This document shows, piece by piece, positions 1-64,000 of a stretch of 64,000 bases of DNA. A program made the translations under genes and the position numbers. The stretch spans positions 87,222 to 151,221 of the forward strand of contig OZ246400.1 in assembly GCA_965230935.1 (NCBI GenBank), in the 5' to 3' direction. The notes beneath the pieces were generated by a model, which saw only the letters and a list, made by a program, of their open reading frames with translations, made no database searches and was not told the origin of the DNA. Origin of the DNA: an uncultured Gammaproteobacteria bacterium (GTDB lineage: Bacteria; Patescibacteriota; Patescibacteriia; Magasanikbacterales; JBBTQS01). The number at the start of each line of letters is the position of its first letter. Position 1 is the first letter of the stretch.

Positions 1-47
1 CGTTCATCGTTCTGGCGCTCTTCGGCAATCGGTCTGCGCTCAAGACC

Positions 48-1253
48 ATGGTGGACTTCACCACGATCCCGCGGGACGCCGAGCAGATCCGCGACATGCC
101 CTCCACGGCTGTTGCGGAGTACCGCCATTACAACAGGCGGCCCACGCCTCACTGGGTGTGGGAGCGTCAGCGTCGGCATGAGGGCGATCTGATCATGGAG
201 CAGCTCCTGATCTACGACGCCTTCGAACGCTTGAGCATCTGGACCAGCAAGCTGGCCGGCGCTACGGCGCTGCTCGTCGGTCTGCTTCTCGCGCCGTTCG
301 GGCTGTTCGTGCCCAAGGCGAGTGCCAAGACCGGTGGCGACCGAGCACATGCCACTGGGACCATGGGCGAGCAGGCGCAAGCCGGGCTCTACCCGCGGCT
401 CAAACTGGCCGGCGTGGTCATGACCTACACCGATGTGCTGTTGCCCACGGGCGACCTGAGCGCCGCCACCTACGGGGCCGGGGTGCGCAAGGCGCAACTG
501 GGGCTCACCGGTGAGGTCAACGGCCGACTCAGTGCCACGGCTGTGTTGGCCATGATGAGTATCGCTCGTGCTGCAGACCCGGTGTTCATGGCATACCTGC
601 AGTGGCAGCCGATCGATTCGTTGACCATCACCGGTGGCCGGATTCTCTCTCCGGTTGGCATCGGACGCAACCCGCCGCCGCACGGCATGATTCCGCTGGG
701 GTACCCTGACCATGGGATCACTTCATCGCTCAACGACCACGGTTTTATGGTCCGATGGGGTGCAACCGACTGGCTGGGAGTGAACATCGGGGCGCTGACA
801 GGCGAGGGGGTTGCCTCCACGCCGGATGCCTCGCCCGACGCGGTTTTCGAGCTGCTCTTTTTGCTTGCTGATGAGTTGACTCTCGGCGTGCACGGTCAAA
901 GCGGCAAGCAGGAGGAGGGGTGGCGACATAGCGTCGCAACTCATCTGGTGTATCAGACGCCAGGCTTCATCAGCCAGAGCGAGGTTTTGGCGACATGGGA
1001 CAGTGGGCAAGAGAAGCCGGCCATTTCGTGGTGGCACCTGGACGCGCTACACGTTGCGCCCTGGGTACAAGTCTACCTTCGGATCGAAGGCAGGCACCCA
1101 ACCGATCAATCGATCGATTGGCGCGATACCAAGCTGCTGGGCGGTGTGAACTTCTTCCCATGGACCACGGTGCAGCTGCGAGCTGCGCTCGGGCTGCCAA
1201 TACAGGAGGACCCGACGATCAGTCTGCGCTTCGCAGCGCAAGCAACCTTCTGA
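48..1253 (+). CDS. Hypothetical protein encoded in a markedly GC-rich segment; possible outer-membrane beta-barrel-like protein
   Basis: A 401-codon ORF with a very GC-rich third codon position, unlike the rest of the window. The C-terminus ...SLRFAAQATF ends in Phe after alternating hydrophobic residues, the pattern typical of the last beta-strand of an OMP. An N-terminal hydrophobic segment is present. No family recognised. Confidence 0.45.
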   Translation: MVDFTTIPRDAEQIRDMPSTAVAEYRHYNRRPTPHWVWERQRRHEGDLIMEQLLIYDAFERLSIWTSKLAGATALLVGLLLAPFGLFVPKASAKTGGDRAHATGTMGEQAQAGLYPRLKLAGVVMTYTDVLLPTGDLSAATYGAGVRKAQLGLTGEVNGRLSATAVLAMMSIARAADPVFMAYLQWQPIDSLTITGGRILSPVGIGRNPPPHGMIPLGYPDHGITSSLNDHGFMVRWGATDWLGVNIGALTGEGVASTPDASPDAVFELLFLLADELTLGVHGQSGKQEEGWRHSVATHLVYQTPGFISQSEVLATWDSGQEKPAISWWHLDALHVAPWVQVYLRIEGRHPTDQSIDWRDTKLLGGVNFFPWTTVQLRAALGLPIQEDPTISLRFAAQATF

Positions 1254-1281
1254 TCGCCGTATCAACCAATCACAACGGAAA

Positions 1282-1327
1282 CCGAGGTCTTGGCGCAATC
1301 GCCACGAACTCGGATTTCTTTTTTTAT
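1282..1327 (+). terminator. Putative intrinsic terminator at the 3-prime end of the GC-rich ORF
   Basis: Hairpin ccgagg...ggcgcaatcgcc...cctcgg followed by atttcttttttt. Confidence 0.45.
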
Positions 1328-1364
1328 TGCAATTTGGGCTTAAAACCGCTATCGTAGAGCTACT

Positions 1365-2204
1365 ATGGACATCTCAATCGTGACGGTTGGCTATAAAAGT
1401 CGTGATTTTTTACGTGAACAATTGCGTTCGGTGTTTGCGTCGACTGGTGATTTATCAATCGAAGTATTTGTAGTGGACAATAATTCAAATGACGGAACAG
1501 TAGAGATGGTGCGCACTGAATTTCCCCACGTGACCCTAATCGCGAACCAAGAAAATCTTGGGTTTGCCAAAGCAAACAATCAGGCAATTCGTCGGGCAAT
1601 CGGACGGTATGTATTGTTACTGAATCCTGATATGCGAGTGTTCGAAAATACATTGAGTGCTATGGTAGCATGGATGGATGCACATCCTAAAGCCGGTGTA
1701 TCTGGTTGTCGGTTGGTTACTCAGATTGGAGAGAATATGCCGCATGTGCGCCGATTTCCACGATTGTGGGACCAAGCAATGATTTTGCTTAAAATCCCAC
1801 ACCTATTTCCTGGTGTGCTCAATCAGTACCTCCAAAGAGATTTTGATTACTCACAAGATGCTGTGGTCGATTCAATCAGGGGTTCATTCTTTATGATCAG
1901 ACGCGATGTACTTGATCAACTTGGATCGCTTGATGAACGCTATTTTATTTGGTTTGAAGAAGTGGATTATTGTCGACAAGTTTCGCGTGCAGGTTGGGAT
2001 GTGATGTACACAGTGCAAGCGAAGTGTATTGATTATGTTGGACAAAGTTTTGCACTGGTGTCCGGAGTGCACAAGCAAAAAATGTTCACTAAAAGTATGG
2101 TGAGTTATTTTCGAAAATGGCATCCGATCAGTGCACCAGTCATTATCATGTTGCGTCCGATTGCAATCGCAATCTCATGGTTAGTATCAATTGGTAAACG
2201 ATGA
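1365..2204 (+). CDS. Family 2 glycosyltransferase
   Basis: N-terminal VVDNNSNDGT and DxD-like LLNPDM motifs of the GT-A/GT2 fold. First of four tandem GT2 genes. Confidence 0.8.
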   Translation: MDISIVTVGYKSRDFLREQLRSVFASTGDLSIEVFVVDNNSNDGTVEMVRTEFPHVTLIANQENLGFAKANNQAIRRAIGRYVLLLNPDMRVFENTLSAMVAWMDAHPKAGVSGCRLVTQIGENMPHVRRFPRLWDQAMILLKIPHLFPGVLNQYLQRDFDYSQDAVVDSIRGSFFMIRRDVLDQLGSLDERYFIWFEEVDYCRQVSRAGWDVMYTVQAKCIDYVGQSFALVSGVHKQKMFTKSMVSYFRKWHPISAPVIIMLRPIAIAISWLVSIGKR

Positions 2205-3274
2205 GTATGACCAAACTTACGATCCAACTGGTTACGTGGAATGGGAAGCGCTACATCCCATACTTATTTGCATCATTGCGCAAACAAACGTTTCAGGATT
2301 TTATTTTGCAAGTCCTTGATAATGGTTCAACTGATGGTACGGTGGCTGCTATTGAGCATGAACTTACCACGTGCACCTTTGCACACCAATTTATTCGCAA
2401 TCAAACTAATTCCGGATTTGTCGGTGGCCATAATCAGCTTTTTGCAGAAGGAGAAAGTGAGTATGTATTGTTGCTCAACCAAGATATGTATTTGATGCCC
2501 GAGTATGTTCGCAGACTGATGATGACGATGGAGCATCATGCTGATATTGGTGCAACAAGCGGACGGCTCATGCGGTGGGATTTTCATCTTTTAGCTGATC
2601 GAGGGGCTCACGGATTGCACCACAGTTTCACTCAATATATTGATACGTTAGGATTGAAAGTGTTTCGTTCTCGACGTGTAGTCGACTGGTATGCTGGTGC
2701 GCGGTGGCCAGAAGTGGCAAAAACCTTGCATGAAAGTAGTGGAGCTGAGCTCGAAGTATTTGGGATCTCCGGGGCCTTGCCAATGTACCGGAGATCTGCT
2801 ATTACAAAGGTGCTTGTCGATGGCCAACTTTTTGATCCGCTCTATTTTGCGTATAAAGAAGATGTTGATTTAGCGTGGCGTCTGCGGATTAGTGGTTCGC
2901 GTGCAGTGGTGGTGACTGATGCCGTTGCATACCACGATCGGAGTTCCTCAGGTACGGCGATCTCTGATGTGGGTGCTGCAAAAAATCGCAAGACCAAATC
3001 AGCATTAGCGAATTATCACTCGTATAAAAATCATCTGTACACCTTGATTAAAAACGAGTATGGGGCAAACTATGCTCGAGATTGGTTGTGGATTGAGCTG
3101 TATGAGTGGAAAAAGTTTTGGTACTTGTTGTTGTTTGAGTTCAAGAGTTGGCTCGCAATTACTCAAATAATTAAGCACCGGAAAACAGTATGCCGTACTC
3201 GTCGCCAACTCAAGCGCGCACGCAGTACTTCAGCGAAAGCCTTACGAAAGTGGTGGACTACCTACCAGCGATAA
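2201..3274 (+). CDS. Family 2 glycosyltransferase
   Basis: VLDNGSTDGT and LLNQDM motifs. The start overlaps the upstream stop (ATGA). Confidence 0.8.
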   Translation: MSMTKLTIQLVTWNGKRYIPYLFASLRKQTFQDFILQVLDNGSTDGTVAAIEHELTTCTFAHQFIRNQTNSGFVGGHNQLFAEGESEYVLLLNQDMYLMPEYVRRLMMTMEHHADIGATSGRLMRWDFHLLADRGAHGLHHSFTQYIDTLGLKVFRSRRVVDWYAGARWPEVAKTLHESSGAELEVFGISGALPMYRRSAITKVLVDGQLFDPLYFAYKEDVDLAWRLRISGSRAVVVTDAVAYHDRSSSGTAISDVGAAKNRKTKSALANYHSYKNHLYTLIKNEYGANYARDWLWIELYEWKKFWYLLLFEFKSWLAITQIIKHRKTVCRTRRQLKRARSTSAKALRKWWTTYQR

Positions 3275-3275
3275 T

Positions 3276-4106
3276 ATGCATGACATTGCAATTACTATTG
3301 TAAACTACAACATGCGAGATGCGATTCTCGCATGCTTACAAACACTGCGCGCAGATATTGCCAGCAGTAATCTTGATGTTGTGGTAACTATTGTTGATAA
3401 CGCATCATCAGATAATTTACAAAGAGTACTTGCGAATCAGTTCCCAGAAGTACGATTCATTGCCAATGATGCGAATGTGGGATTTGGACGAGGAAACAAT
3501 GTTGGTTTGCAATCGGTAAAAGCGAAGTACTACTTTGTGCTTAATCCAGACACCAGTTTTGTGCAGCCAAATACCTTGTCACGGTTGTACGATTGGATGG
3601 AGCGAGAACCAAAAGTGGGCATGATTGGCCCAAAGTTAATATATCCGGACGGTACATTGCAAAAAAGCTGTTTTCGGTTTCCCAAGTTTTCTGACAAAAT
3701 AATGCGACAATTAAAACTCGACAGGTTTTATCGAGTCAAAAAGCGCATTGACCATTTTTTGATGGAAGATTTTGATCATCGGAGTGCGCGAGCAGTGGAT
3801 TGGGTTCTGGGGAGCGCGATGTTTGTGCGTGCCAAGGCACTTGAACAGGTTGGAGGATTTGATGATCGGTTTTTTATGTATTTTGAAGATTGTGATTGGT
3901 GCCGTCGGTTTTGGGAAGCACACTGGCCAGTGTATTATGTACCAGAGATTACCATTGCGCATGTCTATGCGCGTGCTACAACCAAAACCGGAGGGGTAAT
4001 TAAATCACTCCTCACCAGTCGTTTGGCGCGCGAGCATGTGAAGAGTTGGTGGCGATATTACCATAAGTGGCGCAATCGTCATTCTGTAGTCAATACTCCA
4101 TCATGA
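3276..4106 (+). CDS. Family 2 glycosyltransferase
   Basis: TIVDNASSD, VLNPDT and YFEDCDWCRR motifs of GT2. Confidence 0.8.
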   Translation: MHDIAITIVNYNMRDAILACLQTLRADIASSNLDVVVTIVDNASSDNLQRVLANQFPEVRFIANDANVGFGRGNNVGLQSVKAKYYFVLNPDTSFVQPNTLSRLYDWMEREPKVGMIGPKLIYPDGTLQKSCFRFPKFSDKIMRQLKLDRFYRVKKRIDHFLMEDFDHRSARAVDWVLGSAMFVRAKALEQVGGFDDRFFMYFEDCDWCRRFWEAHWPVYYVPEITIAHVYARATTKTGGVIKSLLTSRLAREHVKSWWRYYHKWRNRHSVVNTPS

Positions 4107-5203
4107 AGACGTATCCCAAAATTGCTGTTGTCTATCTTTCGTTTCATTGTGAACCGTATATTCCTTTGGTGATGCCAGCAATGGAAAAACTCACCTATCC
4201 AAAAGATCGCATTGAGTGGGTCATTGTTGATAATCCGCATCCTAAGCACGGTGCATCAGTTGAGTTTTTGCAACATGAAGTCATGCCTCATTCTGGGCGA
4301 TCACTCCCAAAAGTTACCATCATTGCCAATGATGAAAACTTGGGATTTGCCGGAGGGAATAATATGGGGATTGAGTATGCTATTGCTCATGACTTTGATT
4401 ATGTATTTTTTCTGAACAACGATGCGTATCCAGTGTCCGATTGTTTTGAACGACTTGTCGAAGCATTTACGCAGGACAATACCATTGGAATTGCGCAATC
4501 ATTGATGCTCTTACATAAAGAACCAACAAAGATCAACTCATCAGGAAATGCAATCCACTTTTTAGGATTTGGGTATTGTAATGATTACAAGGAGTCTGTT
4601 ACCGATCATCAATACGCGCCGATTGAAGATATTGCCTATGCCACTGGGGCGGCATTTATGATTCCGGTTCCGCTGCTCAAGCGCATTGGTGGATGGAACC
4701 ATGATTTGTTTTTGTATCATGAAGACATGGAATTTTCTTTGCGCGCAAAAGCACTCGCCAGCAAGCGTGTAGTGCTGATTAGTACAAGTGTAGTGCATCA
4801 TGATTATTCATTTAGTCGAAGCATCACGAAATATTATTGGATGGAGCGGAATCGTTTTGCGGTTTGGTTGATGTATCTGAAGTGGCGAACACTGCTGCTT
4901 ATCTTTCCGGCGGTGCTGATAATGGAATTCGGCAGCTTCACGTTTTCTCTGTTGCGTGGATGGTGGAAAGAAAAGTGCAAAGTCTATTGGTATTGGCTTC
5001 AGCCAAAACATTGGCGTTTATGGCTGAGGGCACGCAAACGGATTCAATCTCAACGGGTTATCACCGATCGTGAGCTCATGAGCAGCTTTGTGGGTAAAGT
5101 GCTTTTTCAAGAAGAGGTGGTAGAACATCCACTCTTGCGCTATGTGGCAAATCCGGTATTTAACACCTATTGGAAGGTTGTTAAAAAACTTATTGTTTGG
5201 TAG
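4103..5203 (+). CDS. Family 2 glycosyltransferase
   Basis: In-frame ATG at 4103 overlapping the upstream TGA (ATGA). VIVDNPHP, FLNNDA and LYHEDMEF motifs. The ORF-track start at 4067 is probably too early. Confidence 0.75.
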   Translation: MKTYPKIAVVYLSFHCEPYIPLVMPAMEKLTYPKDRIEWVIVDNPHPKHGASVEFLQHEVMPHSGRSLPKVTIIANDENLGFAGGNNMGIEYAIAHDFDYVFFLNNDAYPVSDCFERLVEAFTQDNTIGIAQSLMLLHKEPTKINSSGNAIHFLGFGYCNDYKESVTDHQYAPIEDIAYATGAAFMIPVPLLKRIGGWNHDLFLYHEDMEFSLRAKALASKRVVLISTSVVHHDYSFSRSITKYYWMERNRFAVWLMYLKWRTLLLIFPAVLIMEFGSFTFSLLRGWWKEKCKVYWYWLQPKHWRLWLRARKRIQSQRVITDRELMSSFVGKVLFQEEVVEHPLLRYVANPVFNTYWKVVKKLIVW

Positions 5204-5214
5204 GGTAATTGAGT

Positions 5215-6291
5215 ATGAAAGCACTGCTGACCGGTGGAGGACATGCAACGCGATTGCGTCCGATTACCGAGACGATTAACAAGCACTTGATCCCATTGGC
5301 AAACAAGCCTATGATTGTTCGCGCTATTGAAAAAGTGCGTGCAGCAGGGATCACTGACATCATTATTAACACTAATCCAGGAGAGAAAACACTTCAGGAG
5401 TTTTTAGGTGATGGGAGTGCCTACGAGGTATCAATTACCTATCGCGAACAAATCGGTGGTCCACTTGGGTTGGCTCATGTGCCTACCTGTGCTCGGGATT
5501 TACTTGAAGGTGAAGATTTTTTGTTTTACTTGAGTGACAATATTATTTTGGGTGAAATCAATCATTTTGTTGAGGAGTTCACTGCTGGGCAGCGTAATGC
5601 TATGCTCGCGTTTTCGAAAGTTCCTGATCCGCAACGATTTGGTGTTCCGATTTTTGAAGGTGACACGTTGGTTCGTGTGGAAGAAAAGCCTGAGAAGCCA
5701 CAAAGTGATTTTGCGGTAACTGGAATTTATCTTTTTGATAAGCACTATTTTGATGCATTTGAAACACTCAAGCCAAGTGCGCGCGGAGAGTATGAGATTA
5801 CTGACATCCATACCTGGTATTTGCAAAACGGTCACAATGTTGGCTGGAAAGAGATTACTGGTTGGTGGAAAGATACAGGGAAAGCAGAAGATCTACTCGA
5901 AGGTAATCAGCTTTTGCTTCATGAGATGACTCGTGAGGCCACCTTTAATCATGCAAAGATCGGGGATCGTGTTCGGGTGCAAGGTCGGGTGCAAATTGGG
6001 GAAGGCACGGAGATTGATGAGAATGTGTTAGTGCGAGGTCCGGTGAGTATTGGAAAAAACTGCACCATTAAAAATAGCTACATTGGCCCGTACACATCAA
6101 TTGGAGACGATACTGAGATTTATAATACGGAGATGGAGAATTGTGTAGTATTAGAAAAAGCTGATATCAACTCTGGAGTTCGAATTGTTGATAGTTTGAT
6201 TGGAAAGAATGTTACCATTACTCCTGCGCACAGCTCTTTGCCGTCAGGACATAAAATGATTTTGGGAGACAACTCTATGATGGAGTTGTAA
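5215..6291 (+). CDS. Sugar-1-phosphate nucleotidyltransferase (long-form glucose-1-phosphate thymidylyltransferase-like) with C-terminal left-handed beta-helix
   Basis: LTGGGHATRLRPIT matches the GxGTRL nucleotidyltransferase signature. The C-terminal half has hexapeptide-like I/V-G repeats. It is adjacent to the GT2 cluster. Confidence 0.75.
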   Translation: MKALLTGGGHATRLRPITETINKHLIPLANKPMIVRAIEKVRAAGITDIIINTNPGEKTLQEFLGDGSAYEVSITYREQIGGPLGLAHVPTCARDLLEGEDFLFYLSDNIILGEINHFVEEFTAGQRNAMLAFSKVPDPQRFGVPIFEGDTLVRVEEKPEKPQSDFAVTGIYLFDKHYFDAFETLKPSARGEYEITDIHTWYLQNGHNVGWKEITGWWKDTGKAEDLLEGNQLLLHEMTREATFNHAKIGDRVRVQGRVQIGEGTEIDENVLVRGPVSIGKNCTIKNSYIGPYTSIGDDTEIYNTEMENCVVLEKADINSGVRIVDSLIGKNVTITPAHSSLPSGHKMILGDNSMMEL

Positions 6292-6297
6292 CGTTGG

Positions 6298-7611
6298 CTA
6301 TTGGATATCAAATGTAATAATTTGTTGCGCACCGTCCCATGTAATGAGGCCGGTGATTGTTTTGCCATCGTTTGAGATTGTTAGGTCTTGCCAGCTTAGT
6401 TCAGGGAGTAGAGAATAGGTATTACGAGTGTCTCGACCGTCATACTCGAGGAGGATTGCCTCATCATCAAGCAAAATTAGCACATACCCCGTATTCGTAA
6501 CTGGGTACACCCGAGAAATTTTTTTACTGCTGCGCGTTAAAAGTTGAAAGGCTCCTTCAGGAATATGTCGCCAAACCTCTGAATTGTTATACAGCAGCAG
6601 CTCACCATCGTCATGAGTGGCGTGAGTAAGTGTTTCAAACGAAAGTGTTTCAGTAGTCCCATCACGTACAGCAACTGTTGTTTGGGCACGGGTGTTTCGC
6701 AGATAGATTGTTCCATCGTGGTTGGTAAGATACTGATATGATCCTTGGGGAAGTGTGATTGGTTCGTCAGAACCAACGGTAAGGGTATAAGACAGTCCAG
6801 TATCTGCGCTCAACATAATGTCATTCGCAAAAAGCCGCTGCTTGTGATCGGTAATCCAGGTAATCTCTTTAGTAATTGTATGCATGTAGGCATCTAGACT
6901 GGATGCTTCCATTACGCGGATCATCCACGGACTCACCGGATCCCACCCGAAAAATTTAAATTCATAATCATCGGTATTAATGCTGGTAAGTCCATCAGGG
7001 CGAGCTCTTGAGAAAATAAATTCTTCAGATCGTACGGTATCAGCATAGGTCACCCCTACAATTGCTCGCTCACCATCTGGACTCCACGTGATGGAGTGAC
7101 CTTGCAGCGCAAGTGGTTCGTCAAAGTGAATCGTGTTGTGGGTATTGTCGTGATAGTACGTGAGGGTTGAGGAGCTTGGGTCAATATGCAGTCGAGTTGA
7201 TCCATCAGATGAGAGACCAATTACATGGTGATTCGGGATTCGCTCAGTCGCTTGAAACACTGGTTGTTTAAACAACGTTGTCGTAATAAATGTAGTCTCT
7301 TTTGAATGGACATCAACTCGCTTGGCATAGGAGAAATAGCCATCCTTAGTAATCTGGACATGCACAGTTGATGGCAGCAGGCGCGTAATACGCAATGGCG
7401 TATTGCTATGGTGCTGGTCATTCACTAAGACGCTCGTGGTAGTTGGTTCAGTTTTAATCAAAAGAGAGCCGGTTGAGATGATCGATCGGCTGGGCCAATG
7501 GATAGTATATCCGGAGCCATATGTAAGTACGGTAATCGTGGTAATCAAGAAGAATAGGACAAAAAATAGCCACACCACGAAGCGTAATTTGTAATTTTGG
7601 TATGCTTGCAT
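6298..7611 (-). CDS. Membrane-anchored PEGA-domain protein, function unknown
   Basis: An N-terminal TM helix, then a PEGA-like segment SVLVNDQ...VHVQITKDGYFSYAKRV, then a large beta-rich extracytoplasmic region. Confidence 0.55.
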   Translation of the reverse strand: MQAYQNYKLRFVVWLFFVLFFLITTITVLTYGSGYTIHWPSRSIISTGSLLIKTEPTTTSVLVNDQHHSNTPLRITRLLPSTVHVQITKDGYFSYAKRVDVHSKETTFITTTLFKQPVFQATERIPNHHVIGLSSDGSTRLHIDPSSSTLTYYHDNTHNTIHFDEPLALQGHSITWSPDGERAIVGVTYADTVRSEEFIFSRARPDGLTSINTDDYEFKFFGWDPVSPWMIRVMEASSLDAYMHTITKEITWITDHKQRLFANDIMLSADTGLSYTLTVGSDEPITLPQGSYQYLTNHDGTIYLRNTRAQTTVAVRDGTTETLSFETLTHATHDDGELLLYNNSEVWRHIPEGAFQLLTRSSKKISRVYPVTNTGYVLILLDDEAILLEYDGRDTRNTYSLLPELSWQDLTISNDGKTITGLITWDGAQQIITFDIQ

Positions 7612-7647
7612 AGCTTTCCTAAGTAGGGTACACTACGGATACAAACT

Positions 7648-8916
7648 ATGCAACGATACGTAATTACTGGGCCAACAGAGCTGCAGGGCTCAATTGCGGT
7701 TTCTGGTGCCAAGAATTTTGCCCTCAAGTGTTTTAGTGCCGCCCTGGTCATGGATGGCGCTCTTTTTGTATCGCGAATTCCAGAGATCGAAGATGTGCAT
7801 CGCATGTTGGAGATTATGGAAATTTTGCAGGTGAGTATTGATCATGATGCGCATGACCATACCGTGAATATTGATGCATCAACATGTACTACCGGTGATT
7901 TGCGTGATTCACGCGCCGGGAAATTGCGTGGTTCAGTGATGTTGATTGGTCCGCTTTTGCATCGGGTAGGGAGTGCGCAAATTCCTCATCCTGGTGGATG
8001 TGTGCTTGGTAAGCGGCCCATTGATTTATTTATTCGAGGATACAAAGCGTTTGGTGCTACGGTTATTGAGCATGATGACCATTTTGAGTTTCGTGCAGAC
8101 AAGCAACTAGAAGGCACCACGATTGTATTTCCTTTTATCTCCGTAACAGCAACCGAGGCGCTCATGATTACCGCCACTCGTGCAAAAGGTACTACCGTGT
8201 TAAAAAATGCTGCAGCAGAGCCAGAAGTTGCCGAGCTTGCCCAGATGTTGAATCGGTGTGGTGCCAAGATCAGTGGTGCCGGAACTTCGACTATTGTGAT
8301 CGAAGGCGTTGATGCAATGACCGGCACACAAGTTGAATGTATGCCAGACCGTCTGGAAACTGCGACGTTTGCGATCATGGCTGCAGCCACACGATCCGAG
8401 CTCACGATTACTCAGTGTAATCCAGAACATATCGAAGCACTACTCGCGCATTTTGACATTATGGGCGTCCCATATACGCGTACAGAAGACACATTGGCAA
8501 TCCATAAATACGAAGGGGCGCTCAAGGGAGTAAATGTCCGCACAAAAGAATACCCTGGATTTTCAACCGATTATCAAGCACCGATGACTGTGTTGCTTAC
8601 CCAGACCGAAGGGTTGAGTATGGTGCATGAAACCATTTTTGACGGTCGGCTGTTTTATACTGATTTGTTGAATCGCATGGGAGCCAATATCATCATGTGT
8701 GACCCACACCGAGTATTAGTCCAGGGACCAAAGACATTACGAGGGCGCGCACTTGAATCACCTGATATTCGTGCGGGCATTGCCATGGTTATTGCTGGGC
8801 TCATTGCAAAAGGAACCACGACCATTCATAATATTTATCAGATTGAGCGAGGGTATGAACGTATTGACGAACGATTACGGGCACTTGGTGCTGATATTGT
8901 TCGTATTGATGAATAA
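7648..8916 (+). CDS. murA: UDP-N-acetylglucosamine 1-carboxyvinyltransferase
   Basis: Full-length match to the MurA architecture, including the N-terminal ITGPTELQGSIAVSGAKN and the enolpyruvyl transferase repeats. Confidence 0.85.
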   Translation: MQRYVITGPTELQGSIAVSGAKNFALKCFSAALVMDGALFVSRIPEIEDVHRMLEIMEILQVSIDHDAHDHTVNIDASTCTTGDLRDSRAGKLRGSVMLIGPLLHRVGSAQIPHPGGCVLGKRPIDLFIRGYKAFGATVIEHDDHFEFRADKQLEGTTIVFPFISVTATEALMITATRAKGTTVLKNAAAEPEVAELAQMLNRCGAKISGAGTSTIVIEGVDAMTGTQVECMPDRLETATFAIMAAATRSELTITQCNPEHIEALLAHFDIMGVPYTRTEDTLAIHKYEGALKGVNVRTKEYPGFSTDYQAPMTVLLTQTEGLSMVHETIFDGRLFYTDLLNRMGANIIMCDPHRVLVQGPKTLRGRALESPDIRAGIAMVIAGLIAKGTTTIHNIYQIERGYERIDERLRALGADIVRIDE

Positions 8917-8918
8917 CT

Positions 8919-10196
8919 ATGGACGAATTTACCTACAAAACTGAACCACCGGCAAACCGACGAGCCAAGCAATATGTTGGTACGTATGTTAAGGGTATTC
9001 TTGTGGTTGTGGTATTTGCGCTTGGGATTTACCTTGGAGCGGTGGTCAACATCGGTTCAGTACAAGAACGCATCTTACAACAAAAAAATTCAGAGGTTGT
9101 TGGGATTAAGCAACTCACCGAAGGATTTTCTGAAGAAGTTAATACTGGATTATTTTGGGATATTTGGGATGCGGTGCAGAAAAAGTATGTAGAGGGTCCA
9201 AGTGAGGAAGCTGATTTATTTTATGGGGCGATCGAAGGGGTGGTGGCAGCGCTCAATGATCCGTATTCAGTCTTTTTACGTCCTGAGATTACCAAGCAGT
9301 TTGTCGCTGATTTGTCCGGCACCTTCGAAGGGATTGGTGCTGAGATTGGCAAACGCGAAGGTCGTCTCGTGGTTGTAGCACCACTTGCCAATTCACCTGC
9401 AGAGCAGGCCGGACTTGAGAGCGGAGATATTATTGTGTCAATTGATGGCGATGAAGCAGCACCATTACCGCTTGATAGTGCGGTCCGTAAGATTCGTGGT
9501 CCACGCGACTCAACCGTGGTACTTGAAATTTATCGCGAGTCTACTGACGAACTTATGGATATAAGTATTGTGCGAGCACCCATTGAATTAACCACGGTTG
9601 CATACGAACGACTTGAAAAAAATATTGCGTACGCACGTATTGCGCATTTTAATGAACAGACTATTCCTAAATTTGAGTCCGTCATTGCTGATGTGAATCA
9701 AGCGCAAAATCAACCAGCTGGTTTAATCATTGATTTGCGCAATAATCCTGGCGGCTTTTTAGATGTTGCTGTTGCGCTTACGAGTGAGTGGCTTGAGGAA
9801 GGTGCCCCAATTGTAAAAGAAGATTTCTACAATGGAGCAGGAGTAGATCAACAATACGATGCTCATGCACACCATCGATTGCCAACCATCCCAACGGTAG
9901 TGCTTATCAATGGTGGTTCAGCGTCAGCATCAGAGATTTTGGCCGGTGCACTGCAGGATCATGAGCGCGCAATCATTATTGGTGAGCAAACGTTTGGTAA
10001 AGGATCGGTGCAGGAGTTTCGCACATTTGCCGATGGGTCTGGTTTGAAGCTCACTATTGCCAAATGGTTAACACCATCCGGTCGATCTATTGATGACAAG
10101 GGAATTAGTCCTGATATTAAAGTAGAAGATGATCCGGAGACTGAGGAGGACGAAGTACTCCAAAAAGCAACCGAAGTGTTGATTGGTGAAGAATAA
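8919..10196 (+). CDS. ctpA: Carboxyl-terminal processing protease (S41 family) with PDZ domain
   Basis: An N-terminal TM segment, a PDZ segment (GLESGDIIVSIDGD), and the S41 motifs IIDLRNNPGG and GEQTFGKGSVQ. Confidence 0.8.
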   Translation: MDEFTYKTEPPANRRAKQYVGTYVKGILVVVVFALGIYLGAVVNIGSVQERILQQKNSEVVGIKQLTEGFSEEVNTGLFWDIWDAVQKKYVEGPSEEADLFYGAIEGVVAALNDPYSVFLRPEITKQFVADLSGTFEGIGAEIGKREGRLVVVAPLANSPAEQAGLESGDIIVSIDGDEAAPLPLDSAVRKIRGPRDSTVVLEIYRESTDELMDISIVRAPIELTTVAYERLEKNIAYARIAHFNEQTIPKFESVIADVNQAQNQPAGLIIDLRNNPGGFLDVAVALTSEWLEEGAPIVKEDFYNGAGVDQQYDAHAHHRLPTIPTVVLINGGSASASEILAGALQDHERAIIIGEQTFGKGSVQEFRTFADGSGLKLTIAKWLTPSGRSIDDKGISPDIKVEDDPETEEDEVLQKATEVLIGEE

Positions 10197-10199
10197 TCT

Positions 10200-10595
10200 A
10201 TGCATCCAACCACCGTTACCGGAGTGGTAACACAAGGACTTGGTGAGGGGGCGCAGTTGGGATATCCGACTGCGAATTTGTCCTACACACTCAAAGACGA
10301 TCAGTCGCTCTTGCCTGGAATTTATGCTGGGAAAGTTTTTTTTGAAGATGGCGGACAACAGCAAGAATATCATGGTGCTGTGGTGATTGGTGGTGACCAT
10401 AAAGAATCTACCCAGCCAAAGTTTGAGGTATATGTGATCAGCTATCACGGTGATCTGTATGGTAAGGAGTTGCGTGTGCACGTACTTGATAAAGTTCGCG
10501 ATATGCAACGCTTTGAAAGCACAGAAAAACTCATCGCACAGATCGAGGATGATTTACGAAAGATTGCAATGATTTTTGAGTCTCGAATTGACTAG
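10200..10595 (+). CDS. Riboflavin kinase (monofunctional, no FAD-synthetase domain)
   Basis: GxGxGxxLGYPTANL, PGIYAGKV and E...DLYGKELRVHVL motifs of the RibF C-terminal kinase domain. Only 131 aa. Confidence 0.7.
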   Translation: MHPTTVTGVVTQGLGEGAQLGYPTANLSYTLKDDQSLLPGIYAGKVFFEDGGQQQEYHGAVVIGGDHKESTQPKFEVYVISYHGDLYGKELRVHVLDKVRDMQRFESTEKLIAQIEDDLRKIAMIFESRID

Positions 10596-10596
10596 T

Positions 10597-11226
10597 ATGT
10601 TTACCGGAATCGTTGCTGGATTAGCACCAATTGAAGCAATAGAAGAAAAGTCCGGATTGATGCGTTTTGGCATGCGGATGTCTTCACAACTCGCGCATGG
10701 TCTTGAGCGCGGAGCAAGTGTTGCACTTGATGGGGTGTGCTTAACCGCACTTGAACAACAGGATGGATTGGTATTTTTTGAGGCGATGGGAGAAACGCTT
10801 TCGCGAACTACATTGGGCACTGCTGCAGTTGGTCGTCAAATTAATATCGAGCGATCACACACTGCTGATGCTGAGATTGGTGGACATGTTGTCTCCGGCC
10901 ATGTTGACGGCAAGGCAAAAATTGTTACCATTGATCAGCCAGAGAATAACTATGTCATTACGTTTAGTGCACCTGCAGCGTTGATGAAGTATGTCTTTAC
11001 CAAAGGATTTATTGCGCTTGATGGGGCAAGTTTGACCGTTGTTGATGTTGATTATAGTGCTTCCACATTCACCGTTTGGTTTATCCCGGAGACATTGCGT
11101 GTGACTACCTTTGGTATAAAACAAGTGGGGGATGAGGTAAATATTGAAGTGGAATCAAATACACGTGTGTTGGTTGAAACTGTTGAGCGACTCTTGCCAA
11201 CATTACTTGAACAGCAAAAGAAATAG
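10597..11226 (+). CDS. ribE: Riboflavin synthase alpha subunit
   Basis: Canonical MFTGIV start and a duplicated lumazine-binding half-domain architecture. The start was chosen at the MFTGIV Met, just after the upstream stop. Confidence 0.75.
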   Translation: MFTGIVAGLAPIEAIEEKSGLMRFGMRMSSQLAHGLERGASVALDGVCLTALEQQDGLVFFEAMGETLSRTTLGTAAVGRQINIERSHTADAEIGGHVVSGHVDGKAKIVTIDQPENNYVITFSAPAALMKYVFTKGFIALDGASLTVVDVDYSASTFTVWFIPETLRVTTFGIKQVGDEVNIEVESNTRVLVETVERLLPTLLEQQKK

Positions 11227-11227
11227 T

Positions 11228-11683
11228 ATGAACACTCCTCCGACAACATCAAAAAGGATTGTACTGGTGATCGGCGCATATCATGAAAAAGAAGCGCAGG
11301 AGATGCGTGATGAAGTGATGCAAACAGCAGCCCAATATTCTATCGAAATTATTGACGAGATTTGGGTGCATGGCTCACTGGAAAAACCATTAGCACTCAA
11401 GCGCGCACTCATGCGGGATGACGTGGATGGCGCAGTGGCGCTTGGAATTATTGAACGAGGTCAGACTAAGCACGGCTTGGTTATGGGGCAAGCTGTGATC
11501 AAATCGATTATTGATTTACAATTAGCGATCGACAAGCCGATCGGTGTTGGTATTTTAGGTCCGGAGATTTTGCAGGATCAAATTGCGCCACGTGTGCGGC
11601 CGTATGCGCGTCAGGCGCTTATTGCTACGGCGATGATGTTGGGGGTATGTTCAGCAGATCCTGCCAAATCAAAGCGTGATTAG
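11228..11683 (+). CDS. ribH: 6,7-dimethyl-8-ribityllumazine synthase (divergent)
   Basis: About 150 aa with a conserved core (VALGIIERGQTKHG) and position directly after ribE. The start was chosen at MNTPP after the ribE stop. Assignment is by context plus a weak motif. Confidence 0.55.
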   Translation: MNTPPTTSKRIVLVIGAYHEKEAQEMRDEVMQTAAQYSIEIIDEIWVHGSLEKPLALKRALMRDDVDGAVALGIIERGQTKHGLVMGQAVIKSIIDLQLAIDKPIGVGILGPEILQDQIAPRVRPYARQALIATAMMLGVCSADPAKSKRD

Positions 11684-12588
11684 TCGAGAAGCGCTTCCCA
11701 TTTTGGATTGGTCACAACCTCGAGTTCCAAATAAACTTTTTTATTGATCGGTTGTTCCAGCTCTTTGCGCGCCATTTGGCCGACCTGTTTAATCTTATGT
11801 GCTCGTTTGCCGATGAGCATTTTTTTATATCGATCAGCAGTGGTAATAATTTTGGCGTTGATGACCATGACATCAGGCTTATCCTCGATATTGGTAACTT
11901 CAACCGTGGTTGAGTAGGGAACTTCTTTTTCCATTGCCAAGAAGATTTTTTCTCGAATAATTTCCGCGACCCAGAATGATTGGTTTACATTGGTGATCTG
12001 GTTTTCAGGATAGGGGAGTTGTTCCCGTGGAATTTCCGGCAACACCTCAAGTACCGCCTGTTTGAGTGGGGTGATATGCCGTGCACGTAATGCTGAGAGT
12101 TCGATCACGGTGGTAAATCCTTCTTCTTGCGCTAAGAATCGGTAGTCATCAAGATATCGTCGATTTTTTTCTGGAAGATCAATTTTATTGATTACAAAAA
12201 TTTTTGGAATGTCTACTTTACGAATGAGTGAAATCGTAAAACGTTCTTCGTCCCCAATCTCACGAGTGGGATCAGCAACATATACCAAACAGTCGATGTC
12301 TTGAAGTGATCGTTTGACTCGTTCAAGCAGTTTTCCAGAAAGTACACTATGCTTTTCCTGCAGTACTCCAGGGGTATCCACAAAGACAATTTGTCCCAAA
12401 GGATCGTTTACCACGCCATGAATCACATCTCGAGTGGTCTGTGGTTTATTGGTCACACTGGCAATTTTTGTCCCAACTAAGGTGTTCAAAAGTGTGGATT
12501 TTCCAACATTTGAACGCCCTAACAAGACCACAAAGCCGCTTTTGACCGTAGTTGAATCAGGGGTTGATTGAGGGGTAGTTGCGCTCAT
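11680..12588 (-). CDS. era: GTPase Era
   Basis: G1 motif GRSNVGKST and the DTPG motif, with a C-terminal KH domain. Length 302 aa. Confidence 0.85.
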   Translation of the reverse strand: MSATTPQSTPDSTTVKSGFVVLLGRSNVGKSTLLNTLVGTKIASVTNKPQTTRDVIHGVVNDPLGQIVFVDTPGVLQEKHSVLSGKLLERVKRSLQDIDCLVYVADPTREIGDEERFTISLIRKVDIPKIFVINKIDLPEKNRRYLDDYRFLAQEEGFTTVIELSALRARHITPLKQAVLEVLPEIPREQLPYPENQITNVNQSFWVAEIIREKIFLAMEKEVPYSTTVEVTNIEDKPDVMVINAKIITTADRYKKMLIGKRAHKIKQVGQMARKELEQPINKKVYLELEVVTNPKWEALLD

Positions 12589-12627
12589 AACAGGCCTAGT
12601 GTACTCTAAAAATAGAGATTCGTCAAT

Positions 12628-13074
12628 ATGAAAGTGGTATTTTTACAGGACGTTAAAGGAGTGGCGAAACAAGGAGAGGTTAAAGAGGTTGCCGATGGGT
12701 ATGCTCAGAATTTTTTGCTTCCAAAAAAACTTGCCGCAATTGCAAGTGAATCTGCGATTAAGGAGCTGCAACGCGTGGCAGAGCAACGTCGTCGTGATTC
12801 AGAAAAGGAACTCCATAAGACCCAAGAACTTGCTGGTAAATTAGATGGACAAGAGGTGGTAATCGCGGTTAAGACTAATGCTGATGGGTTGCCATATGCC
12901 GCAATTCGAGAAGCGCAGATTGTCACGGCGCTCAAAAAACAAGGATACCAGATAAGTAAATCGCAAGTGGTGCTTGCCGAACCGATTAAAGAGGTCGGCA
13001 CGTTCGACGTGTCGCTCAAGTTCGATCACGGACTTGAAGCACAGATCCAGATCATTATCGAAGAATCCCCCTAA
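12628..13074 (+). CDS. rplI: 50S ribosomal protein L9
   Basis: MKVVFLQDVKG...GEVKEVADGYARNFL-type N-terminus and a 148 aa length. Confidence 0.85.
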   Translation: MKVVFLQDVKGVAKQGEVKEVADGYAQNFLLPKKLAAIASESAIKELQRVAEQRRRDSEKELHKTQELAGKLDGQEVVIAVKTNADGLPYAAIREAQIVTALKKQGYQISKSQVVLAEPIKEVGTFDVSLKFDHGLEAQIQIIIEESP

Positions 13075-13136
13075 GTCAGAGGGGTTTTTTGATACGGCTA
13101 TTTCTGCTATACTGGTGTCGGTTTTAGTTTTATATT

Positions 13137-14780
13137 ATGCCTACAAAACGTAATCGTAAGTTTATATTTGTTGTTGGGGGCGTTATGTCCTCTGTTGGAA
13201 AAGGAATCACCTCAGCGAGTGTGGGGCGGATTTTACAAGACAAGGGGTATCGGGTTACTGCAGTGAAAGCTGATCCGTACATCAACCTTGATGCCGGTAC
13301 CATGAATCCAACTGAGCATGGCGAAGTATTTGTGACTGATGATGGTGATGAGACTGATCAAGACATGGGAAACTACGAGCGATTTTTAGAAACGAATTTG
13401 ACCTCGACTAATTACATGACTACTGGTCGAGTGTATGAGACCGTAATTCATAAAGAACGCAACTTAGAGTATAAAGGCAAATGTGTTGAAGTGGTGCCAC
13501 ATATTCCAGAAGAGATTATTCGTCGTATTACCACTGCCGCCCGTCGAGCAAAAGCAGATGTTACGATTATTGAGATTGGGGGTACCGTGGGGGAGTATCA
13601 AAACCTCCTCTTTCTTGAGGCGGCACGTGAGATGAAGTTGCAAAATCCAGATGATGTCACGTTTATGTTGGTGAGTTACTTGCCAATTCCAGGGACGGTG
13701 GGCGAGATGAAAACCAAACCAACGCAACACGCATGTCGCACGCTTAACTCAACTGGAATCAATCCGGATTTTGTGATTTGTCGCTCTGAGCGTGAGATTG
13801 ATAAACCGCGTCGATATAAGATATCAAGGGCATGTGCGGTTCGTCCGCGAAATGTTATTTCTGCTCCTGATGTTTCATCAGTATATGAAATACCAGTGCT
13901 GCTTGAAAAAGAAAAGGTAGGGGACAAGCTCTGCGATGTGTTGAGTTTGTCAAAGCGCAAAACCAAGATGGACGATTGGAAAAAGTTCTTTACCAAGATT
14001 AAAAAGGCAGAAACCGGGAAAAAGCGGGTAAAAGTAGCAGTAGTTGGGAAATATTTTGGCACCGGTGCCTTTACCTTAGCTGATTCGTATATTTCGGTGA
14101 TTGAAGCAATCAAACATGCGGCATGGGCACATACGGCCAAACCGGAGTTGACTTGGGTGGATTCAGAGGAGTTTGAGCAAGATCCAAAATCAGTACGAAT
14201 GCTTTCTAAATTTGATGGAGTAATTGTGCCAGGTGGGTTTGGTACGCGTGGTATCGAGGGAATTATCACAGCGATTAAATATGCGCGTGAAAAAAAGATT
14301 CCATATTTTGGATTGTGCTATGGAATGCAATTGGCGTGTATTGAATATGCACGGCACGTGGCTAAACTGAAACAATCGCATACGCAAGAGGTTGATGAAG
14401 CAACATCTGAGCCAATCATTATTATCAATCCTCATCAGCAAAAAAATGTAAAAAATAATCGCTATGGAGGGACGATGCGTTTGGGAGCATATGATTGTAC
14501 CCTGAGTAAGGGTACCAAAGCATACCGTGCGTACAAAAAAGCAAAGATTTCAGAGCGTCATCGTCATCGCTATGAGTTTAACAATGACTATAGAAAAGCG
14601 CTTGAGAAGGCGGGATTGGTCTTTTCTGGAGTAAATACAAAACAGAATCTAGTAGAGATTATTGAGGTGAAAGATCATCCGTGGATGGTCGGGGTGCAGT
14701 TTCATCCTGAGTTTAAATCTCGTCCACTTACCCCACATCCGTTGTTTAATGATTTTGTAGAAGCGTGTTTGAAGGGGTAA
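13137..14780 (+). CDS. pyrG: CTP synthase
   Basis: N-terminal FVVGGVMSSVGKGITSAS and a C-terminal glutamine amidotransferase domain (GLCYGMQ). Length 547 aa. Confidence 0.9.
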   Translation: MPTKRNRKFIFVVGGVMSSVGKGITSASVGRILQDKGYRVTAVKADPYINLDAGTMNPTEHGEVFVTDDGDETDQDMGNYERFLETNLTSTNYMTTGRVYETVIHKERNLEYKGKCVEVVPHIPEEIIRRITTAARRAKADVTIIEIGGTVGEYQNLLFLEAAREMKLQNPDDVTFMLVSYLPIPGTVGEMKTKPTQHACRTLNSTGINPDFVICRSEREIDKPRRYKISRACAVRPRNVISAPDVSSVYEIPVLLEKEKVGDKLCDVLSLSKRKTKMDDWKKFFTKIKKAETGKKRVKVAVVGKYFGTGAFTLADSYISVIEAIKHAAWAHTAKPELTWVDSEEFEQDPKSVRMLSKFDGVIVPGGFGTRGIEGIITAIKYAREKKIPYFGLCYGMQLACIEYARHVAKLKQSHTQEVDEATSEPIIIINPHQQKNVKNNRYGGTMRLGAYDCTLSKGTKAYRAYKKAKISERHRHRYEFNNDYRKALEKAGLVFSGVNTKQNLVEIIEVKDHPWMVGVQFHPEFKSRPLTPHPLFNDFVEACLKG

Positions 14781-14790
14781 AAGTAGCGGT

Positions 14791-15345
14791 ATGTACTTGT
14801 CTGACAAGAGCATCCAAGAATATATTCAATTAGGCAAAATCATCATTCAACCTGAGTATAATCTTGATGATATACAGGCCGCAGGTATTCGAGTCCATCT
14901 TGACGATAAGGTACTTGTTCCAAAACCTGATCAGACTATCGATTTACAACATCCGTCAAATATAGAATACGACGAGCATTCTCTAAAAGAACAACCATAC
15001 ACCATCACTCCAGGAAAATTTATTCTCGCGTCAACCATTGAGCGTGTACAACTCGATCGTTCATTAGTCGGATTCATCGACGGCAGATCAACAATGGCAC
15101 GACTCGGACTTACCATGCATCTCTCGTCGACTATTATAGATGGCAATTATACTGAACCAAGAGCTACTACATTAGAGATAAAAAATTTGGGTAACTTTTC
15201 AATAGTGCTCAATTACAAAGATCCGGTTGGGATGATGGCCTTTGCGCAAATGAAAGATTTGGTAGCGCAGGATCCTCGTAGTCAATATCAAGGACAAGAC
15301 GGTGCTACACCTCCGAATTTGATAGATTCAAAACCCCAGGCCTAG
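14791..15345 (+). CDS. dcd: dCTP deaminase
   Basis: MYLSDKSI...IQP start and dUTPase-fold motifs. Length 184 aa. Confidence 0.75.
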   Translation: MYLSDKSIQEYIQLGKIIIQPEYNLDDIQAAGIRVHLDDKVLVPKPDQTIDLQHPSNIEYDEHSLKEQPYTITPGKFILASTIERVQLDRSLVGFIDGRSTMARLGLTMHLSSTIIDGNYTEPRATTLEIKNLGNFSIVLNYKDPVGMMAFAQMKDLVAQDPRSQYQGQDGATPPNLIDSKPQA

Positions 15346-15378
15346 GCCTGGGGTTTTGTCATCCCTTTGCGAGATATC

Positions 15379-17136
15379 TTATTCAGCGAGTGGATTCCCG
15401 TTTTCATCTACTGGATTCCCATCCTCATCATGAGGGTGGTCATACTCATCTTCTGAGTATGGGTCGTGCTCTGGGTCATAGTCATCATACGCTTTGTCAT
15501 GGTTTGGATCGTATTCACCAAACTCATCATCATGACGACGACGATCCTGCTCATCTGGTCCATCATATCCATCCTCTTCGTCATAGTAGTCACCCTCATA
15601 ATCATCATCAATTGGATATCCGCCTTCTTCAAGCATGCGATCACGCTGCTCATGCCATTGCTCACACAACTCATCACATGGGCGGTCAAAGGCATCCCAA
15701 ATTGGGTCGTCCGGACCGGGACAGTCCTTTTCACCAATACAATCTACTTCACCGTCACCATCTTTATCGTATTGTGCTTTGAGTGCTTCAAACTCTTCAT
15801 CAACTTGATGTTCACCGTAGTAGTATGGATCATCTTTTTCAAAATCGTAGTCCTCTGGATATTCTGGGAAATCAAATCGTGGTGCATCGTCATCATCTCC
15901 ACCTTCATTGTAACGGTACTCACCAACCGGTAGAATGCTTTGCTCAAATTCAGCTTTATCATACCGATTCCATGAACCATCCTCATAACATTCTACAGTA
16001 TTCTCATCTTCATATAGAGAGTGGCATTCGCCCTCAATTGCCCATGGATCAACAAAGTTTTCTCCTTCGTGATTTTCATCTTCGCCGTAGCGATCATCAT
16101 ACATGTCACTTTCAATCCACGGACCATCGTACTCGAGTTCTTCGTATGCAGTACCTTCACCAAAGTGCGCTTCCATGCGGTCCATGAGCTCGTGGATATC
16201 TGGCAATGATGGATCATCAATTACTGCAAACACCGCATCAAGATTCACTGATGGTTTGTTCAGCTCTGCTTCAACACGTGTAATTGCAGCAGTAATTTTA
16301 GCTACTTGCGCCTCAAGTTCTGCCAAGAAAGAACGCGTATCTGCTTTGGCATGCTGTTTACCAAATGCAATGGCTTGGGTCAACATGCGTACATGTTCTT
16401 TCGCTTCACGAGCTTCTTCAGTAATCTCTTTTTCCATTGCAAATCCAAGGCTATCATCTGTTGGATTTTGCGCCAGTGCATCACCCATGAGCGCTAACAT
16501 TTCACTGTTATTGTCTCGCGCATGATCAATAGCGTCTTGTAGTACATCGAGTAAATCATCGCGATGTTCTTGTGGCACGGTTTGAAGCGCATCGATAAAC
16601 GCATCTTCAAACTCATCAGCACGAAGTGCTAATCGAACAGCGGCTTCGCGGTCTTGTGAATAAATGTCATCTCGAATAGTTTCCACCGAAGCAATTGCTT
16701 CATCAAGACCGGCTTTGGTCTTTTTCGCAAGCTCAGGGGTAATCTCCTCTTGTGAAATCAATGCCTCAAGTTCTTCGCGGCGACGTTGAGCGTACTTCAG
16801 CTCAAGTGCTGCCTTATCCTCAAGGTCTGGTTCAATAAATACTCGCACTTCCTCTGACGCGGTTTTTACCGGATACAGAAAATCATTCGGAAGCGCATCT
16901 TGTGATGCGTAGGTTACTCCGCCTCCGGCTGAAAGCAGAACAACTACAGCAATAAGTGCTGCTGTCATAGGTTTTTGGGTTAGCATGAGTAATTGAGCAA
17001 ACATGCTCGGTGTATGAGTTGCAGATTCCGTCACCGGATGTTGCGCCATAAACTGCACAAGATCTTTTCGAATCTGTGTTTTGCGAGTACGGGACAACCC
17101 CTCTTTTTTAATGCGATCAAACGGATTGGTTTTCAT
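15379..17136 (-). CDS. Putative membrane anti-sigma factor with a hyper-acidic Asp/Glu/Tyr-rich C-terminal tail
   Basis: It sits immediately downstream of the ECF sigma gene and overlaps it by 20 nt. A short cytoplasmic N-terminus is followed by one TM helix (AALIAVVVLLSAGGGV), a coiled-coil region, and then about 250 aa of D/E/Y/P-rich low complexity with paired Cys and DxDxDG-like motifs. Confidence 0.55.
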   Translation of the reverse strand: MKTNPFDRIKKEGLSRTRKTQIRKDLVQFMAQHPVTESATHTPSMFAQLLMLTQKPMTAALIAVVVLLSAGGGVTYASQDALPNDFLYPVKTASEEVRVFIEPDLEDKAALELKYAQRRREELEALISQEEITPELAKKTKAGLDEAIASVETIRDDIYSQDREAAVRLALRADEFEDAFIDALQTVPQEHRDDLLDVLQDAIDHARDNNSEMLALMGDALAQNPTDDSLGFAMEKEITEEAREAKEHVRMLTQAIAFGKQHAKADTRSFLAELEAQVAKITAAITRVEAELNKPSVNLDAVFAVIDDPSLPDIHELMDRMEAHFGEGTAYEELEYDGPWIESDMYDDRYGEDENHEGENFVDPWAIEGECHSLYEDENTVECYEDGSWNRYDKAEFEQSILPVGEYRYNEGGDDDDAPRFDFPEYPEDYDFEKDDPYYYGEHQVDEEFEALKAQYDKDGDGEVDCIGEKDCPGPDDPIWDAFDRPCDELCEQWHEQRDRMLEEGGYPIDDDYEGDYYDEEDGYDGPDEQDRRRHDDEFGEYDPNHDKAYDDYDPEHDPYSEDEYDHPHDEDGNPVDENGNPLAE

Positions 17137-17650
17137 ACGATGATTTAAGAGCCTTTAGGCTACGATGGATTTTGACCGATACAGCATTCGGATTACTATC
17201 CAGGATCTGAGCAATTTCTTTGATACTCATCTCCTCGGTAAAGCGTAAGTGGATGATTTCGGCGTATTGTGGGGCGAGTGTATTCATGAGTTCCTTAAGA
17301 CGTTTGGTTGAGAGTGCAATATCAATGGACTGCTCAAGTGGTGTGTTGTCTGGGATTCTCTCAAGTATTTCGTCCTCAACGCCAATCTCGTATTTTTGTT
17401 TGCCGCTTCGCGCATAATCTATTGCAAGATTGCGTGCGGTGCGGTAACAAAAGGCTTGCAAATGCTCGATCTCCCCCTTTCGAGTAATTGCCAGCCACAC
17501 ATTGCAAAACGTTTGCGCAAGAAGATCCTCGGCAACTGCCTTGTTTTGCTTTACGCGGTAGAATAGAAATCGAAAGAGCGCATCGGCATATTGGTCATAA
17601 GCATGCAAAAAGTGCTTATGTAATTGTTGAGTTTTTCGATCCATTGCCAT
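17117..17650 (-). CDS. ECF-type RNA polymerase sigma factor (sigma-70 family)
   Basis: Region 2 (FLFYRVKQNKAVAEDLLAQTF) and region 4 (MSIKEIAQILDSNPNAVSVKIHR) signatures. Length 177 aa. Confidence 0.8.
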   Translation of the reverse strand: MAMDRKTQQLHKHFLHAYDQYADALFRFLFYRVKQNKAVAEDLLAQTFCNVWLAITRKGEIEHLQAFCYRTARNLAIDYARSGKQKYEIGVEDEILERIPDNTPLEQSIDIALSTKRLKELMNTLAPQYAEIIHLRFTEEMSIKEIAQILDSNPNAVSVKIHRSLKALKSSYENQSV

Positions 17651-17724
17651 GGCTTCACTGTATATAACGGGGGAGTATCAAAAAGCTTACAGTTGACAGT
17701 GTATCTTGATTTTTGTCTTTTTCC

Positions 17725-17750
17725 AAATAAAAAACCGCCTTTCGGCGGTC
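17725..17750 (-). terminator. Intrinsic terminator downstream of rpmA
   Basis: On the minus strand: gaccgccgaaaggcggt followed by a U-run. Confidence 0.6.
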
Positions 17751-17764
17751 TTTGCGCGTAATAC

Positions 17765-18124
17765 TTATGATTTTTCCACTTTTACTTTTGTCTTGGTAGG
17801 AGCAGCCTTTGCGGTGGGTTTTTCAGCAGCTTTCTTGGTTTTTGGCGCCTCAGGGTCTACATTTACGTATTTAGCGGTTTTAAGGCTTCCGTCAAAAGTT
17901 CGGCGTTTTTTGGTACTAAAGTTGACGACTCCGTCAGCAGTAGCAAAAATTGTATAATCATTGCCCAGCATTACATTGCGACCAGGATGAAACTTGGTGC
18001 CGCGTTGGCGAACAATAATATTCCCGGCAATTGCTTTTTGTCCACCAAAAAGCTTGACACCCAGGCGCTGTGCATTTGAATCTTTTAAGTTTTTAACTGA
18101 ACCTCCTTGTTTCTTATGTGCCAT
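17765..18124 (-). CDS. rpmA: 50S ribosomal protein L27 with a Lys/Ala/Pro/Thr-rich C-terminal extension
   Basis: [29 protein letters not shown]... is the canonical L27 N-terminus. An extra tail of about 35 aa reads [25 protein letters not shown]. Confidence 0.85.
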
Positions 18125-18156
18125 AACAGACAAGTTTGATAGATTTGAGTGGCTAT

Positions 18157-18185
18157 AGTATAGTATGAACGTTATTCGTTGTCAA
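18157..18185 (-). promoter_or_regulatory. Sigma70-like promoter upstream of rpmA
   Basis: Minus strand TTGACA, a 17-bp spacer, then TATACT. Confidence 0.5.
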
Positions 18186-18230
18186 TATCTGGCAAAAATG
18201 AGCTAAATTTCCTGTTTTACTGACCTCCTT

Positions 18231-18581
18231 ATGTATCCTTTGCGCAACTTTTTTGGCGATCGGCTGGTCAGTATTTTTGTCGCAGTTCAGCTCGGTGCCG
18301 TGCTGATTCTCTGGTTAATTGCCGCAAGTTTTGTCCGTCCGCAAGATGCGCAAGCGCTCCTACATTATACCGTCGATTTCGGGGTGAACTTTTCAGGGCC
18401 ATGGAGTTATATTTATCGCATTCCACTCATTGGCTTGGTAATCGTCGGCGTAAATATGGTACTAGCATATTTACTGTTTTATATCGAGCGTGTATATACG
18501 TATGTGTTGTTGGCCGGCGCAAGTGGTGTAATGGGAATTTTGATTATTGATCTTATCGTGCTGTATTTACTGAACTCATAA
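18231..18581 (+). CDS. Small hypothetical membrane protein
   Basis: Three or four predicted TM helices. No obvious Shine-Dalgarno sequence. Confidence 0.4.
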   Translation: MYPLRNFFGDRLVSIFVAVQLGAVLILWLIAASFVRPQDAQALLHYTVDFGVNFSGPWSYIYRIPLIGLVIVGVNMVLAYLLFYIERVYTYVLLAGASGVMGILIIDLIVLYLLNS

Positions 18582-18585
18582 TGGT

Positions 18586-19662
18586 ATGGAATATCAAGGA
18601 TATACTACGCTGCTGACAATGTTTATTCTGGGGACACTCAGTTTTTTGTTTGCGCTTGCTTGGACACCACTCCTTTCTCGGTTATTGATTAAATACAAAT
18701 GTTGGAAAAAACGTGTTCGTACGGTGGCGCCAGATGGTTCATCCACTAAGATTTTTGCCAAACTCCACAAAGACAAAGAGGTGAGCACCCCACGCATGGC
18801 AGGGATATTGATTTGGGGAACCGTGACGTTTATTACGTTGTTTTTTGCCATGCTTGATGCGGCAACTGATTGGACATGGGTCGAACCGCTTAACTTTTTA
18901 AGTCGGTCGCAAACCTGGATTCCATTGTTTACCTTAGTCTCCGCGTCAATCCTTGGTTTTTTTGATGACTTGTTTGTTATTCAAAAAAAAGGGGATGGAG
19001 CTAAAGGTGGGGGAATCACGTTTCGTCGCCGGTTGATTTTGGTGATCTTGATTGGGTTGGTTGGTGCATACTGGTTTTTCTTTAAGTTAGGATGGAACAG
19101 TATTTATGTGCCATTTTTGGGCGAGCTCTTTATTGGGTGGTGGTACATTCCAATTTTTGTAACCGTGGTACTTGGGGTATTTAGCACCAGTGTAGTTGAT
19201 GGTCTGGATGGTCTTGCTGGAGGATTATTTACCATGATGTTTGCTGCATATGCAGTTTTGGCATTCATGCGTGACCAAAACGATCTTGCGATCTTTTGTG
19301 CCGTAGTCGCTGGTGCGATCTTGGCGTTTTTGTGGTTTAACATTCCGCCCGCCAGATTTTACATGGGTGAGACCGGTATTCTTGGGTTGACTAGCACGTT
19401 AGCGGTGGTTGCCTTTTTTACTGATGCGGTGTTGTTGCTGCCAATCATTGGATCGATTTTGGTTTTAGAGGCTGCCTCAGTAATTATCCAACTGAGTTCA
19501 AAAAAGATTCGCAAGAAAAAAGTATTTTTAGTAGCCCCGATCCATCATCATTTTGAAGCCAAAGGCTGGCCCGCGCACCAGGTGACCATGCGATTTTGGC
19601 TTATTGGTGGGATGAGTGCGCTGTTGGGAATTATTATCGCCATGCTTGACGTGCGCTTTTAA
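18586..19662 (+). CDS. mraY: Phospho-N-acetylmuramoyl-pentapeptide transferase
   Basis: DDxxD, VDGLDGLAGG and PIHHHFE motifs of MraY. About 10 TM segments. Confidence 0.8.
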   Translation: MEYQGYTTLLTMFILGTLSFLFALAWTPLLSRLLIKYKCWKKRVRTVAPDGSSTKIFAKLHKDKEVSTPRMAGILIWGTVTFITLFFAMLDAATDWTWVEPLNFLSRSQTWIPLFTLVSASILGFFDDLFVIQKKGDGAKGGGITFRRRLILVILIGLVGAYWFFFKLGWNSIYVPFLGELFIGWWYIPIFVTVVLGVFSTSVVDGLDGLAGGLFTMMFAAYAVLAFMRDQNDLAIFCAVVAGAILAFLWFNIPPARFYMGETGILGLTSTLAVVAFFTDAVLLLPIIGSILVLEAASVIIQLSSKKIRKKKVFLVAPIHHHFEAKGWPAHQVTMRFWLIGGMSALLGIIIAMLDVRF

Positions 19663-19667
19663 TATCT

Positions 19668-20780
19668 ATGGCACGCAAGTATCACAAACCTGATGTTCTC
19701 TTTATCAGCGCAGTGGTACTCTTAGCAGTGATTGGACTCATGGTATTGGCAAGCGCCAGTGCGCCGGTAGGCTTTGATCGCTTTGGTGATAAAGTCTTTT
19801 TTGTTAAGCGACAATTGTTGTTTGGTTTTGTGCCAGGTCTTGTTGGTCTTGCAGTGATGTACATGGTGGATTACAAATGGCTCCGCACGTTTCGATGGAT
19901 CTATTATGGCGTGACGCTTGCATTGTTGCTCGTGGTATTTATCCCAGGACTTGCTGCTGATTTTGGAACAGCGCAAAGTTGGATTTCCTTTGCTGGGATT
20001 AGTGTACAGCCGGCAGAGTTGGCCAAGTTATCGTTTATCTTGTTTTTAGCGAGTTGGTTGGATAGTCGTGGGCGACAGGGAATGACGCGATTTTGGCAGG
20101 ATTTTGTGCCGTTTGTGGTGTTGCTTGCCATTCCACTATTTTTGTTAGTGAAACAGCCAGACACCGGAACCATGTCAATTTTCTTGGCAGTCGCATTGGT
20201 CATGGTGTTTGTAGCACGCGTGAAGTGGAAACATTTGCTCTCACTCGGCTTGGTGTTGATACTTGGGCTTTGGATTTTGGTTGCATCAGCACCATATCGT
20301 GCTGATCGCATTATGACCTTTCTACACCCTGAACTTGACCCACAAGGGGTTGGGTATCATATTAATCAGGCGTTTTTGGCTATTGGCTCCGGTGGATTAT
20401 TTGGTCAAGGGTATGGAAACTCACGGCAGAAGTTTCAGTATTTGCCTGAAGTGAGTTCAGATTCTATTTTTGCGGTGGTTGCTGAGGAACTTGGATTTTT
20501 CTTGAGCGCACTTATTATTTTGCTTATTGTGTTTATTTTCTTACGTGGATTGCGTATTGCGCGTGCCACTAGTGATCAGTTTGGTATGTATTTAGGAGTT
20601 GGGCTGGCGAGCTGGTTTGGATTGCAGGCTTTGATTAATATTGGTGCTATGTTGGGATTGTTGCCACTTACCGGCGTTCCGCTGCCACTGGTGTCCCACG
20701 GTGGATCAGCGTTGGTTGCCATGTTGCTTGGGTTTGGTATTGTATTAAATGTCTCAAGACAAACGCGAGAGCTTGAATAA
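19668..20780 (+). CDS. ftsW: SEDS-family peptidoglycan glycosyltransferase FtsW/RodA
   Basis: Polytopic protein with conserved SEDS segments (SDSIFAVVAEELGF, PLTGVPLPLVSHGGS). Confidence 0.8.
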   Translation: MARKYHKPDVLFISAVVLLAVIGLMVLASASAPVGFDRFGDKVFFVKRQLLFGFVPGLVGLAVMYMVDYKWLRTFRWIYYGVTLALLLVVFIPGLAADFGTAQSWISFAGISVQPAELAKLSFILFLASWLDSRGRQGMTRFWQDFVPFVVLLAIPLFLLVKQPDTGTMSIFLAVALVMVFVARVKWKHLLSLGLVLILGLWILVASAPYRADRIMTFLHPELDPQGVGYHINQAFLAIGSGGLFGQGYGNSRQKFQYLPEVSSDSIFAVVAEELGFFLSALIILLIVFIFLRGLRIARATSDQFGMYLGVGLASWFGLQALINIGAMLGLLPLTGVPLPLVSHGGSALVAMLLGFGIVLNVSRQTRELE

Positions 20781-20781
20781 T

Positions 20782-21876
20782 ATGGCTGAAAAATCACTGA
20801 AAGTGCTATTTTCTGGAGGAGGAACACTGGGGCCGGTGGTTCCACTGTTAGCGGTGTGGGATGATTTAAGCGATCGTATTCCAGTACCACTTGAAGGCAT
20901 ATGGGTTGGTACGCCAGATGGTCCAGAGCGCGAAGTGGTGGAACAAACCAAGCTGCGTTTTGTTTCATTTCCTGCTCCAAAGTTGCGCCGGTATTTTTCT
21001 TGGAAAACATTTTGGTTACCTTTTGCGCTTTTTGGTGCAATTGTGCGCGCGTTTCGCTTGCTTGCTCATGAACGTCCTCGGGTAGTGATTTCGGTCGGTG
21101 GCTATACATCAGTGCCGATTCATGTTGCGGCGTGGTTATTGCGCATTACCGCATTGGTGCATCAGCAGGATGTTTGTGTTGGACTTACCAATAAAATCAT
21201 TGCTCCGCTTGCTTCATCTATCACGTGTGCTTTTGAGCAATCAAAAAAAGCGTTCAAGCGCAAAGCTATGGTCATTGGGAATCCGGTTCGTTCCGATGTG
21301 TTGCAAGGAGATGTGGCAATTGCCCACAAACGTTTTGATTTAGAAGCTGACATACCGGTGGTATTGGTGCTTGGTGGAGGAACAGGGGCGATTCAGCTCA
21401 ATACTCTTGTGTGGGATCATCTTCCGGAGATTACGCAGTTTGTCCAGATTATTCATAGTACTGGAGATGGCAAGGGTCGAACACTCGAGGCTAAGCGTTA
21501 TCGTCAATATCCATTTATCAATCGAGAGGATTTGGCTCACGCGTATGCCGTGGCTGACGTTGTGGTTGCTCGTGCCGGTATGGGGACATTAACCGAGATT
21601 TCTGCACTGAAGAAACCATCTATACTCGTGCCAATGCCTAACTCACATCAAGAGGATAATGCAAAAGTATTTGCTGAGTCTGGTGCCGGGCTTGTGCTTA
21701 ATGCAACGACCAAAGACAGATTTGTGGATATGCTCCGCGAGTTGATTACTGATCGTAATGCACAACAGCGCATGCAAGAAGCACTTCCGCACGCGCTGCG
21801 GACCGATGCGGCAAATCGTTTGTCACAGATGGCGCTGTATGTGTTGGCCAAAAAGCGCACAGCACCAAAAGGATAA
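20782..21876 (+). CDS. murG: Undecaprenyldiphospho-muramoylpentapeptide beta-N-acetylglucosaminyltransferase
   Basis: GT28 architecture with a Gly-rich N-terminus and the C-terminal ARAGMGTLTEI...VPMP...HQEDNA motif. It follows ftsW in a dcw-like order. The start was chosen at MAEKS after the ftsW stop. Confidence 0.7.
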   Translation: MAEKSLKVLFSGGGTLGPVVPLLAVWDDLSDRIPVPLEGIWVGTPDGPEREVVEQTKLRFVSFPAPKLRRYFSWKTFWLPFALFGAIVRAFRLLAHERPRVVISVGGYTSVPIHVAAWLLRITALVHQQDVCVGLTNKIIAPLASSITCAFEQSKKAFKRKAMVIGNPVRSDVLQGDVAIAHKRFDLEADIPVVLVLGGGTGAIQLNTLVWDHLPEITQFVQIIHSTGDGKGRTLEAKRYRQYPFINREDLAHAYAVADVVVARAGMGTLTEISALKKPSILVPMPNSHQEDNAKVFAESGAGLVLNATTKDRFVDMLRELITDRNAQQRMQEALPHALRTDAANRLSQMALYVLAKKRTAPKG

Positions 21877-21888
21877 TGAAATACAAAA

Positions 21889-21914
21889 GACCTCCCGCAA
21901 GCGGGAGGTCTTTG
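21889..21914 (+). terminator. Intrinsic terminator after murG
   Basis: gacctcccgc-aa-gcgggaggtc followed by tttg. Confidence 0.6.
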
Positions 21915-21929
21915 ATAATCGCTACAAAA

Positions 21930-22094
21930 TTATTCAGCAGCTGGGGCGTCACCACCTTCTGCCGGAGCAGCGTCACCACCCTCAGCAGGTGCTTCAGGAG
22001 CTGGAGCTGCAGGCATGTCACCACCTTCAGCTGGTGCTGCAGGAGCAGCACATGTGCAAGGCTCTGCGCTGCACGTTGAACATGTATCCATCAT
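21930..22094 (-). CDS. Small Cys-rich protein with PAEGGDA repeats (hypothetical)
   Basis: MMDTCSTCSAEPCTCAAPAAP then three copies of PAEGGDA. The start is ambiguous: the ORF track extends it to 22202. Weak Shine-Dalgarno sequence. Confidence 0.3.
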   Translation of the reverse strand: MMDTCSTCSAEPCTCAAPAAPAEGGDMPAAPAPEAPAEGGDAAPAEGGDAPAAE

Positions 22095-22195
22095 ATTTTG
22101 TATGATTATTTTTCCAAAACGAATCTTGGAATGACTTACAACCCCATGATACCACAGATCGTCTTGTGTGTCAAAATTGGTCATGCGCATACCTC

Positions 22196-22224
22196 TTGTC
22201 AAAAAATTGACTTTCGTCTATACT
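22196..22224 (+). promoter_or_regulatory. Sigma70-like promoter upstream of the rimK-like gene
   Basis: TTGTCA, a 17-bp spacer, then TATACT. Confidence 0.45.
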
Positions 22225-22254
22225 CCCCAAGCTTTTACGGTATAATTAATTCCT

Positions 22255-23166
22255 ATGAAAATTCATTTATTGAGTTTTACCAAACCACCAAAAGAGTCAA
22301 CTGCCACGATGGAGAGCATCCAGATGTTAATGGATGCTGCGCAAAAACAAGGACATGAGCTGGTGCCACTGTATGCGAGAGACTGTCAGTTAGAGTTTGT
22401 AAAAAAGCCTCGTATTTTGCATAAGAACAAAGTCGTGCGTGGGGTTAAGATGTTGATTGTTAAGCCGACATTTGGTGGGGGAGATTTAGATTATCACATT
22501 ACTACTATTAAGCAGTTCGAACTTGCTGGTGTGCCGGTGATTAATCCGCATGGACCGGTGACGCGTGCCAAGAATAAAATTCGTACCATGCAGGTGCTCA
22601 AGCGCAAAAATATTCCCATGCCAAAAAGTTATGTGGTGCGCAGTGCTGAGTATATTGAGGATGTGATGGATGATATTGGATCCCATCCGGTAATTTTAAA
22701 ATCCGCAATTGGGAGTAAGGGTGTCGGAGTGTCAATTATTGAGAGTAAGCGCGGTTTGCGATCAATTGTTGATATGTTGGTTGAAGATGAAAATTCTGCA
22801 CCAATCATTTTGCAAGAATATGTTAAAGAGAGTCGCGGTCGAGATTTGCGCGTATTTATTGTGGGAAATAAAATTGTGGCAGCAATGGAACGTATTGCGC
22901 GCAAACGCGGTGAGTTTCGATCAAATTTTTCATTGGGTGGCAAAGTGAAAGTCGCCGAGTTGAGTAGTAAGGAAAAACGCATTGCCATCGCTGCGGCAAA
23001 GGCGTTAGGGCTTGATATTGCCGGTGTTGATTTGATTCGTAGCAAAGATGGGCCAAAGGTTTTGGAAGTAAACTCAAATCCTGGTTTACAGGGGATTACT
23101 GAAGCCACAGGAATTGATGTGGCTGGTAAGATTATCAAATACGCAGTGAAGCGGGCGCAGGAGTAG
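22255..23166 (+). CDS. RimK-family ATP-grasp ligase (alpha-L-glutamate ligase-like)
   Basis: ATP-grasp motifs: VVRSAEYIEDV...HPVILKSAIGSKGVGV, EYVKESRGRDLRVFIVG and SNFSLGGK. Length 303 aa. Confidence 0.75.
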   Translation: MKIHLLSFTKPPKESTATMESIQMLMDAAQKQGHELVPLYARDCQLEFVKKPRILHKNKVVRGVKMLIVKPTFGGGDLDYHITTIKQFELAGVPVINPHGPVTRAKNKIRTMQVLKRKNIPMPKSYVVRSAEYIEDVMDDIGSHPVILKSAIGSKGVGVSIIESKRGLRSIVDMLVEDENSAPIILQEYVKESRGRDLRVFIVGNKIVAAMERIARKRGEFRSNFSLGGKVKVAELSSKEKRIAIAAAKALGLDIAGVDLIRSKDGPKVLEVNSNPGLQGITEATGIDVAGKIIKYAVKRAQE

Positions 23167-23231
23167 GGGGGTGTTTCTTAGGACTTGACAAAAAAGATAT
23201 ATCTCTTACCCTACAGGTAGGTCGATTTTTT

Positions 23232-23990
23232 GTGTGTGCCCATAACGGGTTGTCAACAACAAGTGCAGAAGCGGCAGACCGAGTGTGGTTACCGCAAGGA
23301 GTCGACAGAGTGAAATCAAGCACCGTGTTCGCGTTGGATTCCCTGGTTGAGGGAGGGATGGAATTCGGTCAGGCGGCACAAACTCTTTGGAGTAAGCTGA
23401 GCGAGAAAGAAAAACGCCAGTTCACCACGGGTCAGTGGCTTGCTGTGTATAAAGCAAGTGATGGTTGGGGCAGATCAGGGGCGGCGGCACTTGAGGCACT
23501 CGTCACTTGCGTGCGAGGAAAACAGGAGTGTCTGGAGTTCTTACTGACTGTAAGTCCTAGAGTGGATAGATCCCATCCATGTTTGCGTGCCAGCTTGATT
23601 GAGCGCGTCTTTGGGTTTGCCACTGACCGTGAGGAGTGCAGAAAGACGGGGATACACCTACAGCTGAATTTAAAGGTGCATCTGGGGCTTATAAATAGAA
23701 AGCGCGCGGAGGTGCGCCTTAGAGAAAAGATACTGTACGCTCAATTCTCCAGGTATCTGCAACTTGCGCTGACTGTTGGTGACTGTGTTGAGATACATTG
23801 TGAGGTGATGCGTAGCGGAGCTTCGGAAAGCCATGGCGAGTACCTTTCCGTTGAAAAGTTCAAGGTGTGGGAGCGTGCGCTGTCATTGGCAAAAACTCCT
23901 AAGGACCTTGCTGACGTACTGCCAATTTGTTGCGCTGACAAAACGGCCCTTTCCTCGTTGGGTGATCGAACTCTTGAGTTGATTGCCTAG
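23232..23990 (+). CDS. Hypothetical protein (moderately GC-enriched segment)
   Basis: A 252-codon ORF with no recognisable motif and composition shifted relative to its neighbours. The start is uncertain. Confidence 0.35.
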   Translation: MCAHNGLSTTSAEAADRVWLPQGVDRVKSSTVFALDSLVEGGMEFGQAAQTLWSKLSEKEKRQFTTGQWLAVYKASDGWGRSGAAALEALVTCVRGKQECLEFLLTVSPRVDRSHPCLRASLIERVFGFATDREECRKTGIHLQLNLKVHLGLINRKRAEVRLREKILYAQFSRYLQLALTVGDCVEIHCEVMRSGASESHGEYLSVEKFKVWERALSLAKTPKDLADVLPICCADKTALSSLGDRTLELIA

Positions 23991-24098
23991 AAAGCTCGTA
24001 GAAAACACAACCACAACCACCGTAACCTCTCGGTGGTTTTGTGATTCTAAAAGAGTTTTTGTTATACTGTATACATAAATCATAACCACGCATTAACT

Positions 24099-24293
24099 AT
24101 GCGCATTTTTTTAGAGGTCGCTGGTTCAGTATTTTTAACTGTGGCTGTGCTTCATTTTTTGCGTGCAGCACTGGATATCCAATTGGTGATCGGGAGTTGG
24201 ATGGTGCCGAATTGGGTGAGTCTGCTCGCATCAGCGCTTATTGGTCTTTTGGCCTATTGGGCGTTTAATTCATTACGTAAGACAAAAAAGTAA
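24099..24293 (+). CDS. Small hypothetical membrane protein
   Basis: 64 aa, two hydrophobic helices. Confidence 0.4.
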   Translation: MRIFLEVAGSVFLTVAVLHFLRAALDIQLVIGSWMVPNWVSLLASALIGLLAYWAFNSLRKTKK

Positions 24294-24295
24294 GT

Positions 24296-24553
24296 ATGCT
24301 TAATGCAAAAAGTTTTGGGTTGGCTGGTGGAATTTTGTGGGCACTTGGCTTGATCATTCTCACCATCATTGGGATGAACGGTAGTTATGCGCCGTCATTT
24401 TTTAGTTTTATGGCCGAGGTATATCCTGGGTATGCATTGACCGGGTCAGGATTGGTTTTTGGTGCGATCTGGGCATTTGTTGATGCCTTTATTGGATTGT
24501 ATTTATTTGCATGGTTGTACAACTGGTTGTGCAAGAAGTGTGGGAAGAAATAG
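24296..24553 (+). CDS. Small hypothetical membrane protein
   Basis: 85 aa, two or three hydrophobic helices. Tightly packed after the previous ORF. Confidence 0.45.
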   Translation: MLNAKSFGLAGGILWALGLIILTIIGMNGSYAPSFFSFMAEVYPGYALTGSGLVFGAIWAFVDAFIGLYLFAWLYNWLCKKCGKK

Positions 24554-24584
24554 GAAAAAATAAAATAGTATCCCAATCAGTAGC

Positions 24585-24610
24585 CCCACCTTTGCAATTG
24601 CGAGGTGGGG
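24585..24610. terminator. Hairpin between convergent genes (possible bidirectional terminator)
   Basis: ccccacct-ttgcaattgcg-aggtgggg perfect stem. T-rich runs follow within 15-20 nt on both strands. Confidence 0.35.
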
Positions 24611-24637
24611 CTATGGTTGTGTGTTGTTTTTGAAGTC

Positions 24638-25219
24638 TCAGTCGCGCTTAAGCTGGATGATCAGCGCGATGCTGCCGTTGCCGACGATGCCGTTGGCGAT
24701 GGGATGAACCAGCTCGAGCCAGCTCCCCTCACCCCAGTCGATGATGATGGCGATCACCACGAGCGTGTAGGCCAGAACCGCGAGGTTCCACGGCGGCGCT
24801 TTCTCCTTCGCGTCCTTGAACAGGAGCCCGAATGCGGTCGGGATGAAGGAAATCACGTAGATCACCTGTAGTAGGATGTTCGCCGTGATGGCATCACCCG
24901 TGATCTTCCATACCACACCCACTAGCAGGCAGAGGGTGCCACACACGATCTCGGTCCAGCCGAGATCCCCGAACTTACCCTTTCGCAGGGCGTAGAAGAT
25001 CGCGGAAAGACCAACTGCGGCAAAACCTGTGATTGCCCACTCGAAGTAGTTGCCACGCACCACAACGAAGTACGAAACTGCGTTCATGATACCCAGCACC
25101 AGCCAGATGAGCCACGTGGCAGGGTTGGGTGTCGAGTGGCCTTTGGCCACCTGACGGTAGTACATGACGATGACCGCGCAGATGCACAGACTCGCCAGAA
25201 TGGAAAGAACGTGTGCCAT
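24638..25219 (-). CDS. Hypothetical polytopic membrane protein (GC-rich island)
   Basis: 193 aa with five or six TM helices. GC-rich codon usage distinct from the surrounding genes. Confidence 0.55.
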   Translation of the reverse strand: MAHVLSILASLCICAVIVMYYRQVAKGHSTPNPATWLIWLVLGIMNAVSYFVVVRGNYFEWAITGFAAVGLSAIFYALRKGKFGDLGWTEIVCGTLCLLVGVVWKITGDAITANILLQVIYVISFIPTAFGLLFKDAKEKAPPWNLAVLAYTLVVIAIIIDWGEGSWLELVHPIANGIVGNGSIALIIQLKRD

Positions 25220-25232
25220 TGTCGGCCTCCTT

Positions 25233-25520
25233 CTACGTACCGTACCTGAAGTACAGAATCAGTGAGATCACGATGAGGTTGATCAGTGCGCTCAGTCCCA
25301 GGCACACCAGCAGCACGTTGTTGCGCTTGAAGAACCCGTCGAGTGCGAACGCGATTTGCGTGCTGAGGTAGATCAGGAACATGGGCACCGAGAGCCCCTC
25401 GGTCACTTGCGTGGTGATGAGCTTCCAGAGCTGCGGTAGCATGGCAGTCACGTTGACAAAGCCGAAACTCCAGATTACCCATGGCCATCGTATTTTCGCC
25501 GCAAATTCTTCACGTGTCAT
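25233..25520 (-). CDS. PQ-loop / SemiSWEET-like small membrane transporter
   Basis: About 95 aa with 3 TM helices and a PQ-loop signature (MLPQLWKLITTQ). GGAGG sits 6 nt upstream of the ATG at 25520. The ORF-track start at 25694 is too early and would overlap the tRNA flank. Confidence 0.6.
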   Translation of the reverse strand: MTREEFAAKIRWPWVIWSFGFVNVTAMLPQLWKLITTQVTEGLSVPMFLIYLSTQIAFALDGFFKRNNVLLVCLGLSALINLIVISLILYFRYGT

Positions 25521-25697
25521 GGTAACCCTCCTCGGCCAGACGTGAGGCTTTAATGTAGTAAATATTAGGGATTTTGTCAATGATATTAAGTCGGCTGGGG
25601 CAACGCTCGTTTCACTCGCTAGATGCTCACTTCGTTCGCAAGCGAACCCAATCCAGCTTTGCTGGATGTGGGTTCTCGCCAAACAGACTAACAAAAG

Positions 25698-25722
25698 AAA
25701 ACACCCCTAATGGGGTGTTTTC
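25698..25722 (-). terminator. Hairpin terminator downstream of tRNA-Lys
   Basis: aaaacacccc-taat-ggggtgtttt perfect stem flanked by A/T runs on both sides. Confidence 0.5.
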
Positions 25723-25727
25723 TTTTG

Positions 25728-25800
25728 TGGGTCGGCTGGGGCTCGAACCCAGGACCGTCAGCTTAAAAGGCTGCTGCTCTACCAGCTGAGCTACCGACCC
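25728..25800 (-). tRNA. tRNA-Lys (anticodon TTT)
   Basis: Reverse complement GGGTCGGTAGCTCAGCTGGTAGAGCAGCAGCCTTTTAAGCTGACGGTCCTGGGTTCGAGCCCCAGCCGACCCA folds as a cloverleaf with anticodon loop CTTTTAA. Confidence 0.9.
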
Positions 25801-25965
25801 GGAGGGAGGAAAGAAAAATGCTTGCATTTTTCTTTTCGACCGGAGGGGAGGGGCAACGAAGTTGCTACCGACCCGCCAACCAGGCAATTTAGCATATTTT
25901 GGCTAGATTCTGCCCAGAGCACCCATATGATATACTATTGCTGTCAATGACACAAGTATTTTGCC

Positions 25966-28632
25966 ATGGATGTAACCAAGATCCAATATCCTTATAGTCT
26001 CTCAGTTGCGCAGATTGAGAGATATTTGGTAACCAAAAAATCCACCGGGTTAAGTCAACAAGAAGTCGATGAACGGCAAAAAGAATTTGGACTTAATGTC
26101 TTGCCACAAGAAAAAGTTGGCACCGTACGTTGGAAGATTTTTCTTTCCCAATGGAAAAGTCCATTACTCTATTTACTTCTCTTTGCTTCGGCAATAAGTT
26201 TTTTACTTGGTGAACATCTTGATGCCGCGGTTGTTTTGTTTACTGCAGTTGCCAATGCAGTCGTTGGGTTTTTCCAAGAGAATAAAGCAAACCAAGCACT
26301 TAACGAATTGGCACAGTACGCACCGCACTATACCCAGGTTCGTCGTCATGGCATGATCCTTGAAGTGCTTAATCAAGAGATTGTTCCTGGTGACATCATC
26401 ATTCTTCGTGAAGGAAATAAGGTTCCGGCAGATGCTCGGTTATTTGATACGCAAGATTTTTTTGTTTCAGAAGCTGCACTTACCGGAGAATCAACAAGTG
26501 TTGAAAAACACACCCGAGCGCTCAACAAATCAACTACGTTGGCAGATCGTAAAAATATGGTGTTTGCCGGAACGCAGGTTGCGCGAGGTAAAGCATATGC
26601 CATGGTAACGGCGACCGGTCTTCATACCGAACTTGGTCAGATTGCAACTATGGTTAAAGAGACCAAGGAAATTCGCACACCACTCCAAGAACAAGTGATT
26701 CGTATCGGACGCTATGTCACTATTCTGGTGATACTTGCCGCAGCCCTAATCTTTACCATTGGCTTGTTGCAGTCGCGCGGACTTAGTGAAGTCTTCCTTA
26801 TTGCCGTGGCAGTGGGTGTTGCCGCCATTCCTGAAGGGCTTGTCGTTTCGATTACCGTGATTCTTACCGTCGGCATGCGACGCATCTTGGCTAATCAAGC
26901 ATTGGCGCGCAAGCTTGTAGCGACCGAGACGCTTGGATCGGTAAGTGTGATGTGTGTTGATAAAACCGGAACTATCACGCAAGGTCGTATGCGTGTGGTA
27001 GAAGAGTTGCTCGCGCCAGCAATTTTTGGCGATGCTACTACCATTAAACATCAAGCGCTCTTGTCTTCTGCCGCAGCGCTGTGTACGGAGGCGGAGATTA
27101 TTCGTTCAAACACCAGCCCTGAACTTGGATATAGTGGTGAACCTACTGAAGTTGCGCTGCTGCAACACGCGGTCAAGTACAAACTCCATAAAGATACACT
27201 CGAGAAAAAACAACCGCGATTGGCAACGGTTGGGTTTGAGCATTCTCGCATGTACATGGCAACATTGCATCGCACGCGGGCAAGCAACATGGTGTATGTC
27301 AAAGGCGCACCAGAAAAAGTTCTTGAGCTTTGTGGTAGCCGAATCATTGGCACCCGCACCAAGGCGTTAACCGCATCAGCACGAGAGGACATTTTGCTTC
27401 ATGAAGAGCATATGACTCGCCGGGGGTTACGAGTATTAGCAATTGCATATGCCAAAGTGCCTAAAACCACCAAGACGCTCACGCCAAAGAACATGCCCAA
27501 GCTTACGTTTGTTGGGTTTGTTGGCTTAAAAGATCCGGTTCGTCCGCATGTTGAAGAGGTGGTTGCAAAAGCAAAACGCGCAGGAGTTCGCACGGTGATG
27601 ATCACCGGAGATCATATTTTGACGGCACAGAGTATTGCAAAATCAGTTGGGCTGCTGGGCAAAAATATGCAAGCACTCACCGGCGCGCAAGTTGATGATA
27701 TGACCAAAGCGCAGCTCAAAAAAGCGGTGCGCAGTGCTGCAGTGTTTGCCCGTGTTGAACCAAAACACAAAATTCGTATTGTGCAAGCCTTGCAAAGCAA
27801 TGGGGAAGTGGTTGCCATGACCGGAGATGGAGTTAATGATGCGCCGGCAATCAAAGCAGCAGACATTGGTATTGCGGTTGGTTCGGGAACTGACGTGGCG
27901 CGTGGTGTTGCTGATCTCGTGTTACTTGATGACGATGTCTCTACCATTGTTGCCGCGATCGAGCAGGGGAGGATCATTTTCCAAAACATCCGCAAAGTGG
28001 TGTTGTATTTGTTTAGCAATATGTTTACTGAGGTGATTTTGATTACCGGAAGTTTGTTACTCTTTTTGCCGCTTCCAATCACTGCAGTGCAAATTTTGTG
28101 GATCAACTTTGTGACTGATGCGTTTCCCAATATCGCATTGGCGTTTGATCCCGGAGATCCACAAGCCATGCAGCGCCCACCACGCAAACGTAAGACCCCG
28201 ATTATTGATCGTGAGATGAAGTTTATTATCTTTTTAATCAGTGTTGTTGCCGATGCAATTCTGTTTCTCTTTTTCTTTAGTATTCAAAACACAAACCTTT
28301 CACTTGAATTTATCCAAACCATGATGTTCTTAACGGTTGGTATGGGCACGATCATGTACATTTATTCCGTGCGAAGTTTGCGTGTTCCGGTGTGGAGAAC
28401 CAATCCATTTGCCAATCGTACGTTACTACTTGCACAAGCATTCGGTGTATTGGCATTGGTAGCGACCGTGTATGTACCGGTGTTGCAGCAATTTTTAGGC
28501 ACGGTGGCGATTGGTCCGGTTGATTGGTTAATCGTACTGATGGTTGCCTTAGTAAAACTGGCATTGATTGAGTTGGTGAAATGGGCGTTTACGTTTTGGC
28601 GCAAGCGAAATCATAGTACAGCTATTGCATAA
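25966..28632 (+). CDS. P-type cation-transporting ATPase (type IIA-like)
   Basis: CVDKTGTITQG phosphorylation motif, MITGDHILTA, and the GDGVNDAPAIKAADIGIAVG hinge. Length 888 aa with 8-10 TM helices. Confidence 0.85.
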   Translation: MDVTKIQYPYSLSVAQIERYLVTKKSTGLSQQEVDERQKEFGLNVLPQEKVGTVRWKIFLSQWKSPLLYLLLFASAISFLLGEHLDAAVVLFTAVANAVVGFFQENKANQALNELAQYAPHYTQVRRHGMILEVLNQEIVPGDIIILREGNKVPADARLFDTQDFFVSEAALTGESTSVEKHTRALNKSTTLADRKNMVFAGTQVARGKAYAMVTATGLHTELGQIATMVKETKEIRTPLQEQVIRIGRYVTILVILAAALIFTIGLLQSRGLSEVFLIAVAVGVAAIPEGLVVSITVILTVGMRRILANQALARKLVATETLGSVSVMCVDKTGTITQGRMRVVEELLAPAIFGDATTIKHQALLSSAAALCTEAEIIRSNTSPELGYSGEPTEVALLQHAVKYKLHKDTLEKKQPRLATVGFEHSRMYMATLHRTRASNMVYVKGAPEKVLELCGSRIIGTRTKALTASAREDILLHEEHMTRRGLRVLAIAYAKVPKTTKTLTPKNMPKLTFVGFVGLKDPVRPHVEEVVAKAKRAGVRTVMITGDHILTAQSIAKSVGLLGKNMQALTGAQVDDMTKAQLKKAVRSAAVFARVEPKHKIRIVQALQSNGEVVAMTGDGVNDAPAIKAADIGIAVGSGTDVARGVADLVLLDDDVSTIVAAIEQGRIIFQNIRKVVLYLFSNMFTEVILITGSLLLFLPLPITAVQILWINFVTDAFPNIALAFDPGDPQAMQRPPRKRKTPIIDREMKFIIFLISVVADAILFLFFFSIQNTNLSLEFIQTMMFLTVGMGTIMYIYSVRSLRVPVWRTNPFANRTLLLAQAFGVLALVATVYVPVLQQFLGTVAIGPVDWLIVLMVALVKLALIELVKWAFTFWRKRNHSTAIA

Positions 28633-28633
28633 T

Positions 28634-29296
28634 ATGCCGATTCATAATTACATCCGACTTCGCGAAGAAGAAAAAATTGTCATGATTGTACGACGATGGT
28701 TGCCGACGTACCTGATGTGGTATGTGTTAATTTTTGTACTGTTGGTTGGGCCGTTTTTCTTTTTCTTTCCTTTGATGCGTGCCGGAACATTTGGCAAAAT
28801 CCTCTTTGGGATTTCCGTTATTTTTGGGGTCGTGCTATGGGCACGGATCTGGTATACCTGGCGACGTGATTGTTTGGTGATTACCAACGTACGTATTATT
28901 GATATTAATCAACTTGGGTTTGCCAAGCGTACAATCTCCGAGGCGTCGTACGAACGAGTTGCTGATGTTTCGCATCTTGTGCATGGGGTGTTTCATTCAT
29001 TATTTAATTTTGGTTCAGTGAAGATTACCTGTGGCGACGGTTCAGTAGTATTAGCAATTGATCGCGTTAAAAATCCAAAAGAAGTGCATCATGTTATCTC
29101 TGAGATGATGGAGCGCTTTTTCGAGCAGTTGCATAGTCGTCGACGTCGAAAAGGCTCGCGTGCCATGATTGATCAGGTGCAAGGCATGAGCACTGAAGAG
29201 CTCGAAGCAGTTGCATCCCTGGTACTTGATCGTTTGGAGAACATGGAAAGCAGCACGTCAGAAGATGAATCTCCCGAAATATCGGAAGAAGTTTGA
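28634..29296 (+). CDS. Membrane protein with bacterial PH (bPH_2/YdbS-like) domain
   Basis: Two N-terminal TM helices followed by a soluble domain resembling bPH. The start was chosen at MPIHN after the upstream stop. Confidence 0.45.
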   Translation: MPIHNYIRLREEEKIVMIVRRWLPTYLMWYVLIFVLLVGPFFFFFPLMRAGTFGKILFGISVIFGVVLWARIWYTWRRDCLVITNVRIIDINQLGFAKRTISEASYERVADVSHLVHGVFHSLFNFGSVKITCGDGSVVLAIDRVKNPKEVHHVISEMMERFFEQLHSRRRRKGSRAMIDQVQGMSTEELEAVASLVLDRLENMESSTSEDESPEISEEV

Positions 29297-29308
29297 TATA
29301 CTAGTATC

Positions 29309-29698
29309 ATGCGAGCTAAAAAAAAGAGCACAAAATCGTTTTGGCAATCCAATCAGTTTTTGATTGGTGCATTAGTGGTCGCGATAGTGTTGGCGGTTGG
29401 TTTTGCTCGAGCCTATTTTAGAGATCATGCAAGTATTAAAGAAATTAAACAGTTACAAGAAGAAGCGCAAAGACTTGAGACCGAACAAATTTCTTTGCTT
29501 GAGTTGTTAGACTATGTGCAATCTGATGCTTATGTCGAGCAAGAAGCGCGGACAAATTTACAATATAAAGATCCAGAAGAGGAAGTGGTCATTTTTACTG
29601 ATTCACTTGCGCCACTAGCACAACAGGACATCCAAGAGATTGCGCCAAACTGGAAACGATGGTGGCAGTACTTTTTTGATCATGCGCGTACACTATGA
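29309..29698 (+). CDS. FtsB/DivIC-like septum formation initiator
   Basis: A short cytoplasmic tail, one TM helix, then a coiled-coil (IKEIKQLQEEAQRLETEQISLLELL). Length 129 aa. Confidence 0.5.
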   Translation: MRAKKKSTKSFWQSNQFLIGALVVAIVLAVGFARAYFRDHASIKEIKQLQEEAQRLETEQISLLELLDYVQSDAYVEQEARTNLQYKDPEEEVVIFTDSLAPLAQQDIQEIAPNWKRWWQYFFDHARTL

Positions 29699-30615
29699 GT
29701 AAATCAATCAACATGCAACCGGTCAAAAGAGGCGCATTGGTAAGTATTATCTTTTTTCTGTTTATTCTGATAGTGGTGTGGCTCTACGGGGTATATCGTG
29801 GTGGGTGGCAGCACCGTCTAATCACTGGTCCGGCAACGTTTTTACATTTGCCGGTTGCGTATGTGGACGGTGATTGGATCACCTATCCATCGTTTGCGCA
29901 AGATTTAGAATTGGTAGCTGCGATTGAGGCAACACAACCGGATACATCGCTTGCAACGCTTTCGTATGCAACACGGGCCCAAAACATTATTGATCGTCAT
30001 ATTCAAGCTGTGGTGATTAATCGACTTGCGCACCAGTACAATGTCGAGTATCCACTTGAGTATGTGATGCAGCTTCTTGATGCTGGCTTGCTATTTCCAG
30101 GGGTCGAGAATTTGGATAATGACACCTTTTTGACATCAGTGGGTATGGATAAGCAGACGTATGTACGCAAGATTATCTATCCGATGTTGTTAGCGCAACA
30201 AATTGATGTGGTGATTCAGAATAATCAAGAGGTTCAGCAGTCAGTGTATGATCGGGCACAGACCGTGATGCAAGAATTAAATGATGGCGCACTCTTTGAA
30301 GAGTTGGCGCGTAACAATAGTGATGATCAGACCAGTGCAATTGATGGGGGAGATTTAGGGTGGTTTAGTCGTGGGCAGATGGTTACTGAGTTTGAAGAAG
30401 CAGTGTTTGCGCTTGAGCCAGGACAGGTGAGTGAGCTTGTTAGTTCACCATTTGGATTGCACATTATTCGGCTTGAAGAGATCCGTGCAGATGAACAGGG
30501 GAAGCAAGAACGCCACGCTCGTCATATTCTGTTTTCTTGGAATGATTCAGAGCCGCTCGCTGAGCAATTAGCCCAAGAGCTCACCACCTTGCGTTTTATC
30601 CAGTGGAAGGAGTAA
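29695..30615 (+). CDS. Parvulin-type peptidyl-prolyl cis-trans isomerase (PrsA/SurA-like), membrane anchored
   Basis: An N-terminal TM helix and a C-terminal PpiC domain (DLGWFSRGQMVTEFEEAVFAL...SPFGLHII). Confidence 0.7.
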   Translation: MSKSINMQPVKRGALVSIIFFLFILIVVWLYGVYRGGWQHRLITGPATFLHLPVAYVDGDWITYPSFAQDLELVAAIEATQPDTSLATLSYATRAQNIIDRHIQAVVINRLAHQYNVEYPLEYVMQLLDAGLLFPGVENLDNDTFLTSVGMDKQTYVRKIIYPMLLAQQIDVVIQNNQEVQQSVYDRAQTVMQELNDGALFEELARNNSDDQTSAIDGGDLGWFSRGQMVTEFEEAVFALEPGQVSELVSSPFGLHIIRLEEIRADEQGKQERHARHILFSWNDSEPLAEQLAQELTTLRFIQWKE

Positions 30616-30628
30616 GCTATAGGCACTT

Positions 30629-30700
30629 GCGGGATTAGTATAGTGGTAGTACGCCAGCTTCCCAAGCTGAAAGCGCGAGTTCGATTCTCGTATCCCGCTC
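30629..30700 (+). tRNA. tRNA-Gly (anticodon CCC)
   Basis: GCGGGATTAGTATAGTGGTAGTACGCCAGCTTCCCAAGCTGAAAGCGCGAGTTCGATTCTCGTATCCCGCT folds as a cloverleaf with anticodon loop TTCCCAA. Confidence 0.85.
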
Positions 30701-30717
30701 ACAGCGTATGTCGATAT

Positions 30718-31836
30718 ATGAAACAAACCCTTCTCCGGATCTCATATCAATATTGTTTGAAGCCGCTCCTGTTTCGTATTGATCCAGAGCGCGTCCATGA
30801 TCGTTTTTTGGGATTGGGTGAATGGTTAAGTAAGCGTTCATGGACTAAGGCCATCGTCAGATGGCTTTTTGCATATCAAAATCCGCAGTTAGAGCAAAAA
30901 ATCGCAGGGCTTACTTTTCCAAACCCGATCGGGCTTTCCGCTGGATTTGATAAAGATGGACGGCTGGTCAACTTACTTCAAGATATTGGATTTGGTTTTG
31001 CGCAAATCGGTACCATGACGTTTGGTGCCTATGCTGGCAATCCCAAGCCGCGTTTGGTTCGACTGCCAAAGTCCAAAGGTCTGATTGTGAATTATGGATT
31101 AAAAAACGAAGGTGTGGGAGTTATTTTGCCTCGGGTAGCTGCAGCTAAGGCACAGATTCCTATTGGTCTTTCTGTTGGGTACACCAATTCACCCCAGATG
31201 AAAGATCCTGCCATTGCTACTGCAGATTTTATCCAAGGATTTGAGGCTGCTATTACGAGTTCCACTGGTGATCTGTATGTGATCAACATCTCATGCCCTA
31301 ATTTATTTGGTGGAGAACCGTTTACAACTCCAGATAAGTTGAGACAACTCTTAGATTCGCTCTGTAAGAAAAAAATGAGTAAACCGGTGTTTTTGAAGAT
31401 GCCTATTAATCTTGTATGGTCTGAATTTGCTCAATTGCTTGATGTTGCGGCAGAGTATCCGTCTATTACCGGAGTGATTATCGGAAATCTAAATAAAGAT
31501 CGTGAGGATCCAACAGTGGTTGAGCCAATTGAAGATTCAATCTGCGGTAGTATCAGTGGTCGTCCTACAGCAAAACGATCTGACGAACGTATTGCAAAAA
31601 CATACCAAGCACATGGCGATCGTTTTGTGATTATAGGCTGTGGTGGCATATTTAGCGCACAAGATGCCTATGCCAAAATTAAAAAAGGTGCATCATTGGT
31701 GCAGCTGATCACCGGAATGATCTATCAAGGACCGCAATTAATTGGACAGATGAACAAAGAACTTGTTGAGTTGCTTTCTCAAGATGGATTCAGCAATATC
31801 TGTGAAGCCATTGGCAGTGATCATAGAAGGTGGTAG
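30718..31836 (+). CDS. pyrD: Dihydroorotate dehydrogenase (quinone-type, class 2-like)
   Basis: PNPIGLSAGFDKDG and GFGFAQIGTMT motifs. The start was moved to the ATG at 30718, because the ORF-track start at 30643 lies inside tRNA-Gly. Confidence 0.8.
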   Translation: MKQTLLRISYQYCLKPLLFRIDPERVHDRFLGLGEWLSKRSWTKAIVRWLFAYQNPQLEQKIAGLTFPNPIGLSAGFDKDGRLVNLLQDIGFGFAQIGTMTFGAYAGNPKPRLVRLPKSKGLIVNYGLKNEGVGVILPRVAAAKAQIPIGLSVGYTNSPQMKDPAIATADFIQGFEAAITSSTGDLYVINISCPNLFGGEPFTTPDKLRQLLDSLCKKKMSKPVFLKMPINLVWSEFAQLLDVAAEYPSITGVIIGNLNKDREDPTVVEPIEDSICGSISGRPTAKRSDERIAKTYQAHGDRFVIIGCGGIFSAQDAYAKIKKGASLVQLITGMIYQGPQLIGQMNKELVELLSQDGFSNICEAIGSDHRRW

Positions 31837-31856
31837 CATAATGAGCAAGTAATTGT

Positions 31857-32534
31857 ATGGAACATCAAGAAGGATTTAATGGCCACAAAAAAGACGAGAA
31901 TTTTTTTCTGCAACATCTTGAGCGCAGATTTAAATATTGGCTTCTTCCACACTTTCCCAAATGGATTGAGACGTATCATTTAACGTACATGACGCTCATT
32001 TGGTGTGTCGGTATTTTATTAGGAAGTTACTTTGCTGCTCGATACGATATGAATTGGCTGTGGCTTGTCTCGATCATGATTGTATTACAGTGGTTCACAG
32101 ATCTGTTTGATGGTGCCATTGGTCGGTATCGTAATACCGGTTTGGTGCGGTGGGGGTTTTACATGGATCATTTTCTTGATTATGTATTTTTAGCCAGTAT
32201 TATTATTGGGTATGCGTTTATCCTCCCGCCACGGTTTGATTATGCGCTGTTTTTCTTGTTGGTGATTGCCACCGGGTACATGGTCAGTTCGTTCTTAGAA
32301 TTCGGCGCACGCAACAAGTTTCGAGTAAATTTTTTGAAAATCGGGCCAACAGAGGTCCGATTGGTGTTTATTGTTATCAATGTCCTGTTGGTAATCTTTG
32401 GCAAAACCGGCATGGCAGCAGCGTTTCCATATGTTTTGGTTGCTGGATTTTTGGGCTTAATTTACGTGGTATATGTCACACAGAAGGAATTGTGGGAGAT
32501 CGACATGAAAAATAAGCGTAAAAACATGTATTAA
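31857..32534 (+). CDS. CDP-alcohol phosphatidyltransferase family protein
   Basis: DLFDGAIGRYRNTGLVRWGFYMDHFLDYV matches the D-G-x2-A-R-x8-G-x3-D-x3-D signature. Polytopic. Confidence 0.7.
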   Translation: MEHQEGFNGHKKDENFFLQHLERRFKYWLLPHFPKWIETYHLTYMTLIWCVGILLGSYFAARYDMNWLWLVSIMIVLQWFTDLFDGAIGRYRNTGLVRWGFYMDHFLDYVFLASIIIGYAFILPPRFDYALFFLLVIATGYMVSSFLEFGARNKFRVNFLKIGPTEVRLVFIVINVLLVIFGKTGMAAAFPYVLVAGFLGLIYVVYVTQKELWEIDMKNKRKNMY

Positions 32535-32613
32535 AGGGGTCGGTGGATAACCTATCTTTACAATTTGGCGTTTGGACACTATACTATTGCCGTTATAAAT
32601 TGAATCGTAATCT

Positions 32614-34014
32614 ATGGCGCTTATCCATACGCTGAAAAAACATGCAGTAGCACTGATCGTGCTCTTTGGTGCAGTAGCACTGTTTGCCTCACAACATAGT
32701 CTTGCTTCAGGAGGATCATCTGGTGGCCATGGAGAATTTGCCGTAACCTTTCTCTGGATTGCGGTTATTTTAATTTTGGCAAAAGTTTCCAGCCTCATTG
32801 AGCGGTGGGGGCAGCCGGCAGTACTTGGCGAGCTAATCATGGGTGTGGTGCTTGGAAACCTCGCACTGCTCGGGTGGCATTTGTTTGAGCCAATTAAAAC
32901 CAATGAGATTATTAAGTTTCTCTCAGAGCTCGGTGTGGTGATTTTGCTGTTCCAGATTGGACTAGAGTCAAATATTCAAGAAATGAAGCGTGTTGGTGCG
33001 CGAGCGTTTTCTGTTGCGATCATTGGTGTGGTAGCACCATTTGTGCTAGGGGCGTATGTTGTTGGCCCATGGCTTTTGCCTGATTTGAGCACCACGGCGC
33101 ATCTGTTCTTGGGTGCAGCGCTTACCGCAACCTCAGTTGGTATCACCGCACGCGTGTTTCAAGATTTGGGCAAGTTGAAAATGAAAGAAGCACAGATTGT
33201 GCTGGGAGCGGCCGTGATTGATGATGTGCTTGGTTTGATTATCTTGGCAGTGGTTTCGGCAATCGCAACAGTAGGTGCAGTGAGTTTGGGAATGATTGGT
33301 TGGATTACTGCTAAGGCGATTTTGTTCCTGGTTGGTGCGATTGTGCTCGGGCAGTTGTTTGCAAAGGTAATCAGCAAGTTTTTCTCCAAGATTCACACTG
33401 GCGTTGCCATGAAGTTTACCATTGTGGTGAGTTTTGGATTGATCTTTGCATTTTTGGCGGCGCTCATCGGTTTGGCACCAATTATTGGTGCGTTTGCTGC
33501 AGGGTTAATTCTCGATCCGGTGCATTTTCGCTACTTTAAAGATCCGCATGTGGTTAATGATGTGAAAGAAGCAGTTAAGGAGCTGGGTGAGGAGTCACGG
33601 AAAAAGGTTCAGCATGCGATTAATCACCATGCGCATCGTCATATTGAGGATTTGATCGAGCCACTTGGTCATTTCTTGATCCCAATCTTTTTTATTGTCA
33701 CCGGTATGGCAGTACAGCTTGAGACCATGTTTGACCCATCCATTTTGTTGATCGCACTTATTATTACGGTGATTGCATTTATTGGTAAGTATATTTCCGG
33801 CTGGGGAGCAGGAAAGGGGGTCAACAAATCGTTGATTGGTTTTGGAATGGTGCCACGTGGAGAAGTTGGATTAATTTTTGCCGCAATTGGAAAAGAGCTT
33901 GGTGTGGTGAATGAACAGGTATTCTCAATTATTATCGTCATGGTGATTCTCACCACCTTATTGACCCCACCGGTTTTGACGTGGCTTTTGAAGCGCGTAA
34001 AAAGTGCAGCGTAG
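32614..34014 (+). CDS. Monovalent cation:proton antiporter (CPA/Na+-H+ exchanger family)
   Basis: 466 aa with about 12 TM helices and typical Na_H_Exchanger segments (GELIMGVVLG, FLLFQIGLE). Confidence 0.75.
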   Translation: MALIHTLKKHAVALIVLFGAVALFASQHSLASGGSSGGHGEFAVTFLWIAVILILAKVSSLIERWGQPAVLGELIMGVVLGNLALLGWHLFEPIKTNEIIKFLSELGVVILLFQIGLESNIQEMKRVGARAFSVAIIGVVAPFVLGAYVVGPWLLPDLSTTAHLFLGAALTATSVGITARVFQDLGKLKMKEAQIVLGAAVIDDVLGLIILAVVSAIATVGAVSLGMIGWITAKAILFLVGAIVLGQLFAKVISKFFSKIHTGVAMKFTIVVSFGLIFAFLAALIGLAPIIGAFAAGLILDPVHFRYFKDPHVVNDVKEAVKELGEESRKKVQHAINHHAHRHIEDLIEPLGHFLIPIFFIVTGMAVQLETMFDPSILLIALIITVIAFIGKYISGWGAGKGVNKSLIGFGMVPRGEVGLIFAAIGKELGVVNEQVFSIIIVMVILTTLLTPPVLTWLLKRVKSAA

Positions 34015-34071
34015 GGGAATGTCCCGAGCTGTGGTACAATACTGGTGATGTAAATCACCAGTATTTTTGTT

Positions 34072-34536
34072 ATGCCGCAAGAAGCTCAAGTGAATCAAGT
34101 ACAAAATCCAACACCAATCAAGTCGGATTCCACAAGGCCGCCGCTGATTACCTTTATTGGAATACTTGGAATTTTGTATTCTGCATTTGGTATTTTTTCA
34201 TTAATCATGACATTGCTTTCATCTTTTCAAGAGGTGAAAGCTGCTCTTCCAGAAGGAACAGACGCCACAACAGTAGCGCAGGTAGTACTCCTGGCAGCTG
34301 GAGGAGTGATTGTGGTAATTTTGGCTTCAGCAATTTTGCGGCTTGTTACGGCAATTGGACTACTTAAAATGCGTAAATGGGCGTTTAAGTTGTTTATTGC
34401 AATCTTAGTTGTCTCAGTGCTCACCACGATTTCTTCATTTATTCTCAAAGCAAATTTGACACTCAATCTCTCGTTCCTTATTATCGAGGTGGTCGTATTT
34501 AGTTATTTGTATTCGGTGAGGGGGCAGTTGAAATAG
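34072..34536 (+). CDS. Hypothetical membrane protein
   Basis: 154 aa with four predicted TM helices. Confidence 0.45.
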   Translation: MPQEAQVNQVQNPTPIKSDSTRPPLITFIGILGILYSAFGIFSLIMTLLSSFQEVKAALPEGTDATTVAQVVLLAAGGVIVVILASAILRLVTAIGLLKMRKWAFKLFIAILVVSVLTTISSFILKANLTLNLSFLIIEVVVFSYLYSVRGQLK

Positions 34537-34651
34537 GAGTCCTTTTAGCTACGCAACCTTAGCAACTTCGTCGCTAAACAAAGTCACCATAGCGGTTCGG
34601 CCCGAAGGCCTCACGGCTAAGGTGGCTCATTCATTGCTTCGCAATTCATTC

Positions 34652-34728
34652 GCCACCTTAGCTCAGTTGGTCAGAGCGGCGCACTCGTAACGCGCAGGCC
34701 GTCGGTTCGATCCCGACAGGTGGCTCCA
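34652..34728 (+). tRNA. tRNA-Thr (anticodon CGT)
   Basis: GCCACCTTAGCTCAGTTGGTCAGAGCGGCGCACTCGTAACGCGCAGGCCGTCGGTTCGATCCCGACAGGTGGCTCCA. The CCA end is encoded. Confidence 0.85.
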
Positions 34729-34756
34729 TTATTTTGAGTCGTGCTATACTATCCCC

Positions 34757-35437
34757 ATGATTCGCCTTAAAGAAGTGACCAAAATGTACCCACTAAACAC
34801 GGTGGGAGTTAAGGATATTCATCTGCATGTTAAACCAGGTGAATTTGTTTCTATAGTTGGGATGAGTGGGACAGGGAAGAGTACGTTGATCAAGCTTTTG
34901 ATTGCAGAGGAAAAAGCCACTCGAGGCCAGATCATTATTGGTGGGTGGGATATCACCAAGATTTCTCAACGCGAAGTGCCACTTTTGCGTCGCCAGATTG
35001 GCGTTATCTTTCAGGATTTTAAACTTCTCCCGAAAAAGACGGTTTTCGAAAACGTAGCCTTTGCCCTTGAGGTTTCTGGAGAGCGCGCAAAGCGCATCAA
35101 AGAGATTGTCCCACAAGTCCTCGAAATCGTAGGACTTGAGAAAGAAATGCATCGGTATCCACATCAAATCTCAGGTGGAGAAGCACAGCGGGTAGCAATT
35201 GCGCGGGCATTAGTTCATCGGCCAAAAATTTTAGTCGCTGATGAACCTACCGGAAACCTCGATACCCTCAACACCTCAGAGATCATCTCAATTCTGAAAA
35301 AGATCAATGAGTTTGGCACCACCATTGTTTTGGTGACGCATAATAGGGAGGTGGTAAACAAGCTGAAAAAGCGGGTGATCACTTTAGATGATGGCAGGAT
35401 TATCTCAGATCAAAAATCAGGTAAATACGTACTGTAA
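34757..35437 (+). CDS. ftsE: Cell division ATP-binding protein FtsE
   Basis: ABC ATPase with Walker A GMSGTGKST, signature SGGEAQR, and Walker B ILVADEPTGNLD. It is followed by ftsX. Confidence 0.85.
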   Translation: MIRLKEVTKMYPLNTVGVKDIHLHVKPGEFVSIVGMSGTGKSTLIKLLIAEEKATRGQIIIGGWDITKISQREVPLLRRQIGVIFQDFKLLPKKTVFENVAFALEVSGERAKRIKEIVPQVLEIVGLEKEMHRYPHQISGGEAQRVAIARALVHRPKILVADEPTGNLDTLNTSEIISILKKINEFGTTIVLVTHNREVVNKLKKRVITLDDGRIISDQKSGKYVL

Positions 35438-35438
35438 T

Positions 35439-36350
35439 ATGGTAACTCTTTTGCGAAGTATTAAATTTGGATTGCAAAACGCATGGCGTAATTTTGGCCT
35501 CAGTGCAATTACTGTCACGATCTTAGTACTAATGGTGCTCAGTGTTAACACAGTGATCGGCATTGGAGCGATTACCAATGCTGCAGTTGATTCGGTCAAA
35601 AGCCAAGTAGACATTAGTATCTTTTTCGAAGCCGATGCATCGCAAGAAACAGTGGACGAGGTAGTAAATGTGATTAACACCTTTCCTGATGTCAAAGAGA
35701 TAACCGTCAAAAGTAGTGCACAAGTGATGGAAGAGTTTCGCGCACTGCATGCAGATGACGAAGCGATTCAATTTTCAGTGCAAGAGATTGGTGATGGCTT
35801 ATTTGGACCTACCGTGATTGTACGCACCAATGAGCCTGGACAATATGCACCAATCATCGCGGCACTCGACATCCCGGAATACGAGAACATCATTGAATCT
35901 CGAACCTTTGATGATAGCTCAGATATTATTGGACAAATTGATCTGGTCACTTCGCGCGCGAAAACAATCGCGTGGGTAGTAACGATCCTTTTTGGTGTTG
36001 TTGCTTTTCTGATCGTTGCTTCGTCAATCCGCGTGGCAATCTTTACCCAACGTGAAGAGATTAGTATTCAAAAGCTGGTTGGTGCTGGAAATTGGTTTAT
36101 CAAAGCGCCATTTATTGTTGAAGTCATCCTTTACTCGACCCTTGCCATGATCATATCGCTTGTGATACTCTATTTTGGCACTACACTCAGTGATCCGTAT
36201 ATTCGTCGCATTTTTGGCAGTTATCCGTTTAGCTTATACGAATTTTTCCTGAGTAATGGCGCCTGGATCTTTATTACAGAATTTTTCGCGTTAATTATCA
36301 TGAGTTTGATCAGTGGGTTGATTTCCATGCGAAGATTTCTCAAGGTCTAA
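35439..36350 (+). CDS. ftsX: Cell division permease FtsX
   Basis: Four TM helices with a large first periplasmic loop. The start was chosen after the ftsE stop. Confidence 0.75.
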   Translation: MVTLLRSIKFGLQNAWRNFGLSAITVTILVLMVLSVNTVIGIGAITNAAVDSVKSQVDISIFFEADASQETVDEVVNVINTFPDVKEITVKSSAQVMEEFRALHADDEAIQFSVQEIGDGLFGPTVIVRTNEPGQYAPIIAALDIPEYENIIESRTFDDSSDIIGQIDLVTSRAKTIAWVVTILFGVVAFLIVASSIRVAIFTQREEISIQKLVGAGNWFIKAPFIVEVILYSTLAMIISLVILYFGTTLSDPYIRRIFGSYPFSLYEFFLSNGAWIFITEFFALIIMSLISGLISMRRFLKV

Positions 36351-36352
36351 TC

Positions 36353-36423
36353 TCCGAGATCGTCTAATGGTAGGACGCCAGGTTTTGGTCCTGGATATCG
36401 GGGTTCGAATCCCTGTCTCGGAA
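36353..36423 (+). tRNA. tRNA-Gln (anticodon TTG)
   Basis: TCCGAGATCGTCTAATGGTAGGACGCCAGGTTTTGGTCCTGGATATCGGGGTTCGAATCCCTGTCTCGGAA folds with anticodon loop TTTTGGT. Confidence 0.8.
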
Positions 36424-36425
36424 CT

Positions 36426-36989
36426 ATGAAGTCTATCTCTGTTCTTGCTATCGTGTTGGTTTCCCTTACTTTTTTTGGATTTGGATGTGACACAAATGAA
36501 CCAAAAATCGTCACGTATCACGAGGTATTGCTCAAGAAAATCAGCTTTGCAGTACAGCTCCCAGATCACTGGGAAGAAAATCCAATTACTGCAGATCCAC
36601 ATGGTCCTGCTGATTACCATGAGTTTGTGATTCCACGTCATGCACAGAGCGAAGACAAAGTCGCTGGGACAATTGGATTTCGGTTAGTTCCGCGGATTGA
36701 ACAAAATGCACTGGAAGACGAAGTCGAAGAGCTTAAGCCGTTTATTCAAGATTCAGCCGGAACCGAAGGGATATTTGACCCTACTGTTCCGGTAGCTATG
36801 GCAGGGAACTCAGCATTGCAATTACGTTGGCAAGGCGTGACTAAAAACGATGTAGAAGAGGTGTGGTACTACACCTTTGCATTTGTAGAGGATGATCTGC
36901 TCGTTGGATATTATTTTGACGAAGTTACCGATGGCGCGTTATTTAAAGAAGTTTACGATCAGGCGTTGACCAGTTTAGAGAAGCGGTGA
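36426..36989 (+). CDS. Hypothetical lipoprotein
   Basis: Signal peptide with lipobox LTFFGFGC. Length 187 aa. Confidence 0.55.
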   Translation: MKSISVLAIVLVSLTFFGFGCDTNEPKIVTYHEVLLKKISFAVQLPDHWEENPITADPHGPADYHEFVIPRHAQSEDKVAGTIGFRLVPRIEQNALEDEVEELKPFIQDSAGTEGIFDPTVPVAMAGNSALQLRWQGVTKNDVEEVWYYTFAFVEDDLLVGYYFDEVTDGALFKEVYDQALTSLEKR

Positions 36990-37046
36990 TTGCAGTTGGA
37001 TCAATTGTTTGTTACCATACCAATATCTTAGTATTAATATTACGAT

Positions 37047-37622
37047 ATGCAACAACTGCGTAAATTATTGATTGTATTAGGAGCTGTCGCACTTCTTGGT
37101 GCCGGATGTGGCTCTAGTGGCCCAGCTACTGAAACCGTCACATTACCTGATCGTCCAGAAACACCAGCAGGATTTTCTAATCATAGTACTGATGAGTGGA
37201 CCATTGCGTACCCAAGTGATTGGGAGCCGGTGCGTAATCCAGATGATCTATTGCAATACTTTTTCGCGACACCGTATGTGGAGAGTCCAGATGAGTTTGA
37301 GCATAGTGTAAATATCACCATTTCTCCTGATCAAGCAGAGGTATTACCACTTGATGAGTTGCGCTCACAGGTCGAATCACTCCTATTGCAAGTTGGGGCA
37401 AGTGAGATTACCGATAGCCGAACTGTATTGTTGCCACAAGCACAAGCGGTACGAATCGAGTATAAGGCTACCTCACCAGATGGCGAAGAGCTTTTTGGTA
37501 CCCAGGTTGGTTTGTACGACGAAGATGACTTGTATGTCCTGACCTTTACTGCGTCTCAAATTGGCCAAGAAGCGTTTTTGGCTGATTTTGAAGACATGAT
37601 CATGAGCTTTCAAGTCAACTAA
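37047..37622 (+). CDS. Hypothetical lipoprotein (possible paralogue of the upstream one)
   Basis: Signal peptide with lipobox LLGAGC. Length 191 aa, similar size and composition to the upstream lipoprotein. Confidence 0.55.
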   Translation: MQQLRKLLIVLGAVALLGAGCGSSGPATETVTLPDRPETPAGFSNHSTDEWTIAYPSDWEPVRNPDDLLQYFFATPYVESPDEFEHSVNITISPDQAEVLPLDELRSQVESLLLQVGASEITDSRTVLLPQAQAVRIEYKATSPDGEELFGTQVGLYDEDDLYVLTFTASQIGQEAFLADFEDMIMSFQVN

Positions 37623-37730
37623 GTAATTGTAGAAATAGCTGAAAAACCCAGTGTTTTACTGGGTTTTTCTTATTTTAGGTAAATTTTTGTATCTGTGTTT
37701 TTTCTTACTATTTAGAGTGTTTTGAAGGAC

Positions 37731-37759
37731 TTGACAAAACCATTCATATGTGCTATAGT
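37731..37759 (+). promoter_or_regulatory. Near-consensus sigma70 promoter driving the non-coding GC-rich unit
   Basis: TTGACA, a 17-bp spacer (aaaccattcatatgtgc), then TATAGT. Predicted transcription start near 37766. Confidence 0.6.
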
Positions 37760-37765
37760 ACGTCA

Positions 37766-38759
37766 GTTCGAGGATCGGTGGGATGCAGGTGTGGCCCGAA
37801 GGGGGCAGCCTGATGACCGATTGCTCGAAGATCCCTGCTGTTCATGGCGGGCTGACCATTGCGGAACGAGTGCGAAATTTCAACGAGGCGCCGAAAGGAG
37901 CCACCAAGCACTTCACCGCGTGCGTGCAGTTTCCGTCCCCCGAGCAGGGAAAACGATGTCTTGCCAAGTGACCCCTTCTGGGCGTTGGTATGGATCGGGG
38001 CATCGTTCTGGTAGGCCGTTTCCGTACAGAAAATCCAGCTGGTGACGGTTGTCGGTCGGACCACGCAGATCCAGAGTAAGGTGAAGTAAGAGGTTAAACA
38101 CTGCCCCTCAAACTTCAGACCAGCTTTACTCGTTGAGAGCGCAGGGGTTCACCCGTGGAACGGTGATCGGCCTTGCTTCCTAGCGGCCTCCGGGGCGCGA
38201 CAATGGACTCAATAAATGCAGAATGGGAAACCTACGGAGAGTTGGCGCTGGTCACTGCTAGTCAACCCAACCGTAGGGGACTCCTCCTGTAAAAGTGATG
38301 TATCTTGATTGGTTGCGGCGCGGAAATAAGCACCCCGTGCGAGCCAGGACGGATAGAACGATGAATCCAGAAATCTCCACTGTGCTGCCGCCGGGTAGCT
38401 CGCGCAAGCGAAAAAGCAGTTATGGGATCGTTCGCATCACAGCAGTAGTACCCAATGCAAGGTTGAGAGACCCTATGGGATGCTGTAAAGAGAGGTTGGG
38501 GTCGAAGGTGTGTCCTCGCGGATCCAACTTTGACCGTGTTCGCCATTTTCTAAAGGGAGTTTCATCTTGTTTTCAAGACAGGGTGTAACTCCTAGCTGGG
38601 GGGGGATCAATGAAGCGCCGCGACACCGCTTCTCCCCCAATCCCAGTGTCAACGATTACTGACCAAGCCCGAAACAGACGGGAGGTCGGCGACCAGCAGA
38701 TTACCATATAGTTTCGCGAGGGCGGAGTTATCACTGGACAACCAATCTGCTGGTCGTTT
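37766..38759 (+). ncRNA. Candidate large (about 1 kb) structured non-coding RNA of unknown family
   Basis: GC-rich (well above the flanking DNA). No ORF longer than 107 codons on either strand, and the longest ORFs are Arg-rich with no Shine-Dalgarno sequence. Many GNRA-like tetraloops on short stems (cgcGCAAgcg, ccGAAAgg, cccGAAGggg). Nested helices such as ctggggggggatcaatGAAGCGccgcgacacCGCTTCtcccccaatcccag. A 12-bp long-range stem gaccagcagatt/aatctgctggtc is followed by gtttt as a terminator. Confidence 0.5.
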
Positions 38760-38806
38760 TAATTTTGTCCAATTTTCCTTGACAAGTTTTTAAAAGTGCG
38801 TCATGC

Positions 38807-39034
38807 TTGATATATACAAGCTTTTCTTGTTTTGTATTTGGTATGCCTATTCCAAAACTCCATGCAAAACAGGACGATTTGCTCCGTCGTGAGCGTATAG
38901 AGAAAGAGATGATCGATCAGTATTTACGTCGTGATGATGTAAAACCGGCTCGATATCGGTTTAGTGTGCGTGGCGCTCGCCAGGCGATTGCAGATAGTTC
39001 TCCTACTGAATATTTCCGCACCCATGGGGATTAG
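38807..39034 (+). CDS. Small hypothetical protein
   Basis: A 63-75 codon ORF between the ncRNA terminator and dusB. Charged and helical. Weak support. Confidence 0.25.
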   Translation: MIYTSFSCFVFGMPIPKLHAKQDDLLRRERIEKEMIDQYLRRDDVKPARYRFSVRGARQAIADSSPTEYFRTHGD

Positions 39035-39112
39035 CTTTAGGTTGCCTGATTCGTCTTTTGTAATAGACAAGTATTGAAAATCTGTTATCATAGCCCGAAA
39101 GGGCTTATTGTT

Positions 39113-40093
39113 ATGGAGCAATTTTCTTGGCAAAATCAATTGCGACCAATTATCGCACTTTCTCCAATGGCTGACATGACCGACAGCCCGTTTTGTTTGA
39201 TTGCCAAAGAGTTGGGCGCCAAAATTGTATTTCGAGAAATGGTCTCATCTGAAGCACTGATTCGTGGGAGTGAGAAGACCATGGCAATGGCTGAGTTTGA
39301 CCAAAAAGAGCGGCCAATTATTCAGCAAATTTTTGGAGCAGATCCAGATCATATGGCGCAAGCTGCTCAGATTGTTGAAGAAAATTTTCACCCGGATGGC
39401 ATCGATATTAACATGGGTTGTCCAGTGTATAAGATTGTGAGTAATTTTAATGGCGCAAGTCTTATGCGAGATAAGGATTTGGCTGTGGCGATTGTAAAAA
39501 AAATGAAAGCGGCCATTACCGTTCCGTTATCCGTTAAAATCCGTCTGGGATGGGCTGAGAAAATCGAGGCCATTGAATTTGTAAAGTACCTCGAGGATGC
39601 CGGTGCTGATCTTATCACGGTACATGGACGTACAAAAAAACAAGGATACTCTGGAACTTCTGATTGGGAAATGATTGGAAAAGTGGTTGATCAAGTCAGC
39701 ATTCCTGTTTTAGCAAATGGTGATATTCACAAACCAGAGCAAGTAAAAGAGGCGCTTGAAGTGACCGGTGCTGCTGGTGCACTGATTGCACGTGGTGCGC
39801 TTGGGAATCCGTGGTTTTTCGCTCATGCACAAGAGATTCTTGAAACTGGAGCAATTCAAACACCAATTAACCTTGAGCAACGATTTGCGATTGCACTTAA
39901 GCACGCAAAAACGCATGTTGATCATTACGGAGAACGTGGTATTGTGACATTTCGCAAACACATGAGCTGGTATCTTAAAGGGTTGCCGCATGTAAAAGAG
40001 GTGCGACAAAAAGCAGTCCGTGCTAACTCGCTCGGAGAACTTGAGCAAATTGTTGCTGAGTTTTTGTCCAATCAAGTAGTTTTCAGCTCGTAA
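39113..40093 (+). CDS. dusB: tRNA-dihydrouridine synthase
   Basis: LSPMADMTDSPF, GADIDINMGCP and VHGRTKKQGYSG motifs of the Dus family (TIM barrel, FMN). The start was chosen at MEQFSW. Confidence 0.8.
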   Translation: MEQFSWQNQLRPIIALSPMADMTDSPFCLIAKELGAKIVFREMVSSEALIRGSEKTMAMAEFDQKERPIIQQIFGADPDHMAQAAQIVEENFHPDGIDINMGCPVYKIVSNFNGASLMRDKDLAVAIVKKMKAAITVPLSVKIRLGWAEKIEAIEFVKYLEDAGADLITVHGRTKKQGYSGTSDWEMIGKVVDQVSIPVLANGDIHKPEQVKEALEVTGAAGALIARGALGNPWFFAHAQEILETGAIQTPINLEQRFAIALKHAKTHVDHYGERGIVTFRKHMSWYLKGLPHVKEVRQKAVRANSLGELEQIVAEFLSNQVVFSS

Positions 40094-40767
40094 ACCACAT
40101 CTTTTCGCTCGACCACAATTTTCCATCCTTGACGTTTGGCCTCGTCGTACAGTTCTCGGTTTGGGTTAAAGGCAATAGGAGTATCTACTATTTCTAAAAA
40201 TGAAACATCAGAATACGTATCGCCCACACCGATTGAACCATCAAGGCTGAGGTTGCGTTTGGTGCAGAATTCAGTAAGAATTTCTTTCTTGAGATCCCAC
40301 GTTGGTAATGTGATGGTATCACCGTATCGCTCTTCGTCCTGACTGTACTGACAGCCAATCGCATGATCAAAGTTCCATTCTTTGACAAATTCATTCACAA
40401 TAAAATGTGGCGAACCGGAGATGGCGAGCAGAAGGTAATCTTTACGGATACTAACAATCAAATCACGGGTATAGGTGTATACGCGATTTTTTTGATTTTT
40501 TACTACCTCATGACTGATTTTTTCAACGTCTGTAATTTTACTTCCCACAATATAGCGATGATACGTTTCTGAAAAGGCAATTTCAAAATCATGATACGAG
40601 GTCAATCGATTTCGCCAGCCACTGTGATGCTCTTCAAATTCATGCAGCGCTTCTGTTGGGAAATGTCCTTTTTCTACGAGGGCATATACCAGTTGGAGCA
40701 TAAGGGCTGAGCGAAAAATCGTGCCATCAATATCAAATACTGCTAATTTTTGCTTTGATTTATCCAT
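40072..40767 (-). CDS. HAD-superfamily hydrolase (subfamily IB, phosphoserine-phosphatase-like)
   Basis: Motif I AVFDIDGTI and the later conserved GDTYSD Asp. Confidence 0.65.
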   Translation of the reverse strand: MDKSKQKLAVFDIDGTIFRSALMLQLVYALVEKGHFPTEALHEFEEHHSGWRNRLTSYHDFEIAFSETYHRYIVGSKITDVEKISHEVVKNQKNRVYTYTRDLIVSIRKDYLLLAISGSPHFIVNEFVKEWNFDHAIGCQYSQDEERYGDTITLPTWDLKKEILTEFCTKRNLSLDGSIGVGDTYSDVSFLEIVDTPIAFNPNRELYDEAKRQGWKIVVERKDVVYELKTT

Positions 40768-40821
40768 AGTGTTTTTCGTATACAGACATGGTACACTCTA
40801 TGTGCAAACTCGCAAAGTCGT

Positions 40822-41370
40822 ATGAATTTACACGTTATTTTAGGGCCAATGAAAAGTGGGAAGTCCCATGAGTTGATTAGTCATTTTGCGCCGCTTGGAT
40901 TTACTGATATTTCGCATGGTTTGTTTCAATCGGTTCGAAATGTGCGTGATCAAAGTGTGTGGTCTCGTAATGGTACTGAGTTGGCAGCGCAAAAAGTACA
41001 GACACTTGAGCCGGTGTATAATCAGCACTTAAATGTAGTAGGGATAGATGAGTTTCATATGTTTGCCCCAGAGGACGCGCACTGGATTGAGATGATGTTG
41101 CGCGAGGGGACAAAGGTGGTGGTGTCTTCGCTCGATACTGATTATCAAGGAAAGCTGTTTGAAACCGTCAGTAATTTATTGCAGCTCGGACCGGCTGAAG
41201 TTAAGTTTAAACGCTCGGTATGTGAGAATTGCAAAGCTCCGCACGCAATTTATTCTCAAATTTTTAAAGAGGGCGAACCACTCCTTGATGGTATGCCTCC
41301 GGTAATCCCAGATGACGGTACATTTACGTACAAACCAGTGTGTCGTAAATGTTTTATTAAAATTTGGTGA
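40822..41370 (+). CDS. tdk: Thymidine kinase
   Basis: P-loop GPMKSGKS and a C-terminal zinc ribbon (CENC...CRKCF). Length 182 aa. Confidence 0.8.
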   Translation: MNLHVILGPMKSGKSHELISHFAPLGFTDISHGLFQSVRNVRDQSVWSRNGTELAAQKVQTLEPVYNQHLNVVGIDEFHMFAPEDAHWIEMMLREGTKVVVSSLDTDYQGKLFETVSNLLQLGPAEVKFKRSVCENCKAPHAIYSQIFKEGEPLLDGMPPVIPDDGTFTYKPVCRKCFIKIW

Positions 41371-41372
41371 AA

Positions 41373-41942
41373 CTATTCAACGTAGTTCACGATCACGTGA
41401 TCTTTAAAGCCAACCCCAGAAAGTGGGATGCTATAGAATGTTCCTTCTTTGGTGTCGTCAATGACGCTGTAGAGCGGTCCTGGGATAACTCCAAATTTTG
41501 TACCGTTGAGTTTTACCAGCCCTGCTTTTACGCGTAAGAACATCAGAAATGTTCCACCTTGTCCTGGAATTGGGGCACGAATTGGTGTGGTAAAATCGTA
41601 TTTTTCTGGTTTGCCGGTGTGTTTTTCAACGGGTAGAGAAGAAAGGTTTTGCATGCCTTTATTTTTTGATGCGCGCATCTTAAAGCCATATACCACAAAA
41701 ACAATAAACACAATTAATAAACTCAGCATGATCCAAAACGCAGTTTGATCACCCTGTGCACTGTCGAGCGCAAACAACCCGATGGCGGTTGGTATCGCGA
41801 CAACTAGTCCGCAGATAATGAGAATCCAAGCGGTTACACCACGTGCGTTCATCATTTTGGTTAACACCATAATCTGCGCAGCAGAGAGTTTGCCGGATTT
41901 GTTTTCTGACAATGCGTCAGTAAGATATTGAAGATGTTCCAT
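41373..41942 (-). CDS. Hypothetical membrane protein
   Basis: 189 aa with two TM helices and a C-terminal soluble domain. Confidence 0.45.
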   Translation of the reverse strand: MEHLQYLTDALSENKSGKLSAAQIMVLTKMMNARGVTAWILIICGLVVAIPTAIGLFALDSAQGDQTAFWIMLSLLIVFIVFVVYGFKMRASKNKGMQNLSSLPVEKHTGKPEKYDFTTPIRAPIPGQGGTFLMFLRVKAGLVKLNGTKFGVIPGPLYSVIDDTKEGTFYSIPLSGVGFKDHVIVNYVE

Positions 41943-42017
41943 AGAATTATTTTGTTCTAGTATACCAAATCTGATATACTTTACCCATACGAATACTAAT
42001 TTTTTATTTCATCTTTT

Positions 42018-42434
42018 ATGAAAAAAGGGATGTGTTGTAATAACCAATCGCTCGGGTTACTCCTACTGCGTGTTGGTTTGGGTGCTGTGTTTCTTACACA
42101 TGGAATTTTGAAGTTCCAAAACATGGGAGAGACGGTTGAATGGTTTGCCTCTATTGGCTTGGCAAGCTTTTTTGCCTATCTTGTGGCTTTGATTGAGACG
42201 CTTGGTGGTATCGCACTTATTTTAGGAACCTATGTTGGTCCATTTGGCTACTTGCTGGCAATTGTGATGCTTGGAGTATTTGTTAAGATGTGGGATGTAC
42301 CATGGGTTGGAAAACACGAGTTTCATCTGTTATTGTTGCTTGGCAGCTTGAGTGTGGCAATGGCAGGTCCTGGAAAATACACCTTTGGACCGCGTTGTTG
42401 TAAGAAAAAAGGGGGTGGAAAGTGCTGTAAGTAG
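42018..42434 (+). CDS. DoxX-family membrane protein with Cys/Lys-rich C-terminal tail
   Basis: LLLRVGLGAVFLTHGILKF is typical of DoxX. The C-terminus reads CCKKKGGGKCCK. Confidence 0.6.
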   Translation: MKKGMCCNNQSLGLLLLRVGLGAVFLTHGILKFQNMGETVEWFASIGLASFFAYLVALIETLGGIALILGTYVGPFGYLLAIVMLGVFVKMWDVPWVGKHEFHLLLLLGSLSVAMAGPGKYTFGPRCCKKKGGGKCCK

Positions 42435-42492
42435 TATTTGCTGAAAACCTCGCATTATCGGCGGGGTTTTTTGATTTTTATGGTATACTGGG

Positions 42493-43185
42493 GTGTGTAT
42501 GAGTACACCCAAGAAGAAAAAGAAAGGGCTTTTGACCATGGCGCGCTGGGAACAGTACCGCACCGTTGATGAGCTCATTGAGCGCAGTCAAGCCAACTCA
42601 CTGTATTATACATTATTGGTGCTATCCTCCTTTATTGTAGCTTCAGGGTTACTGCTTAGTAACTCAGCTATTGTTATTGGAGGAATGTTAGTAACGCCGC
42701 TACTCACACCAATTCTGTTGGTGGCATTGGGCTTGGCAATTGGAGAGGTGCGGCCAATCAAGCGTGCGTTTTATTTGATTATAAAATCTGCTGCCATTGT
42801 GGTGGTAGGTTCAGCAGCTCTGGCATTTATTTTTGGAACCGCAAGAGGATCGTTTGTGTTTGATGATAGTGCACAAACTGCGGTTTTGTACTTTATTGTG
42901 GCAATTGCTTCAGGTGTGGCCGCGACATTAGCGTGGGCACGAAAAGAGATTGCAGAGGTGTTACCAGGAGTTGCCATTGCGGTTTCTTTGGTGCCACCGC
43001 TTGGTATTGTGGGAATCGCATTAGCATCGTGGGATATTGCAGTGGTGCGGTTTCATGTGTTGATTTTCTTGTTTAACTTGCTTGGTATTTTGGTGGGGAG
43101 TTTGGTAGTGTTCTCACTCCTTAAATTCTATCGTAGTAGTGATGAGATGCAGAAAAAAGCGCACGAGATTGAGAAGCAAAGCTAA
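42493..43185 (+). CDS. DUF389-like polytopic membrane protein
   Basis: Six or more TM helices with a Lys-rich N-terminus. The start is uncertain (42499 or 42538). Confidence 0.4.
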   Translation: MCMSTPKKKKKGLLTMARWEQYRTVDELIERSQANSLYYTLLVLSSFIVASGLLLSNSAIVIGGMLVTPLLTPILLVALGLAIGEVRPIKRAFYLIIKSAAIVVVGSAALAFIFGTARGSFVFDDSAQTAVLYFIVAIASGVAATLAWARKEIAEVLPGVAIAVSLVPPLGIVGIALASWDIAVVRFHVLIFLFNLLGILVGSLVVFSLLKFYRSSDEMQKKAHEIEKQS

Positions 43186-43190
43186 TCAAT

Positions 43191-43853
43191 ATGCAACAGT
43201 CAGTGCGTGAGTACATTCGATTGGCCATTGGTGCCATCCTTTTTTTAATTGTGGTTGCATTATTGTATTGGTTTGATGTATTCACCTGGTTTACTCCATC
43301 GCACATTCAATCATTTGTTGCTGGATATGGTCCATGGGGTCCAGTTTTGTTTATTGGATTGTACGCTGGTGCTGCAACAGTATTTGTACCCGCAACACCA
43401 CTTAATATCTCAGCAGGACTACTTTTTGGGGCATGGTTTGGAATTGCATATGCACTTCTTGGGGCATTTCTTGGGGCGATCATCTCATTTGGCCTTGCGC
43501 GCTTTTTTGGTCGAGGATTTGTATATCGAATGGCAAAGTCCCATATTAAGCGTTTTTCAACATTTGAAAAACGCTTGGACGAAAATGCGCTTTTTACTAT
43601 TTTTTTGCTTCGCGTGATACCGGTCTTCCCCTTTTTTGTTATTAATTACGCTCTTGGGCTCAGTAGTATTTCGTTTCGAAAATACGCAATTGCCACGGCA
43701 ATTGGGATTATACCTGCAACAACTGTGTACGCATTTTTTGGAGGTTCGCTTGCAACGTTACATCCTTGGCAAATTGCATTTTCAGTACTTTTGATTTTGA
43801 TATTAGTTGTGCTGGTTCGTTGGTTTCAGCGCAGGCAATCATATGAAACGTAA
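43191..43853 (+). CDS. DedA/TVP38/TMEM64-family membrane protein
   Basis: Conserved F/YLLRVIPVFPFFVINYALGL and GIIPATTVYAFFG segments. Confidence 0.7.
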   Translation: MQQSVREYIRLAIGAILFLIVVALLYWFDVFTWFTPSHIQSFVAGYGPWGPVLFIGLYAGAATVFVPATPLNISAGLLFGAWFGIAYALLGAFLGAIISFGLARFFGRGFVYRMAKSHIKRFSTFEKRLDENALFTIFLLRVIPVFPFFVINYALGLSSISFRKYAIATAIGIIPATTVYAFFGGSLATLHPWQIAFSVLLILILVVLVRWFQRRQSYET

Positions 43854-45315
43854 CTGTACGGTAGCCTTTCTATTTGTTGGGTTTGCGACGTTTATCTTCG
43901 TTGTACCAGCTCATGCACAGAGTCTAGATGCTGCTGATCCTCTAGAGCTTTCGGCAGAAGTTGAACAAGTTAATGCCTGTGCATTTGCAACTCAGGAACA
44001 ATATTCACATGGTGAATTTGAAACCATTGAACAGTTTCAAGAAGCATATTACGAGTGTTATCGTGGAACGAGTTTGGAGCAATACGTTGAGATTCCTCAA
44101 TATGAACAACCAAAGGTGGTAATTCCAGAGGTTCCTGAAGTGTTCACCGACCCGCGGGCACAGTTACAGGTACAAGAGGCTTTTGATGCAATTGATCAGC
44201 CGCTAACTCTTGTTGAGTCACAGCGCATTGCAGAGTGTTTTACGCAATTGAATCAGGTGTATGATTTGAGTGGCCCTCCATCTTCAGAAGTCCAGCTCGC
44301 AATTGCAGCGTGTTATGACAACACTGCTTATGCACCGATTGCACAAGTATATCGCAAAATGGCCACACGGATTGATTGTGCAACTGATACCCTTGGCACA
44401 TCGCGTTTACTTGAGATCGTCAAGGTGGGTTCAGGATCTGATCGTGAAATGGCGATTGTGCAACAGTGTATTATTGAGCGTAGTGCACAGGTGGCCACAG
44501 GGATTGGTGCCGTCAATGTAATCGCAGGAATGGGGACAAAAAATAGTTTGGTGTTTTTCTATTTTTTGTTGACGCACCCATTTTTTCTATTGTTTTCCCG
44601 ACGCAAAACAACGCAGTGGGGGACAGTTCGTAATAGTTTAAATCAGTTGCCGGTTGATTTAGGTATTACTCGTCTTCTCAAAGAAGGAAAAGTATTTCGA
44701 ACAAAAGTTACCGATAAACAAGGACGGTATTTGTTTTTTGCTCCTTCAGCATCGTATACGCTTTCTGTTACAAAACCCCAGTTTGTTAATCAAGAAGTGG
44801 ATGTGCGCGCACCACAAGGAGTGGTAAACACTGACATTACCATTGAGCCGGTCGTGAAAGAGCGATCTGCGCAACAGCTGTGGTGGAAAAAGTTGCAACT
44901 TTCGGGTCATGGTGTGTTTGCTGTAGCAACTACTGCAGTAGGTGTAGGTGCAAGCATTATTGATCCCAAACCATGGATGATTGCACTAGCTGTGGGAAAT
45001 GTGTTGATATATACAGTATATCGTTCGCGAGTCTTAAAGAGTAAGCCAACAAGATTTGGTCAGGTGCGCGATACCAATGGCAAAGCAATCTCTGGTGCAG
45101 TTGTCCGATTGTTTTCTTTGCCACGAAACAAATTGGTAGAGAGTGTATTAACTGATCGACATGGGAGGTACGGGTTTTTAGTTGGGGACGGCACGTACCA
45201 AATTTTGGTTGAAAAAGATGGCTATCAAAAGGTTCAGACTGCATCACTATCTATGCAAAAAGGTTCACCAGGATGGGTTGGTGAGGATGTGGTAATTGGC
45301 ACTAAGAATCTTTAA
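43843..45315 (+). CDS. Secreted/membrane protein with carboxypeptidase-regulatory-like (Ig-like) repeats
   Basis: Signal peptide (FVVPAHA), two internal TM helices, and two TDxxGRY...Y beta-sandwich-like modules near the C-terminus. Confidence 0.45.
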   Translation: MKRNCTVAFLFVGFATFIFVVPAHAQSLDAADPLELSAEVEQVNACAFATQEQYSHGEFETIEQFQEAYYECYRGTSLEQYVEIPQYEQPKVVIPEVPEVFTDPRAQLQVQEAFDAIDQPLTLVESQRIAECFTQLNQVYDLSGPPSSEVQLAIAACYDNTAYAPIAQVYRKMATRIDCATDTLGTSRLLEIVKVGSGSDREMAIVQQCIIERSAQVATGIGAVNVIAGMGTKNSLVFFYFLLTHPFFLLFSRRKTTQWGTVRNSLNQLPVDLGITRLLKEGKVFRTKVTDKQGRYLFFAPSASYTLSVTKPQFVNQEVDVRAPQGVVNTDITIEPVVKERSAQQLWWKKLQLSGHGVFAVATTAVGVGASIIDPKPWMIALAVGNVLIYTVYRSRVLKSKPTRFGQVRDTNGKAISGAVVRLFSLPRNKLVESVLTDRHGRYGFLVGDGTYQILVEKDGYQKVQTASLSMQKGSPGWVGEDVVIGTKNL

Positions 45316-46267
45316 TTATTTTCTTATTAAAGAAGGTAATAATATTTTGAGATGCTTGTGTCGAGAGGCGCTTGAGTCCTTCAACAGTTGATCCGCCAAT
45401 GTGTGGTGTTGCTATGATGGTATCAAATGCAGCAAGTTCAGCATCAATACCTCGTGTTTCATTATAGAATACATCAAGTGCTGCTCCTGCAATCTGCTGA
45501 GTAGTGAGTGCTTTATGGAGGGCATCGCGATTAATTAGTTCAGCACGCGCAGTGTTAATGAGCATAACATTGGGTTTCATTTGAGCAAAAGCATTATCGT
45601 CGATCAGGTTTATGGTTTCAGGAGTTTTTGGGACGTGCAACGTGATGATATCGGCATGGGTATAGATATGATCAAGTGGGTGGTGTTGTACACCAAATAC
45701 TGCAGCCTGTTTTGGAGTGACAAATGGATCATACCCAAGGCAATGCATGCCAAATCCTTGTAGTCGAGTAGCAACTAATCGGCCAATTCTACCAAGCCCG
45801 ATAATGCCAACTGTTTTTTGGTATGCCTCAGTCCCACGAAGTTGATTTTTTTGCCATCTTCCTTCCTTAGCGCTGGCAAATGCTTGTGGAAGTCTGCGTA
45901 GAGCACAAAGGATAAGAGCAATGGTGTGTTCTGCAGTGGCTACACAATTGGCAAACTCTTCAGGAGCAAGTGACGTGTCTGGTGTGGCACGTAACAGAGT
46001 AATCTGCTTTTCCTCGAGCGTCTTATGATCAATGTGATCTTCACCTACAGAACATAGTGCGATGCATTTGAGTTTAGACGCACGTTCAAGGAGTTGAGCG
46101 GTGATTTTTGTGCGAGTACGTATGATTAACCCATCATAGTTGTGTATGTGTTCCATCAATGCGTCGGGGTGTATTTCTGGCTGAAGATCAACAGCAAATC
46201 CGGCCGATTCAAGTTGGGCAACAGCCTCCTGGTCTATTGGGTCAGTGATGAGGATTTTTTGTTTCAT
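45302..46267 (-). CDS. D-isomer-specific 2-hydroxyacid dehydrogenase (SerA/PGDH-like)
   Basis: NAD-binding GIIGLGRIGRLVA and a catalytic R...E...H pattern. The start was set at MKQKIL (46267) rather than the upstream extension. Confidence 0.75.
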   Translation of the reverse strand: MKQKILITDPIDQEAVAQLESAGFAVDLQPEIHPDALMEHIHNYDGLIIRTRTKITAQLLERASKLKCIALCSVGEDHIDHKTLEEKQITLLRATPDTSLAPEEFANCVATAEHTIALILCALRRLPQAFASAKEGRWQKNQLRGTEAYQKTVGIIGLGRIGRLVATRLQGFGMHCLGYDPFVTPKQAAVFGVQHHPLDHIYTHADIITLHVPKTPETINLIDDNAFAQMKPNVMLINTARAELINRDALHKALTTQQIAGAALDVFYNETRGIDAELAAFDTIIATPHIGGSTVEGLKRLSTQASQNIITFFNKKIIKDS

Positions 46268-46331
46268 AGTGCGCTCATCATAACATAGAATCGTGATGAG
46301 GTGTGGTATACTGCATATCCAGCCATGTCTC

Positions 46332-48092
46332 ATGAAAAAATACGCCAAACAGACAATTAAATTGTATTGGGGATATGTCTTACGCCACAAATTTGTGGTG
46401 TTTGTTATGTTTGCTGCTTCAACGGTTACCTCGGTAATTGCGGTATATCTTCCATTTTTGTACAAGCGGTTCTTTAATGTTGCTACGGACGCTTCAACCG
46501 AAGCACGCAAAATGGAGTCGTTAGTCGCGGTTTTGGTGCTGATCGTAGGGTGGCAAGCAGGACAGTGGGTAAGTCGTCGAGCAGGAAGATATCTGAGTAA
46601 TTACTTTCATGCTAAATCACATGTTGAGATTCTTTTTGAGTGTTTTGCGTATTTACATCTGCATTCATTTCGGTTCTTCACCAATAGCTTTGTTGGATCA
46701 TTAGTAACTCGGACACGGCGTTTTGTTCGTGCATTTGATACGCTTGTAGGCAAAATCTATTGGAATATTTGGCCGCTGGTGATTCAACTTGGATTTATCA
46801 TCGTGATTTTGACAATCATGTTTCCAATACTTGGGTTGGGGATGATGGTATGGACGGTATTGTTTACCATTGCACAAGTAATTTTTTCGCGATGGAAATG
46901 GAAATATGATATTGAGCGAGCTGCCGCGCAAACACGAACCACTGCCTATTTGGCTGATACCATTACTAACAACATCAACATCAAGTTGTTTACCAGTACC
47001 ACAGAAGAGAAAGTTGGTTTTCAAAAAGTATTAGACACCTATTATCGGTTACGAAAGTTTACCTTTGATTTAAATGCTACTGCAGATGCGGTTCGTGCGA
47101 TATTTACCATTGCACTTGAATTTGGCGTGTTGTATTTCGGTGCCAAGATGTGGGCGCAAGGCGTACTGACCGTAGGTGATTTTGCATTGTTTCAAGCCTA
47201 TATTTTTATTGTGATTCATCGGATTTGGGATTTGGGAAACATTTTACAAGACATGTATGAGGCAGTTGCCGACGCAGAAGAGATGACGATTATTTTGAAT
47301 ACCAAACACGAAGTGCGTGACGTTCGGCAAGCGAAGGAGCTTGTGGTGAAGAAGGGTGCGGTTTCGTTTAAAGCTGTTGATTTTAATTATCATAAAACGC
47401 GTTCAGTACTGAAAAAGTTTTCATTAAAGATCGCACCAGGGGAGCGTATAGCACTAGTTGGTCCTTCAGGAGCAGGGAAGAGTACTATTATAAAGCTATT
47501 GTTTAGATTTTTTGATTTGACCGCAGGGAAAATTACTATTGATGGGCAAGTGATTAAGCAAGTGACGCAACACAGTTTGCGTGAGGCAATTAGTTTGGTG
47601 CCGCAAGATCCGATTCTATTTCATCGATCACTTATGGAAAATATTCGCTATGGGCGTCGAGATGCAACTGACGAGGAAGTTATAGAAGCGGCAAAATTGG
47701 CACATTGTCATGAATTTATTATTCAGACAGCGCAAGGATACGATACGTTAGTTGGTGAGCGGGGTATTAAACTTTCAGGTGGTGAGCGTCAGCGCGTTGC
47801 CATTGCACGAGCTATTTTAAAAAATGCACCGATTATTGTGCTGGATGAGGCCACCAGTAGTCTTGACTCGCATTCGGAGATGTTGATTCAAGATGCGCTC
47901 AAAGCACTAATGAAAGGAAAGACTACGATTGTCATTGCACACCGATTGTCCACGATTATGCAAATGGACCGGATTATTGTTCTGGAAGATGGCAAGATTG
48001 TTGAGGAAGGGTCGCACAAGGTGTTGTTGCGCAAAAAAGCTGGACTATACAAAAAATTGTGGGATCTCCAAGCGGGAGGTTTCATCGCCTGA
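46332..48092 (+). CDS. ABC transporter, fused permease/ATP-binding exporter (MsbA-like)
   Basis: Six TM helices plus an NBD with GPSGAGKST, LSGGERQR and IVLDEATSSLD. Confidence 0.8.
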   Translation: MKKYAKQTIKLYWGYVLRHKFVVFVMFAASTVTSVIAVYLPFLYKRFFNVATDASTEARKMESLVAVLVLIVGWQAGQWVSRRAGRYLSNYFHAKSHVEILFECFAYLHLHSFRFFTNSFVGSLVTRTRRFVRAFDTLVGKIYWNIWPLVIQLGFIIVILTIMFPILGLGMMVWTVLFTIAQVIFSRWKWKYDIERAAAQTRTTAYLADTITNNINIKLFTSTTEEKVGFQKVLDTYYRLRKFTFDLNATADAVRAIFTIALEFGVLYFGAKMWAQGVLTVGDFALFQAYIFIVIHRIWDLGNILQDMYEAVADAEEMTIILNTKHEVRDVRQAKELVVKKGAVSFKAVDFNYHKTRSVLKKFSLKIAPGERIALVGPSGAGKSTIIKLLFRFFDLTAGKITIDGQVIKQVTQHSLREAISLVPQDPILFHRSLMENIRYGRRDATDEEVIEAAKLAHCHEFIIQTAQGYDTLVGERGIKLSGGERQRVAIARAILKNAPIIVLDEATSSLDSHSEMLIQDALKALMKGKTTIVIAHRLSTIMQMDRIIVLEDGKIVEEGSHKVLLRKKAGLYKKLWDLQAGGFIA

Positions 48093-48126
48093 GGAGGTGT
48101 GAACAGGTGTTGCAGCTATCTTTAGA

Positions 48127-49425
48127 TTATTTACCAAACTCCATCACCTTTGGATCCATAATAATACTGGATCGAGTCATCATTTTTTTGAGCACTATCC
48201 CATCAAGCGAAGTGCAGCGACTTAGCGCCACATAGGTTTGTCCATGAGCAAAACTTCCACGGCCTAAATCAATAATCACTTTTTCAAACGTTTTCCCTTG
48301 GCTTTTGTGAATGGTAATTGCCCAAGCGAGCTTGAGTGGGAGTTGAGTAAATGATCCCATGATTTCCCGCTCAAAATTGCCATCTTGCAAAACATACCGA
48401 GAAATTTCCCAGGTGTGTTTCGAAACCTCAACAATTTTTCCATCAGCTTTTTCAACTGATAATGTGACACTCGCATCTTCGTTTTGTATATCAACAATCG
48501 TACCAATGGTTCCATTGACCCATCGTCGCTCACTATCATTAGAAATAAACATGACCTGCGCCCCGGCACATACCGTGACCTCAGCGTCATTGGGATAAAG
48601 GTTTTTTGCCACTTTCCCTTCAATGTCGGCGCTAAACGTGATTTGTGGTGTGCCGAGTTTTTCCATTTCTTTCTCATTCACCGTGCGCGCATTGGCATTG
48701 GTCGTCATGAGGTAGATATATGTATCATCCTCATCAGGGGTGAAGTTGCTTTTGTATTGTGCATTCAAAGTGCGCAATTGTGAATTGGTAATACTATTGT
48801 CACGAATTCCATTTAAGATAGTGATAAATTCTTCGTCTCGTTGGCGGTAGATTTCGTTGAGTTCAATGACGTTTAGTTCAAACCCGGTGGCAAAGAATTC
48901 GTCTTGTCCTCCAAATACTTGTGCACTGAAAAAGTATGGTGAGCCATACTCTGCATAAAATTTGTCTCGATCTGCTGCAGTAACGACCGGCGGGAGTTGA
49001 TAGAGATCACCAAAAAAAATCATCTGCACCCCGCCAAATGGCGCAGTGCTTTTTCGTGCTCGACGCAACACAATATCAATTGCATCAAGCAAGTCTGCAC
49101 GCACCATGGAAATTTCATCAATAGCAATTTTTTTCAGGCGGCCAAATTTTTTTTCTTTCTTTTTATCAATGCGCATTTTTTGTGCCTCGTCTTTTTCGTA
49201 TCCCGGTTTGAGACCAAAAAATGAATGAATGGTATCTCCATCAACGTTGATTGCTGCAATACCGGTTGGCGCGACAACAATTACTTTATCCTTTGAACTA
49301 TTACGGATGTATTGCAAAAGAGTGGATTTTCCAGTTCCTGCTTTTCCGGTGACGAATACGTTGTCGGTTGTGTGGTTGATGGTATCAATTGCGCGTTGTG
49401 CTTGGTCGCTAAATGTAATGTCCAT
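48127..49425 (-). CDS. Pif1/RecD-family ATP-dependent DNA helicase
   Basis: Walker A VTGKAGTGKST, motif Ia VVAPTGIAA, and a C-terminal SH3-like/2B region. Length 432 aa. Confidence 0.7.
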   Translation of the reverse strand: MDITFSDQAQRAIDTINHTTDNVFVTGKAGTGKSTLLQYIRNSSKDKVIVVAPTGIAAINVDGDTIHSFFGLKPGYEKDEAQKMRIDKKKEKKFGRLKKIAIDEISMVRADLLDAIDIVLRRARKSTAPFGGVQMIFFGDLYQLPPVVTAADRDKFYAEYGSPYFFSAQVFGGQDEFFATGFELNVIELNEIYRQRDEEFITILNGIRDNSITNSQLRTLNAQYKSNFTPDEDDTYIYLMTTNANARTVNEKEMEKLGTPQITFSADIEGKVAKNLYPNDAEVTVCAGAQVMFISNDSERRWVNGTIGTIVDIQNEDASVTLSVEKADGKIVEVSKHTWEISRYVLQDGNFEREIMGSFTQLPLKLAWAITIHKSQGKTFEKVIIDLGRGSFAHGQTYVALSRCTSLDGIVLKKMMTRSSIIMDPKVMEFGK

Positions 49426-49435
49426 GATATTTTAT

Positions 49436-49996
49436 TTATGTTTTTGAAAGAAGTAGTTTTTTTCTGATCCAATAGCTGATGAGGATGCTCAGTGCAAGTA
49501 TTACAAAATACACCAACATGATAGAGACATAACTGTAGGGGATTGATTTAATAAACCCAAGTACAAATGCCGCAGTCCATGATGTTAATGATATTGCTCC
49601 ACTAACAAATAAAGAGGCACTTTCTGTTTTGAATTTATTCGAACGGGTCAATGAACGACCTTCATGTCGATGCAGGTGGGGGATATGTTTTCGATGAAAA
49701 ATATACCCATTGATAATGATAATTCCCACAATGGTCATTTTGGCCAAAAATTTAGTTGAATGAAGATAGCCGCTTATGTTTTGCGCAAACAAAAGTATTC
49801 CGGTGAGCACCATGATTGCAAGTCCGGCCCACACGAGTTTGTGGCCAAGACGCAAAAATCGAAGTTCGGTGTGAGTGATTACTTTGTCTTTAATTGAGCT
49901 AAAGAAGATGAAGTCGCTGGTAATAGCACCGCCCATACCAATGACTACACCAAAAACATGAAGGATAATGAGAAGGAGTTTATAAGTAATGATCAT
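49436..49996 (-). CDS. Hypothetical membrane protein
   Basis: 186 aa with five TM helices. It shares an apparent operon with the helicase. Confidence 0.45.
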   Translation of the reverse strand: MIITYKLLLIILHVFGVVIGMGGAITSDFIFFSSIKDKVITHTELRFLRLGHKLVWAGLAIMVLTGILLFAQNISGYLHSTKFLAKMTIVGIIIINGYIFHRKHIPHLHRHEGRSLTRSNKFKTESASLFVSGAISLTSWTAAFVLGFIKSIPYSYVSIMLVYFVILALSILISYWIRKKLLLSKT

Positions 49997-50114
49997 ATGG
50001 TATTTTGAATATGCGATTAGTATACCAGAGAGCCGCCGCAGATTGTAATGCTGGGCGGCTTTTCGAATATCTGAACGTGTATTACACTATGGATAGTCTC
50101 CACGGTAAATTATT

Positions 50115-51404
50115 ATGAGTATTCAAGTATTACGCAACATTAGGCAGTGTGTTGATGCATGGGAAATCCGGTGGTATCACCATGTATTTATTTTTGTAAT
50201 CGCATTTGTGCTGATTGTCTCACGACGCCCAGATGTAATACTTCATGCCCAATTTTGGGCAGAAGATGGTCGGGTATGGTTTCAACAAGCGTACAATAGT
50301 GGATTTTTTGAAGCACTCCTCACTCCACACACCGGATACTTCCAGACCTTTTCACGAATCTCAGCTGGGGTAGCGCAATTGGTTCCTTTGGTGTTTGCTC
50401 CCTTGGTATTTAATCTTCTTGCAATCGTGATCAAGATTCTCCCAATTCATTTACTCTTTTCAAAACGATTTTCCAAACTCATCCCAAGTGTTTCGACTCA
50501 ATTGTTGATTAGCTTGCTTTATATCGGTTTGCCAAATACTACAGAAGTTTTTGTAAATGTTACTAACACACATTGGTATCTTGCACTCATTGCATTTATG
50601 ATCATTGTTGCCGAGGTGTCAAAGACAATTTGGGGGAAGATTGGTGACGTTGTGTTGCTTGCCCTTTCAGGATTAAGTGGTCCATTTGTGATTTTATTGT
50701 TTCCAGTTGCGCTGGTGCGCTGGTTGGTAAAGAAAGATAGGGCATTTTTGTGGTCTTTTGTCATTATTGTGCTGTGTGCTGTTATCCAAGGGTATTTTAT
50801 TGTACAGACTGCTGTAGATACGCGATCGTCTATGACACTTGGTGCCTCAGTGGGATGGTTTGTAAAAATTGTTTCTGGACAAATCATGATCGCAGCACTC
50901 GTTGGGAAAAAGGGATTTGAATATCTTTATCGCCATGGGGCACTCACTAATCTAGTGTATACTTTGGTATTTTTGTTTGGATTGATTCCTGTTGCGTATA
51001 CGATGCTCAAAGCACGATGGGAGGCGAAGATGTTTGTTGTGTTTGGCACTCTTGTTTTAATAGTATCACTTGCGAAACCGATGGTAAGTCTTACCGAACC
51101 GCAATGGCCAATTATGAGTATTCCAGGAGCTGCAACGCGGTATTGGTTTATTCCAATAGTTGCATTCGTTGGTTCTGTATTGGTTATGGCACATCTTGTG
51201 CGAAAACGATATCTCAAAATACTCTTAACTATCAGTGTGACTGTAATGCTAGGGGTTGGTGTGTTGTGGGACTGGCGTCACGCACCATGGGAAGATCTGC
51301 AATATCGATCACATATTCAACAGTTTGAACAGGCTCACTCTGGGGAGGTATTTCATGTCCCAATCCACCCCAAAGGGTGGAATATGAGTTTAATACGACG
51401 ATAG
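50115..51404 (+). CDS. Large polytopic membrane protein (possible GT-C-like glycosyl/mannosyltransferase)
   Basis: 429 aa with more than 10 TM helices. Assignment is by architecture only. Confidence 0.4.
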   Translation: MSIQVLRNIRQCVDAWEIRWYHHVFIFVIAFVLIVSRRPDVILHAQFWAEDGRVWFQQAYNSGFFEALLTPHTGYFQTFSRISAGVAQLVPLVFAPLVFNLLAIVIKILPIHLLFSKRFSKLIPSVSTQLLISLLYIGLPNTTEVFVNVTNTHWYLALIAFMIIVAEVSKTIWGKIGDVVLLALSGLSGPFVILLFPVALVRWLVKKDRAFLWSFVIIVLCAVIQGYFIVQTAVDTRSSMTLGASVGWFVKIVSGQIMIAALVGKKGFEYLYRHGALTNLVYTLVFLFGLIPVAYTMLKARWEAKMFVVFGTLVLIVSLAKPMVSLTEPQWPIMSIPGAATRYWFIPIVAFVGSVLVMAHLVRKRYLKILLTISVTVMLGVGVLWDWRHAPWEDLQYRSHIQQFEQAHSGEVFHVPIHPKGWNMSLIRR

Positions 51405-51423
51405 AACCCTCTTTACTTAATTA

Positions 51424-51501
51424 ATATAACCAAAACCTCCCACAAGGGGAGGATTTTGGTTATTGCTCACTATCGTGAAGGTTGTTCGAACAGGGTTTTA
51501 C
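51424..51501 (+). repeat. Repeat family copy 1 (hairpin plus U-tract, then conserved 35-bp core)
   Basis: atataaccaaaacctcccacaaggggaggattttggttatTGCTCACTATCGTGAAGGTTGTTCGAACAGGGTTTTAC. It is about 90% identical over roughly 80 bp to copy 2. Confidence 0.8.
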
Positions 51502-51698
51502 TTAGAAAGCAGCTGAAAAGTTGTATTTTTTATATCTAAAATTAAGTTATGACACTCTTGACAAAAAAGCGCTTTTGTGGTAGTTTAATTAGTTCTCCAG
51601 CCAGGAAGAGCAGATGAATGACGCACCTCCTTAACGTGCAAAAAAACAAAAAATCATTCAACTGTTTCTTTAACCCACATGGACTAAGGAGGTCTGCG

Positions 51699-52121
51699 AT
51701 GGGGTATGTTCCTGGTAGGAGTTACACGGGTGTTTCTGTGGTCGTTGATTCGAAGGGGTTGCGTTTCATCTTGCTTTCGAGCAAGGAGGATGCGTGGCAC
51801 TTCCAGCGGCAGTGGTTTGCGCGTAGAGAGGATTATGGCTGCTGCCGTAACCTCTGTTACGACATTAGTGTCAGAGCTGTCGATGGGGAGGAGCGAACTG
51901 ACGATTTGGTGGGTTCTGAGTTCATGCTCAGAGAGTGCCATAGCGATTCGCCTATTCGATTTTCTGATGTCCGAGTCAATCTCAATGCCAATGGGGAGCT
52001 CTTCCTCGTGGTGGTGGGATCGCAGGCTCGAGCGTTCTCTTCTCTGGATCGAGATGGTCATGGGCAGCTGCTTCCTGGTAGGGACGGCAGCCCGGACATC
52101 GCGGTTCTTCACTACTACTAA
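51699..52121 (+). CDS. Hypothetical protein (GC-enriched cassette gene)
   Basis: Strong Shine-Dalgarno AAGGAGG 6 nt upstream of the ATG at 51699. A TTGACA-17-TAGTTT promoter lies upstream (51558). Length 140 aa, no recognised domain. Confidence 0.55.
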   Translation: MGYVPGRSYTGVSVVVDSKGLRFILLSSKEDAWHFQRQWFARREDYGCCRNLCYDISVRAVDGEERTDDLVGSEFMLRECHSDSPIRFSDVRVNLNANGELFLVVVGSQARAFSSLDRDGHGQLLPGRDGSPDIAVLHYY

Positions 52122-52258
52122 CTACTTAAAGGCTCTGGTGCAACGGACGTTGTGTCGGGGCCTTTCGATTTGTGACAAATATGAAAGAGAGGATAAGCAA
52201 AACCTCGATAGGTGATTATCGAGGCTGCGTGGTAAGTTGGTTGAATCCGCGGCGCACG

Positions 52259-52972
52259 TTAGGTGGTATCTTCGGGAAAGATGGTTCCGTACACCTCCAG
52301 ACAGCTCTCTCTAACCTCCCTGTACATCGGATTTTCTCCCGTGAGATCATCCTGAAAAGGTGGTTCAAACGCACCCATGAAGAGCTCTGCTTTACGTTGG
52401 CCAGAGCGCAGCAGCGCCGACAAGTAATCGTAATCTTCCAGCCCAAATGTGGACATGTCATCATGGATCTGTGCGAGCGTCGTACCGATCTCTATGTGAA
52501 GTCCTCGAAGCCCTTCGATTGTACAGCGCATGACACATGCAGGATGTGCGCGATGGTAGTAGTTGTGGACAATCAGGCTCCAGAGCATGTCTTTCCCATC
52601 GATTGGTGCAGAGCTTTCACGCGCAGCCACCTCGCAGCTGATGGGTTCCGGGGGCAAATCATTCCCGTAGATGATCGTGGTGAGGTGGGTGAGAGCATCA
52701 TGGAACGGATAGTTTGCCGGCTCAACGCTCGCATCGTCCTCGTGCAGGTTGCCAAACACAGCATTGATACAGTCGTTCAGATTTTCAGCTACCAGACTGC
52801 GAATGTGTGGGGACGACAAGCGAGACAGGGCATCCCTGCACGCACGAACTCGGCGGTGGTAGTACTGATGTGCCAAAGCCGCAACGCACAGGTGAATTTT
52901 ACTGTTGTGGTTTTGGAAGATCATGCGCGCTCCTGCGCATGAAAGACGTTGGATGTCTTTTTCGATACGCAA
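52259..52972 (-). CDS. Hypothetical protein with internally duplicated H-x-YYHR motif (GC-enriched cassette gene)
   Basis: 237 aa. AHQYYHRRVRAC and VHNYYHRAHPAC suggest an internal duplication. Convergent with the previous gene. Confidence 0.45.
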   Translation of the reverse strand: MRIEKDIQRLSCAGARMIFQNHNSKIHLCVAALAHQYYHRRVRACRDALSRLSSPHIRSLVAENLNDCINAVFGNLHEDDASVEPANYPFHDALTHLTTIIYGNDLPPEPISCEVAARESSAPIDGKDMLWSLIVHNYYHRAHPACVMRCTIEGLRGLHIEIGTTLAQIHDDMSTFGLEDYDYLSALLRSGQRKAELFMGAFEPPFQDDLTGENPMYREVRESCLEVYGTIFPEDTT

Positions 52973-53097
52973 GTCGCGCCTCCTTTACTGGGAGTAGGGA
53001 ATCATCTTTATAGATGTGTGTCAAATTTTAATTAGTGGAAAATAAATAATTTGAACAGACGTTCGCTTTGTTCGCTAGGATTCAAATCAGCTCTCAA

Positions 53098-53176
53098 ATA
53101 TAACCAAAACCCTCCCACAAGGGGAGGATTTTTGGTGTATGCTCACTATCGTGAAGGATGTTAGAACTGGATTTTC
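53098..53176 (+). repeat. Repeat family copy 2
   Basis: aatataaccaaaaccctcccacaaggggaggatttttggtgtaTGCTCACTATCGTGAAGGATGTTAGAACTGGATTTTC. Confidence 0.8.
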
Positions 53177-53222
53177 TCTTGCGTGATGATCATGCTAAAC
53201 TATCCTTAGTTTATTTTGTCAT

Positions 53223-54326
53223 ATGAAAGAAAAATACATACCATCAGCAGCAGAAATTGAAAGAGCTGAGAGCATGATGACTCCTCAGCAGCGTGAAATG
53301 TCAGAAAAGCGGGCCAGATTTAAATTCCAAGAGCGGGATGCTTTTGATGATTTTATGGTACATATTAGTCAGTCAGGAGAGCGGCGAGAGGCGACCGACC
53401 AGGAAAAGGCACGGATGGACAAGAATTTTGCAAAGCTGTGGGAAGTATTAGGTGATTCTGAGATCACGTGGTCTGTGGATGGTGCGCTCAATATATCAGT
53501 ACTACAAGGAGATTATATTGGCATTCATAAAGATGTGGACATCAGCATTGGCATGGATGAAATTGATACGTTAGATGGTGTGTTGCTCAAAGGTGGGTAT
53601 GGTTTGTTTTTGTCCACTCGCCACGAAGTGGGTGGTGAGATGAAAACAATCATGGAACGCGTTGACAGTGATAGATTTCGAGCCGCAGATGTTGATAAGC
53701 GACTTATTGCTGCGATAGATAAGGATGGAAAAATACAAGAGGAAGAAACGTTAAACTTTTTAGACATTCATGTAATTGAAAAAAATGAGGGTGGTAATAT
53801 TGTGGGTTCTGCAGGGGTTGAGTTACCTGAGGAGTGGTTTGTGCCAAGACCTTTGGAATTTAGAGGTACTATGGTTAATACGTCTCATCCTGCAAAAGTG
53901 GCGTATTATAAGCTCCATGATACTCGCAATTACGATCGGACAGATCTTAACAAACTTGCTGAGATTGGCGCACTCGGTGTCGACGATGTGGATACGATAG
54001 GCCGACTTATTGAAGAAGAAATTGCTAATCGAGAGCAAAAAGCAGATGGGGTTTTGGATGATGTGGTACAAAGACTAGATCCAAAAATGGACGCAGAGCA
54101 GATTTTCGCATCAGTAATGCAACATCCTATTTTTGTCCAAGCGGTTGAGCGAAATGAAGATGCAACGAGACAGATTCGTGAGTTTTGTAAACAACTTTCA
54201 GCATTAGATGAGTTGACTTTGCCAAATGTAAAAATGGCAGCAAGCGATGTGTTTAGTATGGATGATATGCATAATACCCTCCGAGCAAATGTTGAGGAGT
54301 TAAGAGGGTGGGTTGAGCAGAAATAA
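53223..54326 (+). CDS. Pol-beta-superfamily nucleotidyltransferase related to ANT(2'')/LinB-type enzymes, with N- and C-terminal extensions
   Basis: TWSVDGALNISVLQGDYIGIHKDVDISIG resembles the GGWAIDA...H-DIDL active-site motif of aminoglycoside-2''/lincosamide nucleotidyltransferases, recalled from memory. 367 aa, longer than the resistance enzymes. Confidence 0.5.
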   Translation: MKEKYIPSAAEIERAESMMTPQQREMSEKRARFKFQERDAFDDFMVHISQSGERREATDQEKARMDKNFAKLWEVLGDSEITWSVDGALNISVLQGDYIGIHKDVDISIGMDEIDTLDGVLLKGGYGLFLSTRHEVGGEMKTIMERVDSDRFRAADVDKRLIAAIDKDGKIQEEETLNFLDIHVIEKNEGGNIVGSAGVELPEEWFVPRPLEFRGTMVNTSHPAKVAYYKLHDTRNYDRTDLNKLAEIGALGVDDVDTIGRLIEEEIANREQKADGVLDDVVQRLDPKMDAEQIFASVMQHPIFVQAVERNEDATRQIREFCKQLSALDELTLPNVKMAASDVFSMDDMHNTLRANVEELRGWVEQK

Positions 54327-54338
54327 TACAAAGCGCAC

Positions 54339-54398
54339 CACAGGAGGTGCATTTTTGCATCAGCTCACTATCTGAAGGATGTTAGAACCGGGTTTTGT
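54339..54398 (+). repeat. Repeat family copy 3 (different hairpin, same core)
   Basis: gcaccacaggaggtgcatttttg, then catcaGCTCACTATCTGAAGGATGTTAGAACCGGGTTTTG. Confidence 0.75.
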
Positions 54399-54425
54399 TC
54401 AATTGGTTGAGTTTGGACTGCATTT

Positions 54426-54965
54426 TTATCTTCTGGAGTTTCTATTAATCATCTCGTCTACACGTTTTGGTTCGAGACCAGCTTCGTATGCCTCCTCCTC
54501 AATTTTTGTAATTTCTTTTCTATAGTCTTTTCCAGTGTGTTCGTTCATTTCTCTGTTAAGTGCTGCTTCTGCTTCATTCTCTAGTCTTTTGACTCTTTCT
54601 AGTTTATGTTCTATAAACGTTTCAATAACATTGTAAAGCTCATCTTTTTCGTCTTGTTCAATCTTTCCCTTGGTACCACCAATACGCTCAAAGATTGATC
54701 GAGCCTCATCTATAAGTGTAAAATACTTTTCATTTATTTGAGCTATTTGTCCAGTTAAATAAGATGCATTACCAGGAGTTTTAATTTTGTACTCCTTAAA
54801 ATCATTCATCGTTGGAAATTCCATAACAATGTCATTTATGATTGGCTCTATTTCCAATTCAAATGCGGTAGTAAATTTTTTAAGTTTTTCTTCTATCAAC
54901 CCTCTTTTCTCGTTAGAGAATTTTGATGGTTCGTATTCAGGGATTGTATCAATTAAATTTGTCAT
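54426..54965 (-). CDS. Hypothetical charged helical protein
   Basis: About 180 aa, Glu/Lys-rich, no recognised motif. The start was chosen at MTNLID. Confidence 0.45.
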   Translation of the reverse strand: MTNLIDTIPEYEPSKFSNEKRGLIEEKLKKFTTAFELEIEPIINDIVMEFPTMNDFKEYKIKTPGNASYLTGQIAQINEKYFTLIDEARSIFERIGGTKGKIEQDEKDELYNVIETFIEHKLERVKRLENEAEAALNREMNEHTGKDYRKEITKIEEEAYEAGLEPKRVDEMINRNSRR

Positions 54966-55046
54966 ATTTTTGTAATTCCATCTCTTAAGAGAGTAACACA
55001 AAAATTCTGATACCCATATTTCTTACTTCAAATATTCTTTAAATTT

Positions 55047-55090
55047 ACCAAAAATGCTCACTATTGTGAAGGATGTTCGAACTGTATTTT
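55047..55090 (+). repeat. Repeat family copy 4 (core only, hairpin absent)
   Basis: accaaaaaTGCTCACTATTGTGAAGGATGTTCGAACTGTATTTTG. Confidence 0.75.
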
Positions 55091-55097
55091 GCGGAGT

Positions 55098-55844
55098 TTA
55101 ATCTCTTTTTATCAACGGAATCATGTTAGCAAATATAGATGGCATATCTGTTTTCTTAACAAGGATCAGAAAATTATTCTCATGCATTTGATCATAAACT
55201 GATGGAAACAGCCAGTTTTTTCCATCAACTTTTATCATGAAAACAAATCCTCTTGGCAAGACTATTTCATAGTAACTAGCCTCATCTTTACTTTCTATTA
55301 AGCCACTTATTTGACTAATTCCTCTGACAACCTGGTTTATTTTTTTATCTGTTGACTCTTGCCTATAAACAAAGACTTGTATCTGTCTTGCGGCATCCAA
55401 GTCGTTGTCTCTTATCGCTTTTAAAAAAGTACTTTCATGGTCGCCCAAATCAACACCCCTCGCTTCTTCTCTGGCTGATATGTGAAACCTCCACAATAGC
55501 GATAGAGCGAATAGCTGAAGGTGGTCTAGGTTAGCATTTGGTAAGATTAGATACTCATTGTCTCTTACAGTTGTTCTGGTTGGCTTAGTGGATATCAAAA
55601 TATTTTTCACCGACTCATCATAGACACCGATTTTTGCATCACACTCTCTACACAATATCTTAGCATCATATGAACCATCAGGGCGTTTTTTATTCAGGGT
55701 GTCTTTGCCTACCAAAAGTACGTGGTCGTTACTTGCTTGCTTTTTTTGCTCTTTAATTACCCACTTCGGGAATAGGTGAGATTTGCATCTATTTTTTTCG
55801 TTAATCTTTACATGACACATGCGACAATAAATATCTTCTTCCAT
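55098..55844 (-). CDS. Protein with N-terminal HNH-like zinc-finger nuclease motif
   Basis: CRMCHVKINEKNRCKSHLFPKW...ILCRECDAKIG fits the Cys pair, H-h-h-P, then LCxxC-xxxG pattern of HNH endonucleases. A C-terminal domain of about 170 aa is unknown. Confidence 0.45.
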   Translation of the reverse strand: MEEDIYCRMCHVKINEKNRCKSHLFPKWVIKEQKKQASNDHVLLVGKDTLNKKRPDGSYDAKILCRECDAKIGVYDESVKNILISTKPTRTTVRDNEYLILPNANLDHLQLFALSLLWRFHISAREEARGVDLGDHESTFLKAIRDNDLDAARQIQVFVYRQESTDKKINQVVRGISQISGLIESKDEASYYEIVLPRGFVFMIKVDGKNWLFPSVYDQMHENNFLILVKKTDMPSIFANMIPLIKRD

Positions 55845-55861
55845 ATTTTTTTGTACTAGAG

Positions 55862-56488
55862 TTATGGTAGTGACTCACATGCCATACCATCTGTGTCACG
55901 ATCAAGTCCATGTATATCATGTGCGACATTGCTCAAACAACACTCATAGAGATCCTGTGCTTGTTGTTGCGTAGAAAAATCTTTGCAGTTGTAGATGTTG
56001 TTTGAGCAATTACAACTTGGCACAGGTACTTTTGTGGGAGGGGTAATAACAGGCTCATCCACTGGATCTTCGATTTCTTTCTCGATTGTAGGTAACTCTT
56101 CATTTGGTGTCTTTGTAGACTTAGTACTTTCTAGAACCTCTTTCCCAGCTTCTGTATTTAACGACTTATTATTGCTAGTTACCAGATCTTCCAATTCTAT
56201 AATTTCCTGTACGATATTTTCGATGGAGAGGGTCTTATCAGAGGTATTTTCAATTTGAATTACTTCATCGCCTAATGAAGTTTCCTTCTCCTGAATCGTA
56301 GTAAATTCTTCGTCTATTTGCTGTGCTTCTTGGATGGTACCTTCATCAATTTCTGCAACAGGTGTTTCTACCATCACTGATTTCTCAAATTGTTGAACTT
56401 CGGGTAGCGGTAGACTTCCTTGTTCACAACCAGCACCTATTAGCGAAATTGTTAGCACTATGAGTAGAATTTTTATCTTCGCAAACAT
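55862..56488 (-). CDS. Lipoprotein with C-terminal Excalibur calcium-binding domain
   Basis: Lipobox LIGAGC, then an acidic low-complexity linker, then a C-terminal [13 protein letters not shown]...[10 protein letters not shown] Excalibur-type motif. Confidence 0.6.
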
Positions 56489-56546
56489 AATCTTGATGTT
56501 TGAGTATTGTCACTGTGAACGGTCGATGGTGATTGGTGGGGTTTTA

Positions 56547-57938
56547 CTACCAGAATTTTAGTTTTCTAAACAGTATCTCAATAAAAGATTCTGGCTCTTC
56601 AATTTTTGTCACACGCTCGCGTGGCTTTGCTTTTGGTCTTATCCACTCACAGGTATTACCGACTTCTTTATAGTTTTCGTCACACAACCAAACATCTGTG
56701 GTACTTTCTACAGCATGAGCGTGTTCTGGTATCATTACACAGAATTTTTTATTAAGAGATGGTGCGTATCCGTCTTCACAATTCAATGTTGTCGGTTTAT
56801 TAAAAGGCTTTGCTGCTGGCCTCTCCTTCAAGACATTTGTGTCTTTAACAACTTCCTCGATTTTTATTTGTGGATTCTGCAGTTCAATTACTGACTCTGT
56901 AATTGTATTATCATAATTGATTAAATCAATAACAATATCATTTTCTTCCTCCTCCTCAACACAATAATCGTTCTTAAATATATATCCATCACGACAGACA
57001 CACTCTTTTAACCAGGAGTCATATTCTGAATGATATCCATACCGATCACTACAGTAATCGCTAGCACCGATACATTTTTGTGAAGTGCTGTCAAATAAAT
57101 ATTCACTTTTACACCCGCATGTATCTCCAAGTACCGTAGCTTCAGAATAATAACCGTAAAGATTTTGGCAGTAATCGTCGTTGCTTATGCATTTCGTAAC
57201 ACTCTCATTAAATCTATACCCGTACTTACATTCACATTTGTCTCCTGCGAGATTCGATTTTGCATTGTAACCGTATGTATTTTTACATGAATCATCAACA
57301 CTGATGCACTTTGTTCCGTGGCTATTGAACACGTAACCATAGTTACATTCACAAGTTTTGTCTACTGAGTTGAAATTGGATCCGTAACCATACTCTTGCG
57401 TGCAATAGCTACTACCTAGAATACAAGATTCACCACCGAAAGTGCCTGTATCGACGACGTAGCCATAGTTGCACTTGCAATCCCCACTCAGAGAGTTATA
57501 TGTCGAATTGAGGGGGCAGTTAGGTTGCTGGTCTAGGTAGAAGTTTCCGAAATTATAGTTTGAGTAAGTATCGTAATTATTACCAGGTTGGTTAGATTCG
57601 TAGAGACTCTTACCAGTGTAATAATCAGGGTCTGTTATGTATGTTGGTGTATCCCAATAGGTATCTCTTGTCCCGTAGGAATCGTTGTAAAGTCCCTGGC
57701 TGGGCTTCCATCCGTAGTTATCGTACTTTAAGCCATTTGGGTTGCTCCTGACGTGTGGTTTGACATATGTTCCATCACTTCTGTAGTAACCCTTTACAGA
57801 GACATATGCATCTGCTGTAAGTGGTGAGAATATGGTGGATGTCGCTACGATTAGGACGACGACTGTGAATTTTAATATGTTGCTATTCATAATTTCTCTA
57901 TCAATCATAGTATCTAATAGTAATGCAATTCGAGTCAA
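56547..57938 (-). CDS. Secreted Cys-rich tandem-repeat protein
   Basis: Signal peptide, a Tyr/Asn/Asp-rich region, then five tandem modules of about 37 aa (C-x-C-x-YGY-x-F...KCI-x-DD-x-C-x-N-x-YGY). The C-terminus has additional Cys pairs. Confidence 0.6.
   Translation of the reverse strand: MTRIALLLDTMIDREIMNSNILKFTVVVLIVATSTIFSPLTADAYVSVKGYYRSDGTYVKPHVRSNPNGLKYDNYGWKPSQGLYNDSYGTRDTYWDTPTYITDPDYYTGKSLYESNQPGNNYDTYSNYNFGNFYLDQQPNCPLNSTYNSLSGDCKCNYGYVVDTGTFGGESCILGSSYCTQEYGYGSNFNSVDKTCECNYGYVFNSHGTKCISVDDSCKNTYGYNAKSNLAGDKCECKYGYRFNESVTKCISNDDYCQNLYGYYSEATVLGDTCGCKSEYLFDSTSQKCIGASDYCSDRYGYHSEYDSWLKECVCRDGYIFKNDYCVEEEEENDIVIDLINYDNTITESVIELQNPQIKIEEVVKDTNVLKERPAAKPFNKPTTLNCEDGYAPSLNKKFCVMIPEHAHAVESTTDVWLCDENYKEVGNTCEWIRPKAKPRERVTKIEEPESFIEILFRKLKFW
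56963..57500 (-). repeat. Tandem repeats of about 111 bp encoding the Cys-rich modules
   Basis: Recurring gtaaccgta/gtaaccata and acattcaca blocks at the nucleotide level. Five copies at the protein level. Confidence 0.55.
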
Positions 57939-57982
57939 TATCTATATCAGAATATCCAAGAGCTTCATCTACAAAATTTTGA

Positions 57983-59392
57983 CTAAAACCTACCTAAGGC
58001 TGTGGCATTTTCAAAAAATGTATCATGGACGACCGCTTTAATTAGTAGGTCGATCTTGTTTGTGATCTCTCCTTCCTCTATCTTTTGCGTTGCATACTCT
58101 TTATCATTCTCACTAAAAATGAAGTGGCCACTTAGTGAGAATGAATTAGTAGGAATAAGAAAGAAATTTTCAATCAAATTATCACCGTCTTTATCTACAC
58201 CAACTCCGAGTATATAGTCATATTTCCTTGCAGAATCGGGTATTGAAAAACACCAGTGCTTATTCCGTGAATTTTCGGCACTATAAAATGCAACACTCGA
58301 ATATACAGGTAAGTTTTTCAATACAAAATAGATACCTTCCTCATCAATTCGTTTCTCAAGTAAATATTCCTCTAGATCTTTTCTTAGTTGCTTTTCGGCT
58401 TTTCTGATTTTGTATACCCCCTTGTTTGAGCGTGAAGGTAGTAGCCAATACAGTTTTTCCTGTACTCTATAAAACATTTCGTCATTGATGATTGGTTCAA
58501 ATGCCTTCTCTACGATTACCCAATCTTTTCTTTGATTTCGTCTGTAGCCACGTTTTAGTTTGTTACTAGTTTTGTTATACAAAAGAGTGCCTCTGTACGT
58601 TTCATTTGAGAGTACGTGAACTATTTTGGAGCTATTCCATTCTCCGCCACCAGGAGATTTAATGCCTTGGTTATCTAGACCACGTGCGATTTCGTTAGGT
58701 GAGGTGTTATCTAAGTCAAAAAGTTTAAAAATCTTTTTAACAGTTTCTGTAGATTCATCATTGGCAGGAACAAAGACTATTCTCCCATTTGCCAGAGCTT
58801 TTCTTTGCCCTTTTTTTAGAATGCGTTCAGGTTGTTTTTGTTCGTCCAAGAGGAGTCTTGCGTAACCATAAGGCGCAATTCCACCGACAGAGTAACCTTT
58901 TGATGTTATCTTGATACATCCATTAAAAACTTTTTTACTCAAATCTCTACTATATTCTGATGCAGATGCACGCTTAAGACTTCTAATCACTCCTGAAAAT
59001 GTCTGGTTGTCATCTTCTTTGGGAAACGGTTCCGAAGTATACAGAACTTTCTTTCCATGCTCTTTACATACAAATTCATAATGACCAGCTTCATTACTGT
59101 CGTCGAATCTGCCCCAACGAGAATCGTCGTATACTAACACATAATCAAACTCAGGTGCGTTGGGATTCTTTACCCAATCATTTATGAGTGATTGAAAACC
59201 AGGTCTGTCAGCCACAAGCCCAGTGTGCTTATCTTCTAAAGAATGGATGATCTCAACGTTATTTTGGTCGGCGTACTCTTTGGCAGCATCTTGCTGAATC
59301 TCAATCGAGTACTCTTGCATATCACGAGTCGACCTGCGACTATATGAAATTGCCTTTTTGGATTGACTCTCTCTAAACAACTGCCTAGCCAT
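57983..59392 (-). CDS. Large serine recombinase (resolvase/integrase family)
   Basis: N-terminal resolvase catalytic motif AISYSRRSTRDMQEYSIEIQ, then a recombinase domain (GYSVGGIAPYGY) and a long C-terminal region. Length 469 aa. Confidence 0.75.
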   Translation of the reverse strand: MARQLFRESQSKKAISYSRRSTRDMQEYSIEIQQDAAKEYADQNNVEIIHSLEDKHTGLVADRPGFQSLINDWVKNPNAPEFDYVLVYDDSRWGRFDDSNEAGHYEFVCKEHGKKVLYTSEPFPKEDDNQTFSGVIRSLKRASASEYSRDLSKKVFNGCIKITSKGYSVGGIAPYGYARLLLDEQKQPERILKKGQRKALANGRIVFVPANDESTETVKKIFKLFDLDNTSPNEIARGLDNQGIKSPGGGEWNSSKIVHVLSNETYRGTLLYNKTSNKLKRGYRRNQRKDWVIVEKAFEPIINDEMFYRVQEKLYWLLPSRSNKGVYKIRKAEKQLRKDLEEYLLEKRIDEEGIYFVLKNLPVYSSVAFYSAENSRNKHWCFSIPDSARKYDYILGVGVDKDGDNLIENFFLIPTNSFSLSGHFIFSENDKEYATQKIEEGEITNKIDLLIKAVVHDTFFENATALGRF

Positions 59393-59396
59393 ACTC

Positions 59397-60341
59397 TTAC
59401 AGCACTGTGTCGGTTACTTCTTTCAACTCAGAGAGGGCAACTTTCTCTTTTTCCTCGAAGCCCTTACCTTTTTGGAGTCTTTTTGCTATGGATCGGGTCA
59501 ATTCCTCAATTTGCAATGAGAGACCTGACAAGATAGTATTTTCAGCGAGTTGCTTAACTCCCATGTCGTCATTTTTCAAGAACTGTAATAGCTCTTTCTT
59601 GTTGGCTTCTGTGCGCTTCACAACGCGGCTGATCGTTCGATATTCCTTTGCTGAGTTAATTACCTCATGTCGTGTTTTGTAAAAAATGCGATCTACGACA
59701 TCTTTAATCTTAAACTCGTCTATGTCTCGAATTTTCGGGTATAGTTTTACGAATTCAACTATGTAGGATTCCTCATCGAGAAGTTCGTATTTCCTTAGAA
59801 GGTTCATGTACCTCTCTTCAATCTTTTTTAGATTAAGTGAATTCGTAACAACAGTGCTGGACATGTTAAGTGCTTTTGCTATTTCCTTAGGCTTCATGCC
59901 TGTTTCTTCGCGGATAGTGTTTAGTGCAGCAGAACGCTCTAAAGGTTTCCAAGAGCGTCTGTTGTTCTGTGCTTCATATCTGATCAATTCCAAATCACCC
60001 TTACTTGTATTTTTAGGTAAGACCTTACATGCAAGTTCTTCAATTTTTAGCTTCTTGGCAGAGCGAAATCTGCGATGACCATCTAAGATGAGGTAGGTAT
60101 CATTGCCTCTATCCAGTACCAGCAAATCTCGAAGAACACCCCATTTTTTGATGGATTCCAAAATTCTATTTTTATCTCCGTCAAGACCGAAGTCTCTTCG
60201 TGGTTGCTTCTTGTCTTCCACTAACTGCGAAGTTTTGAGTATTTTTTGCTTGATAACTTTTTCATTCATAGAAAACTCTTTTGAACGTAACTTCCTTCTT
60301 GGATTAGGAAAAACCCTATCATAAGGGTTCAAAAAAGTCAA
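59397..60341 (-). CDS. ParB-like nuclease/partition domain protein
   Basis: LILDGHRRFRSA matches the ParB/Srx GxxR-DGHHR-type motif. Possible HTH in the middle. The start is ambiguous (TTG at 60341 or ATG at 60269). Confidence 0.6.
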   Translation of the reverse strand: MTFLNPYDRVFPNPRRKLRSKEFSMNEKVIKQKILKTSQLVEDKKQPRRDFGLDGDKNRILESIKKWGVLRDLLVLDRGNDTYLILDGHRRFRSAKKLKIEELACKVLPKNTSKGDLELIRYEAQNNRRSWKPLERSAALNTIREETGMKPKEIAKALNMSSTVVTNSLNLKKIEERYMNLLRKYELLDEESYIVEFVKLYPKIRDIDEFKIKDVVDRIFYKTRHEVINSAKEYRTISRVVKRTEANKKELLQFLKNDDMGVKQLAENTILSGLSLQIEELTRSIAKRLQKGKGFEEKEKVALSELKEVTDTVL

Positions 60342-60355
60342 CTCATTGAGTTGAC
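60337..60355. promoter_or_regulatory. Perfect 9-1-9 palindrome at the parB-like 5-prime end (candidate operator or parS-like site)
   Basis: GTCAACTCA-T-TGAGTTGAC. Confidence 0.35.
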
Positions 60356-60480
60356 GTACTATGAATAATAGTCAATTTTGACTAAAATTAGTTTTTTCTA
60401 GTAAAGAGAGAGTTTATTTTTATGAGTTGGTAATCCTAATTACATCTTCCACAACTGATAATTTTTGCAAGCACACATCT

Positions 60481-61122
60481 TTATTTTCCCCATGTTATCT
60501 CATATTCTTTCATCATCCTCTTTTGTTCTTTTTTTGCTCTTGGATCTACAATCAATACCACTTCGTCGTCACATGTTCTTACTTTGTCGAGTTTTTGCTG
60601 GGCTAACTTTCTTCCGTGGTCTATTTGGTATTTACCATTCAATACATTCATATAAATCTGCTTCATTATATCCAAGTTGTTGTAAAGAATGCTTCTTAAA
60701 AGTTTACCTCTAGCCAGGTCTTCTATAGCTTCTACTAGATTCTTGCTGGGTTCAAATTTACCCTCTTTATCACTGTCTATAAATTCATTCAATTCCTTAG
60801 CTTCTAAATTTCTCGCTAACTTTAAGCGCTCAATATGTTCCCGCTCTGATATTTCATAATCTCTAACCATGTTTTGTAGGTCCAAATTTTTCGTGCCAGA
60901 AGTTGAGTTTATATCATTGTAAAAAATGTTTAACAAAAATAGTGGCGCAGATAGGTTTTTTATCTCAAAAATAATTTCTCTCAGGCTTTGGTATCCGTCT
61001 TTATGTCTTCGGTTACTGTCCATCCTGTTGAGTTTCTTTTCTAATCGTCCAATACTTGTAAAGACAAAACGATATAGGAGGTAAAGAAACATAATGATAA
61101 TTAGGAATTGTAGTGTACTCAT
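60481..61122 (-). CDS. Hypothetical N-terminally membrane-anchored protein
   Basis: One TM helix, then a charged helical domain. It is the first gene of the minus-strand operon. Length 213 aa. Confidence 0.45.
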   Translation of the reverse strand: MSTLQFLIIIMFLYLLYRFVFTSIGRLEKKLNRMDSNRRHKDGYQSLREIIFEIKNLSAPLFLLNIFYNDINSTSGTKNLDLQNMVRDYEISEREHIERLKLARNLEAKELNEFIDSDKEGKFEPSKNLVEAIEDLARGKLLRSILYNNLDIMKQIYMNVLNGKYQIDHGRKLAQQKLDKVRTCDDEVVLIVDPRAKKEQKRMMKEYEITWGK

Positions 61123-61327
61123 AATTGTCCTGTGTTAGTTATTCTGTCTGCTTATTTGAGTTTTGCTGCCTAATCAAAAAAGGACAGCCACGGTCTAGCC
61201 ACAAATTTGTCTGCACAGGGCATCCAATTGTGGACGTGACTGCCCATCTTTACGCACAATTGCGAAAATAAGGACAGATCCCTGTGGTTTAAATTTGTAG
61301 CTAGACATTGCAGTTATAACAGAAAAC
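61123..61327. promoter_or_regulatory. Divergent control region of the mobile/replicon module
   Basis: It separates a leftward and a rightward operon. It holds several GGACAG/CTGTCC half-sites and three ACAATTGT-like palindromic motifs (ccacaaatttgt, ccaattgtgg, gcacaattgcg). Confidence 0.4.
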
Positions 61328-61345
61328 TTGCAAAAAATCAAAGAA

Positions 61346-62101
61346 ATGCAATACTGGATTCGTATGCATAAAGATGATGATACAAAAATAAGGCAGGAGG
61401 CCTATACTATTTTGAGGAAGATGGTTGATATCGTCGAGAATGAACAGTGGTCTCTGGTTTTACTTCCAGAAGCGAATGGTGTGGTTGTCACTGGCGATAG
61501 TTTGGTCCTACAGCATGGCTATACAATTCAGCATGAATTTGATAGTGCAGGAGTCGTAAGCTATGTGAATGATTACGTGGATGGGATCAGTAAGCTAAAT
61601 GAGCTTTCATTTGTTACAACAACATTGGTGGATATTAGTGATCGTCCGATGACTTCCCCGACCCTCAAGTACAATTGCAATTTCCAGATTTCCGATATGA
61701 GAAAAGCAAAAGAGAAGTTAAGGGGTTTAAGCAGAGAGTACATTTCAAAAATATCTGATGAGAGCGGAGATGGTAATCGGGCTATTGAAGTCTATTACAT
61801 TCCAAAAAAACGTAATGGGTATGTTCATTTCAAAGGTGAAGAGATTATGCGTTTCGGTGGTCGCAGAGGGTTAATCCTTGAATTCTTTTTCCAGAGAAGA
61901 GAAACTAATAGATATTATTCTGCATACGATATGGCGGCAGCGAGCATAAACATAACACCTGGAAGGCTCAGCGATGAGATAAAGGAAATTAACAGGCTGT
62001 TTTGGCGTGAAACAGATATTGAGATGTTGATTCAAAGTAGGCGCTATTGCGAGGGTCGAGAGTTGCCGAAAAAATTGGACGAGTATCGTTGGGCGCTTTA
62101 A
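61346..62101 (+). CDS. Hypothetical protein
   Basis: About 250 aa, no recognised motif. The ATG at 61346 is preferred over the TTG at 61328. Confidence 0.45.
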   Translation: MQYWIRMHKDDDTKIRQEAYTILRKMVDIVENEQWSLVLLPEANGVVVTGDSLVLQHGYTIQHEFDSAGVVSYVNDYVDGISKLNELSFVTTTLVDISDRPMTSPTLKYNCNFQISDMRKAKEKLRGLSREYISKISDESGDGNRAIEVYYIPKKRNGYVHFKGEEIMRFGGRRGLILEFFFQRRETNRYYSAYDMAAASINITPGRLSDEIKEINRLFWRETDIEMLIQSRRYCEGRELPKKLDEYRWAL

Positions 62102-62241
62102 GCGCTATCGTGTCAGTATCCTGTTAATAAGTAGTTAAAACCAGTTATTTTACTGGTCTTTTTTGTATGGAGAACGATGACAAGACGATGAAAAAATTTG
62201 TGTAAAGATAAAGACATCGGAATTGCAAATAGTGCAATGTT

Positions 62242-62397
62242 CAAATGTTGATCCAGATGTCAATACCTCCAAAGTTAATTCAAGAATTTCAAAAATTGTA
62301 TGAGGCAAGATTTGGTATTGAGCTCTCAGAGAAGGAAGCTTTGGAGAAAGGAACACAGCTGATCTTGCTGATGCGTGCCGTTTACAAACCTACTAAA
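62242..62397 (+). CDS. Small helical protein (unannotated ORF, possible regulator)
   Basis: 51 codons MLIQMSIPPKLIQEFQKLYEARFGIELSEKEALEKGTQLILLMRAVYKPTK. Helical and amphipathic. It sits directly upstream of the primase-like gene. Confidence 0.25.
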
Positions 62398-62402
62398 TAA
62401 GT

Positions 62403-63113
62403 ATGGTACAGGAAACTCACACAATTCAAGATCCAAGGACACGCAGTGCACGGAGAAAATTGCCAGAGACAGAATTCCTTTGGTCGTGGCGCTTGTCACG
62501 TGGATATTTGTACGAGACTGATCAGGAAATTGAGCAGTCGGAGAATACAGTGGGGCATTTGGAAAAAATACGAAAAAAGAATCGGCGCAGATTCACAGAC
62601 AGGGAATTATTTGCCTTGTTTCCTGAGGCAAAGGACATGATTTTGGAACTTATAACCACAATGTTGGTGGAGCGGAAGTCAGTTGTTGCAAGGATCAAGG
62701 TTGCACTTAGAAACGCTACTACGGAGGATCAGCGTTCGAGAGTAAGGCTTGAGGGAGAGAGGAAGTTAAAAGAGGTGGATGGTCATCTAAATCGACTAAG
62801 GAGGCAATGGCGTTTCATCAAATATGAGAAGCCTGACAAAACTGGGTCTGATCGCATTGATCAGGCGGCCATAGAGCAAGCAAAAGAGGTACCAATACAA
62901 GATTTCTTGGACGTTGAGTTCAAGCAAGTTGGAAATAAGCTTCTCGCGTCTTGTCCACTGCATAATGAACGGACACCCTCTTTCTATGTGTATCAAGATA
63001 CAAATACCGCGTGGTGTTATGGGTGCCAGCAAGGTGGTGATTCAATCACAATTGCAAAGTTGACACATGGGTATTCATTTCAGGAGGCCGTGGCCTTCCT
63101 AATAAACAAGTAA
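62403..63113 (+). CDS. Protein with C-terminal CHC2 primase-type zinc finger
   Basis: CPLHNERTPSFYVYQDTNTAWCYGCQQGGDSI matches the DnaG/P4-alpha CHC2 zinc-ribbon pattern CP.H.E.TPSF...C.GC..GGD. No TOPRIM domain within the 236 aa. Confidence 0.55.
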   Translation: MVQETHTIQDPRTRSARRKLPETEFLWSWRLSRGYLYETDQEIEQSENTVGHLEKIRKKNRRRFTDRELFALFPEAKDMILELITTMLVERKSVVARIKVALRNATTEDQRSRVRLEGERKLKEVDGHLNRLRRQWRFIKYEKPDKTGSDRIDQAAIEQAKEVPIQDFLDVEFKQVGNKLLASCPLHNERTPSFYVYQDTNTAWCYGCQQGGDSITIAKLTHGYSFQEAVAFLINK

Positions 63114-63117
63114 GTGT

Positions 63118-64000
63118 ATGTATCAAGATGAAATTGACAAAATTGAAGCTGAGGTCACAGAGGAGGTTGCATTGAGGCCGATTACAATATCAGAACTGTT
63201 GACTCAGACTTTTGATGATGTAGAGTGGATTGTCGATGGTCTAATCCCAGCAGAGAGTATTGTGATTCTGTCAGGGCAGCCAGCTTGTTACAAGACTTGG
63301 ATCCTGCTTGAATTTGCAATTCAAATCGCGCAAGGTCTGCCAGTATTCAAGCATTTCGATTCAGAGAAAACAGGAGTGCTCATAGTTGACGAAGAGTCTG
63401 GTGCACGATTACTACAGAAGAGGATAAAAAGTATGTGGACCTCTGTTTGTGGAGATGTGCCAATACATATTTTGAGTTACGCAAATTTTTCCGTGAAAGA
63501 AAATACTATTGAGCACCTAATTCGGTATTCTCAGGAAAAAGGAATAGGGTTAGTAATATTTGATTCATTAGTACGCATACACAAATCAGATGAAAATGAC
63601 GCTTCTGGGATGTCCAGAGTCTTCAGCGAACTAAGACGATTCAACAAGGCCAATATTTCCGTATTGCTGGCACACCACCACAGGAAAAGAAGCAAAGACG
63701 GTATAAAAATGGATCAATCCCAGGAGATGCGTGGTAGCTCTGATATCTTGGCAGCCGTGGACAGTCATGTGGCTGTAACAAAAAGAGATGGACATGTTGT
63801 TATGCAGCAAACAAAGATGAGGTATAGAGAGGAGGTTTCACCATTTAAGGTGAATATCATAAGTGAGAACGAATCATTTGCTTTCGAATATGGTGGCGAA
63901 ATAGATGAAATCAATGATAAGAAAAGTGACTTTAAGGCAGCGATAATGGCTTTTCTCGAAGGATCTGAGAATCTTTTGTATAAGGGGGAGCTATATGCGT
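63118..64000 (+). CDS. RepA/AAA_25-like RecA-fold ATPase (partial, runs off window)
   Basis: DGLIPAESIVILSGQPACYKTWILLEFAIQIAQG resembles the AAA_25 Walker-A context of plasmid/phage RepA-like helicase loaders. Walker B-like LVIFDSL. No stop codon before the window end. Confidence 0.5.
   Translation, partial: MYQDEIDKIEAEVTEEVALRPITISELLTQTFDDVEWIVDGLIPAESIVILSGQPACYKTWILLEFAIQIAQGLPVFKHFDSEKTGVLIVDEESGARLLQKRIKSMWTSVCGDVPIHILSYANFSVKENTIEHLIRYSQEKGIGLVIFDSLVRIHKSDENDASGMSRVFSELRRFNKANISVLLAHHHRKRSKDGIKMDQSQEMRGSSDILAAVDSHVAVTKRDGHVVMQQTKMRYREEVSPFKVNIISENESFAFEYGGEIDEINDKKSDFKAAIMAFLEGSENLLYKGELYA

Follow-up and report, generated by a model that had tools for sequence, protein, structure and literature searches.

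GOLLD and ROOL RNAs are often found in prophages or adjoining tRNA clusters. Together with OLE, they are large 'ornate' bacterial non-coding RNAs (ncRNAs) of about 580-800 nt (PMC12286853), and all three are defined by hundreds of covarying homologs. A 'long GC-rich intergenic region' heuristic has been used to find large ncRNAs (PMC8723152), and screens of GC-rich intergenic regions also yield ncRNA candidates from single genomes (PMC11109978, PMC8632094).

The subject of this report is an element of ~1.14 kb of extra, non-coding chromosomal DNA (roughly 37625-38775) within a 64,000-nt stretch that was analyzed as a whole and is referred to as the window. It lies between a lipoprotein gene and the promoter region of a small ORF and dusB. 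Like GOLLD, ROOL, and OLE, the element is long, untranslated, and GC-rich in comparison with an AT-rich genome, and has an apparent promoter and terminator of its own; its function is likewise not evident from its neighbors, and it is picked out by the same GC-rich intergenic heuristic (PMC8723152). In contrast to these RNAs, it has no match to their covariance models, an excess of structure in its 3′ half only, no covarying homologs, no recognized phage genes nearby, and a Patescibacteria host. It also resembles the orphan candidates of GC-rich screens, with which it shares occurrence in a single genome and a case made from composition, gap length, promoter and terminator, and folding energy. 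Such candidates are normally retained only given covariation among homologs, a step that the element fails (PMC11109978, PMC8632094). We tentatively prefer, at somewhat less than even probability, to read it as an orphan, independently transcribed ncRNA with a structured 3′ domain of ~450 nt. That it is a non-functional remnant of acquired DNA is nearly as likely.

Results

The DusB protein encoded in the window has its named relatives in the Patescibacteria (Magasanikbacteria, Uhrbacteria, and 'Patescibacteria group'; 58-63% identity) and its nearest relatives at 68-75% identity; the host is an uncultured Patescibacteria (CPR) bacterium. Genes near the element are chromosomal housekeeping genes (ftsE, ftsX, tRNAs, dusB, and thymidine kinase). 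Between 37400 and 39100 the locus comprises, in order, the end of a lipoprotein gene, a terminator hairpin, an AT-rich stretch with promoter P1, a GC-rich region of ~1,000 nt, a stem with a T-run, a TTGACA hexamer, a small ORF, and dusB. The lipoprotein gene (37047-37622, + strand) encodes a PsbP-like protein with a signal peptide and an LGAGC lipobox. The small ORF (63 aa, 38843-39034, + strand) and dusB (tRNA dihydrouridine synthase, 39113-40093, + strand) are neighbors outside the element. An initial annotation had placed the unit between lipoprotein genes and dusB and outside any phage context. The placement between these genes is accurate: the two genes upstream both encode lipoprotein signal peptides, and dusB lies downstream with the 63-aa ORF between. 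No neighbor was recognized as a phage gene. A metagenome gene caller left 1,220 nt uncalled at this position, a gap made conspicuous by the compactness of the genome (the caller's other gaps in the 12.5-kb locus measure 1-220 nt). A tRNA-Gln gene located 1.3 kb upstream of the element also occurs in relatives without the element. Only 1-2 nt separate this gene (36353-36424) from ftsX (stop codon ending at 36350) on one side and from a lipoprotein gene starting with the ATG at 36426 on the other. In the loci of relatives, a tRNA gene likewise follows ftsX and another precedes ftsE.

Two related lineages keep the gene order and lack the element. In the closest relative (L005-L007; DusB 75% identical), the order Na/H exchanger, tRNA, ftsE, ftsX, tRNA, lipoprotein genes, small ORF, dusB, HAD, TK is preserved, with only about 95 nt between the PsbP-like gene and the small ORF, which keeps its position and encodes 52 aa there. 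In L043-L045 (DusB 73% identical), ftsE, ftsX, a tRNA, a 160-aa gene, dusB, HAD, TK, and DoxX are kept, and the corresponding gap is 114 nt. None of eight DusB relatives has a comparable gap at this site, and the more distant ones have other genes upstream of dusB. Given its absence from two related lineages with the same gene order, the element is lineage-specific among the sampled genomes. The comparison also sets its borders. The extra DNA begins just past the stop codon of the PsbP-like gene and ends at ~38775, since the next TTGACA (38779-38784, + strand), the -35 hexamer of the small-ORF promoter, aligns with the single promoter of L005. In the alignment of empty and filled sites, the AT-rich upstream terminator and P1 both fall within the extra DNA.

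Two further features were observed among the relatives. L049 (GCA_964450455.1), a distant relative, has a 736-nt uncalled gap downstream of dusB (8444-9179; GC 0.48, compared with 0.40 for its locus), with no Rfam match and no similarity to the element. L003 (GCA_964536205.1), a related Patescibacteria MAG, encodes at 13678-15214 a protein with the major-vault-protein domains Vault_3, Vault_4, MVP_shoulder, and Band_7.

The region from 37700 to 38750 is, as initially described, far more GC-rich than its flanks (0.50-0.60 vs. 0.37-0.46; 44% for the window), and it is non-coding. All six frames are interrupted, and their longest stop-free stretches (94-129 codons) are close to the expectation for random sequence of 57% GC, as calculated from base composition. 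Alternative genetic codes, with other stop-codon assignments, open no full-length frame. Three-base periodicity is absent from the element as a whole (chi2 p=0.92, compared with 1e-5 to 1e-14 in five neighboring genes). A frameshift-tolerant measure, the codon-phase GC range in 150-nt windows, is 0.118, matching the shuffle null (0.120 +/- 0.021) and well separated from real genes, GC-rich ones included (0.27-0.58). Stop-free stretches of 53-129 codons have no match in Pfam or NCBIfam. A concatenated six-frame query, also able to catch spurious ORFs called on homologous RNA loci, returned nothing at E<=10 from 5.8 billion proteins. Exhaustive phmmer searching with the 129-aa stop-free stretch gave two matches only, both of them artefacts because they sum weak matches to tandem-repeat proteins. 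The lack of similarity in these protein searches and the absence of periodicity over the whole element mean that it is not a recognizable pseudogene. The initial claim that neither strand holds a credible ORF is therefore well founded, and the match to a known protein that would speak for a decayed gene was sought in Pfam, NCBIfam, and the 5.8 billion proteins, with no significant result.

A 62-codon ORF (37783-37971) starts 17 nt past the predicted transcription start and could be read as a small-protein gene, in which case this frame would be translated and the rest of the unit would be a 3′ UTR with a terminator. The ORF has a GAGGA motif 8 nt before its ATG at 37783 and a GC3 (0.68) above its GC2 (0.51), and the codon-phase GC of the first 180 nt agrees with the frame. 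However, GAGGA has no demonstrated meaning in this genome, since all 13 of the host genes examined (starts 31857-43191) lack a Shine-Dalgarno motif in the 25 nt upstream. Moreover, an ORF of this length is expected by chance at 57% GC, neither Pfam nor the six-frame search provides a match or homolog, and about 800 nt would be left unexplained. A small-protein gene is thus very improbable. In two of the 13 host genes (starts 34757 and 42499), a -10-like TATACT box lies no more than 10 nt before the ATG, an arrangement suggestive of leaderless or near-leaderless mRNAs.

To judge from its expression signals, the element is laid out as a self-contained transcription unit on the + strand. The putative promoter P1 (37731-37759, + strand) consists of a -35 TTGACA (37731-37736), a 17-nt spacer, a TG at 37751-37752 that makes it an extended -10 promoter, and a -10 TATAGT (37754-37759). 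With 11 of 12 matches and the TG present, it deserves the term near-consensus that the initial annotation gave it, and its predicted transcription start is at ~37766. Sites of this quality number four on both strands of the 64 kb (128 kb in total) against 1.9 in shuffled sequence; what is unlikely to arise by chance is the position of P1 exactly on the edge of the GC-rich island. The upstream intrinsic-terminator-like hairpin (37641-37676, + strand), formed by GAAAAACCCAGT/ACTGGGTTTTTC over 12-13 bp, 12 of them perfect, and followed by a T-run, stands between the unit and the PsbP-like gene; L005 lacks it. Both this hairpin and P1 lie in AT-rich, host-like sequence, a setting that would be expected of a maintained expression unit.

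At the other end, a terminator-like element (38688-38769, + strand) contains an inverted repeat of 13 nt with 100% complementarity (38690-38702 / 38744-38756). The stem can be extended to 15 bp (38688-38702 / 38744-38758; GGCGACCAGCAGAUU / AAUCUGCUGGUCGUU), encloses a smaller hairpin of 10 bp, and is followed by GTTTTAATTTTG (GUUUUAAUUUUG). The unit-ending stem and T-run of the initial annotation are thus present, with the 12 bp reported there corrected to 13 perfect or 15 extended base pairs. An 8-bp direct repeat, CTTGACAA, occurs at 37730-37737 and 38778-38785 and brackets the GC-rich body together with the P1 spacer and -10 box. This repeat could be a target-site duplication. It is weak evidence of insertion because it consists of the -35 hexamer shared by two promoters and one flanking base at either end, and terminal inverted repeats are absent.

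The orientation of the unit, which is shared with the small ORF and dusB directly downstream, and the quality of the small ORF's own promoter (good -35, poor -10) would both suit a cis-acting leader, in which transcription from P1 would continue past the 3′ hairpin into the two downstream genes, the folded 3′ domain and the terminator acting together as an attenuator. We consider this very unlikely. L005, where there is no element, has this weak promoter in front of its small ORF, and dusB has a promoter-like site of its own (39064-39091) that is conserved in L005. In addition, no riboswitch or leader family matches the element, and a leader of 1 kb would be extreme. A short hairpin (39092-39105) lies downstream of the dusB promoter-like site, ahead of the start codon, and has a counterpart at ~6289-6303 in L005. 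The two differ in sequence (AGCCC-GAAA-GGGCT in the window, GCCC-ACCAA-GGGC in L005), and the hairpin itself may be conserved as part of the leader.

The folding energy of the whole unit is -393 kcal/mol on the + strand (z -3.99, 20 shuffles) and -356 on the - strand (z -2.17). Folding that is better than chance is limited to a 5′ hairpin and about 420-500 nt at the 3′ end. The hairpin (UUCGAGGAUCGGU...ACCGAUUGCUCGAA; 37767-37829, + strand) has pair probabilities of 0.93-0.98, and the 200-nt window starting at 37766 has a z score of -2.5 on the + strand, compared with +0.1 on the - strand. The segment that follows (37830-38265, + strand) makes up about 44% of the transcript, is the most GC-rich part of the element (0.56-0.60), and has no excess of RNA structure (z -0.49; 33 of 100 shuffles fold as well). 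In the structured 3′ domain (38340-38690, + strand), the z score is -2.61 on the + strand, where one shuffle in 100 is as good, vs. -0.91 on the - strand. For the 3′ half including the terminator, the + strand energy (z -5.5) is combined with a low ensemble diversity (z -2.7); the corresponding - strand values are -1.9 and -1.1.

The predicted 3′ domain opens with a three-way element (38356-38433) whose loops include GCCG and GCAA. Four hairpin arms in a row (38442-38486, 38489-38551, 38555-38593, and 38595-38647) come next, and then a short stem that is weaker (38648-38663), with a pair probability of 0.7. Most pair probabilities within the domain fall in the range 0.85-0.99, but those of a few short stems are 0.58-0.70. 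Several of the stems rely on G-U pairs that exist on the + strand only. Loop-loop complementarity of at least 5 nt, as in pseudoknots or kissing loops, was not found. In 200-nt windows, the mean z score of the element (-1.56) does not exceed those of the GC-rich coding islands elsewhere in the window (-1.5 to -1.95). The abundance of GNRA tetraloops reported initially does not hold, as four hairpins with such loops compare with 2.4 expected (P=0.22) and with 2-7 in coding controls. The nested helices noted initially are not supported throughout the unit, as 37830-38265 has no folding excess. The proposal of a large structured RNA is therefore upheld in part: the element is non-coding, appears to be its own + strand transcription unit, and belongs to no described family, but structure does not extend across the full kilobase.

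Comparison with described RNAs was made by cmscan with all 4,227 Rfam 15 models, at the gathering score over the window and at E<=10 on 37600-38900 and 38240-38790. At the gathering score, the window contains four tRNAs only and the element nothing; at E<=10, the matches inside the element are noise (a CRISPR repeat, a snoRNA, a microRNA, and a 12-bit FMN fragment). The check for a known family that the initial annotation had called for thus gave no match. Models for GOLLD, ROOL, OLE, HEARO, and raiA give nothing in the element at either threshold, and the SRP and 6S covariance models have no match there. RNase P RNA, tmRNA, and group II introns, discounted at first for want of hallmark motifs, are likewise without an Rfam match at E<=10, and ARAGORN detects no tmRNA. 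Group I and group II introns have a catalytic core, are inserted inside a host gene, and often contain an intron-encoded protein. Neither set of intron models has a match at E<=10, and the element lies between genes, where it has a promoter of its own and contains neither an ORF nor the remnant of a protein.

Two types of mobile or interrupted element were considered and rejected. A tRNA split by a group I intron, an idea taken from PMC13011429, would leave tRNA halves at the ends of the element, where there are none. An insertion sequence or MITE is contradicted by the lack of terminal inverted repeats and by the single copy in the window. More broadly, the element could be a very divergent or decayed form of something known, such as an ORF-less group I/II intron, an IS200/605-type guide RNA, RNase P RNA, or tmRNA that has diverged beyond the reach of the covariance models. 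It is an insertion relative to related genomes, and introns are reported to be frequent in Patescibacteria (PMC13011429). We nevertheless judge this the least probable reading and a very unlikely one: even on a search space of 551-1,301 nt there is no Rfam match at E<=10, the position is between genes and not inside one, P1 would provide independent transcription, and there is neither an ORF nor a remnant of a reverse transcriptase, homing endonuclease, or transposase, nor any terminal inverted repeat.

No homolog of the element was retrieved from any collection searched. Comparisons by BLASTN and nhmmer, the tools proposed with the initial annotation, covered 50,697 phage and 72,556 plasmid records (blastn, distant mode) and all fetched loci of relatives (nhmmer). 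Six-seed back-translated scans extended to IMG/VR, JGI metagenomes, and GTDB species genomes (185,579 species, a set that does not contain the source genome), a hairpin-loop pattern tolerating stem transitions was run against the JGI metagenomes, and three junction/loop patterns were run against IMG/VR; in the seed-based nucleotide searches, relatives below roughly 85% identity would be missed. A pattern of junction and loop with free stems had 32 matches in GTDB genomes, which are attributed to chance as they fall in unrelated taxa and show no further similarity. As no homolog was retrieved, neither conservation nor covariation stands behind the element. The literature searched contains no report of a large ncRNA specific to Patescibacteria.

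The element is present in a single copy in the window and is identical in the MEGAHIT contig and the Logan contigs of run ERR2281801; run ERR2281800 contains its last 27 nt and the downstream genes at 100% identity. The Logan assembly of ERR2281801 breaks within the element (L002 ends at 38245 and L053 starts at 38227), near the border of the unstructured and structured parts. This break may reflect a sequence variant or only low coverage.

The window contains other GC-rich islands at 1-1400 (0.60-0.70), 24500-25650 (0.55-0.60), and 51650-53000 (0.51-0.56). The first two, which were probably acquired horizontally, consist of intact genes in which the codon-phase GC signal is strong. They encode a 401-aa protein without a Pfam match and a pair of membrane proteins that resemble transporters and weakly match PQ-loop, MtN3/SWEET-type, and EamA. 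The third holds ORFs at 51618-52121 and 52172-52942. In one of the islands there is a GAGGAGGG ribosome-binding site, which is missing from the 13 host genes examined, and on account of this contrast the genome probably took up higher-GC DNA repeatedly. No donor of a GC-rich coding island was matched among plasmids or phages. Since the other islands in the same window are coding and probably acquired, GC-richness alone is not an RNA signature here. The transporter pair is preceded by a GC-rich leader of ~150 nt (25521-25700, - strand) with a TTGACA-containing promoter-like site and GAGGAGGG. The leader matches no Rfam family at the gathering score and could be an unrecognized cis-regulatory RNA that arrived with its island.

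With acquired genomic islets the element shares a GC content 10-15 points above that of the genome and an absence from the same site in relatives. It differs from the window's own islands, which are intact genes with strong codon periodicity, in having no periodicity and in carrying host-like expression signals at its ends. As a non-functional remnant of acquired higher-GC DNA, it would be a non-coding or broken cassette with a terminator, its promoter would be fortuitous or left over, and any transcript would have no role. This origin is quite possible, if somewhat short of probable. It is consistent with the clearly coding nature of the other islands, with the GAGGAGGG site of one of them, with the empty sites of L005-L007 and L043-L045 and the lack of relatives, and with the absence of a structure signal from the most GC-rich part. 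The codon-phase GC signal of the 5′ half is borderline and not significant (P=0.067); the phase with the highest GC changes near 37946, as it would in a frameshifted GC-rich gene. This signal and the GAGGA-preceded 62-codon frame, with its GC3 above GC2, hint at an origin of part of the element in foreign coding DNA but do not amount to evidence for it.

Several observations are difficult to reconcile with such a remnant. No frame has protein similarity, stop density is that of random sequence in all six frames, and the 3′ half is without codon-phase periodicity (P=0.9). Decay sufficient to erase all coding signal should also have lowered the GC content toward the 44% of the host, and the GTDB collection (185,579 species) contains no donor-like sequence at the sensitivity reached. 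Furthermore, the structure of the 3′ domain is strand-specific, and terminator, promoter, and terminator are positioned as in a working unit.

Discussion

If the element is an orphan ncRNA gene, as we tentatively prefer, its parts can be assigned as follows. The upstream PsbP-like gene would be ended by its own terminator, and the near-consensus, sigma-70-type extended -10 promoter would start transcription at ~37766. About 1,000 nt of untranslatable GC-rich RNA would follow, and transcription would stop at the long hairpin and U-tract (38688-38769), shortly ahead of the next gene's promoter. The product would presumably be a stand-alone ncRNA with its 5′ end capped by the stable hairpin and its last 420-500 nt folded into the three-way element and the row of hairpin arms, the ~430 nt between them being not detectably structured. 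From this anatomy alone, we would guess that the RNA is stable and acts in trans, and that the folded 3′ domain is the part that binds a protein or ligand. Such an RNA is in no described family and is so far unique to one organism.

The case is built on one sequence, and its value is that of a flagged target for metatranscriptomics and exhaustive nucleotide homology searches. For genomes that hold GC-rich acquired islands, the locus also illustrates that the 'long GC-rich intergenic region' heuristic, used alone, overstates the evidence for structure. A new class of large structured RNA is accordingly a hypothesis to which we assign a low probability. It is similarly doubtful, while conceivable, that the element represents the first sighting of a new large ncRNA in Patescibacteria/CPR, with a transcript of ~1 kb and a folded core of ~450 nt, which a single lineage of these minimal-genome symbionts would have gained or retained and whose relatives are unsampled or have diverged beyond the reach of seed-based searches. 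The genomes of Patescibacteria rank among the smallest and most compact in bacteria. Because of this compactness, a kilobase-long, untranslated, and strongly promoted unit would be costly to its host, and the RNA that it encodes would presumably be useful.

Follow-up and report, generated by a model that had tools for sequence, protein, structure and literature searches.

Results

Four copies of a short sequence in an accessory region

In the genome of an uncultured member of the Patescibacteria, a 35-nt core sequence occurs four times on the plus strand within 3.6 kb. The genomes of Patescibacteria (CPR) are tiny, and how accessory genes are gained and lost in them is poorly understood. An earlier note, made from the letters alone, had proposed that the repeats partition an accessory region into gene cassettes. 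Positions given here are those of the window, the whole stretch of 64,000 nt that was analyzed. The array lies just downstream of a 429-aa membrane-protein gene, and a gene for a PIF1/RecD-type helicase is located 2 kb upstream of the array.

Copy 1 (51465-51499) reads GCTCACTATCGTGAAGGTTGTTCGAACAGGGTTTT, and copy 2 is at 53141-53175. Copy 3 (54363-54396) has a 1-nt deletion after CTATC, and copy 4 (55056-55090) lies 8 nt from the stop of a 248-aa gene. The same-strand copies reported earlier are real, and dinucleotide shuffles gave a chance expectation of 0.00. A 27-mer with at most one mismatch is found in three of the four copies, and the pattern CTCACTAT-N(0-2)-TGAAGG fits all of them. Across the copies 28 of the 35 positions are invariant, and divergence is 9-17 %. 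The NGG of the previously given consensus does not hold for copy 4, which reads TGT.

A genome-wide search had been suggested, and it was run in part. A sequence-only model of the four copies (E<=10) returned no further copy, degenerate ones included, in the window, in the 9 kb to its right or in any other locus scanned, which also bears on whether the core is an interspersed repeat (REP/MITE-like): there are 0 further copies in about 73 kb of the 931-kb genome. Neither half of the core was found elsewhere, and the core was absent from all public collections searched.

The similarity among the copies stops abruptly on the right, directly after TTTT. On the left its edge is WTG, with the exception of a hairpin common to copies 1 and 2. 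Diverged duplications would fade gradually, so these sharp edges give the copies the look of insertion junctions. By comparison with the gene calls all four copies are intergenic, as had been noted. Plus-strand genes lie downstream of copies 1 and 2, copy 3 is between convergent genes, and copy 4 is between tandem minus-strand genes. There is no dyad symmetry in the core beyond GTTCGAAC, a palindrome that is broken in copies 2 and 3.

Terminator-like hairpins next to the core

For copies 1 and 2 the repeat extends to 76-78 nt because one long hairpin falls inside the duplicated stretch. The hairpin sequence CCTCCCACAAGGGGAGG is identical ahead of copy 1 (51436-51452) and copy 2 (53111-53127), in agreement with the earlier note, and its A/T-tract extension brings the stem to 14-16 bp. 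The complete hairpin H1 (51426..51462), composed of an A-tract, the stem and a T-tract, lies 22 nt past the stop of the 429-aa gene and is terminator-like in both directions (z = -4.1 on the plus strand, -4.5 on the minus strand). H2 (53098..53140) is nearly identical to H1, and no plus-strand gene ends upstream of it if the minus-strand ORF described below is the real one. H3 (54334..54351) is unlike H1 and H2 in sequence, again as noted before, and has the same position relative to the core; it is the terminator of a 367-aa gene, 8 nt past the plus-strand stop. No hairpin is present at copy 4 (z = +0.5). Copy 4 had been likened to a copy 1 from which the hairpin was precisely removed. The common ACCAAAA...AT-GCTCAC makes this plausible, but its basis is about 12 AT-rich bases.

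On both strands H1, H2 and H3 show the GC-rich stem-loop and T-run of Rho-independent terminators, a classification that applies to the hairpins and not to the core. Both in RNA folds and in DNA folds of the bottom strand, the latter suggested earlier as a way of detecting an attC-like structure, the conserved 35 nt stay unpaired, outside the hairpin; this holds for both strands. An Rfam search across 51380-55150 gave nothing below E = 1.9, and only tRNAs reach the gathering score.

Base composition and genes of the intervening segments

The copies delimit three intervals of 0.7-1.7 kb. Segment A (51500..53097) has 49 % GC (53 % in its ORFs) and a GC3 of 58 %, segment B has 42 % GC and a GC3 of 35 %, and segment C has 32 % GC and a GC3 of 26 %, compared with a GC3 of 37-43 % in reference genes of the same genome. 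The core copies coincide with these steps, so that direct repeats stand at the junctions, and the strong contrast among the three intervals points to separate origins. The partition into modules that had been proposed is supported by these steps, by the position of the repeats at the edge of an integrative element and by the ORFan in segment C.

Segment A contains a 140-aa gene (51699-52121, plus strand) whose ribosome-binding site is AAGGAGG and which has a TTGACA promoter (51559) and a terminator of its own. A second ORF can be read either at 52259-52924 on the minus strand or at 52181-52942 on the plus strand. The gene of segment B (53223..54326, plus strand) encodes the 367-aa protein, which is nucleotidyltransferase-like with a weak match to PF10706. 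Segment C carries a 179-aa ORFan (54426..54965, minus strand; 32 % GC). The mixed orientation claimed earlier is correct for this 179-aa gene, and for segment A it depends on the strand chosen for the second ORF. The array carries accessory genes: a search of 5.8 billion proteins yielded no homologue of the 179-aa product, and none of 1.8 billion cluster representatives is homologous to the minus-strand ORF of segment A.

An adjoining element with two large serine recombinases

To the right, the array abuts an integrative element of ~11.5 kb with low GC (about 38 %), which ends at tRNA-Gln(CTG). Its left part occupies 55098..64000, and the element continues past the window. On the minus strand the left part carries the 248-aa, 208-aa, 463-aa and 213-aa genes, a 469-aa large serine recombinase (57983-59392) and a ParB-like gene (59397-60341); on the plus strand are a 257-aa gene and a primase-like gene (62403-63113). 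Past the window follow an AAA_25 helicase, a 558-aa large serine recombinase and the tRNA gene. According to Pfam, the two large serine recombinases are the only recombinases encoded in the window and the 9 kb beyond, and no tyrosine/IntI recombinase was detected within these about 73 kb. The two are not adjacent to each other and are only remote relatives of Ccr proteins (49-83 bits). An assignment as an SCC-type element is not supported, the NCBIfam Ccr models scoring 25-83 bits in all against cut-offs of 700-900.

There is no core copy near tRNA-Gln at the far end of the element, the 9 kb beyond the window included, and the large element itself is thus not bracketed by the core site. A tRNA-derived att site was considered and discarded: the 3' 25-mer of tRNA-Gln(CTG) is unmatched in the window at up to three mismatches. 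The core and the tRNA have in common only the T-loop-like GTTCGAAC, without T-stem complementarity.

A possible small ORF over the core

At the left edge of the core begins an ORF of 15-17 codons, M/L-LTIVK-D/V-VRT-G/V-F and onward. Possible small ORFs on the plus strand are located at 51463..51516 in copy 1 (TTG start; LTIVKVVRTGFYLESS, then stop), at 53139..53186 in copy 2 (MLTIVKDVRTGFSLA, then stop) and at 55054..55101 in copy 4 (MLTIVKDVRTVFCGV, then stop). In copy 3 the frame is broken because CAG replaces the start codon. The core could be the start of a coding sequence, either as a multi-copy micropeptide gene or as the 5' end of a former target gene re-supplied by each insert. The integration of SXT at prfC and of SCC at orfX are parallels for the latter version, which is compatible with an att-site model. 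In three copies the WTG start coincides exactly with the left end of the conserved block. The 3' hairpin arm of copies 1 and 2 includes a GGAGG, 11 nt upstream of this start. Read in this frame, five of the seven substitution events leave the amino acid unchanged, among them a CGA/AGA change and a three-way ACA/ACT/ACC site, compared with 27 % expected (P about 0.015 for one frame); the events number only seven, however, and P is roughly 0.05 after allowing for about three open frames. Nucleotide similarity reaches only to codon 12-13, with unrelated C-termini beyond it; the frame of copy 3 is broken, and copy 4 lacks a ribosome-binding site. No long ORF follows any core copy, and no similar peptide is present elsewhere in the window. 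Overall, we consider a coding origin of the core unlikely.

Discussion

Insertion at a hot spot as the favored explanation

We tentatively favor the possibility that DNA was inserted successively at one hot spot and that the four cores are the att-type junction repeats which these insertions left behind, an account that falls somewhat short of being probable. Site-specific recombination would have brought foreign DNA to the spot just downstream of the 429-aa gene several times independently, with one copy of a ~35-bp site left between old and new DNA on each occasion. The outcome would be akin to genomic islands accreted in tandem, with attL/attI/attR as internal direct repeats, or to SCC composite islands with theirs. 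Segments A, B and C would be minimal or decayed inserts that encode no recombinase and depend on an enzyme acting in trans, which might be one of the adjoining element's two large serine recombinases or an integrase encoded elsewhere in the genome. H1-H3 would be ordinary bidirectional terminators.

Four copies in one orientation within 3.6 kb, versus none in the other ~70 kb, are in favor of junction repeats, and so are their abrupt edges, the contrasting composition of the intervals and the accessory gene content. So is the position of the array next to an element that ends at a tRNA gene and encodes two large serine recombinases, a ParB-like protein and a primase/helicase pair. There are documented cases in which elements without a recombinase, flanked by att repeats, have accreted in tandem (PMC5704250). 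Large serine recombinases make composite islands that are split by several direct repeats, and the third positions of codons account for most of the variation among those repeats (PMC7029136, Table 3). This variation parallels the five of seven synonymous events in the core. On the other hand, elements moved by serine recombinases normally carry very short flanking repeats (PMC5704250), and inserts of 0.7-1.7 kb are far below the size of known accreted islands. The absence of a tyrosine recombinase from the about 73 kb, that of a core copy from the far end of the element, and the scant dyad symmetry of the core also speak against junction repeats. The layout is the same in all assemblies of the population (four sequencing runs), among which no empty site or deletion variant was seen, and the collections searched hold no genome close enough for a comparison of cassette content. 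We infer recombination and the responsible enzyme indirectly, because the core is missing from the collections, the closest relatives are too distant and all assemblies agree.

Comparison with known systems

The array resembles tandem accretion of the ICESt1/ICESt3 type and the resulting CIMEs in its direct repeats of one orientation, in having recombinase-less segments beside a recombinase-bearing element, and in contents of different origin (PMC5704250). Those systems employ a tyrosine integrase and units of several kb to tens of kb (PMC5704250), whereas the present locus has no tyrosine integrase within the about 73 kb, no copy at the far end of the element and units of 0.7-1.7 kb. SCC composite islands likewise pair a replication module with large serine recombinases (about 450 and 550 aa), and at least three direct repeats, whose variants are mostly synonymous, split the islands into modules, some without recombinase genes (PMC7029136). 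Staphylococcal SCC uses CcrAB/CcrC and 18-nt direct repeats at orfX (PMC7029136). By contrast, the recombinases here are non-adjacent and only remotely related to Ccr, the modules are much smaller, and the repeat measures 35 nt instead of 18 and does not lie within a conserved gene's 3' end.

Units of one or two genes of unrelated content, separated by a recurring site in one orientation, are also found in integron cassette arrays. In integrons, attC is an imperfect inverted repeat whose conserved R''/L'' and L'/R' boxes pair in the folded bottom strand with extrahelical bases, intI, attI and Pc are adjacent, and the cassettes are mostly promoterless and co-oriented. The analogy with attC drawn earlier fails on each of these points, as the core is unpaired and outside the hairpin, copy 4 has no hairpin at all, there is no IntI within the about 73 kb, no attC-type stem, no R''/L''-L'/R' boxes or GTTRRRY core, and genes with their own promoters and terminators lie in both orientations. 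A miniature integron-like capture array is nevertheless conceivable, in which single-gene cassettes of any orientation would be joined at a 35-bp asymmetric site without a tyrosine integrase, presumably by one of the adjoining large serine recombinases or an uncharacterized protein of the element; we regard this as doubtful. The pdif modules of Acinetobacter plasmids (XerC/XerD sites) share units of one to three genes, mixed orientation and a short recombination site, but pdif sites are 28-bp imperfect palindromes in alternating orientation, and the core is asymmetric and always direct. Phage morons are promoter-gene-terminator inserts. Segment B, with core, gene and terminator, is comparable, and so is the departure in GC from the surroundings; morons, however, are not bounded by a recurring sequence, and these segments are.

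Alternative origins and functions of the core

A regulatory module is rather unlikely. In such a module, a bidirectional terminator with a promoter or protein-binding site behind it would insulate and co-regulate the neighboring accessory genes, for example by way of a repressor or of the adjoining element's ParB-like protein. The intergenic position of all copies, the terminator-like hairpin directly ahead of three of the four and the gene for a ParB/KorB-like protein 4 kb from the array fit this explanation. So does the sigma-70-like promoter match TTCACA-17-(TG)TAAATT (55042..55070, minus strand; 9/12 plus TG), which had been noted without the TG extension and which overlaps copy 4 about 75 nt upstream of the 179-aa gene. 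As a shared promoter, however, the motif does not hold, since no copy other than copy 4 has -35 and -10 hexamers at 16-18 nt spacing: the hairpin sits at the -10 position in copies 1 and 2, and from copies 1 and 3 transcription would run antisense into converging genes. Moreover, core orientation is inconsistent relative to the flanking genes, a 35-nt asymmetric core differs from parS and from typical operators, no core copy lies in the divergent control region that the element itself has at 61.1-61.3 kb, and the compositional steps would be left unexplained. We consider it very improbable that, on the minus strand, the 35-nt stretch and the terminator form the end of a small RNA or 3' UTR. 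A stem-loop and T-run do follow within 3-11 nt after copies 1-3, and copies 3 and 4 are within or after the leftward operon of the element, but the core has neither a conserved fold nor, at E<=5, an Rfam match, no conserved promoter lies upstream, copy 4 lacks a terminator, and no leftward gene feeds copies 1 and 2.

The copies could also be inert relics of one terminator-plus-flank, duplicated locally by unequal or homologous exchange during island rearrangement. That no function can be attached to the core, that the copies differ by 9-17 % and that the layout is fixed in all assemblies would agree with this, yet the boundaries are sharp and equal in all four copies, and the unrelated composition of the intervening segments is hard to obtain without a targeted process, which makes relics quite unlikely. 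It is scarcely credible that hairpin and core form an oriT- or ori-like nick site at which an HUH enzyme starts at one copy and stops at the next, releasing the interval as a circle. The layout of the units, each an inverted repeat with a conserved single-stranded stretch a few bases further on and all in one orientation, does resemble oriT and the ends of IS91-type elements, and the PIF1/RecD-type helicase gene upstream would suit such a process. Yet no relaxase or Rep domain was detected in the neighboring products, H3 differs in sequence, copy 4 lacks the hairpin, and known nick regions are much shorter than the conserved stretch.

If insertion at a hot spot is the correct explanation, single genes stacked between copies of one short site beside a serine-recombinase element would constitute a concrete route of gene capture in Patescibacteria. 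If the serine recombinases are responsible, cassette-style accretion would reach beyond tyrosine recombinases and SCC elements. If the core is a regulatory or relic sequence, the array would be a local curiosity of one lineage.

The family of the 367-aa protein is widespread in Patescibacteria, and the GC3 of its gene is host-like. Homologues in other Patescibacteria have unrelated neighborhoods, which also favors the explanation by junction repeats. One occupies a stretch of 1.5 kb between copies of a 17-nt direct repeat, which starts at the 3' end of a tRNA, and another is between two inverted copies of a ~170-nt element, beside a large serine recombinase.

Four direct repeats divide the accessory region into modules

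The earlier note had described four direct repeats that divide an accessory region into gene modules, and both parts of this description are borne out. A pattern search of the window found the 27-mer GCTCACTATCGTGAAGGATGTTCGAAC at 51465, 53141 and 55056, each time with one mismatch, and a gapped pattern recovered the copy at 54363, which carries a 1-nt deletion. All four copies of the 35-nt core are on the plus strand, compared with 0.00 matches expected by chance in dinucleotide shuffles, so that the repeat family is real and statistically secure. In an alignment of the four copies, 28 of the 35 core positions are invariant. On the right, similarity is lost abruptly after TTTT. On the left, WTG marks its limit for all pairs but copies 1 and 2, which are 76-78-nt repeats of approximately 87 % identity extending leftward through a common hairpin, AACCAAAAC(C)CTCCC-ACAA-GGGGAGGATTTT(T)GG. 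In front of copy 3 the hairpin is another one, GCACC-ACAGGA-GGTGC, with a T-run; copy 4 has no hairpin. A sequence-only covariance model detected no fifth copy, even at E<=10, in the window, in the 9 kb beyond it or in any other locus fetched, and no lone half of the core was found when each half was searched separately.

The copies delimit three segments, and composition steps coincide with them. Segment A, between copies 1 and 2, has 49 % GC overall, with 53 % in its ORFs and a GC3 of 58 %. Segment B, between copies 2 and 3, is host-like in composition (42 % GC, GC3 35 %) and contains a 367-aa nucleotidyltransferase (NTase)-like gene. Segment C, between copies 3 and 4, has 32 % GC and a GC3 of 26 % and contains a 179-aa gene on the minus strand, for whose product no homologue other than itself was found among 5.8 billion proteins. 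In segment A, a 140-aa gene (51699-52121, ATG at 51699) has a TTGACA promoter and a terminator of its own, as well as a strong ribosome-binding site; family-model searches with the 51699 frame gave no match. The second ORF in segment A could lie on either strand, both being open. Gene callers prefer the plus ORF, whereas the signals favour the minus ORF, whose ATG (52924) has the ribosome-binding site AGGAG 5 nt away and for which there is a minus-strand terminator (52226-52201). Searches found homologues for neither strand reading, including none for the minus ORF among 1.8 billion cluster representatives. More generally, several frames are open on both strands of this GC-rich segment (51600-52972), with ORFs of 167, 169 and 142 aa followed by 256 and 237 aa. 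For the cassette proteins other than the 140-aa product, PADLOC gave no matches and a PDB search no significant match.

The repeats lie at the left margin of an integrative element

The window belongs to a metagenome-assembled genome of Patescibacteria (CPR) from ENA project PRJEB17505. Housekeeping genes at roughly 45 % GC occupy positions 1 to about 48 kb, and a 429-aa membrane-protein gene precedes copy 1. Positions 1-2000 have 56 % GC, compared with about 44 % in the neighbouring glycosyltransferase cluster, and may be another foreign segment.

The block to the right of copy 4, of about 38 % GC, encodes on the minus strand products of 248, 208 and 463 aa, a 469-aa large serine recombinase, a ParB-like protein and a 213-aa product. 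On the plus strand it encodes a 257-aa product, a primase-like zinc-ribbon protein, an AAA_25/DnaB_C-like protein, two small ORFs and a 558-aa large serine recombinase. The PHROGs families matched by the 248-, 208- and 463-aa products are all of unknown function. The block constitutes an integrated mobile element of about 11.5 kb, and the repeats are therefore situated at its left margin. Its last ORF, that of the 558-aa recombinase, forms the right end of the element, past the end of the window at about 64.9-66.6 kb on the same numbering (12501-14188 of L004, the locus covering the adjacent 9 kb). This ORF runs into a tRNA-Gln(CTG) gene on the opposite strand, directly followed by dnaX, and the element therefore ends at, or in, the tRNA gene, which is unusual for serine recombinases.

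Interpretation of the core

The repeat family is neither attC-like nor a shared promoter and most likely marks insertion junctions. The single orientation, the identical sharp boundaries, the composition steps, the accessory or orphan content and the location at the edge of a recombinase-bearing element point to repeated targeted insertion. That the core copies are att-type junction repeats resulting from it is possible, at somewhat less than an even chance. An array of insertion junctions would have counterparts in recombinase-less elements that accrete next to integrative elements (PMC5704250) and in SCC composite islands (PMC7029136). Against the att-type reading, the adjoining element has no core copy at its far end, the core lacks dyad symmetry, the inserts are unusually small, and serine recombinases usually leave very short repeats (PMC5704250). 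In addition, four sequencing runs yielded contigs of this population, and every one of these had the same arrangement, with no population variants and with plain breaks at the contig ends. It is improbable that the copies are merely inert relics.

An attC-like structure, one of the comparisons made in the earlier note, is excluded because neither strand of the core folds consistently, whether as RNA or as DNA, and the hairpins alone fold. In attC-like structures, conserved boxes pair with each other; here bottom-strand folds leave the core unpaired, and about 73 kb of sequence contains no tyrosine recombinase gene. A minus-strand RNA 3' element would be slightly more improbable than inert relics, and Rfam contained no family match for the core even at E<=5. 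A HUH-type hairpin and nick site appears very improbable, copy 4 having no hairpin. A tRNA fragment or tRNA-derived att site was rejected, as there is neither T-arm pairing nor a match to the tRNA-Gln 3' end. CRISPR, tandem and iteron repeats are excluded by the copy spacing of 0.7-1.7 kb.

The alternative suggestion of a shared promoter holds for one copy only: copy 4 has on its minus strand, ahead of the 179-aa gene, a sigma-70-type match, TTCACA-17-TG-TAAATT, which is lacking in copies 1-3. In copies 1 and 2 the -10 position is filled by the hairpin, and copies 1 and 3 point towards converging genes at their 3' ends. A module combining a terminator with an operator or promoter, which would make use of the terminator-like hairpins left of copies 1-3, is unlikely. 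As a parS site or operator the core was rejected, its sole palindrome being 8 bp long and broken in two copies, with no half-sites elsewhere. The core and the T7 promoter have CTCACTAT in common; a T7-type promoter was rejected, since the copies do not share a conserved -17 to -12 specificity region and there is no gene nearby for a single-subunit (phage-type) RNA polymerase.

Read on the plus strand from the left-edge WTG, the core is open in three copies, giving the peptides (L)LTIVKVVRTGFYLESS, MLTIVKDVRTGFSLA and MLTIVKDVRTVFCGV, each followed by a stop codon; the candidate small-ORF peptide is MLTIVKDVRTGF. Five of seven substitution events in this frame are synonymous, including CGA/AGA and ACA/ACT/ACC, against a background of 27 % (P about 0.015 for this frame alone, roughly 0.05 with other open frames allowed for). 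In copies 1 and 2, GGAGG is located 11 nt upstream of the start. The small ORF is broken in copy 3 by CAG and the 1-nt deletion, the small ORFs are similar only up to codon 12-13, and none of the copies is followed by a long ORF. We consider it quite unlikely that the core is a small ORF or the 5' end of a target gene, a reading partly compatible with att-type junctions. Weak as it is, the coding-like signal has a precedent in SCC composite islands, the direct repeats of which are the last codons of orfX, with variants differing mostly at third positions (PMC7029136, Table 3). At copy 4, two stop codons overlap: the TAA of the candidate small ORF (55099-55101, plus strand) and the stop of the 248-aa gene (55098-55100, opposite strand).

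Comparative searches and mobility of the 367-aa gene

The core pattern had no match in a genome collection comprising one genome per GTDB species and none in IMG/VR, where relaxed half-patterns matched just the half queried. A single match in JGI metagenomes was in high-GC, unrelated sequence and attributable to chance. BLAST searches of plasmids and phages found nothing for the core, and viral-contig searches with the 469-aa recombinase or the 367-aa protein as query found nothing. The only relative in the genome collection (L011) has a PIF1-type helicase gene 74 % identical to that of the window and shows no synteny in this region. This PIF1/RecD-type gene (48127-49425) has another place and orientation in L011 relative to the FtsEX, Dus, HAD and thymidine-kinase genes, and the 41-51 kb stretch left of the repeats has therefore also been rearranged between lineages. 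The 429-aa gene has a best homologue of 57 % identity, and the contexts of its homologues differ.

The family of the 367-aa protein is widespread in CPR, with the best relative 47 % identical and named members only from Parcubacteria, Uhrbacteria, Falkowbacteria and similar groups. The neighbourhoods of its homologues are unrelated to one another, and in several lineages the gene appears to be mobile as a single-gene unit. In GCA_041643115.1 (locus L012, 7737-9336), the homologue follows tRNA-Val and is part of a 1.5-kb stretch that has a 17-nt direct repeat, CACC(A/G)GAAAGGAAATTG, at either end. Of this repeat, the left copy starts at or overlaps the tRNA-Val 3' end; the stretch looks like a single-gene islet with att-like repeats. 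At a second locus (L013), the homologue is flanked by two copies, inverted with respect to each other, of a palindromic element of roughly 170 nt (6091-6257 and 7571-7729; arms GGTTTCAAAATG...; 93 % complementarity over 113 nt). A large serine recombinase and a tRNA-like sequence are 1.5 kb away from it. At a third (L023), the homologue is downstream of tRNA-Glu. An 11-mer, GGATGTTCGAA, which the core has in common with a pair of direct repeats upstream of this homologue, was rejected as a match (E = 1.6, chance level). These two 37-nt direct repeats, 105 nt apart and containing the hairpin ATGTTCGAAGCCGGGATCTGAACAT, are present at 4470-4611 of the same locus, upstream of tRNA-Glu and the NTase homologue.

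Follow-up and report, generated by a model that had tools for sequence, protein, structure and literature searches.

Our study identified a ~1.6-kb insert (51500-53096) that carries two convergent genes between two direct copies of a 77-79-nt sequence and that, on balance, is probably a horizontally acquired, self-contained, moron-like cargo module in the accessory arm of a mobile element. The insert lies in the 64-kb window, by which we mean the whole stretch of DNA analysed. It contains two independent convergent transcription units, gene A on the plus strand and gene B on the minus strand. The flanking repeats, the composition of the insert, the coding signals of both genes and the neighbourhood in which they are found all bear on this reading, and each of them is presented below.

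As stated in the initial annotation, the segment is compositionally distinct: its GC content is 0.529 (in a 1300-nt sub-window at 51701), compared with a mean of 0.438 (sd 0.037) for the window, which corresponds to z = 2.5 and to the top 1.5%, although it is only one of five patches with a GC content of at least 0.50. At the codon level, the GC3 of genes A and B is 0.57-0.59 vs 0.27-0.47 in the neighbouring genes, and the K/(K+R) ratio of the pair (0.125 and 0.19) lies below the minimum of 0.286 found among the 37 other genes of the window. In addition, the arrangement of AAGGAGG, 6 nt and a start codon occurs in the 64 kb only in gene A, in gene B and in one other GC-rich ORF. The margins of the insert (51500-51690 and 52990-53096) have ~30% GC and are more AT-rich than the window average; consequently, the insert may be a mosaic and not one imported block. 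An assembly artefact is ruled out, because the junctions are 100% identical in MEGAHIT and Logan contigs from runs ERR2281800, ERR2281801, and ERR2281805. Composition and gene signals, taken together, show the A/B segment to be, as judged from its sequence, foreign DNA from a GC-richer donor with two real protein-coding genes.

Gene A (51699-52121, plus strand) encodes the 140-aa protein of the initial annotation (MGYVPGRSY...HYY), and its ATG is preceded, as reported there, by the sequence AAGGAGG (51686-51692) with a 6-nt spacer. Upstream of it, a promoter-like site can be read from the sequence at 51559-51587 on the plus strand, composed of TTGACA (51559-51564), a 17-nt spacer and TAGTTT (51582-51587); TGG directly precedes the -10. 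The promoter previously assigned to the segment is present as a sequence, but its -10 is weak, with 3/6 matches to TATAAT, and falls below the threshold of the consensus scan. The 5' leader of the gene (51594-51698, plus strand) is structured (RNA fold z = -3.8) and contains an anti-Shine-Dalgarno stretch, CGCACCTCCTTA (51622-51633), which is complementary to the Shine-Dalgarno region of gene A (51685-51698); the leader could mask its own ribosome-binding site, a putative regulatory role. Downstream, an intrinsic terminator at 52129-52171 on the plus strand consists of a 16-bp GC-rich stem followed by TTTCGATTT. Three-base periodicity is present in gene A (p = 5e-5, with 38% G at codon position 1) and absent from its AT-rich leader. 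Since 19% of the shuffles at this GC content contain an open frame of at least 140 codons, the frame alone is not significant, and the gene A call rests on the Shine-Dalgarno sequence, the terminator and the periodicity. The public annotation includes a 167-aa version of this gene that starts at 51618. From its motifs, the product is predicted to be a small alpha/beta protein.

Gene B (52259-52972, minus strand) encodes a protein of 237 aa that starts with TTG at 52972, where AAGGAGG (52985-52979) is located at a 6-nt spacer; an alternative ATG start at 52924 would give 221 aa. Open frames of 237 codons or more were found in only 0.05% of the shuffles, and the three-base periodicity of the gene is significant (p = 2e-5). 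The internal duplication claimed for this protein was confirmed: its halves align over 67 residues (E = 2e-4) and contain HQYYHRRVRAC and HNYYHRAHPAC, respectively, with the motif H-x-YYHR-x3-AC in each of them, and the duplication exists in the minus frame only. The protein is predicted to be all-helical, and its motifs suggest a two-domain helical protein that possibly binds metal via the paired His and Cys residues. The intrinsic terminator of gene B (52201-52226, minus strand) is formed by the stem CCTCGATA...TATCGAGG, followed by TTTTGC on the minus strand. In the region upstream of the gene (53019-53075, minus strand), we read a TTGACA box (53024-53019) and a tandem heptamer, GTTCGCT x2 (53060-53066 and 53069-53075); a good -10 is absent behind the TTGACA, and the consensus scan called no promoter there. 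The public (ENA) annotation places a plus-strand ORF of 253/256 aa over gene B.

Special attention was given to relatives of the two proteins, and the results agree with the earlier statement that neither of them has a recognisable function. Neither A nor B matched any entry in PADLOC, Pfam, NCBIfam, PHROGs, the sequences of the PDB or the fold libraries. The structure prediction and fold search that had been proposed as a check of the initial annotation likewise gave no fold match, with single-sequence AlphaFold pLDDT values of 41 (B) and 59 (A). Gene B had no match among 5.8 billion clustered proteins or, using full HMMER, among 1.84 billion representatives, and a profile built from its two halves had none among the PDB sequences. 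For gene A, the large protein search recovered no homologue other than its own source protein. Searches with tblastn against phage and plasmid collections returned nothing, as did blastn of the whole insert against plasmids and the pattern-plus-tblastn scans of IMG/VR and JGI metagenomes, which depend on shared 8-residue peptides and so report on close relatives only. By sequence inspection, both proteins are acidic and cytosolic-looking, and no signal peptide, membrane helix, nuclease motif or NTase motif could be recognised in either of them. In the cell, the two proteins most likely have a role accessory to the element.

The repeats that bound the insert were found where the initial annotation had placed them, with copy 1 at 51423-51499 and copy 2 at 53097-53175, both on the plus strand. 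They are not the identical 80-bp sequences described there: their lengths are 77 and 79 nt, and they agree in 72 of 80 aligned columns (90%), with four substitutions and four indel columns. Nor are they a unique pair. All the copies have in common a 35-nt core, GCTCACTATCGTGAAGGATGTTMGAAC...TTTT, which occurs four times on the same strand within 3.7 kb (51.4-55.1 kb), preceded in copies 1-3 by a terminator hairpin. In copy 1, the core (51465-51499) follows a bidirectional, terminator-like hairpin (51426-51463; ATAACCAAAACCTCCC / GGGAGG-A-TTTTGGTTAT) that stands directly 3' of a 429-aa gene and gives a DNA fold z of -4.5. In copy 2, a hairpin of the same type (53103-53137) precedes the core (53141-53175), 48 nt upstream of a 367-aa nucleotidyltransferase-like gene. 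Copy 3 (54330-54396, plus strand) combines an unrelated terminator hairpin (GCACC...GGTGC; fold z = -0.9), located 3' of the 367-aa gene, with a core that has a 1-nt deletion (54363-54396). Copy 4 (55056-55090, plus strand; fold z = +0.4) is a core alone, without a hairpin, situated between the start of a 191-aa and the stop of a 248-aa gene, both on the minus strand. The rest of the 64-kb window and the 9 kb that follow it contain no further copies of the core, and shuffles of the window produced no match to it.

The relationships between these copies are informative about their history. The copy-2 hairpin is alike to that of copy 1 at 41 of 43 positions and yet stands where no plus-strand gene ends, which argues that the whole hairpin-plus-core unit was duplicated and that copy 2 is not an independent terminator. 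A recent target duplication is argued against, because 10% of the positions differ between copies 1 and 2 and their cores are no more similar to each other than to those of copies 3 and 4. Core conservation is even, at 83-91% over all four copies. The divergence of copies 1 and 2 leaves room for the core to be some other type of conserved functional element. Since it also marks two further downstream gene boundaries, the core appears to be used repeatedly as a docking or junction sequence by small cargo cassettes, irrespective of the direction of the genes.

We compared the core with several known types of elements. It has neither dyad symmetry nor a significant fold, and searches for it in GTDB genomes, IMG/VR and JGI metagenomes gave neither exact nor degenerate matches; a looser match in IMG/VR was a chance match within a coding region. 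Rfam returned no match in 51300-55200, even at E values up to 5. A T7-type promoter, suggested by a resemblance to CTCACTAT, was rejected: the window encodes no single-subunit RNA polymerase, and the orientation of the copies is inconsistent with that of the genes (the 888-aa ORF of the window is a P-type ATPase). A dif/Xer site was discarded for its missing two-arm symmetry, and a tRNA fragment for the lack of likeness to the tRNA-Gln at the island end. Likewise, the copies are non-palindromic and separated by kilobases, unlike parS sites or iterons; their terminal inverted repeats are unconvincing for a MITE, and a consistent promoter for a minus-strand sRNA is lacking.

The neighbourhood of the insert begins on the left with the 429-aa gene, which encodes a membrane protein without a Pfam family, and continues downstream with the 367-aa gene, whose product is a nucleotidyltransferase-fold protein (Pfam PF10706, E = 4e-7). 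Farther downstream, we identified a large serine recombinase (57983-59392, minus strand), a ParB-like gene (59397-60341, minus strand) and a primase zinc-ribbon protein (62403-63113, plus strand); beyond the window there follow a DnaB/AAA_25-like helicase, a second large serine recombinase and tRNA-Gln(CTG). Both recombinases contain Resolvase and Recombinase domains, and they are found 3-11 kb downstream, together with the replication module. The right end of the element abuts tRNA-Gln(CTG) and dnaX. No Phage_integrase-type match was obtained among the 47 ORFs of the window that were compared with Pfam or among the precomputed Pfam domains of the contig genes to ~73 kb, and no virion genes were identified in the element. 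Because the recombinases, the ParB-like gene, the primase-helicase pair and tRNA-Gln lie downstream, we read the locus as the cargo arm of an integrated element. On our best reading, this element spans ~15 kb, with its left end undefined, and is integrated beside tRNA-Gln in the small genome of a CPR-type (Magasanikbacteria-like) bacterium. Searches of GTDB genomes, IMG/VR, JGI metagenomes, and phage and plasmid collections yielded no related element.

The initial annotation had proposed that the unit was acquired by exchange at the repeats. The foreign composition, the self-containment, the duplicated flanks and the cargo-arm setting support this proposal, all of them circumstantially; against it stand the 90% identity of the repeats, the presence of the core at two further boundaries and the lack of an empty site. 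The ancestral state would have been a single hairpin-plus-core of ~80 nt between the 429-aa and the 367-aa genes, and the A/B segment would have entered by recombination within this sequence, either from a circular intermediate with one repeat copy or from a donor allele that had these flanks as well; in both cases, the insert would end up with one repeat copy on each side. The configuration proposed earlier as a check, in which copies 1 and 2 are fused, was looked up with the exact proteins of gene A and of both flanking genes; the contigs returned all have the same arrangement. Neither an empty site, a circular form nor a relative without the cassette was seen, and every public contig with the locus matches the window at 100% identity. 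The closest genome that encodes a homologue of the 429-aa protein (46% identity) belongs to Ca. Magasanikbacteria, where ligA is located downstream and synteny is absent. As the only related genome recovered is non-syntenic and no empty site was found, the insertion event is one that we infer and do not observe. We conclude that the acquisition is real but of an ordinary kind, and that the function of the module is not readable from its sequence.

Several other explanations for the repeats should be considered. They could be expression signals, with the hairpin as a terminator and the core as a promoter, operator or protein-binding site, in which case the A/B segment would have arrived separately and the duplication would be a by-product or the result of gene conversion. 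The hairpins of copies 1 and 3, which stand directly after plus-strand genes and have terminator scores on both strands, are in line with this, as are the short distance from copy 2 to the 367-aa gene, the TTCACA -35 box that the reverse strand of copy 4 provides to a promoter-like site before the 191-aa gene, and the even conservation of the core, which is expected under selection on a binding site. However, all the copies are on one strand while the adjacent genes run in both directions, transcription from copies 3 and 4 would run into real minus-strand genes at their 3' ends, a plausible -10 is present in copy 4 only, and the distance from core to start codon is inconsistent; we therefore regard this explanation as unlikely. 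Lower still is the probability that we assign to an accretion like that of SCC islands, where the core would be the attachment sequence of one of the element's large serine recombinases and recombinase-less cassettes (the A/B segment and the 367-aa and 191-aa genes) would have been added in turn. In SCC composite islands, imperfect direct repeats delimit successive modules, some of them ccr-less (PMC7029136), and this logic of degenerate direct repeats that mark modules is shared by our locus, where four imperfect same-orientation copies bound three small modules, in the same island as two large serine recombinases and a primase/helicase. Nevertheless, in an SCC-type element direct repeats of the integration site would flank every module, both ends of the recombinase-bearing part included, and here neither the right end of the element nor the vicinity of either recombinase gene has a core copy; sequence inspection reveals none of the dyad symmetry expected of serine-recombinase sites. 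The repeat is also longer (at least 35 nt vs ~18 nt in SCC), the element adjoins tRNA-Gln and is not inserted at the 3' end of rlmH (orfX), and the recombinases are members of the superfamily and not of the Ccr family, with 25-83 bits in the CcrA/B/C models vs cut-offs of 700-900. An integron-type array without integrase (CALIN), in which the repeats would be attC sites and the A/B segment an integron cassette, is the most improbable of all. CALINs are common, and they consist of small unrelated cassettes, mostly of unknown function, with repeats of tens of nt (PMC4889954); here, small cassettes are parted by 60-80 nt repeats, and in copies 1 and 2 the hairpin is an imperfect palindrome, with a single bulged base and ...AAC/GTT... 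as its outer triplets. However, every repeat of such an array should be an attC site, an imperfect R''-L''...L'-R' palindrome that folds into a hairpin with extrahelical bases, and no palindrome of this type is common to the four copies, given that the hairpin of copy 3 is unrelated and copy 4 has none; what all four conserve is the 35-nt core, which is linear, non-palindromic and located outside the hairpin. Moreover, no tyrosine or integron integrase was found among the window ORFs scanned or the contig genes to ~73 kb, and very small genomes lack integrons (PMC4889954). Integron cassettes are mostly promoterless single ORFs of uniform orientation; the A/B segment has two convergent genes, with promoter-like signals and terminators of its own, and the cassettes are in mixed orientation. 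Finally, the core could be the site of an undescribed CPR cassette-capture system, possibly served by the recombinases of the element, with the A/B segment as a captured cassette that encodes a protein pair with new folds. Such a system would work like an integron or an SCC island, but with a linear, non-palindromic site, and we consider it improbable.

The same applies to two different views of the genes themselves. The A/B segment could be a toxin/immunity or effector/immunity module, as the initial annotation suggested, or another defence module, since its two genes form a small unit in the cargo region of a mobile element, beside a nucleotidyltransferase-fold protein, and the leader of gene A could hide the ribosome-binding site, as happens in some toxin genes. 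Against this, neither protein has a family, PADLOC or fold match or, by sequence inspection, any toxin-like feature, and the genes converge, each followed by its own terminator; they form neither an operon nor the co-transcribed small pair with family or fold similarity by which a type II toxin-antitoxin system is recognised. The toxin/immunity suggestion is thus unsupported, and a defence role is very doubtful. It is also important to consider that one or both ORFs might not be genes, the block being non-coding (structured RNA or decayed DNA), or that the 253/256-aa plus-strand ORF might be the real gene in place of gene B. Open frames are cheap at 53% GC, as the shuffles for gene A illustrate, three overlapping ORFs cover each half, GC by codon position does not separate the strands, the AlphaFold confidence is low, and the ENA gene call preferred the plus-strand ORF. 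Nonetheless, periodicity is significant in both halves, AAGGAGG with its 6-nt spacer and the terminators are found on the proposed strands only, and the internal duplication belongs to the minus frame. The plus-strand ORF, in turn, has no Shine-Dalgarno sequence, contains the terminator hairpin of gene B inside its 5' end, and would give a product rich in R, V, and C, like antisense translations. The probability that one or both ORFs are not genes is consequently slight in our assessment.

The reading that we prefer, a moron-like cargo module, can also be compared with systems already described. In Acinetobacter plasmids, small gene modules, often for toxin-antitoxin or resistance functions, are bounded by pdif sites, which are 28-bp XerC/XerD sites in alternating orientation, and these modules are found in different contexts. 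Our locus resembles them in its discrete small modules bounded by short sites, and it differs in that the core is not dif-like and all its copies are direct. Morons, the Hendrix-type units of 'more DNA' in phages and prophages, have been defined as autonomous units that have a promoter and a factor-independent terminator of their own, differ in composition from their neighbours and are located between genes that lie side by side in related phages (PMC4378225). The A/B segment agrees with this description in its own promoter-like site (with a weak -10), its factor-independent terminators, its unusual composition and its position between two genes that are neighbours in a mobile element. In contrast to the single ORF that is usual in morons, it contains two convergent genes; it is bordered on both sides by a copy of a 77-79-nt sequence that is found again at nearby gene boundaries, and its host element has no recognisable virion genes and so is not shown to be a prophage.

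The presence of one 35-nt sequence at four consecutive gene boundaries, with genes in either direction, may point to a site-directed stacking of cargo cassettes. In addition, no relative of the proteins is detectable among 5.8 billion predicted proteins (A and B) or 1.84 billion cluster representatives (B), and the wrong-strand public call at gene B illustrates how such genes can stay hidden from protein-level surveys. The stacking and the orphan proteins are of modest wider interest, and they address no long-standing open question. If our reading is true, this locus would be a further example of ultra-small CPR genomes that gain foreign genes via the cargo regions of integrated elements, in this case from a GC-richer donor.

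The segment between repeat copies 1 and 2 (51500-53096; hereafter the insert) is compositionally distinct, as the initial annotation had proposed. Its GC content is 52.9% over a 1300-nt interval, compared with a window mean of 43.8% (sd 3.7; z = 2.5, top 1.5%); the GC-rich portion is the coding portion (~51700-53000), and the inner flanks (51500-51600 and 53000-53100) contain only ~30% GC. The two genes of the insert, gene A (51699-52121, plus strand, 140 aa) and gene B (52259-52972, minus strand, 237 aa, TTG start), also deviate in GC3, which is 0.57-0.59 as against 0.27-0.47 in neighbouring genes, and both encode proteins rich in arginine and poor in lysine: K/(K+R) averages 0.525 in 37 other genes of the window and nowhere falls below 0.286 there, whereas A and B reach only 0.125 and 0.19, respectively. 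This GC3 and amino acid usage suggests that the insert came from a donor whose genome is richer in GC.

Several lines of evidence bear on whether A and B are genes. The length of frame A is unremarkable, since an open frame of at least 140 codons is attained in 19% of shuffles at the GC content of the insert; only 0.05% of shuffles reach 237 codons. Three-base periodicity is significant in both halves of the insert (p = 5e-5 and 2e-5), and no significant periodicity was found in the AT-rich leader. The 64-kb window has just three instances of AAGGAGG spaced exactly 6 nt from the start codon of an ORF of 50 aa or more: at gene A (51686-51701, plus strand, ATG at 51699), confirming the Shine-Dalgarno sequence already assigned to this 140-aa frame, at gene B (52970-52985, minus strand, TTG at 52972), and at a 193-aa ORF starting at 25219 (25219-25232); all three of these ORFs are GC-rich. 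Each gene of the insert has its own intrinsic terminator, a 16-bp stem at 52129-52164 followed by a T-run on the plus strand for A, and 52226-52201 followed by TTTTGC on the minus strand for B. From these sequence features, we conclude that A and B are both genuine genes and form two independent convergent transcription units.

The public ENA annotation calls a plus-strand ORF of 253 aa (52172-52942) antisense to gene B, and GC by codon position does not distinguish the two strands at this place. The minus strand is nevertheless favoured as the probable coding strand, because the plus-strand ORF has no Shine-Dalgarno sequence, the gene B terminator hairpin falls within its 5' end, its product is rich in R, V and C, and an internal duplication is found only in the minus frame of gene B when all six frames are compared. 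This duplication, recognized earlier from its HxYYHR motif, holds up over 67 residues (E = 2e-4) and includes HQYYHRRVRAC and HNYYHRAHPAC. As for promoters, the TTGACA-17-TAGTTT site proposed before gene A is present and carries a TG-type extension, but its -10 element is weak. For gene B, a TTGACA box is present and a convincing -10 is lacking. The 5' leader of gene A folds well (z = -3.8), and within it CGCACCTCCTTA (51622-51633) is complementary to the gene's own Shine-Dalgarno region TAAGGAGGTCTGCG (51685-51698), an arrangement that could serve translational masking or regulation. Upstream of the TTGACA box of gene B lies a tandem heptamer, GTTCGCT-tt-GTTCGCT (53060-53075), which may be a regulator binding site; this region has TTGTTCG in common with repeat core copy 1 and TGTTCG with copy 4, maybe by chance.

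The earlier statement that neither protein has a recognizable function agrees with all our sequence, family and fold searches. Gene B had no match among 5.8 billion clustered proteins, among 1.84 billion representatives (full HMMER) or in Pfam, PADLOC, NCBIfam and PHROGs, and nothing was found among PDB sequences, even with a profile of its two halves. Gene A matched only itself, as a 167-aa call in the source genome, and no family was found for it. No relative of either turned up when phage, plasmid, IMG/VR and JGI metagenome DNA was searched in six frames. It is important to consider that neither version of gene B is in a collection of 15 billion proteins and that the gene was not called in the source annotation; therefore, homologues could be hidden in protein databases. 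The single-sequence AlphaFold models are poor (pLDDT 41, all helical, for B; pLDDT 59 and pTM 0.51, with an alpha/beta pattern, for A), and fold searches with them returned only noise. From its motifs alone, the gene B product would consist of two tandem copies of a helical domain, ~100 residues each, in which His and Cys are paired, and it may bind a metal. No result supports the suggestion that A and B constitute a toxin/immunity pair, and their convergent arrangement with separate terminators differs from the usual operon form of such pairs.

The two repeats that border the insert, copy 1 (51423-51499, 77 nt) and copy 2 (53097-53175, 79 nt), are direct repeats and had been described as identical, which they are not: 72 of 80 aligned columns match (90%), with 4 substitutions and 4 indel columns. 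Each is bipartite, consisting of a hairpin followed by a 35-nt core, GCTCACTATCGTGAAGGWTGTTMGAACNGGRTTTT. The hairpin, an A-tract/stem/T-tract structure with intrinsic-terminator scores in both directions, is by sequence inspection exclusive to these two copies, whose hairpins agree at 41 of 43 positions. A mismatch search and an nhmmer profile located the core four times, always on the plus strand: at 51465-51499 (copy 1), 53141-53175 (copy 2), 54363-54396 (copy 3, with a 1-nt deletion) and 55056-55090 (copy 4). The insert is thus flanked by a repeat pair as claimed, but this pair is part of a four-member family situated at consecutive gene boundaries, in the order 429-aa gene (+), copy 1, A (+), B (-), copy 2, 367-aa gene (+), copy 3, 191-aa gene (-), copy 4, 248-aa gene (-). 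At copy 3 the terminator hairpin is an unrelated one, and copy 4 lacks a hairpin. Pairwise core identity is 83-91% for all pairs, copies 1 and 2 being no closer to each other than to copies 3 and 4. No further core was found elsewhere in the window or in the next 9 kb of the source contig, in shuffles of the window, or in 185,579 GTDB species genomes, IMG/VR and JGI metagenomes; neither dyad symmetry nor a fold of its own was found in the core.

Pfam and NCBIfam searches, read together with the source contig's gene table, show that the region to the right of the repeats encodes a large serine recombinase of 469 aa (57983-59392, minus strand), a ParB-like protein (59397-60341, minus strand) and a primase zinc-ribbon protein of only 236 aa (62403-63113, plus strand). 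Beyond the window, within the equivalent of 63118-66590, follow a separate DnaB/AAA_25-type helicase and a second large serine recombinase of 558 aa, the last ~60 nt of whose ORF are overlapped by tRNA-Gln(CTG), with dnaX directly after. Since the left 50 kb is ordinary chromosome (era, ftsW, murG, mraY, pyrG, dus, glycosyltransferases), the recombinases, ParB-like protein, primase, helicase and downstream tRNA-Gln show that the region from ~51.4 kb (an approximate left limit) to ~66.5 kb is an integrated mobile element adjoining a tRNA gene, with the repeat array as its cargo arm. Accessory genes of a typical kind occur in the neighbouring cassettes: one for a protein with a nucleotidyltransferase fold (PF10706, E = 4e-7) and one for a zinc-finger protein that has relatives in PHROGs. 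The 248-aa protein (55098-55844, minus strand) has an N-terminal CxxC...H...CxxC pattern; its matches are to three PHROG families whose function is unknown (best E = 1.7e-12), and none is to a Pfam family. The ORFs scanned include no tyrosine recombinase, and no core copy lies beside either serine recombinase or at the tRNA end.

The A/B locus is present in MEGAHIT and Logan assemblies of several PRJEB17505 runs and in a 931-kb NCBI contig. All contigs that carry it are 100% identical to the window and arranged alike, which led us to reject an assembly chimera; no empty site or variant occurs among them. Several independent assemblies (Logan and MEGAHIT; runs ERR2281800, ERR2281801 and ERR2281805; overlaps 100% identical) have contig breaks at ~51998-52270 in the insert and at ~60330 and ~61770-61914 in the element, which may be due to heterogeneous coverage or strains in the element. 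The homologue of the 429-aa flanking protein in the closest genome, a Candidatus Magasanikbacteria MAG, has 46% identity, which assigns the source to the CPR bacteria; the locus is not syntenic in that MAG.

Fusing copies 1 and 2 would yield the 429-aa gene, terminator hairpin, core, 48 nt and the 367-aa gene, which is the arrangement of gene, hairpin and core seen at copy 3. The copy-2 hairpin, situated beyond the 5' end of gene B, has no plus-strand gene ending before it and so is best explained as a duplicate of that of copy 1. The simplest account, we infer, has a 1676-bp unit, made up of A/B and a single repeat, recombining with a resident hairpin-plus-core copy, either in circular form or through allelic exchange with a donor having the same flanks. 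Acquisition by exchange at the repeats, as initially suggested, is partly supported, by the duplicated hairpin-plus-core and the foreign composition; the imperfect identity of the repeats and the missing empty site weaken it. The core itself behaves like a recurrent junction, because it also bounds two other unrelated cassettes regardless of gene direction. Given that copies 1 and 2 diverge by 10% and that the core is evenly conserved in all four copies, the core may instead be an expression or binding signal. We consider it highly improbable that it marks a new cassette-capture mechanism. The insert is best read as a pair of orphan genes gained by horizontal transfer and lodged in the cargo part of an integrated element.

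Three known systems invite comparison. Morons are defined as units with a promoter and terminator of their own, atypical composition and a location between mobile-element genes (PMC4378225). The A/B unit fits this definition by its promoter-like site and terminators, composition and position, except that it has two genes, that it is known from identical contigs only, and that no virion genes were identified in its host element. In SCC composite islands, modules, some of which have no recombinase, are set off by degenerate direct repeats in the vicinity of large serine recombinases (PMC7029136). The array described here likewise delimits small modules near such recombinases, but the recombinases of the element fall outside the Ccr family, it does not sit in rlmH, and the repeat is absent from its far end. 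The array is similar in layout to an integrase-less integron array (PMC4889954) and unlike it in that an attC structure shared by all copies is lacking, the cassettes face both ways and the A/B cassette has a promoter-like site of its own.

In all, five patches of the window, the insert among them, have a GC of at least 0.50, and foreign GC-rich insertions therefore appear to recur in this 44% GC genome. Patch 1-1253 holds a 401-aa ORF (48-1253; GC3 0.77) with no Pfam family, and patch 24600-25700 holds membrane-protein ORFs at 24638-25219 and 25233-25694 (both minus strand; GC3 0.76 and 0.66), which adjoin tRNA-Lys (25727-25800). A ~1.4-kb block of this GC content (37700-39073), between a lipoprotein-like ORF and dus, has no ORF of 110 aa or more in either orientation, and codon periodicity is absent (p = 0.82). 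It begins with a good promoter, TTGACA (37731-37736)-17-TATAGT (37754-37759); its plus strand folds better than shuffles (z = -3.2) and its minus strand does not (z = -1.3), and it has no Rfam match at gathering or E-value thresholds and no phage match. This block is a candidate large structured non-coding RNA, possibly of more interest than the A/B insert. As for the insert, protein-level surveys would miss gene B and any similarly mis-called relatives, and the 35-nt core that recurs at the junctions is the only feature for which additional study might be worthwhile.
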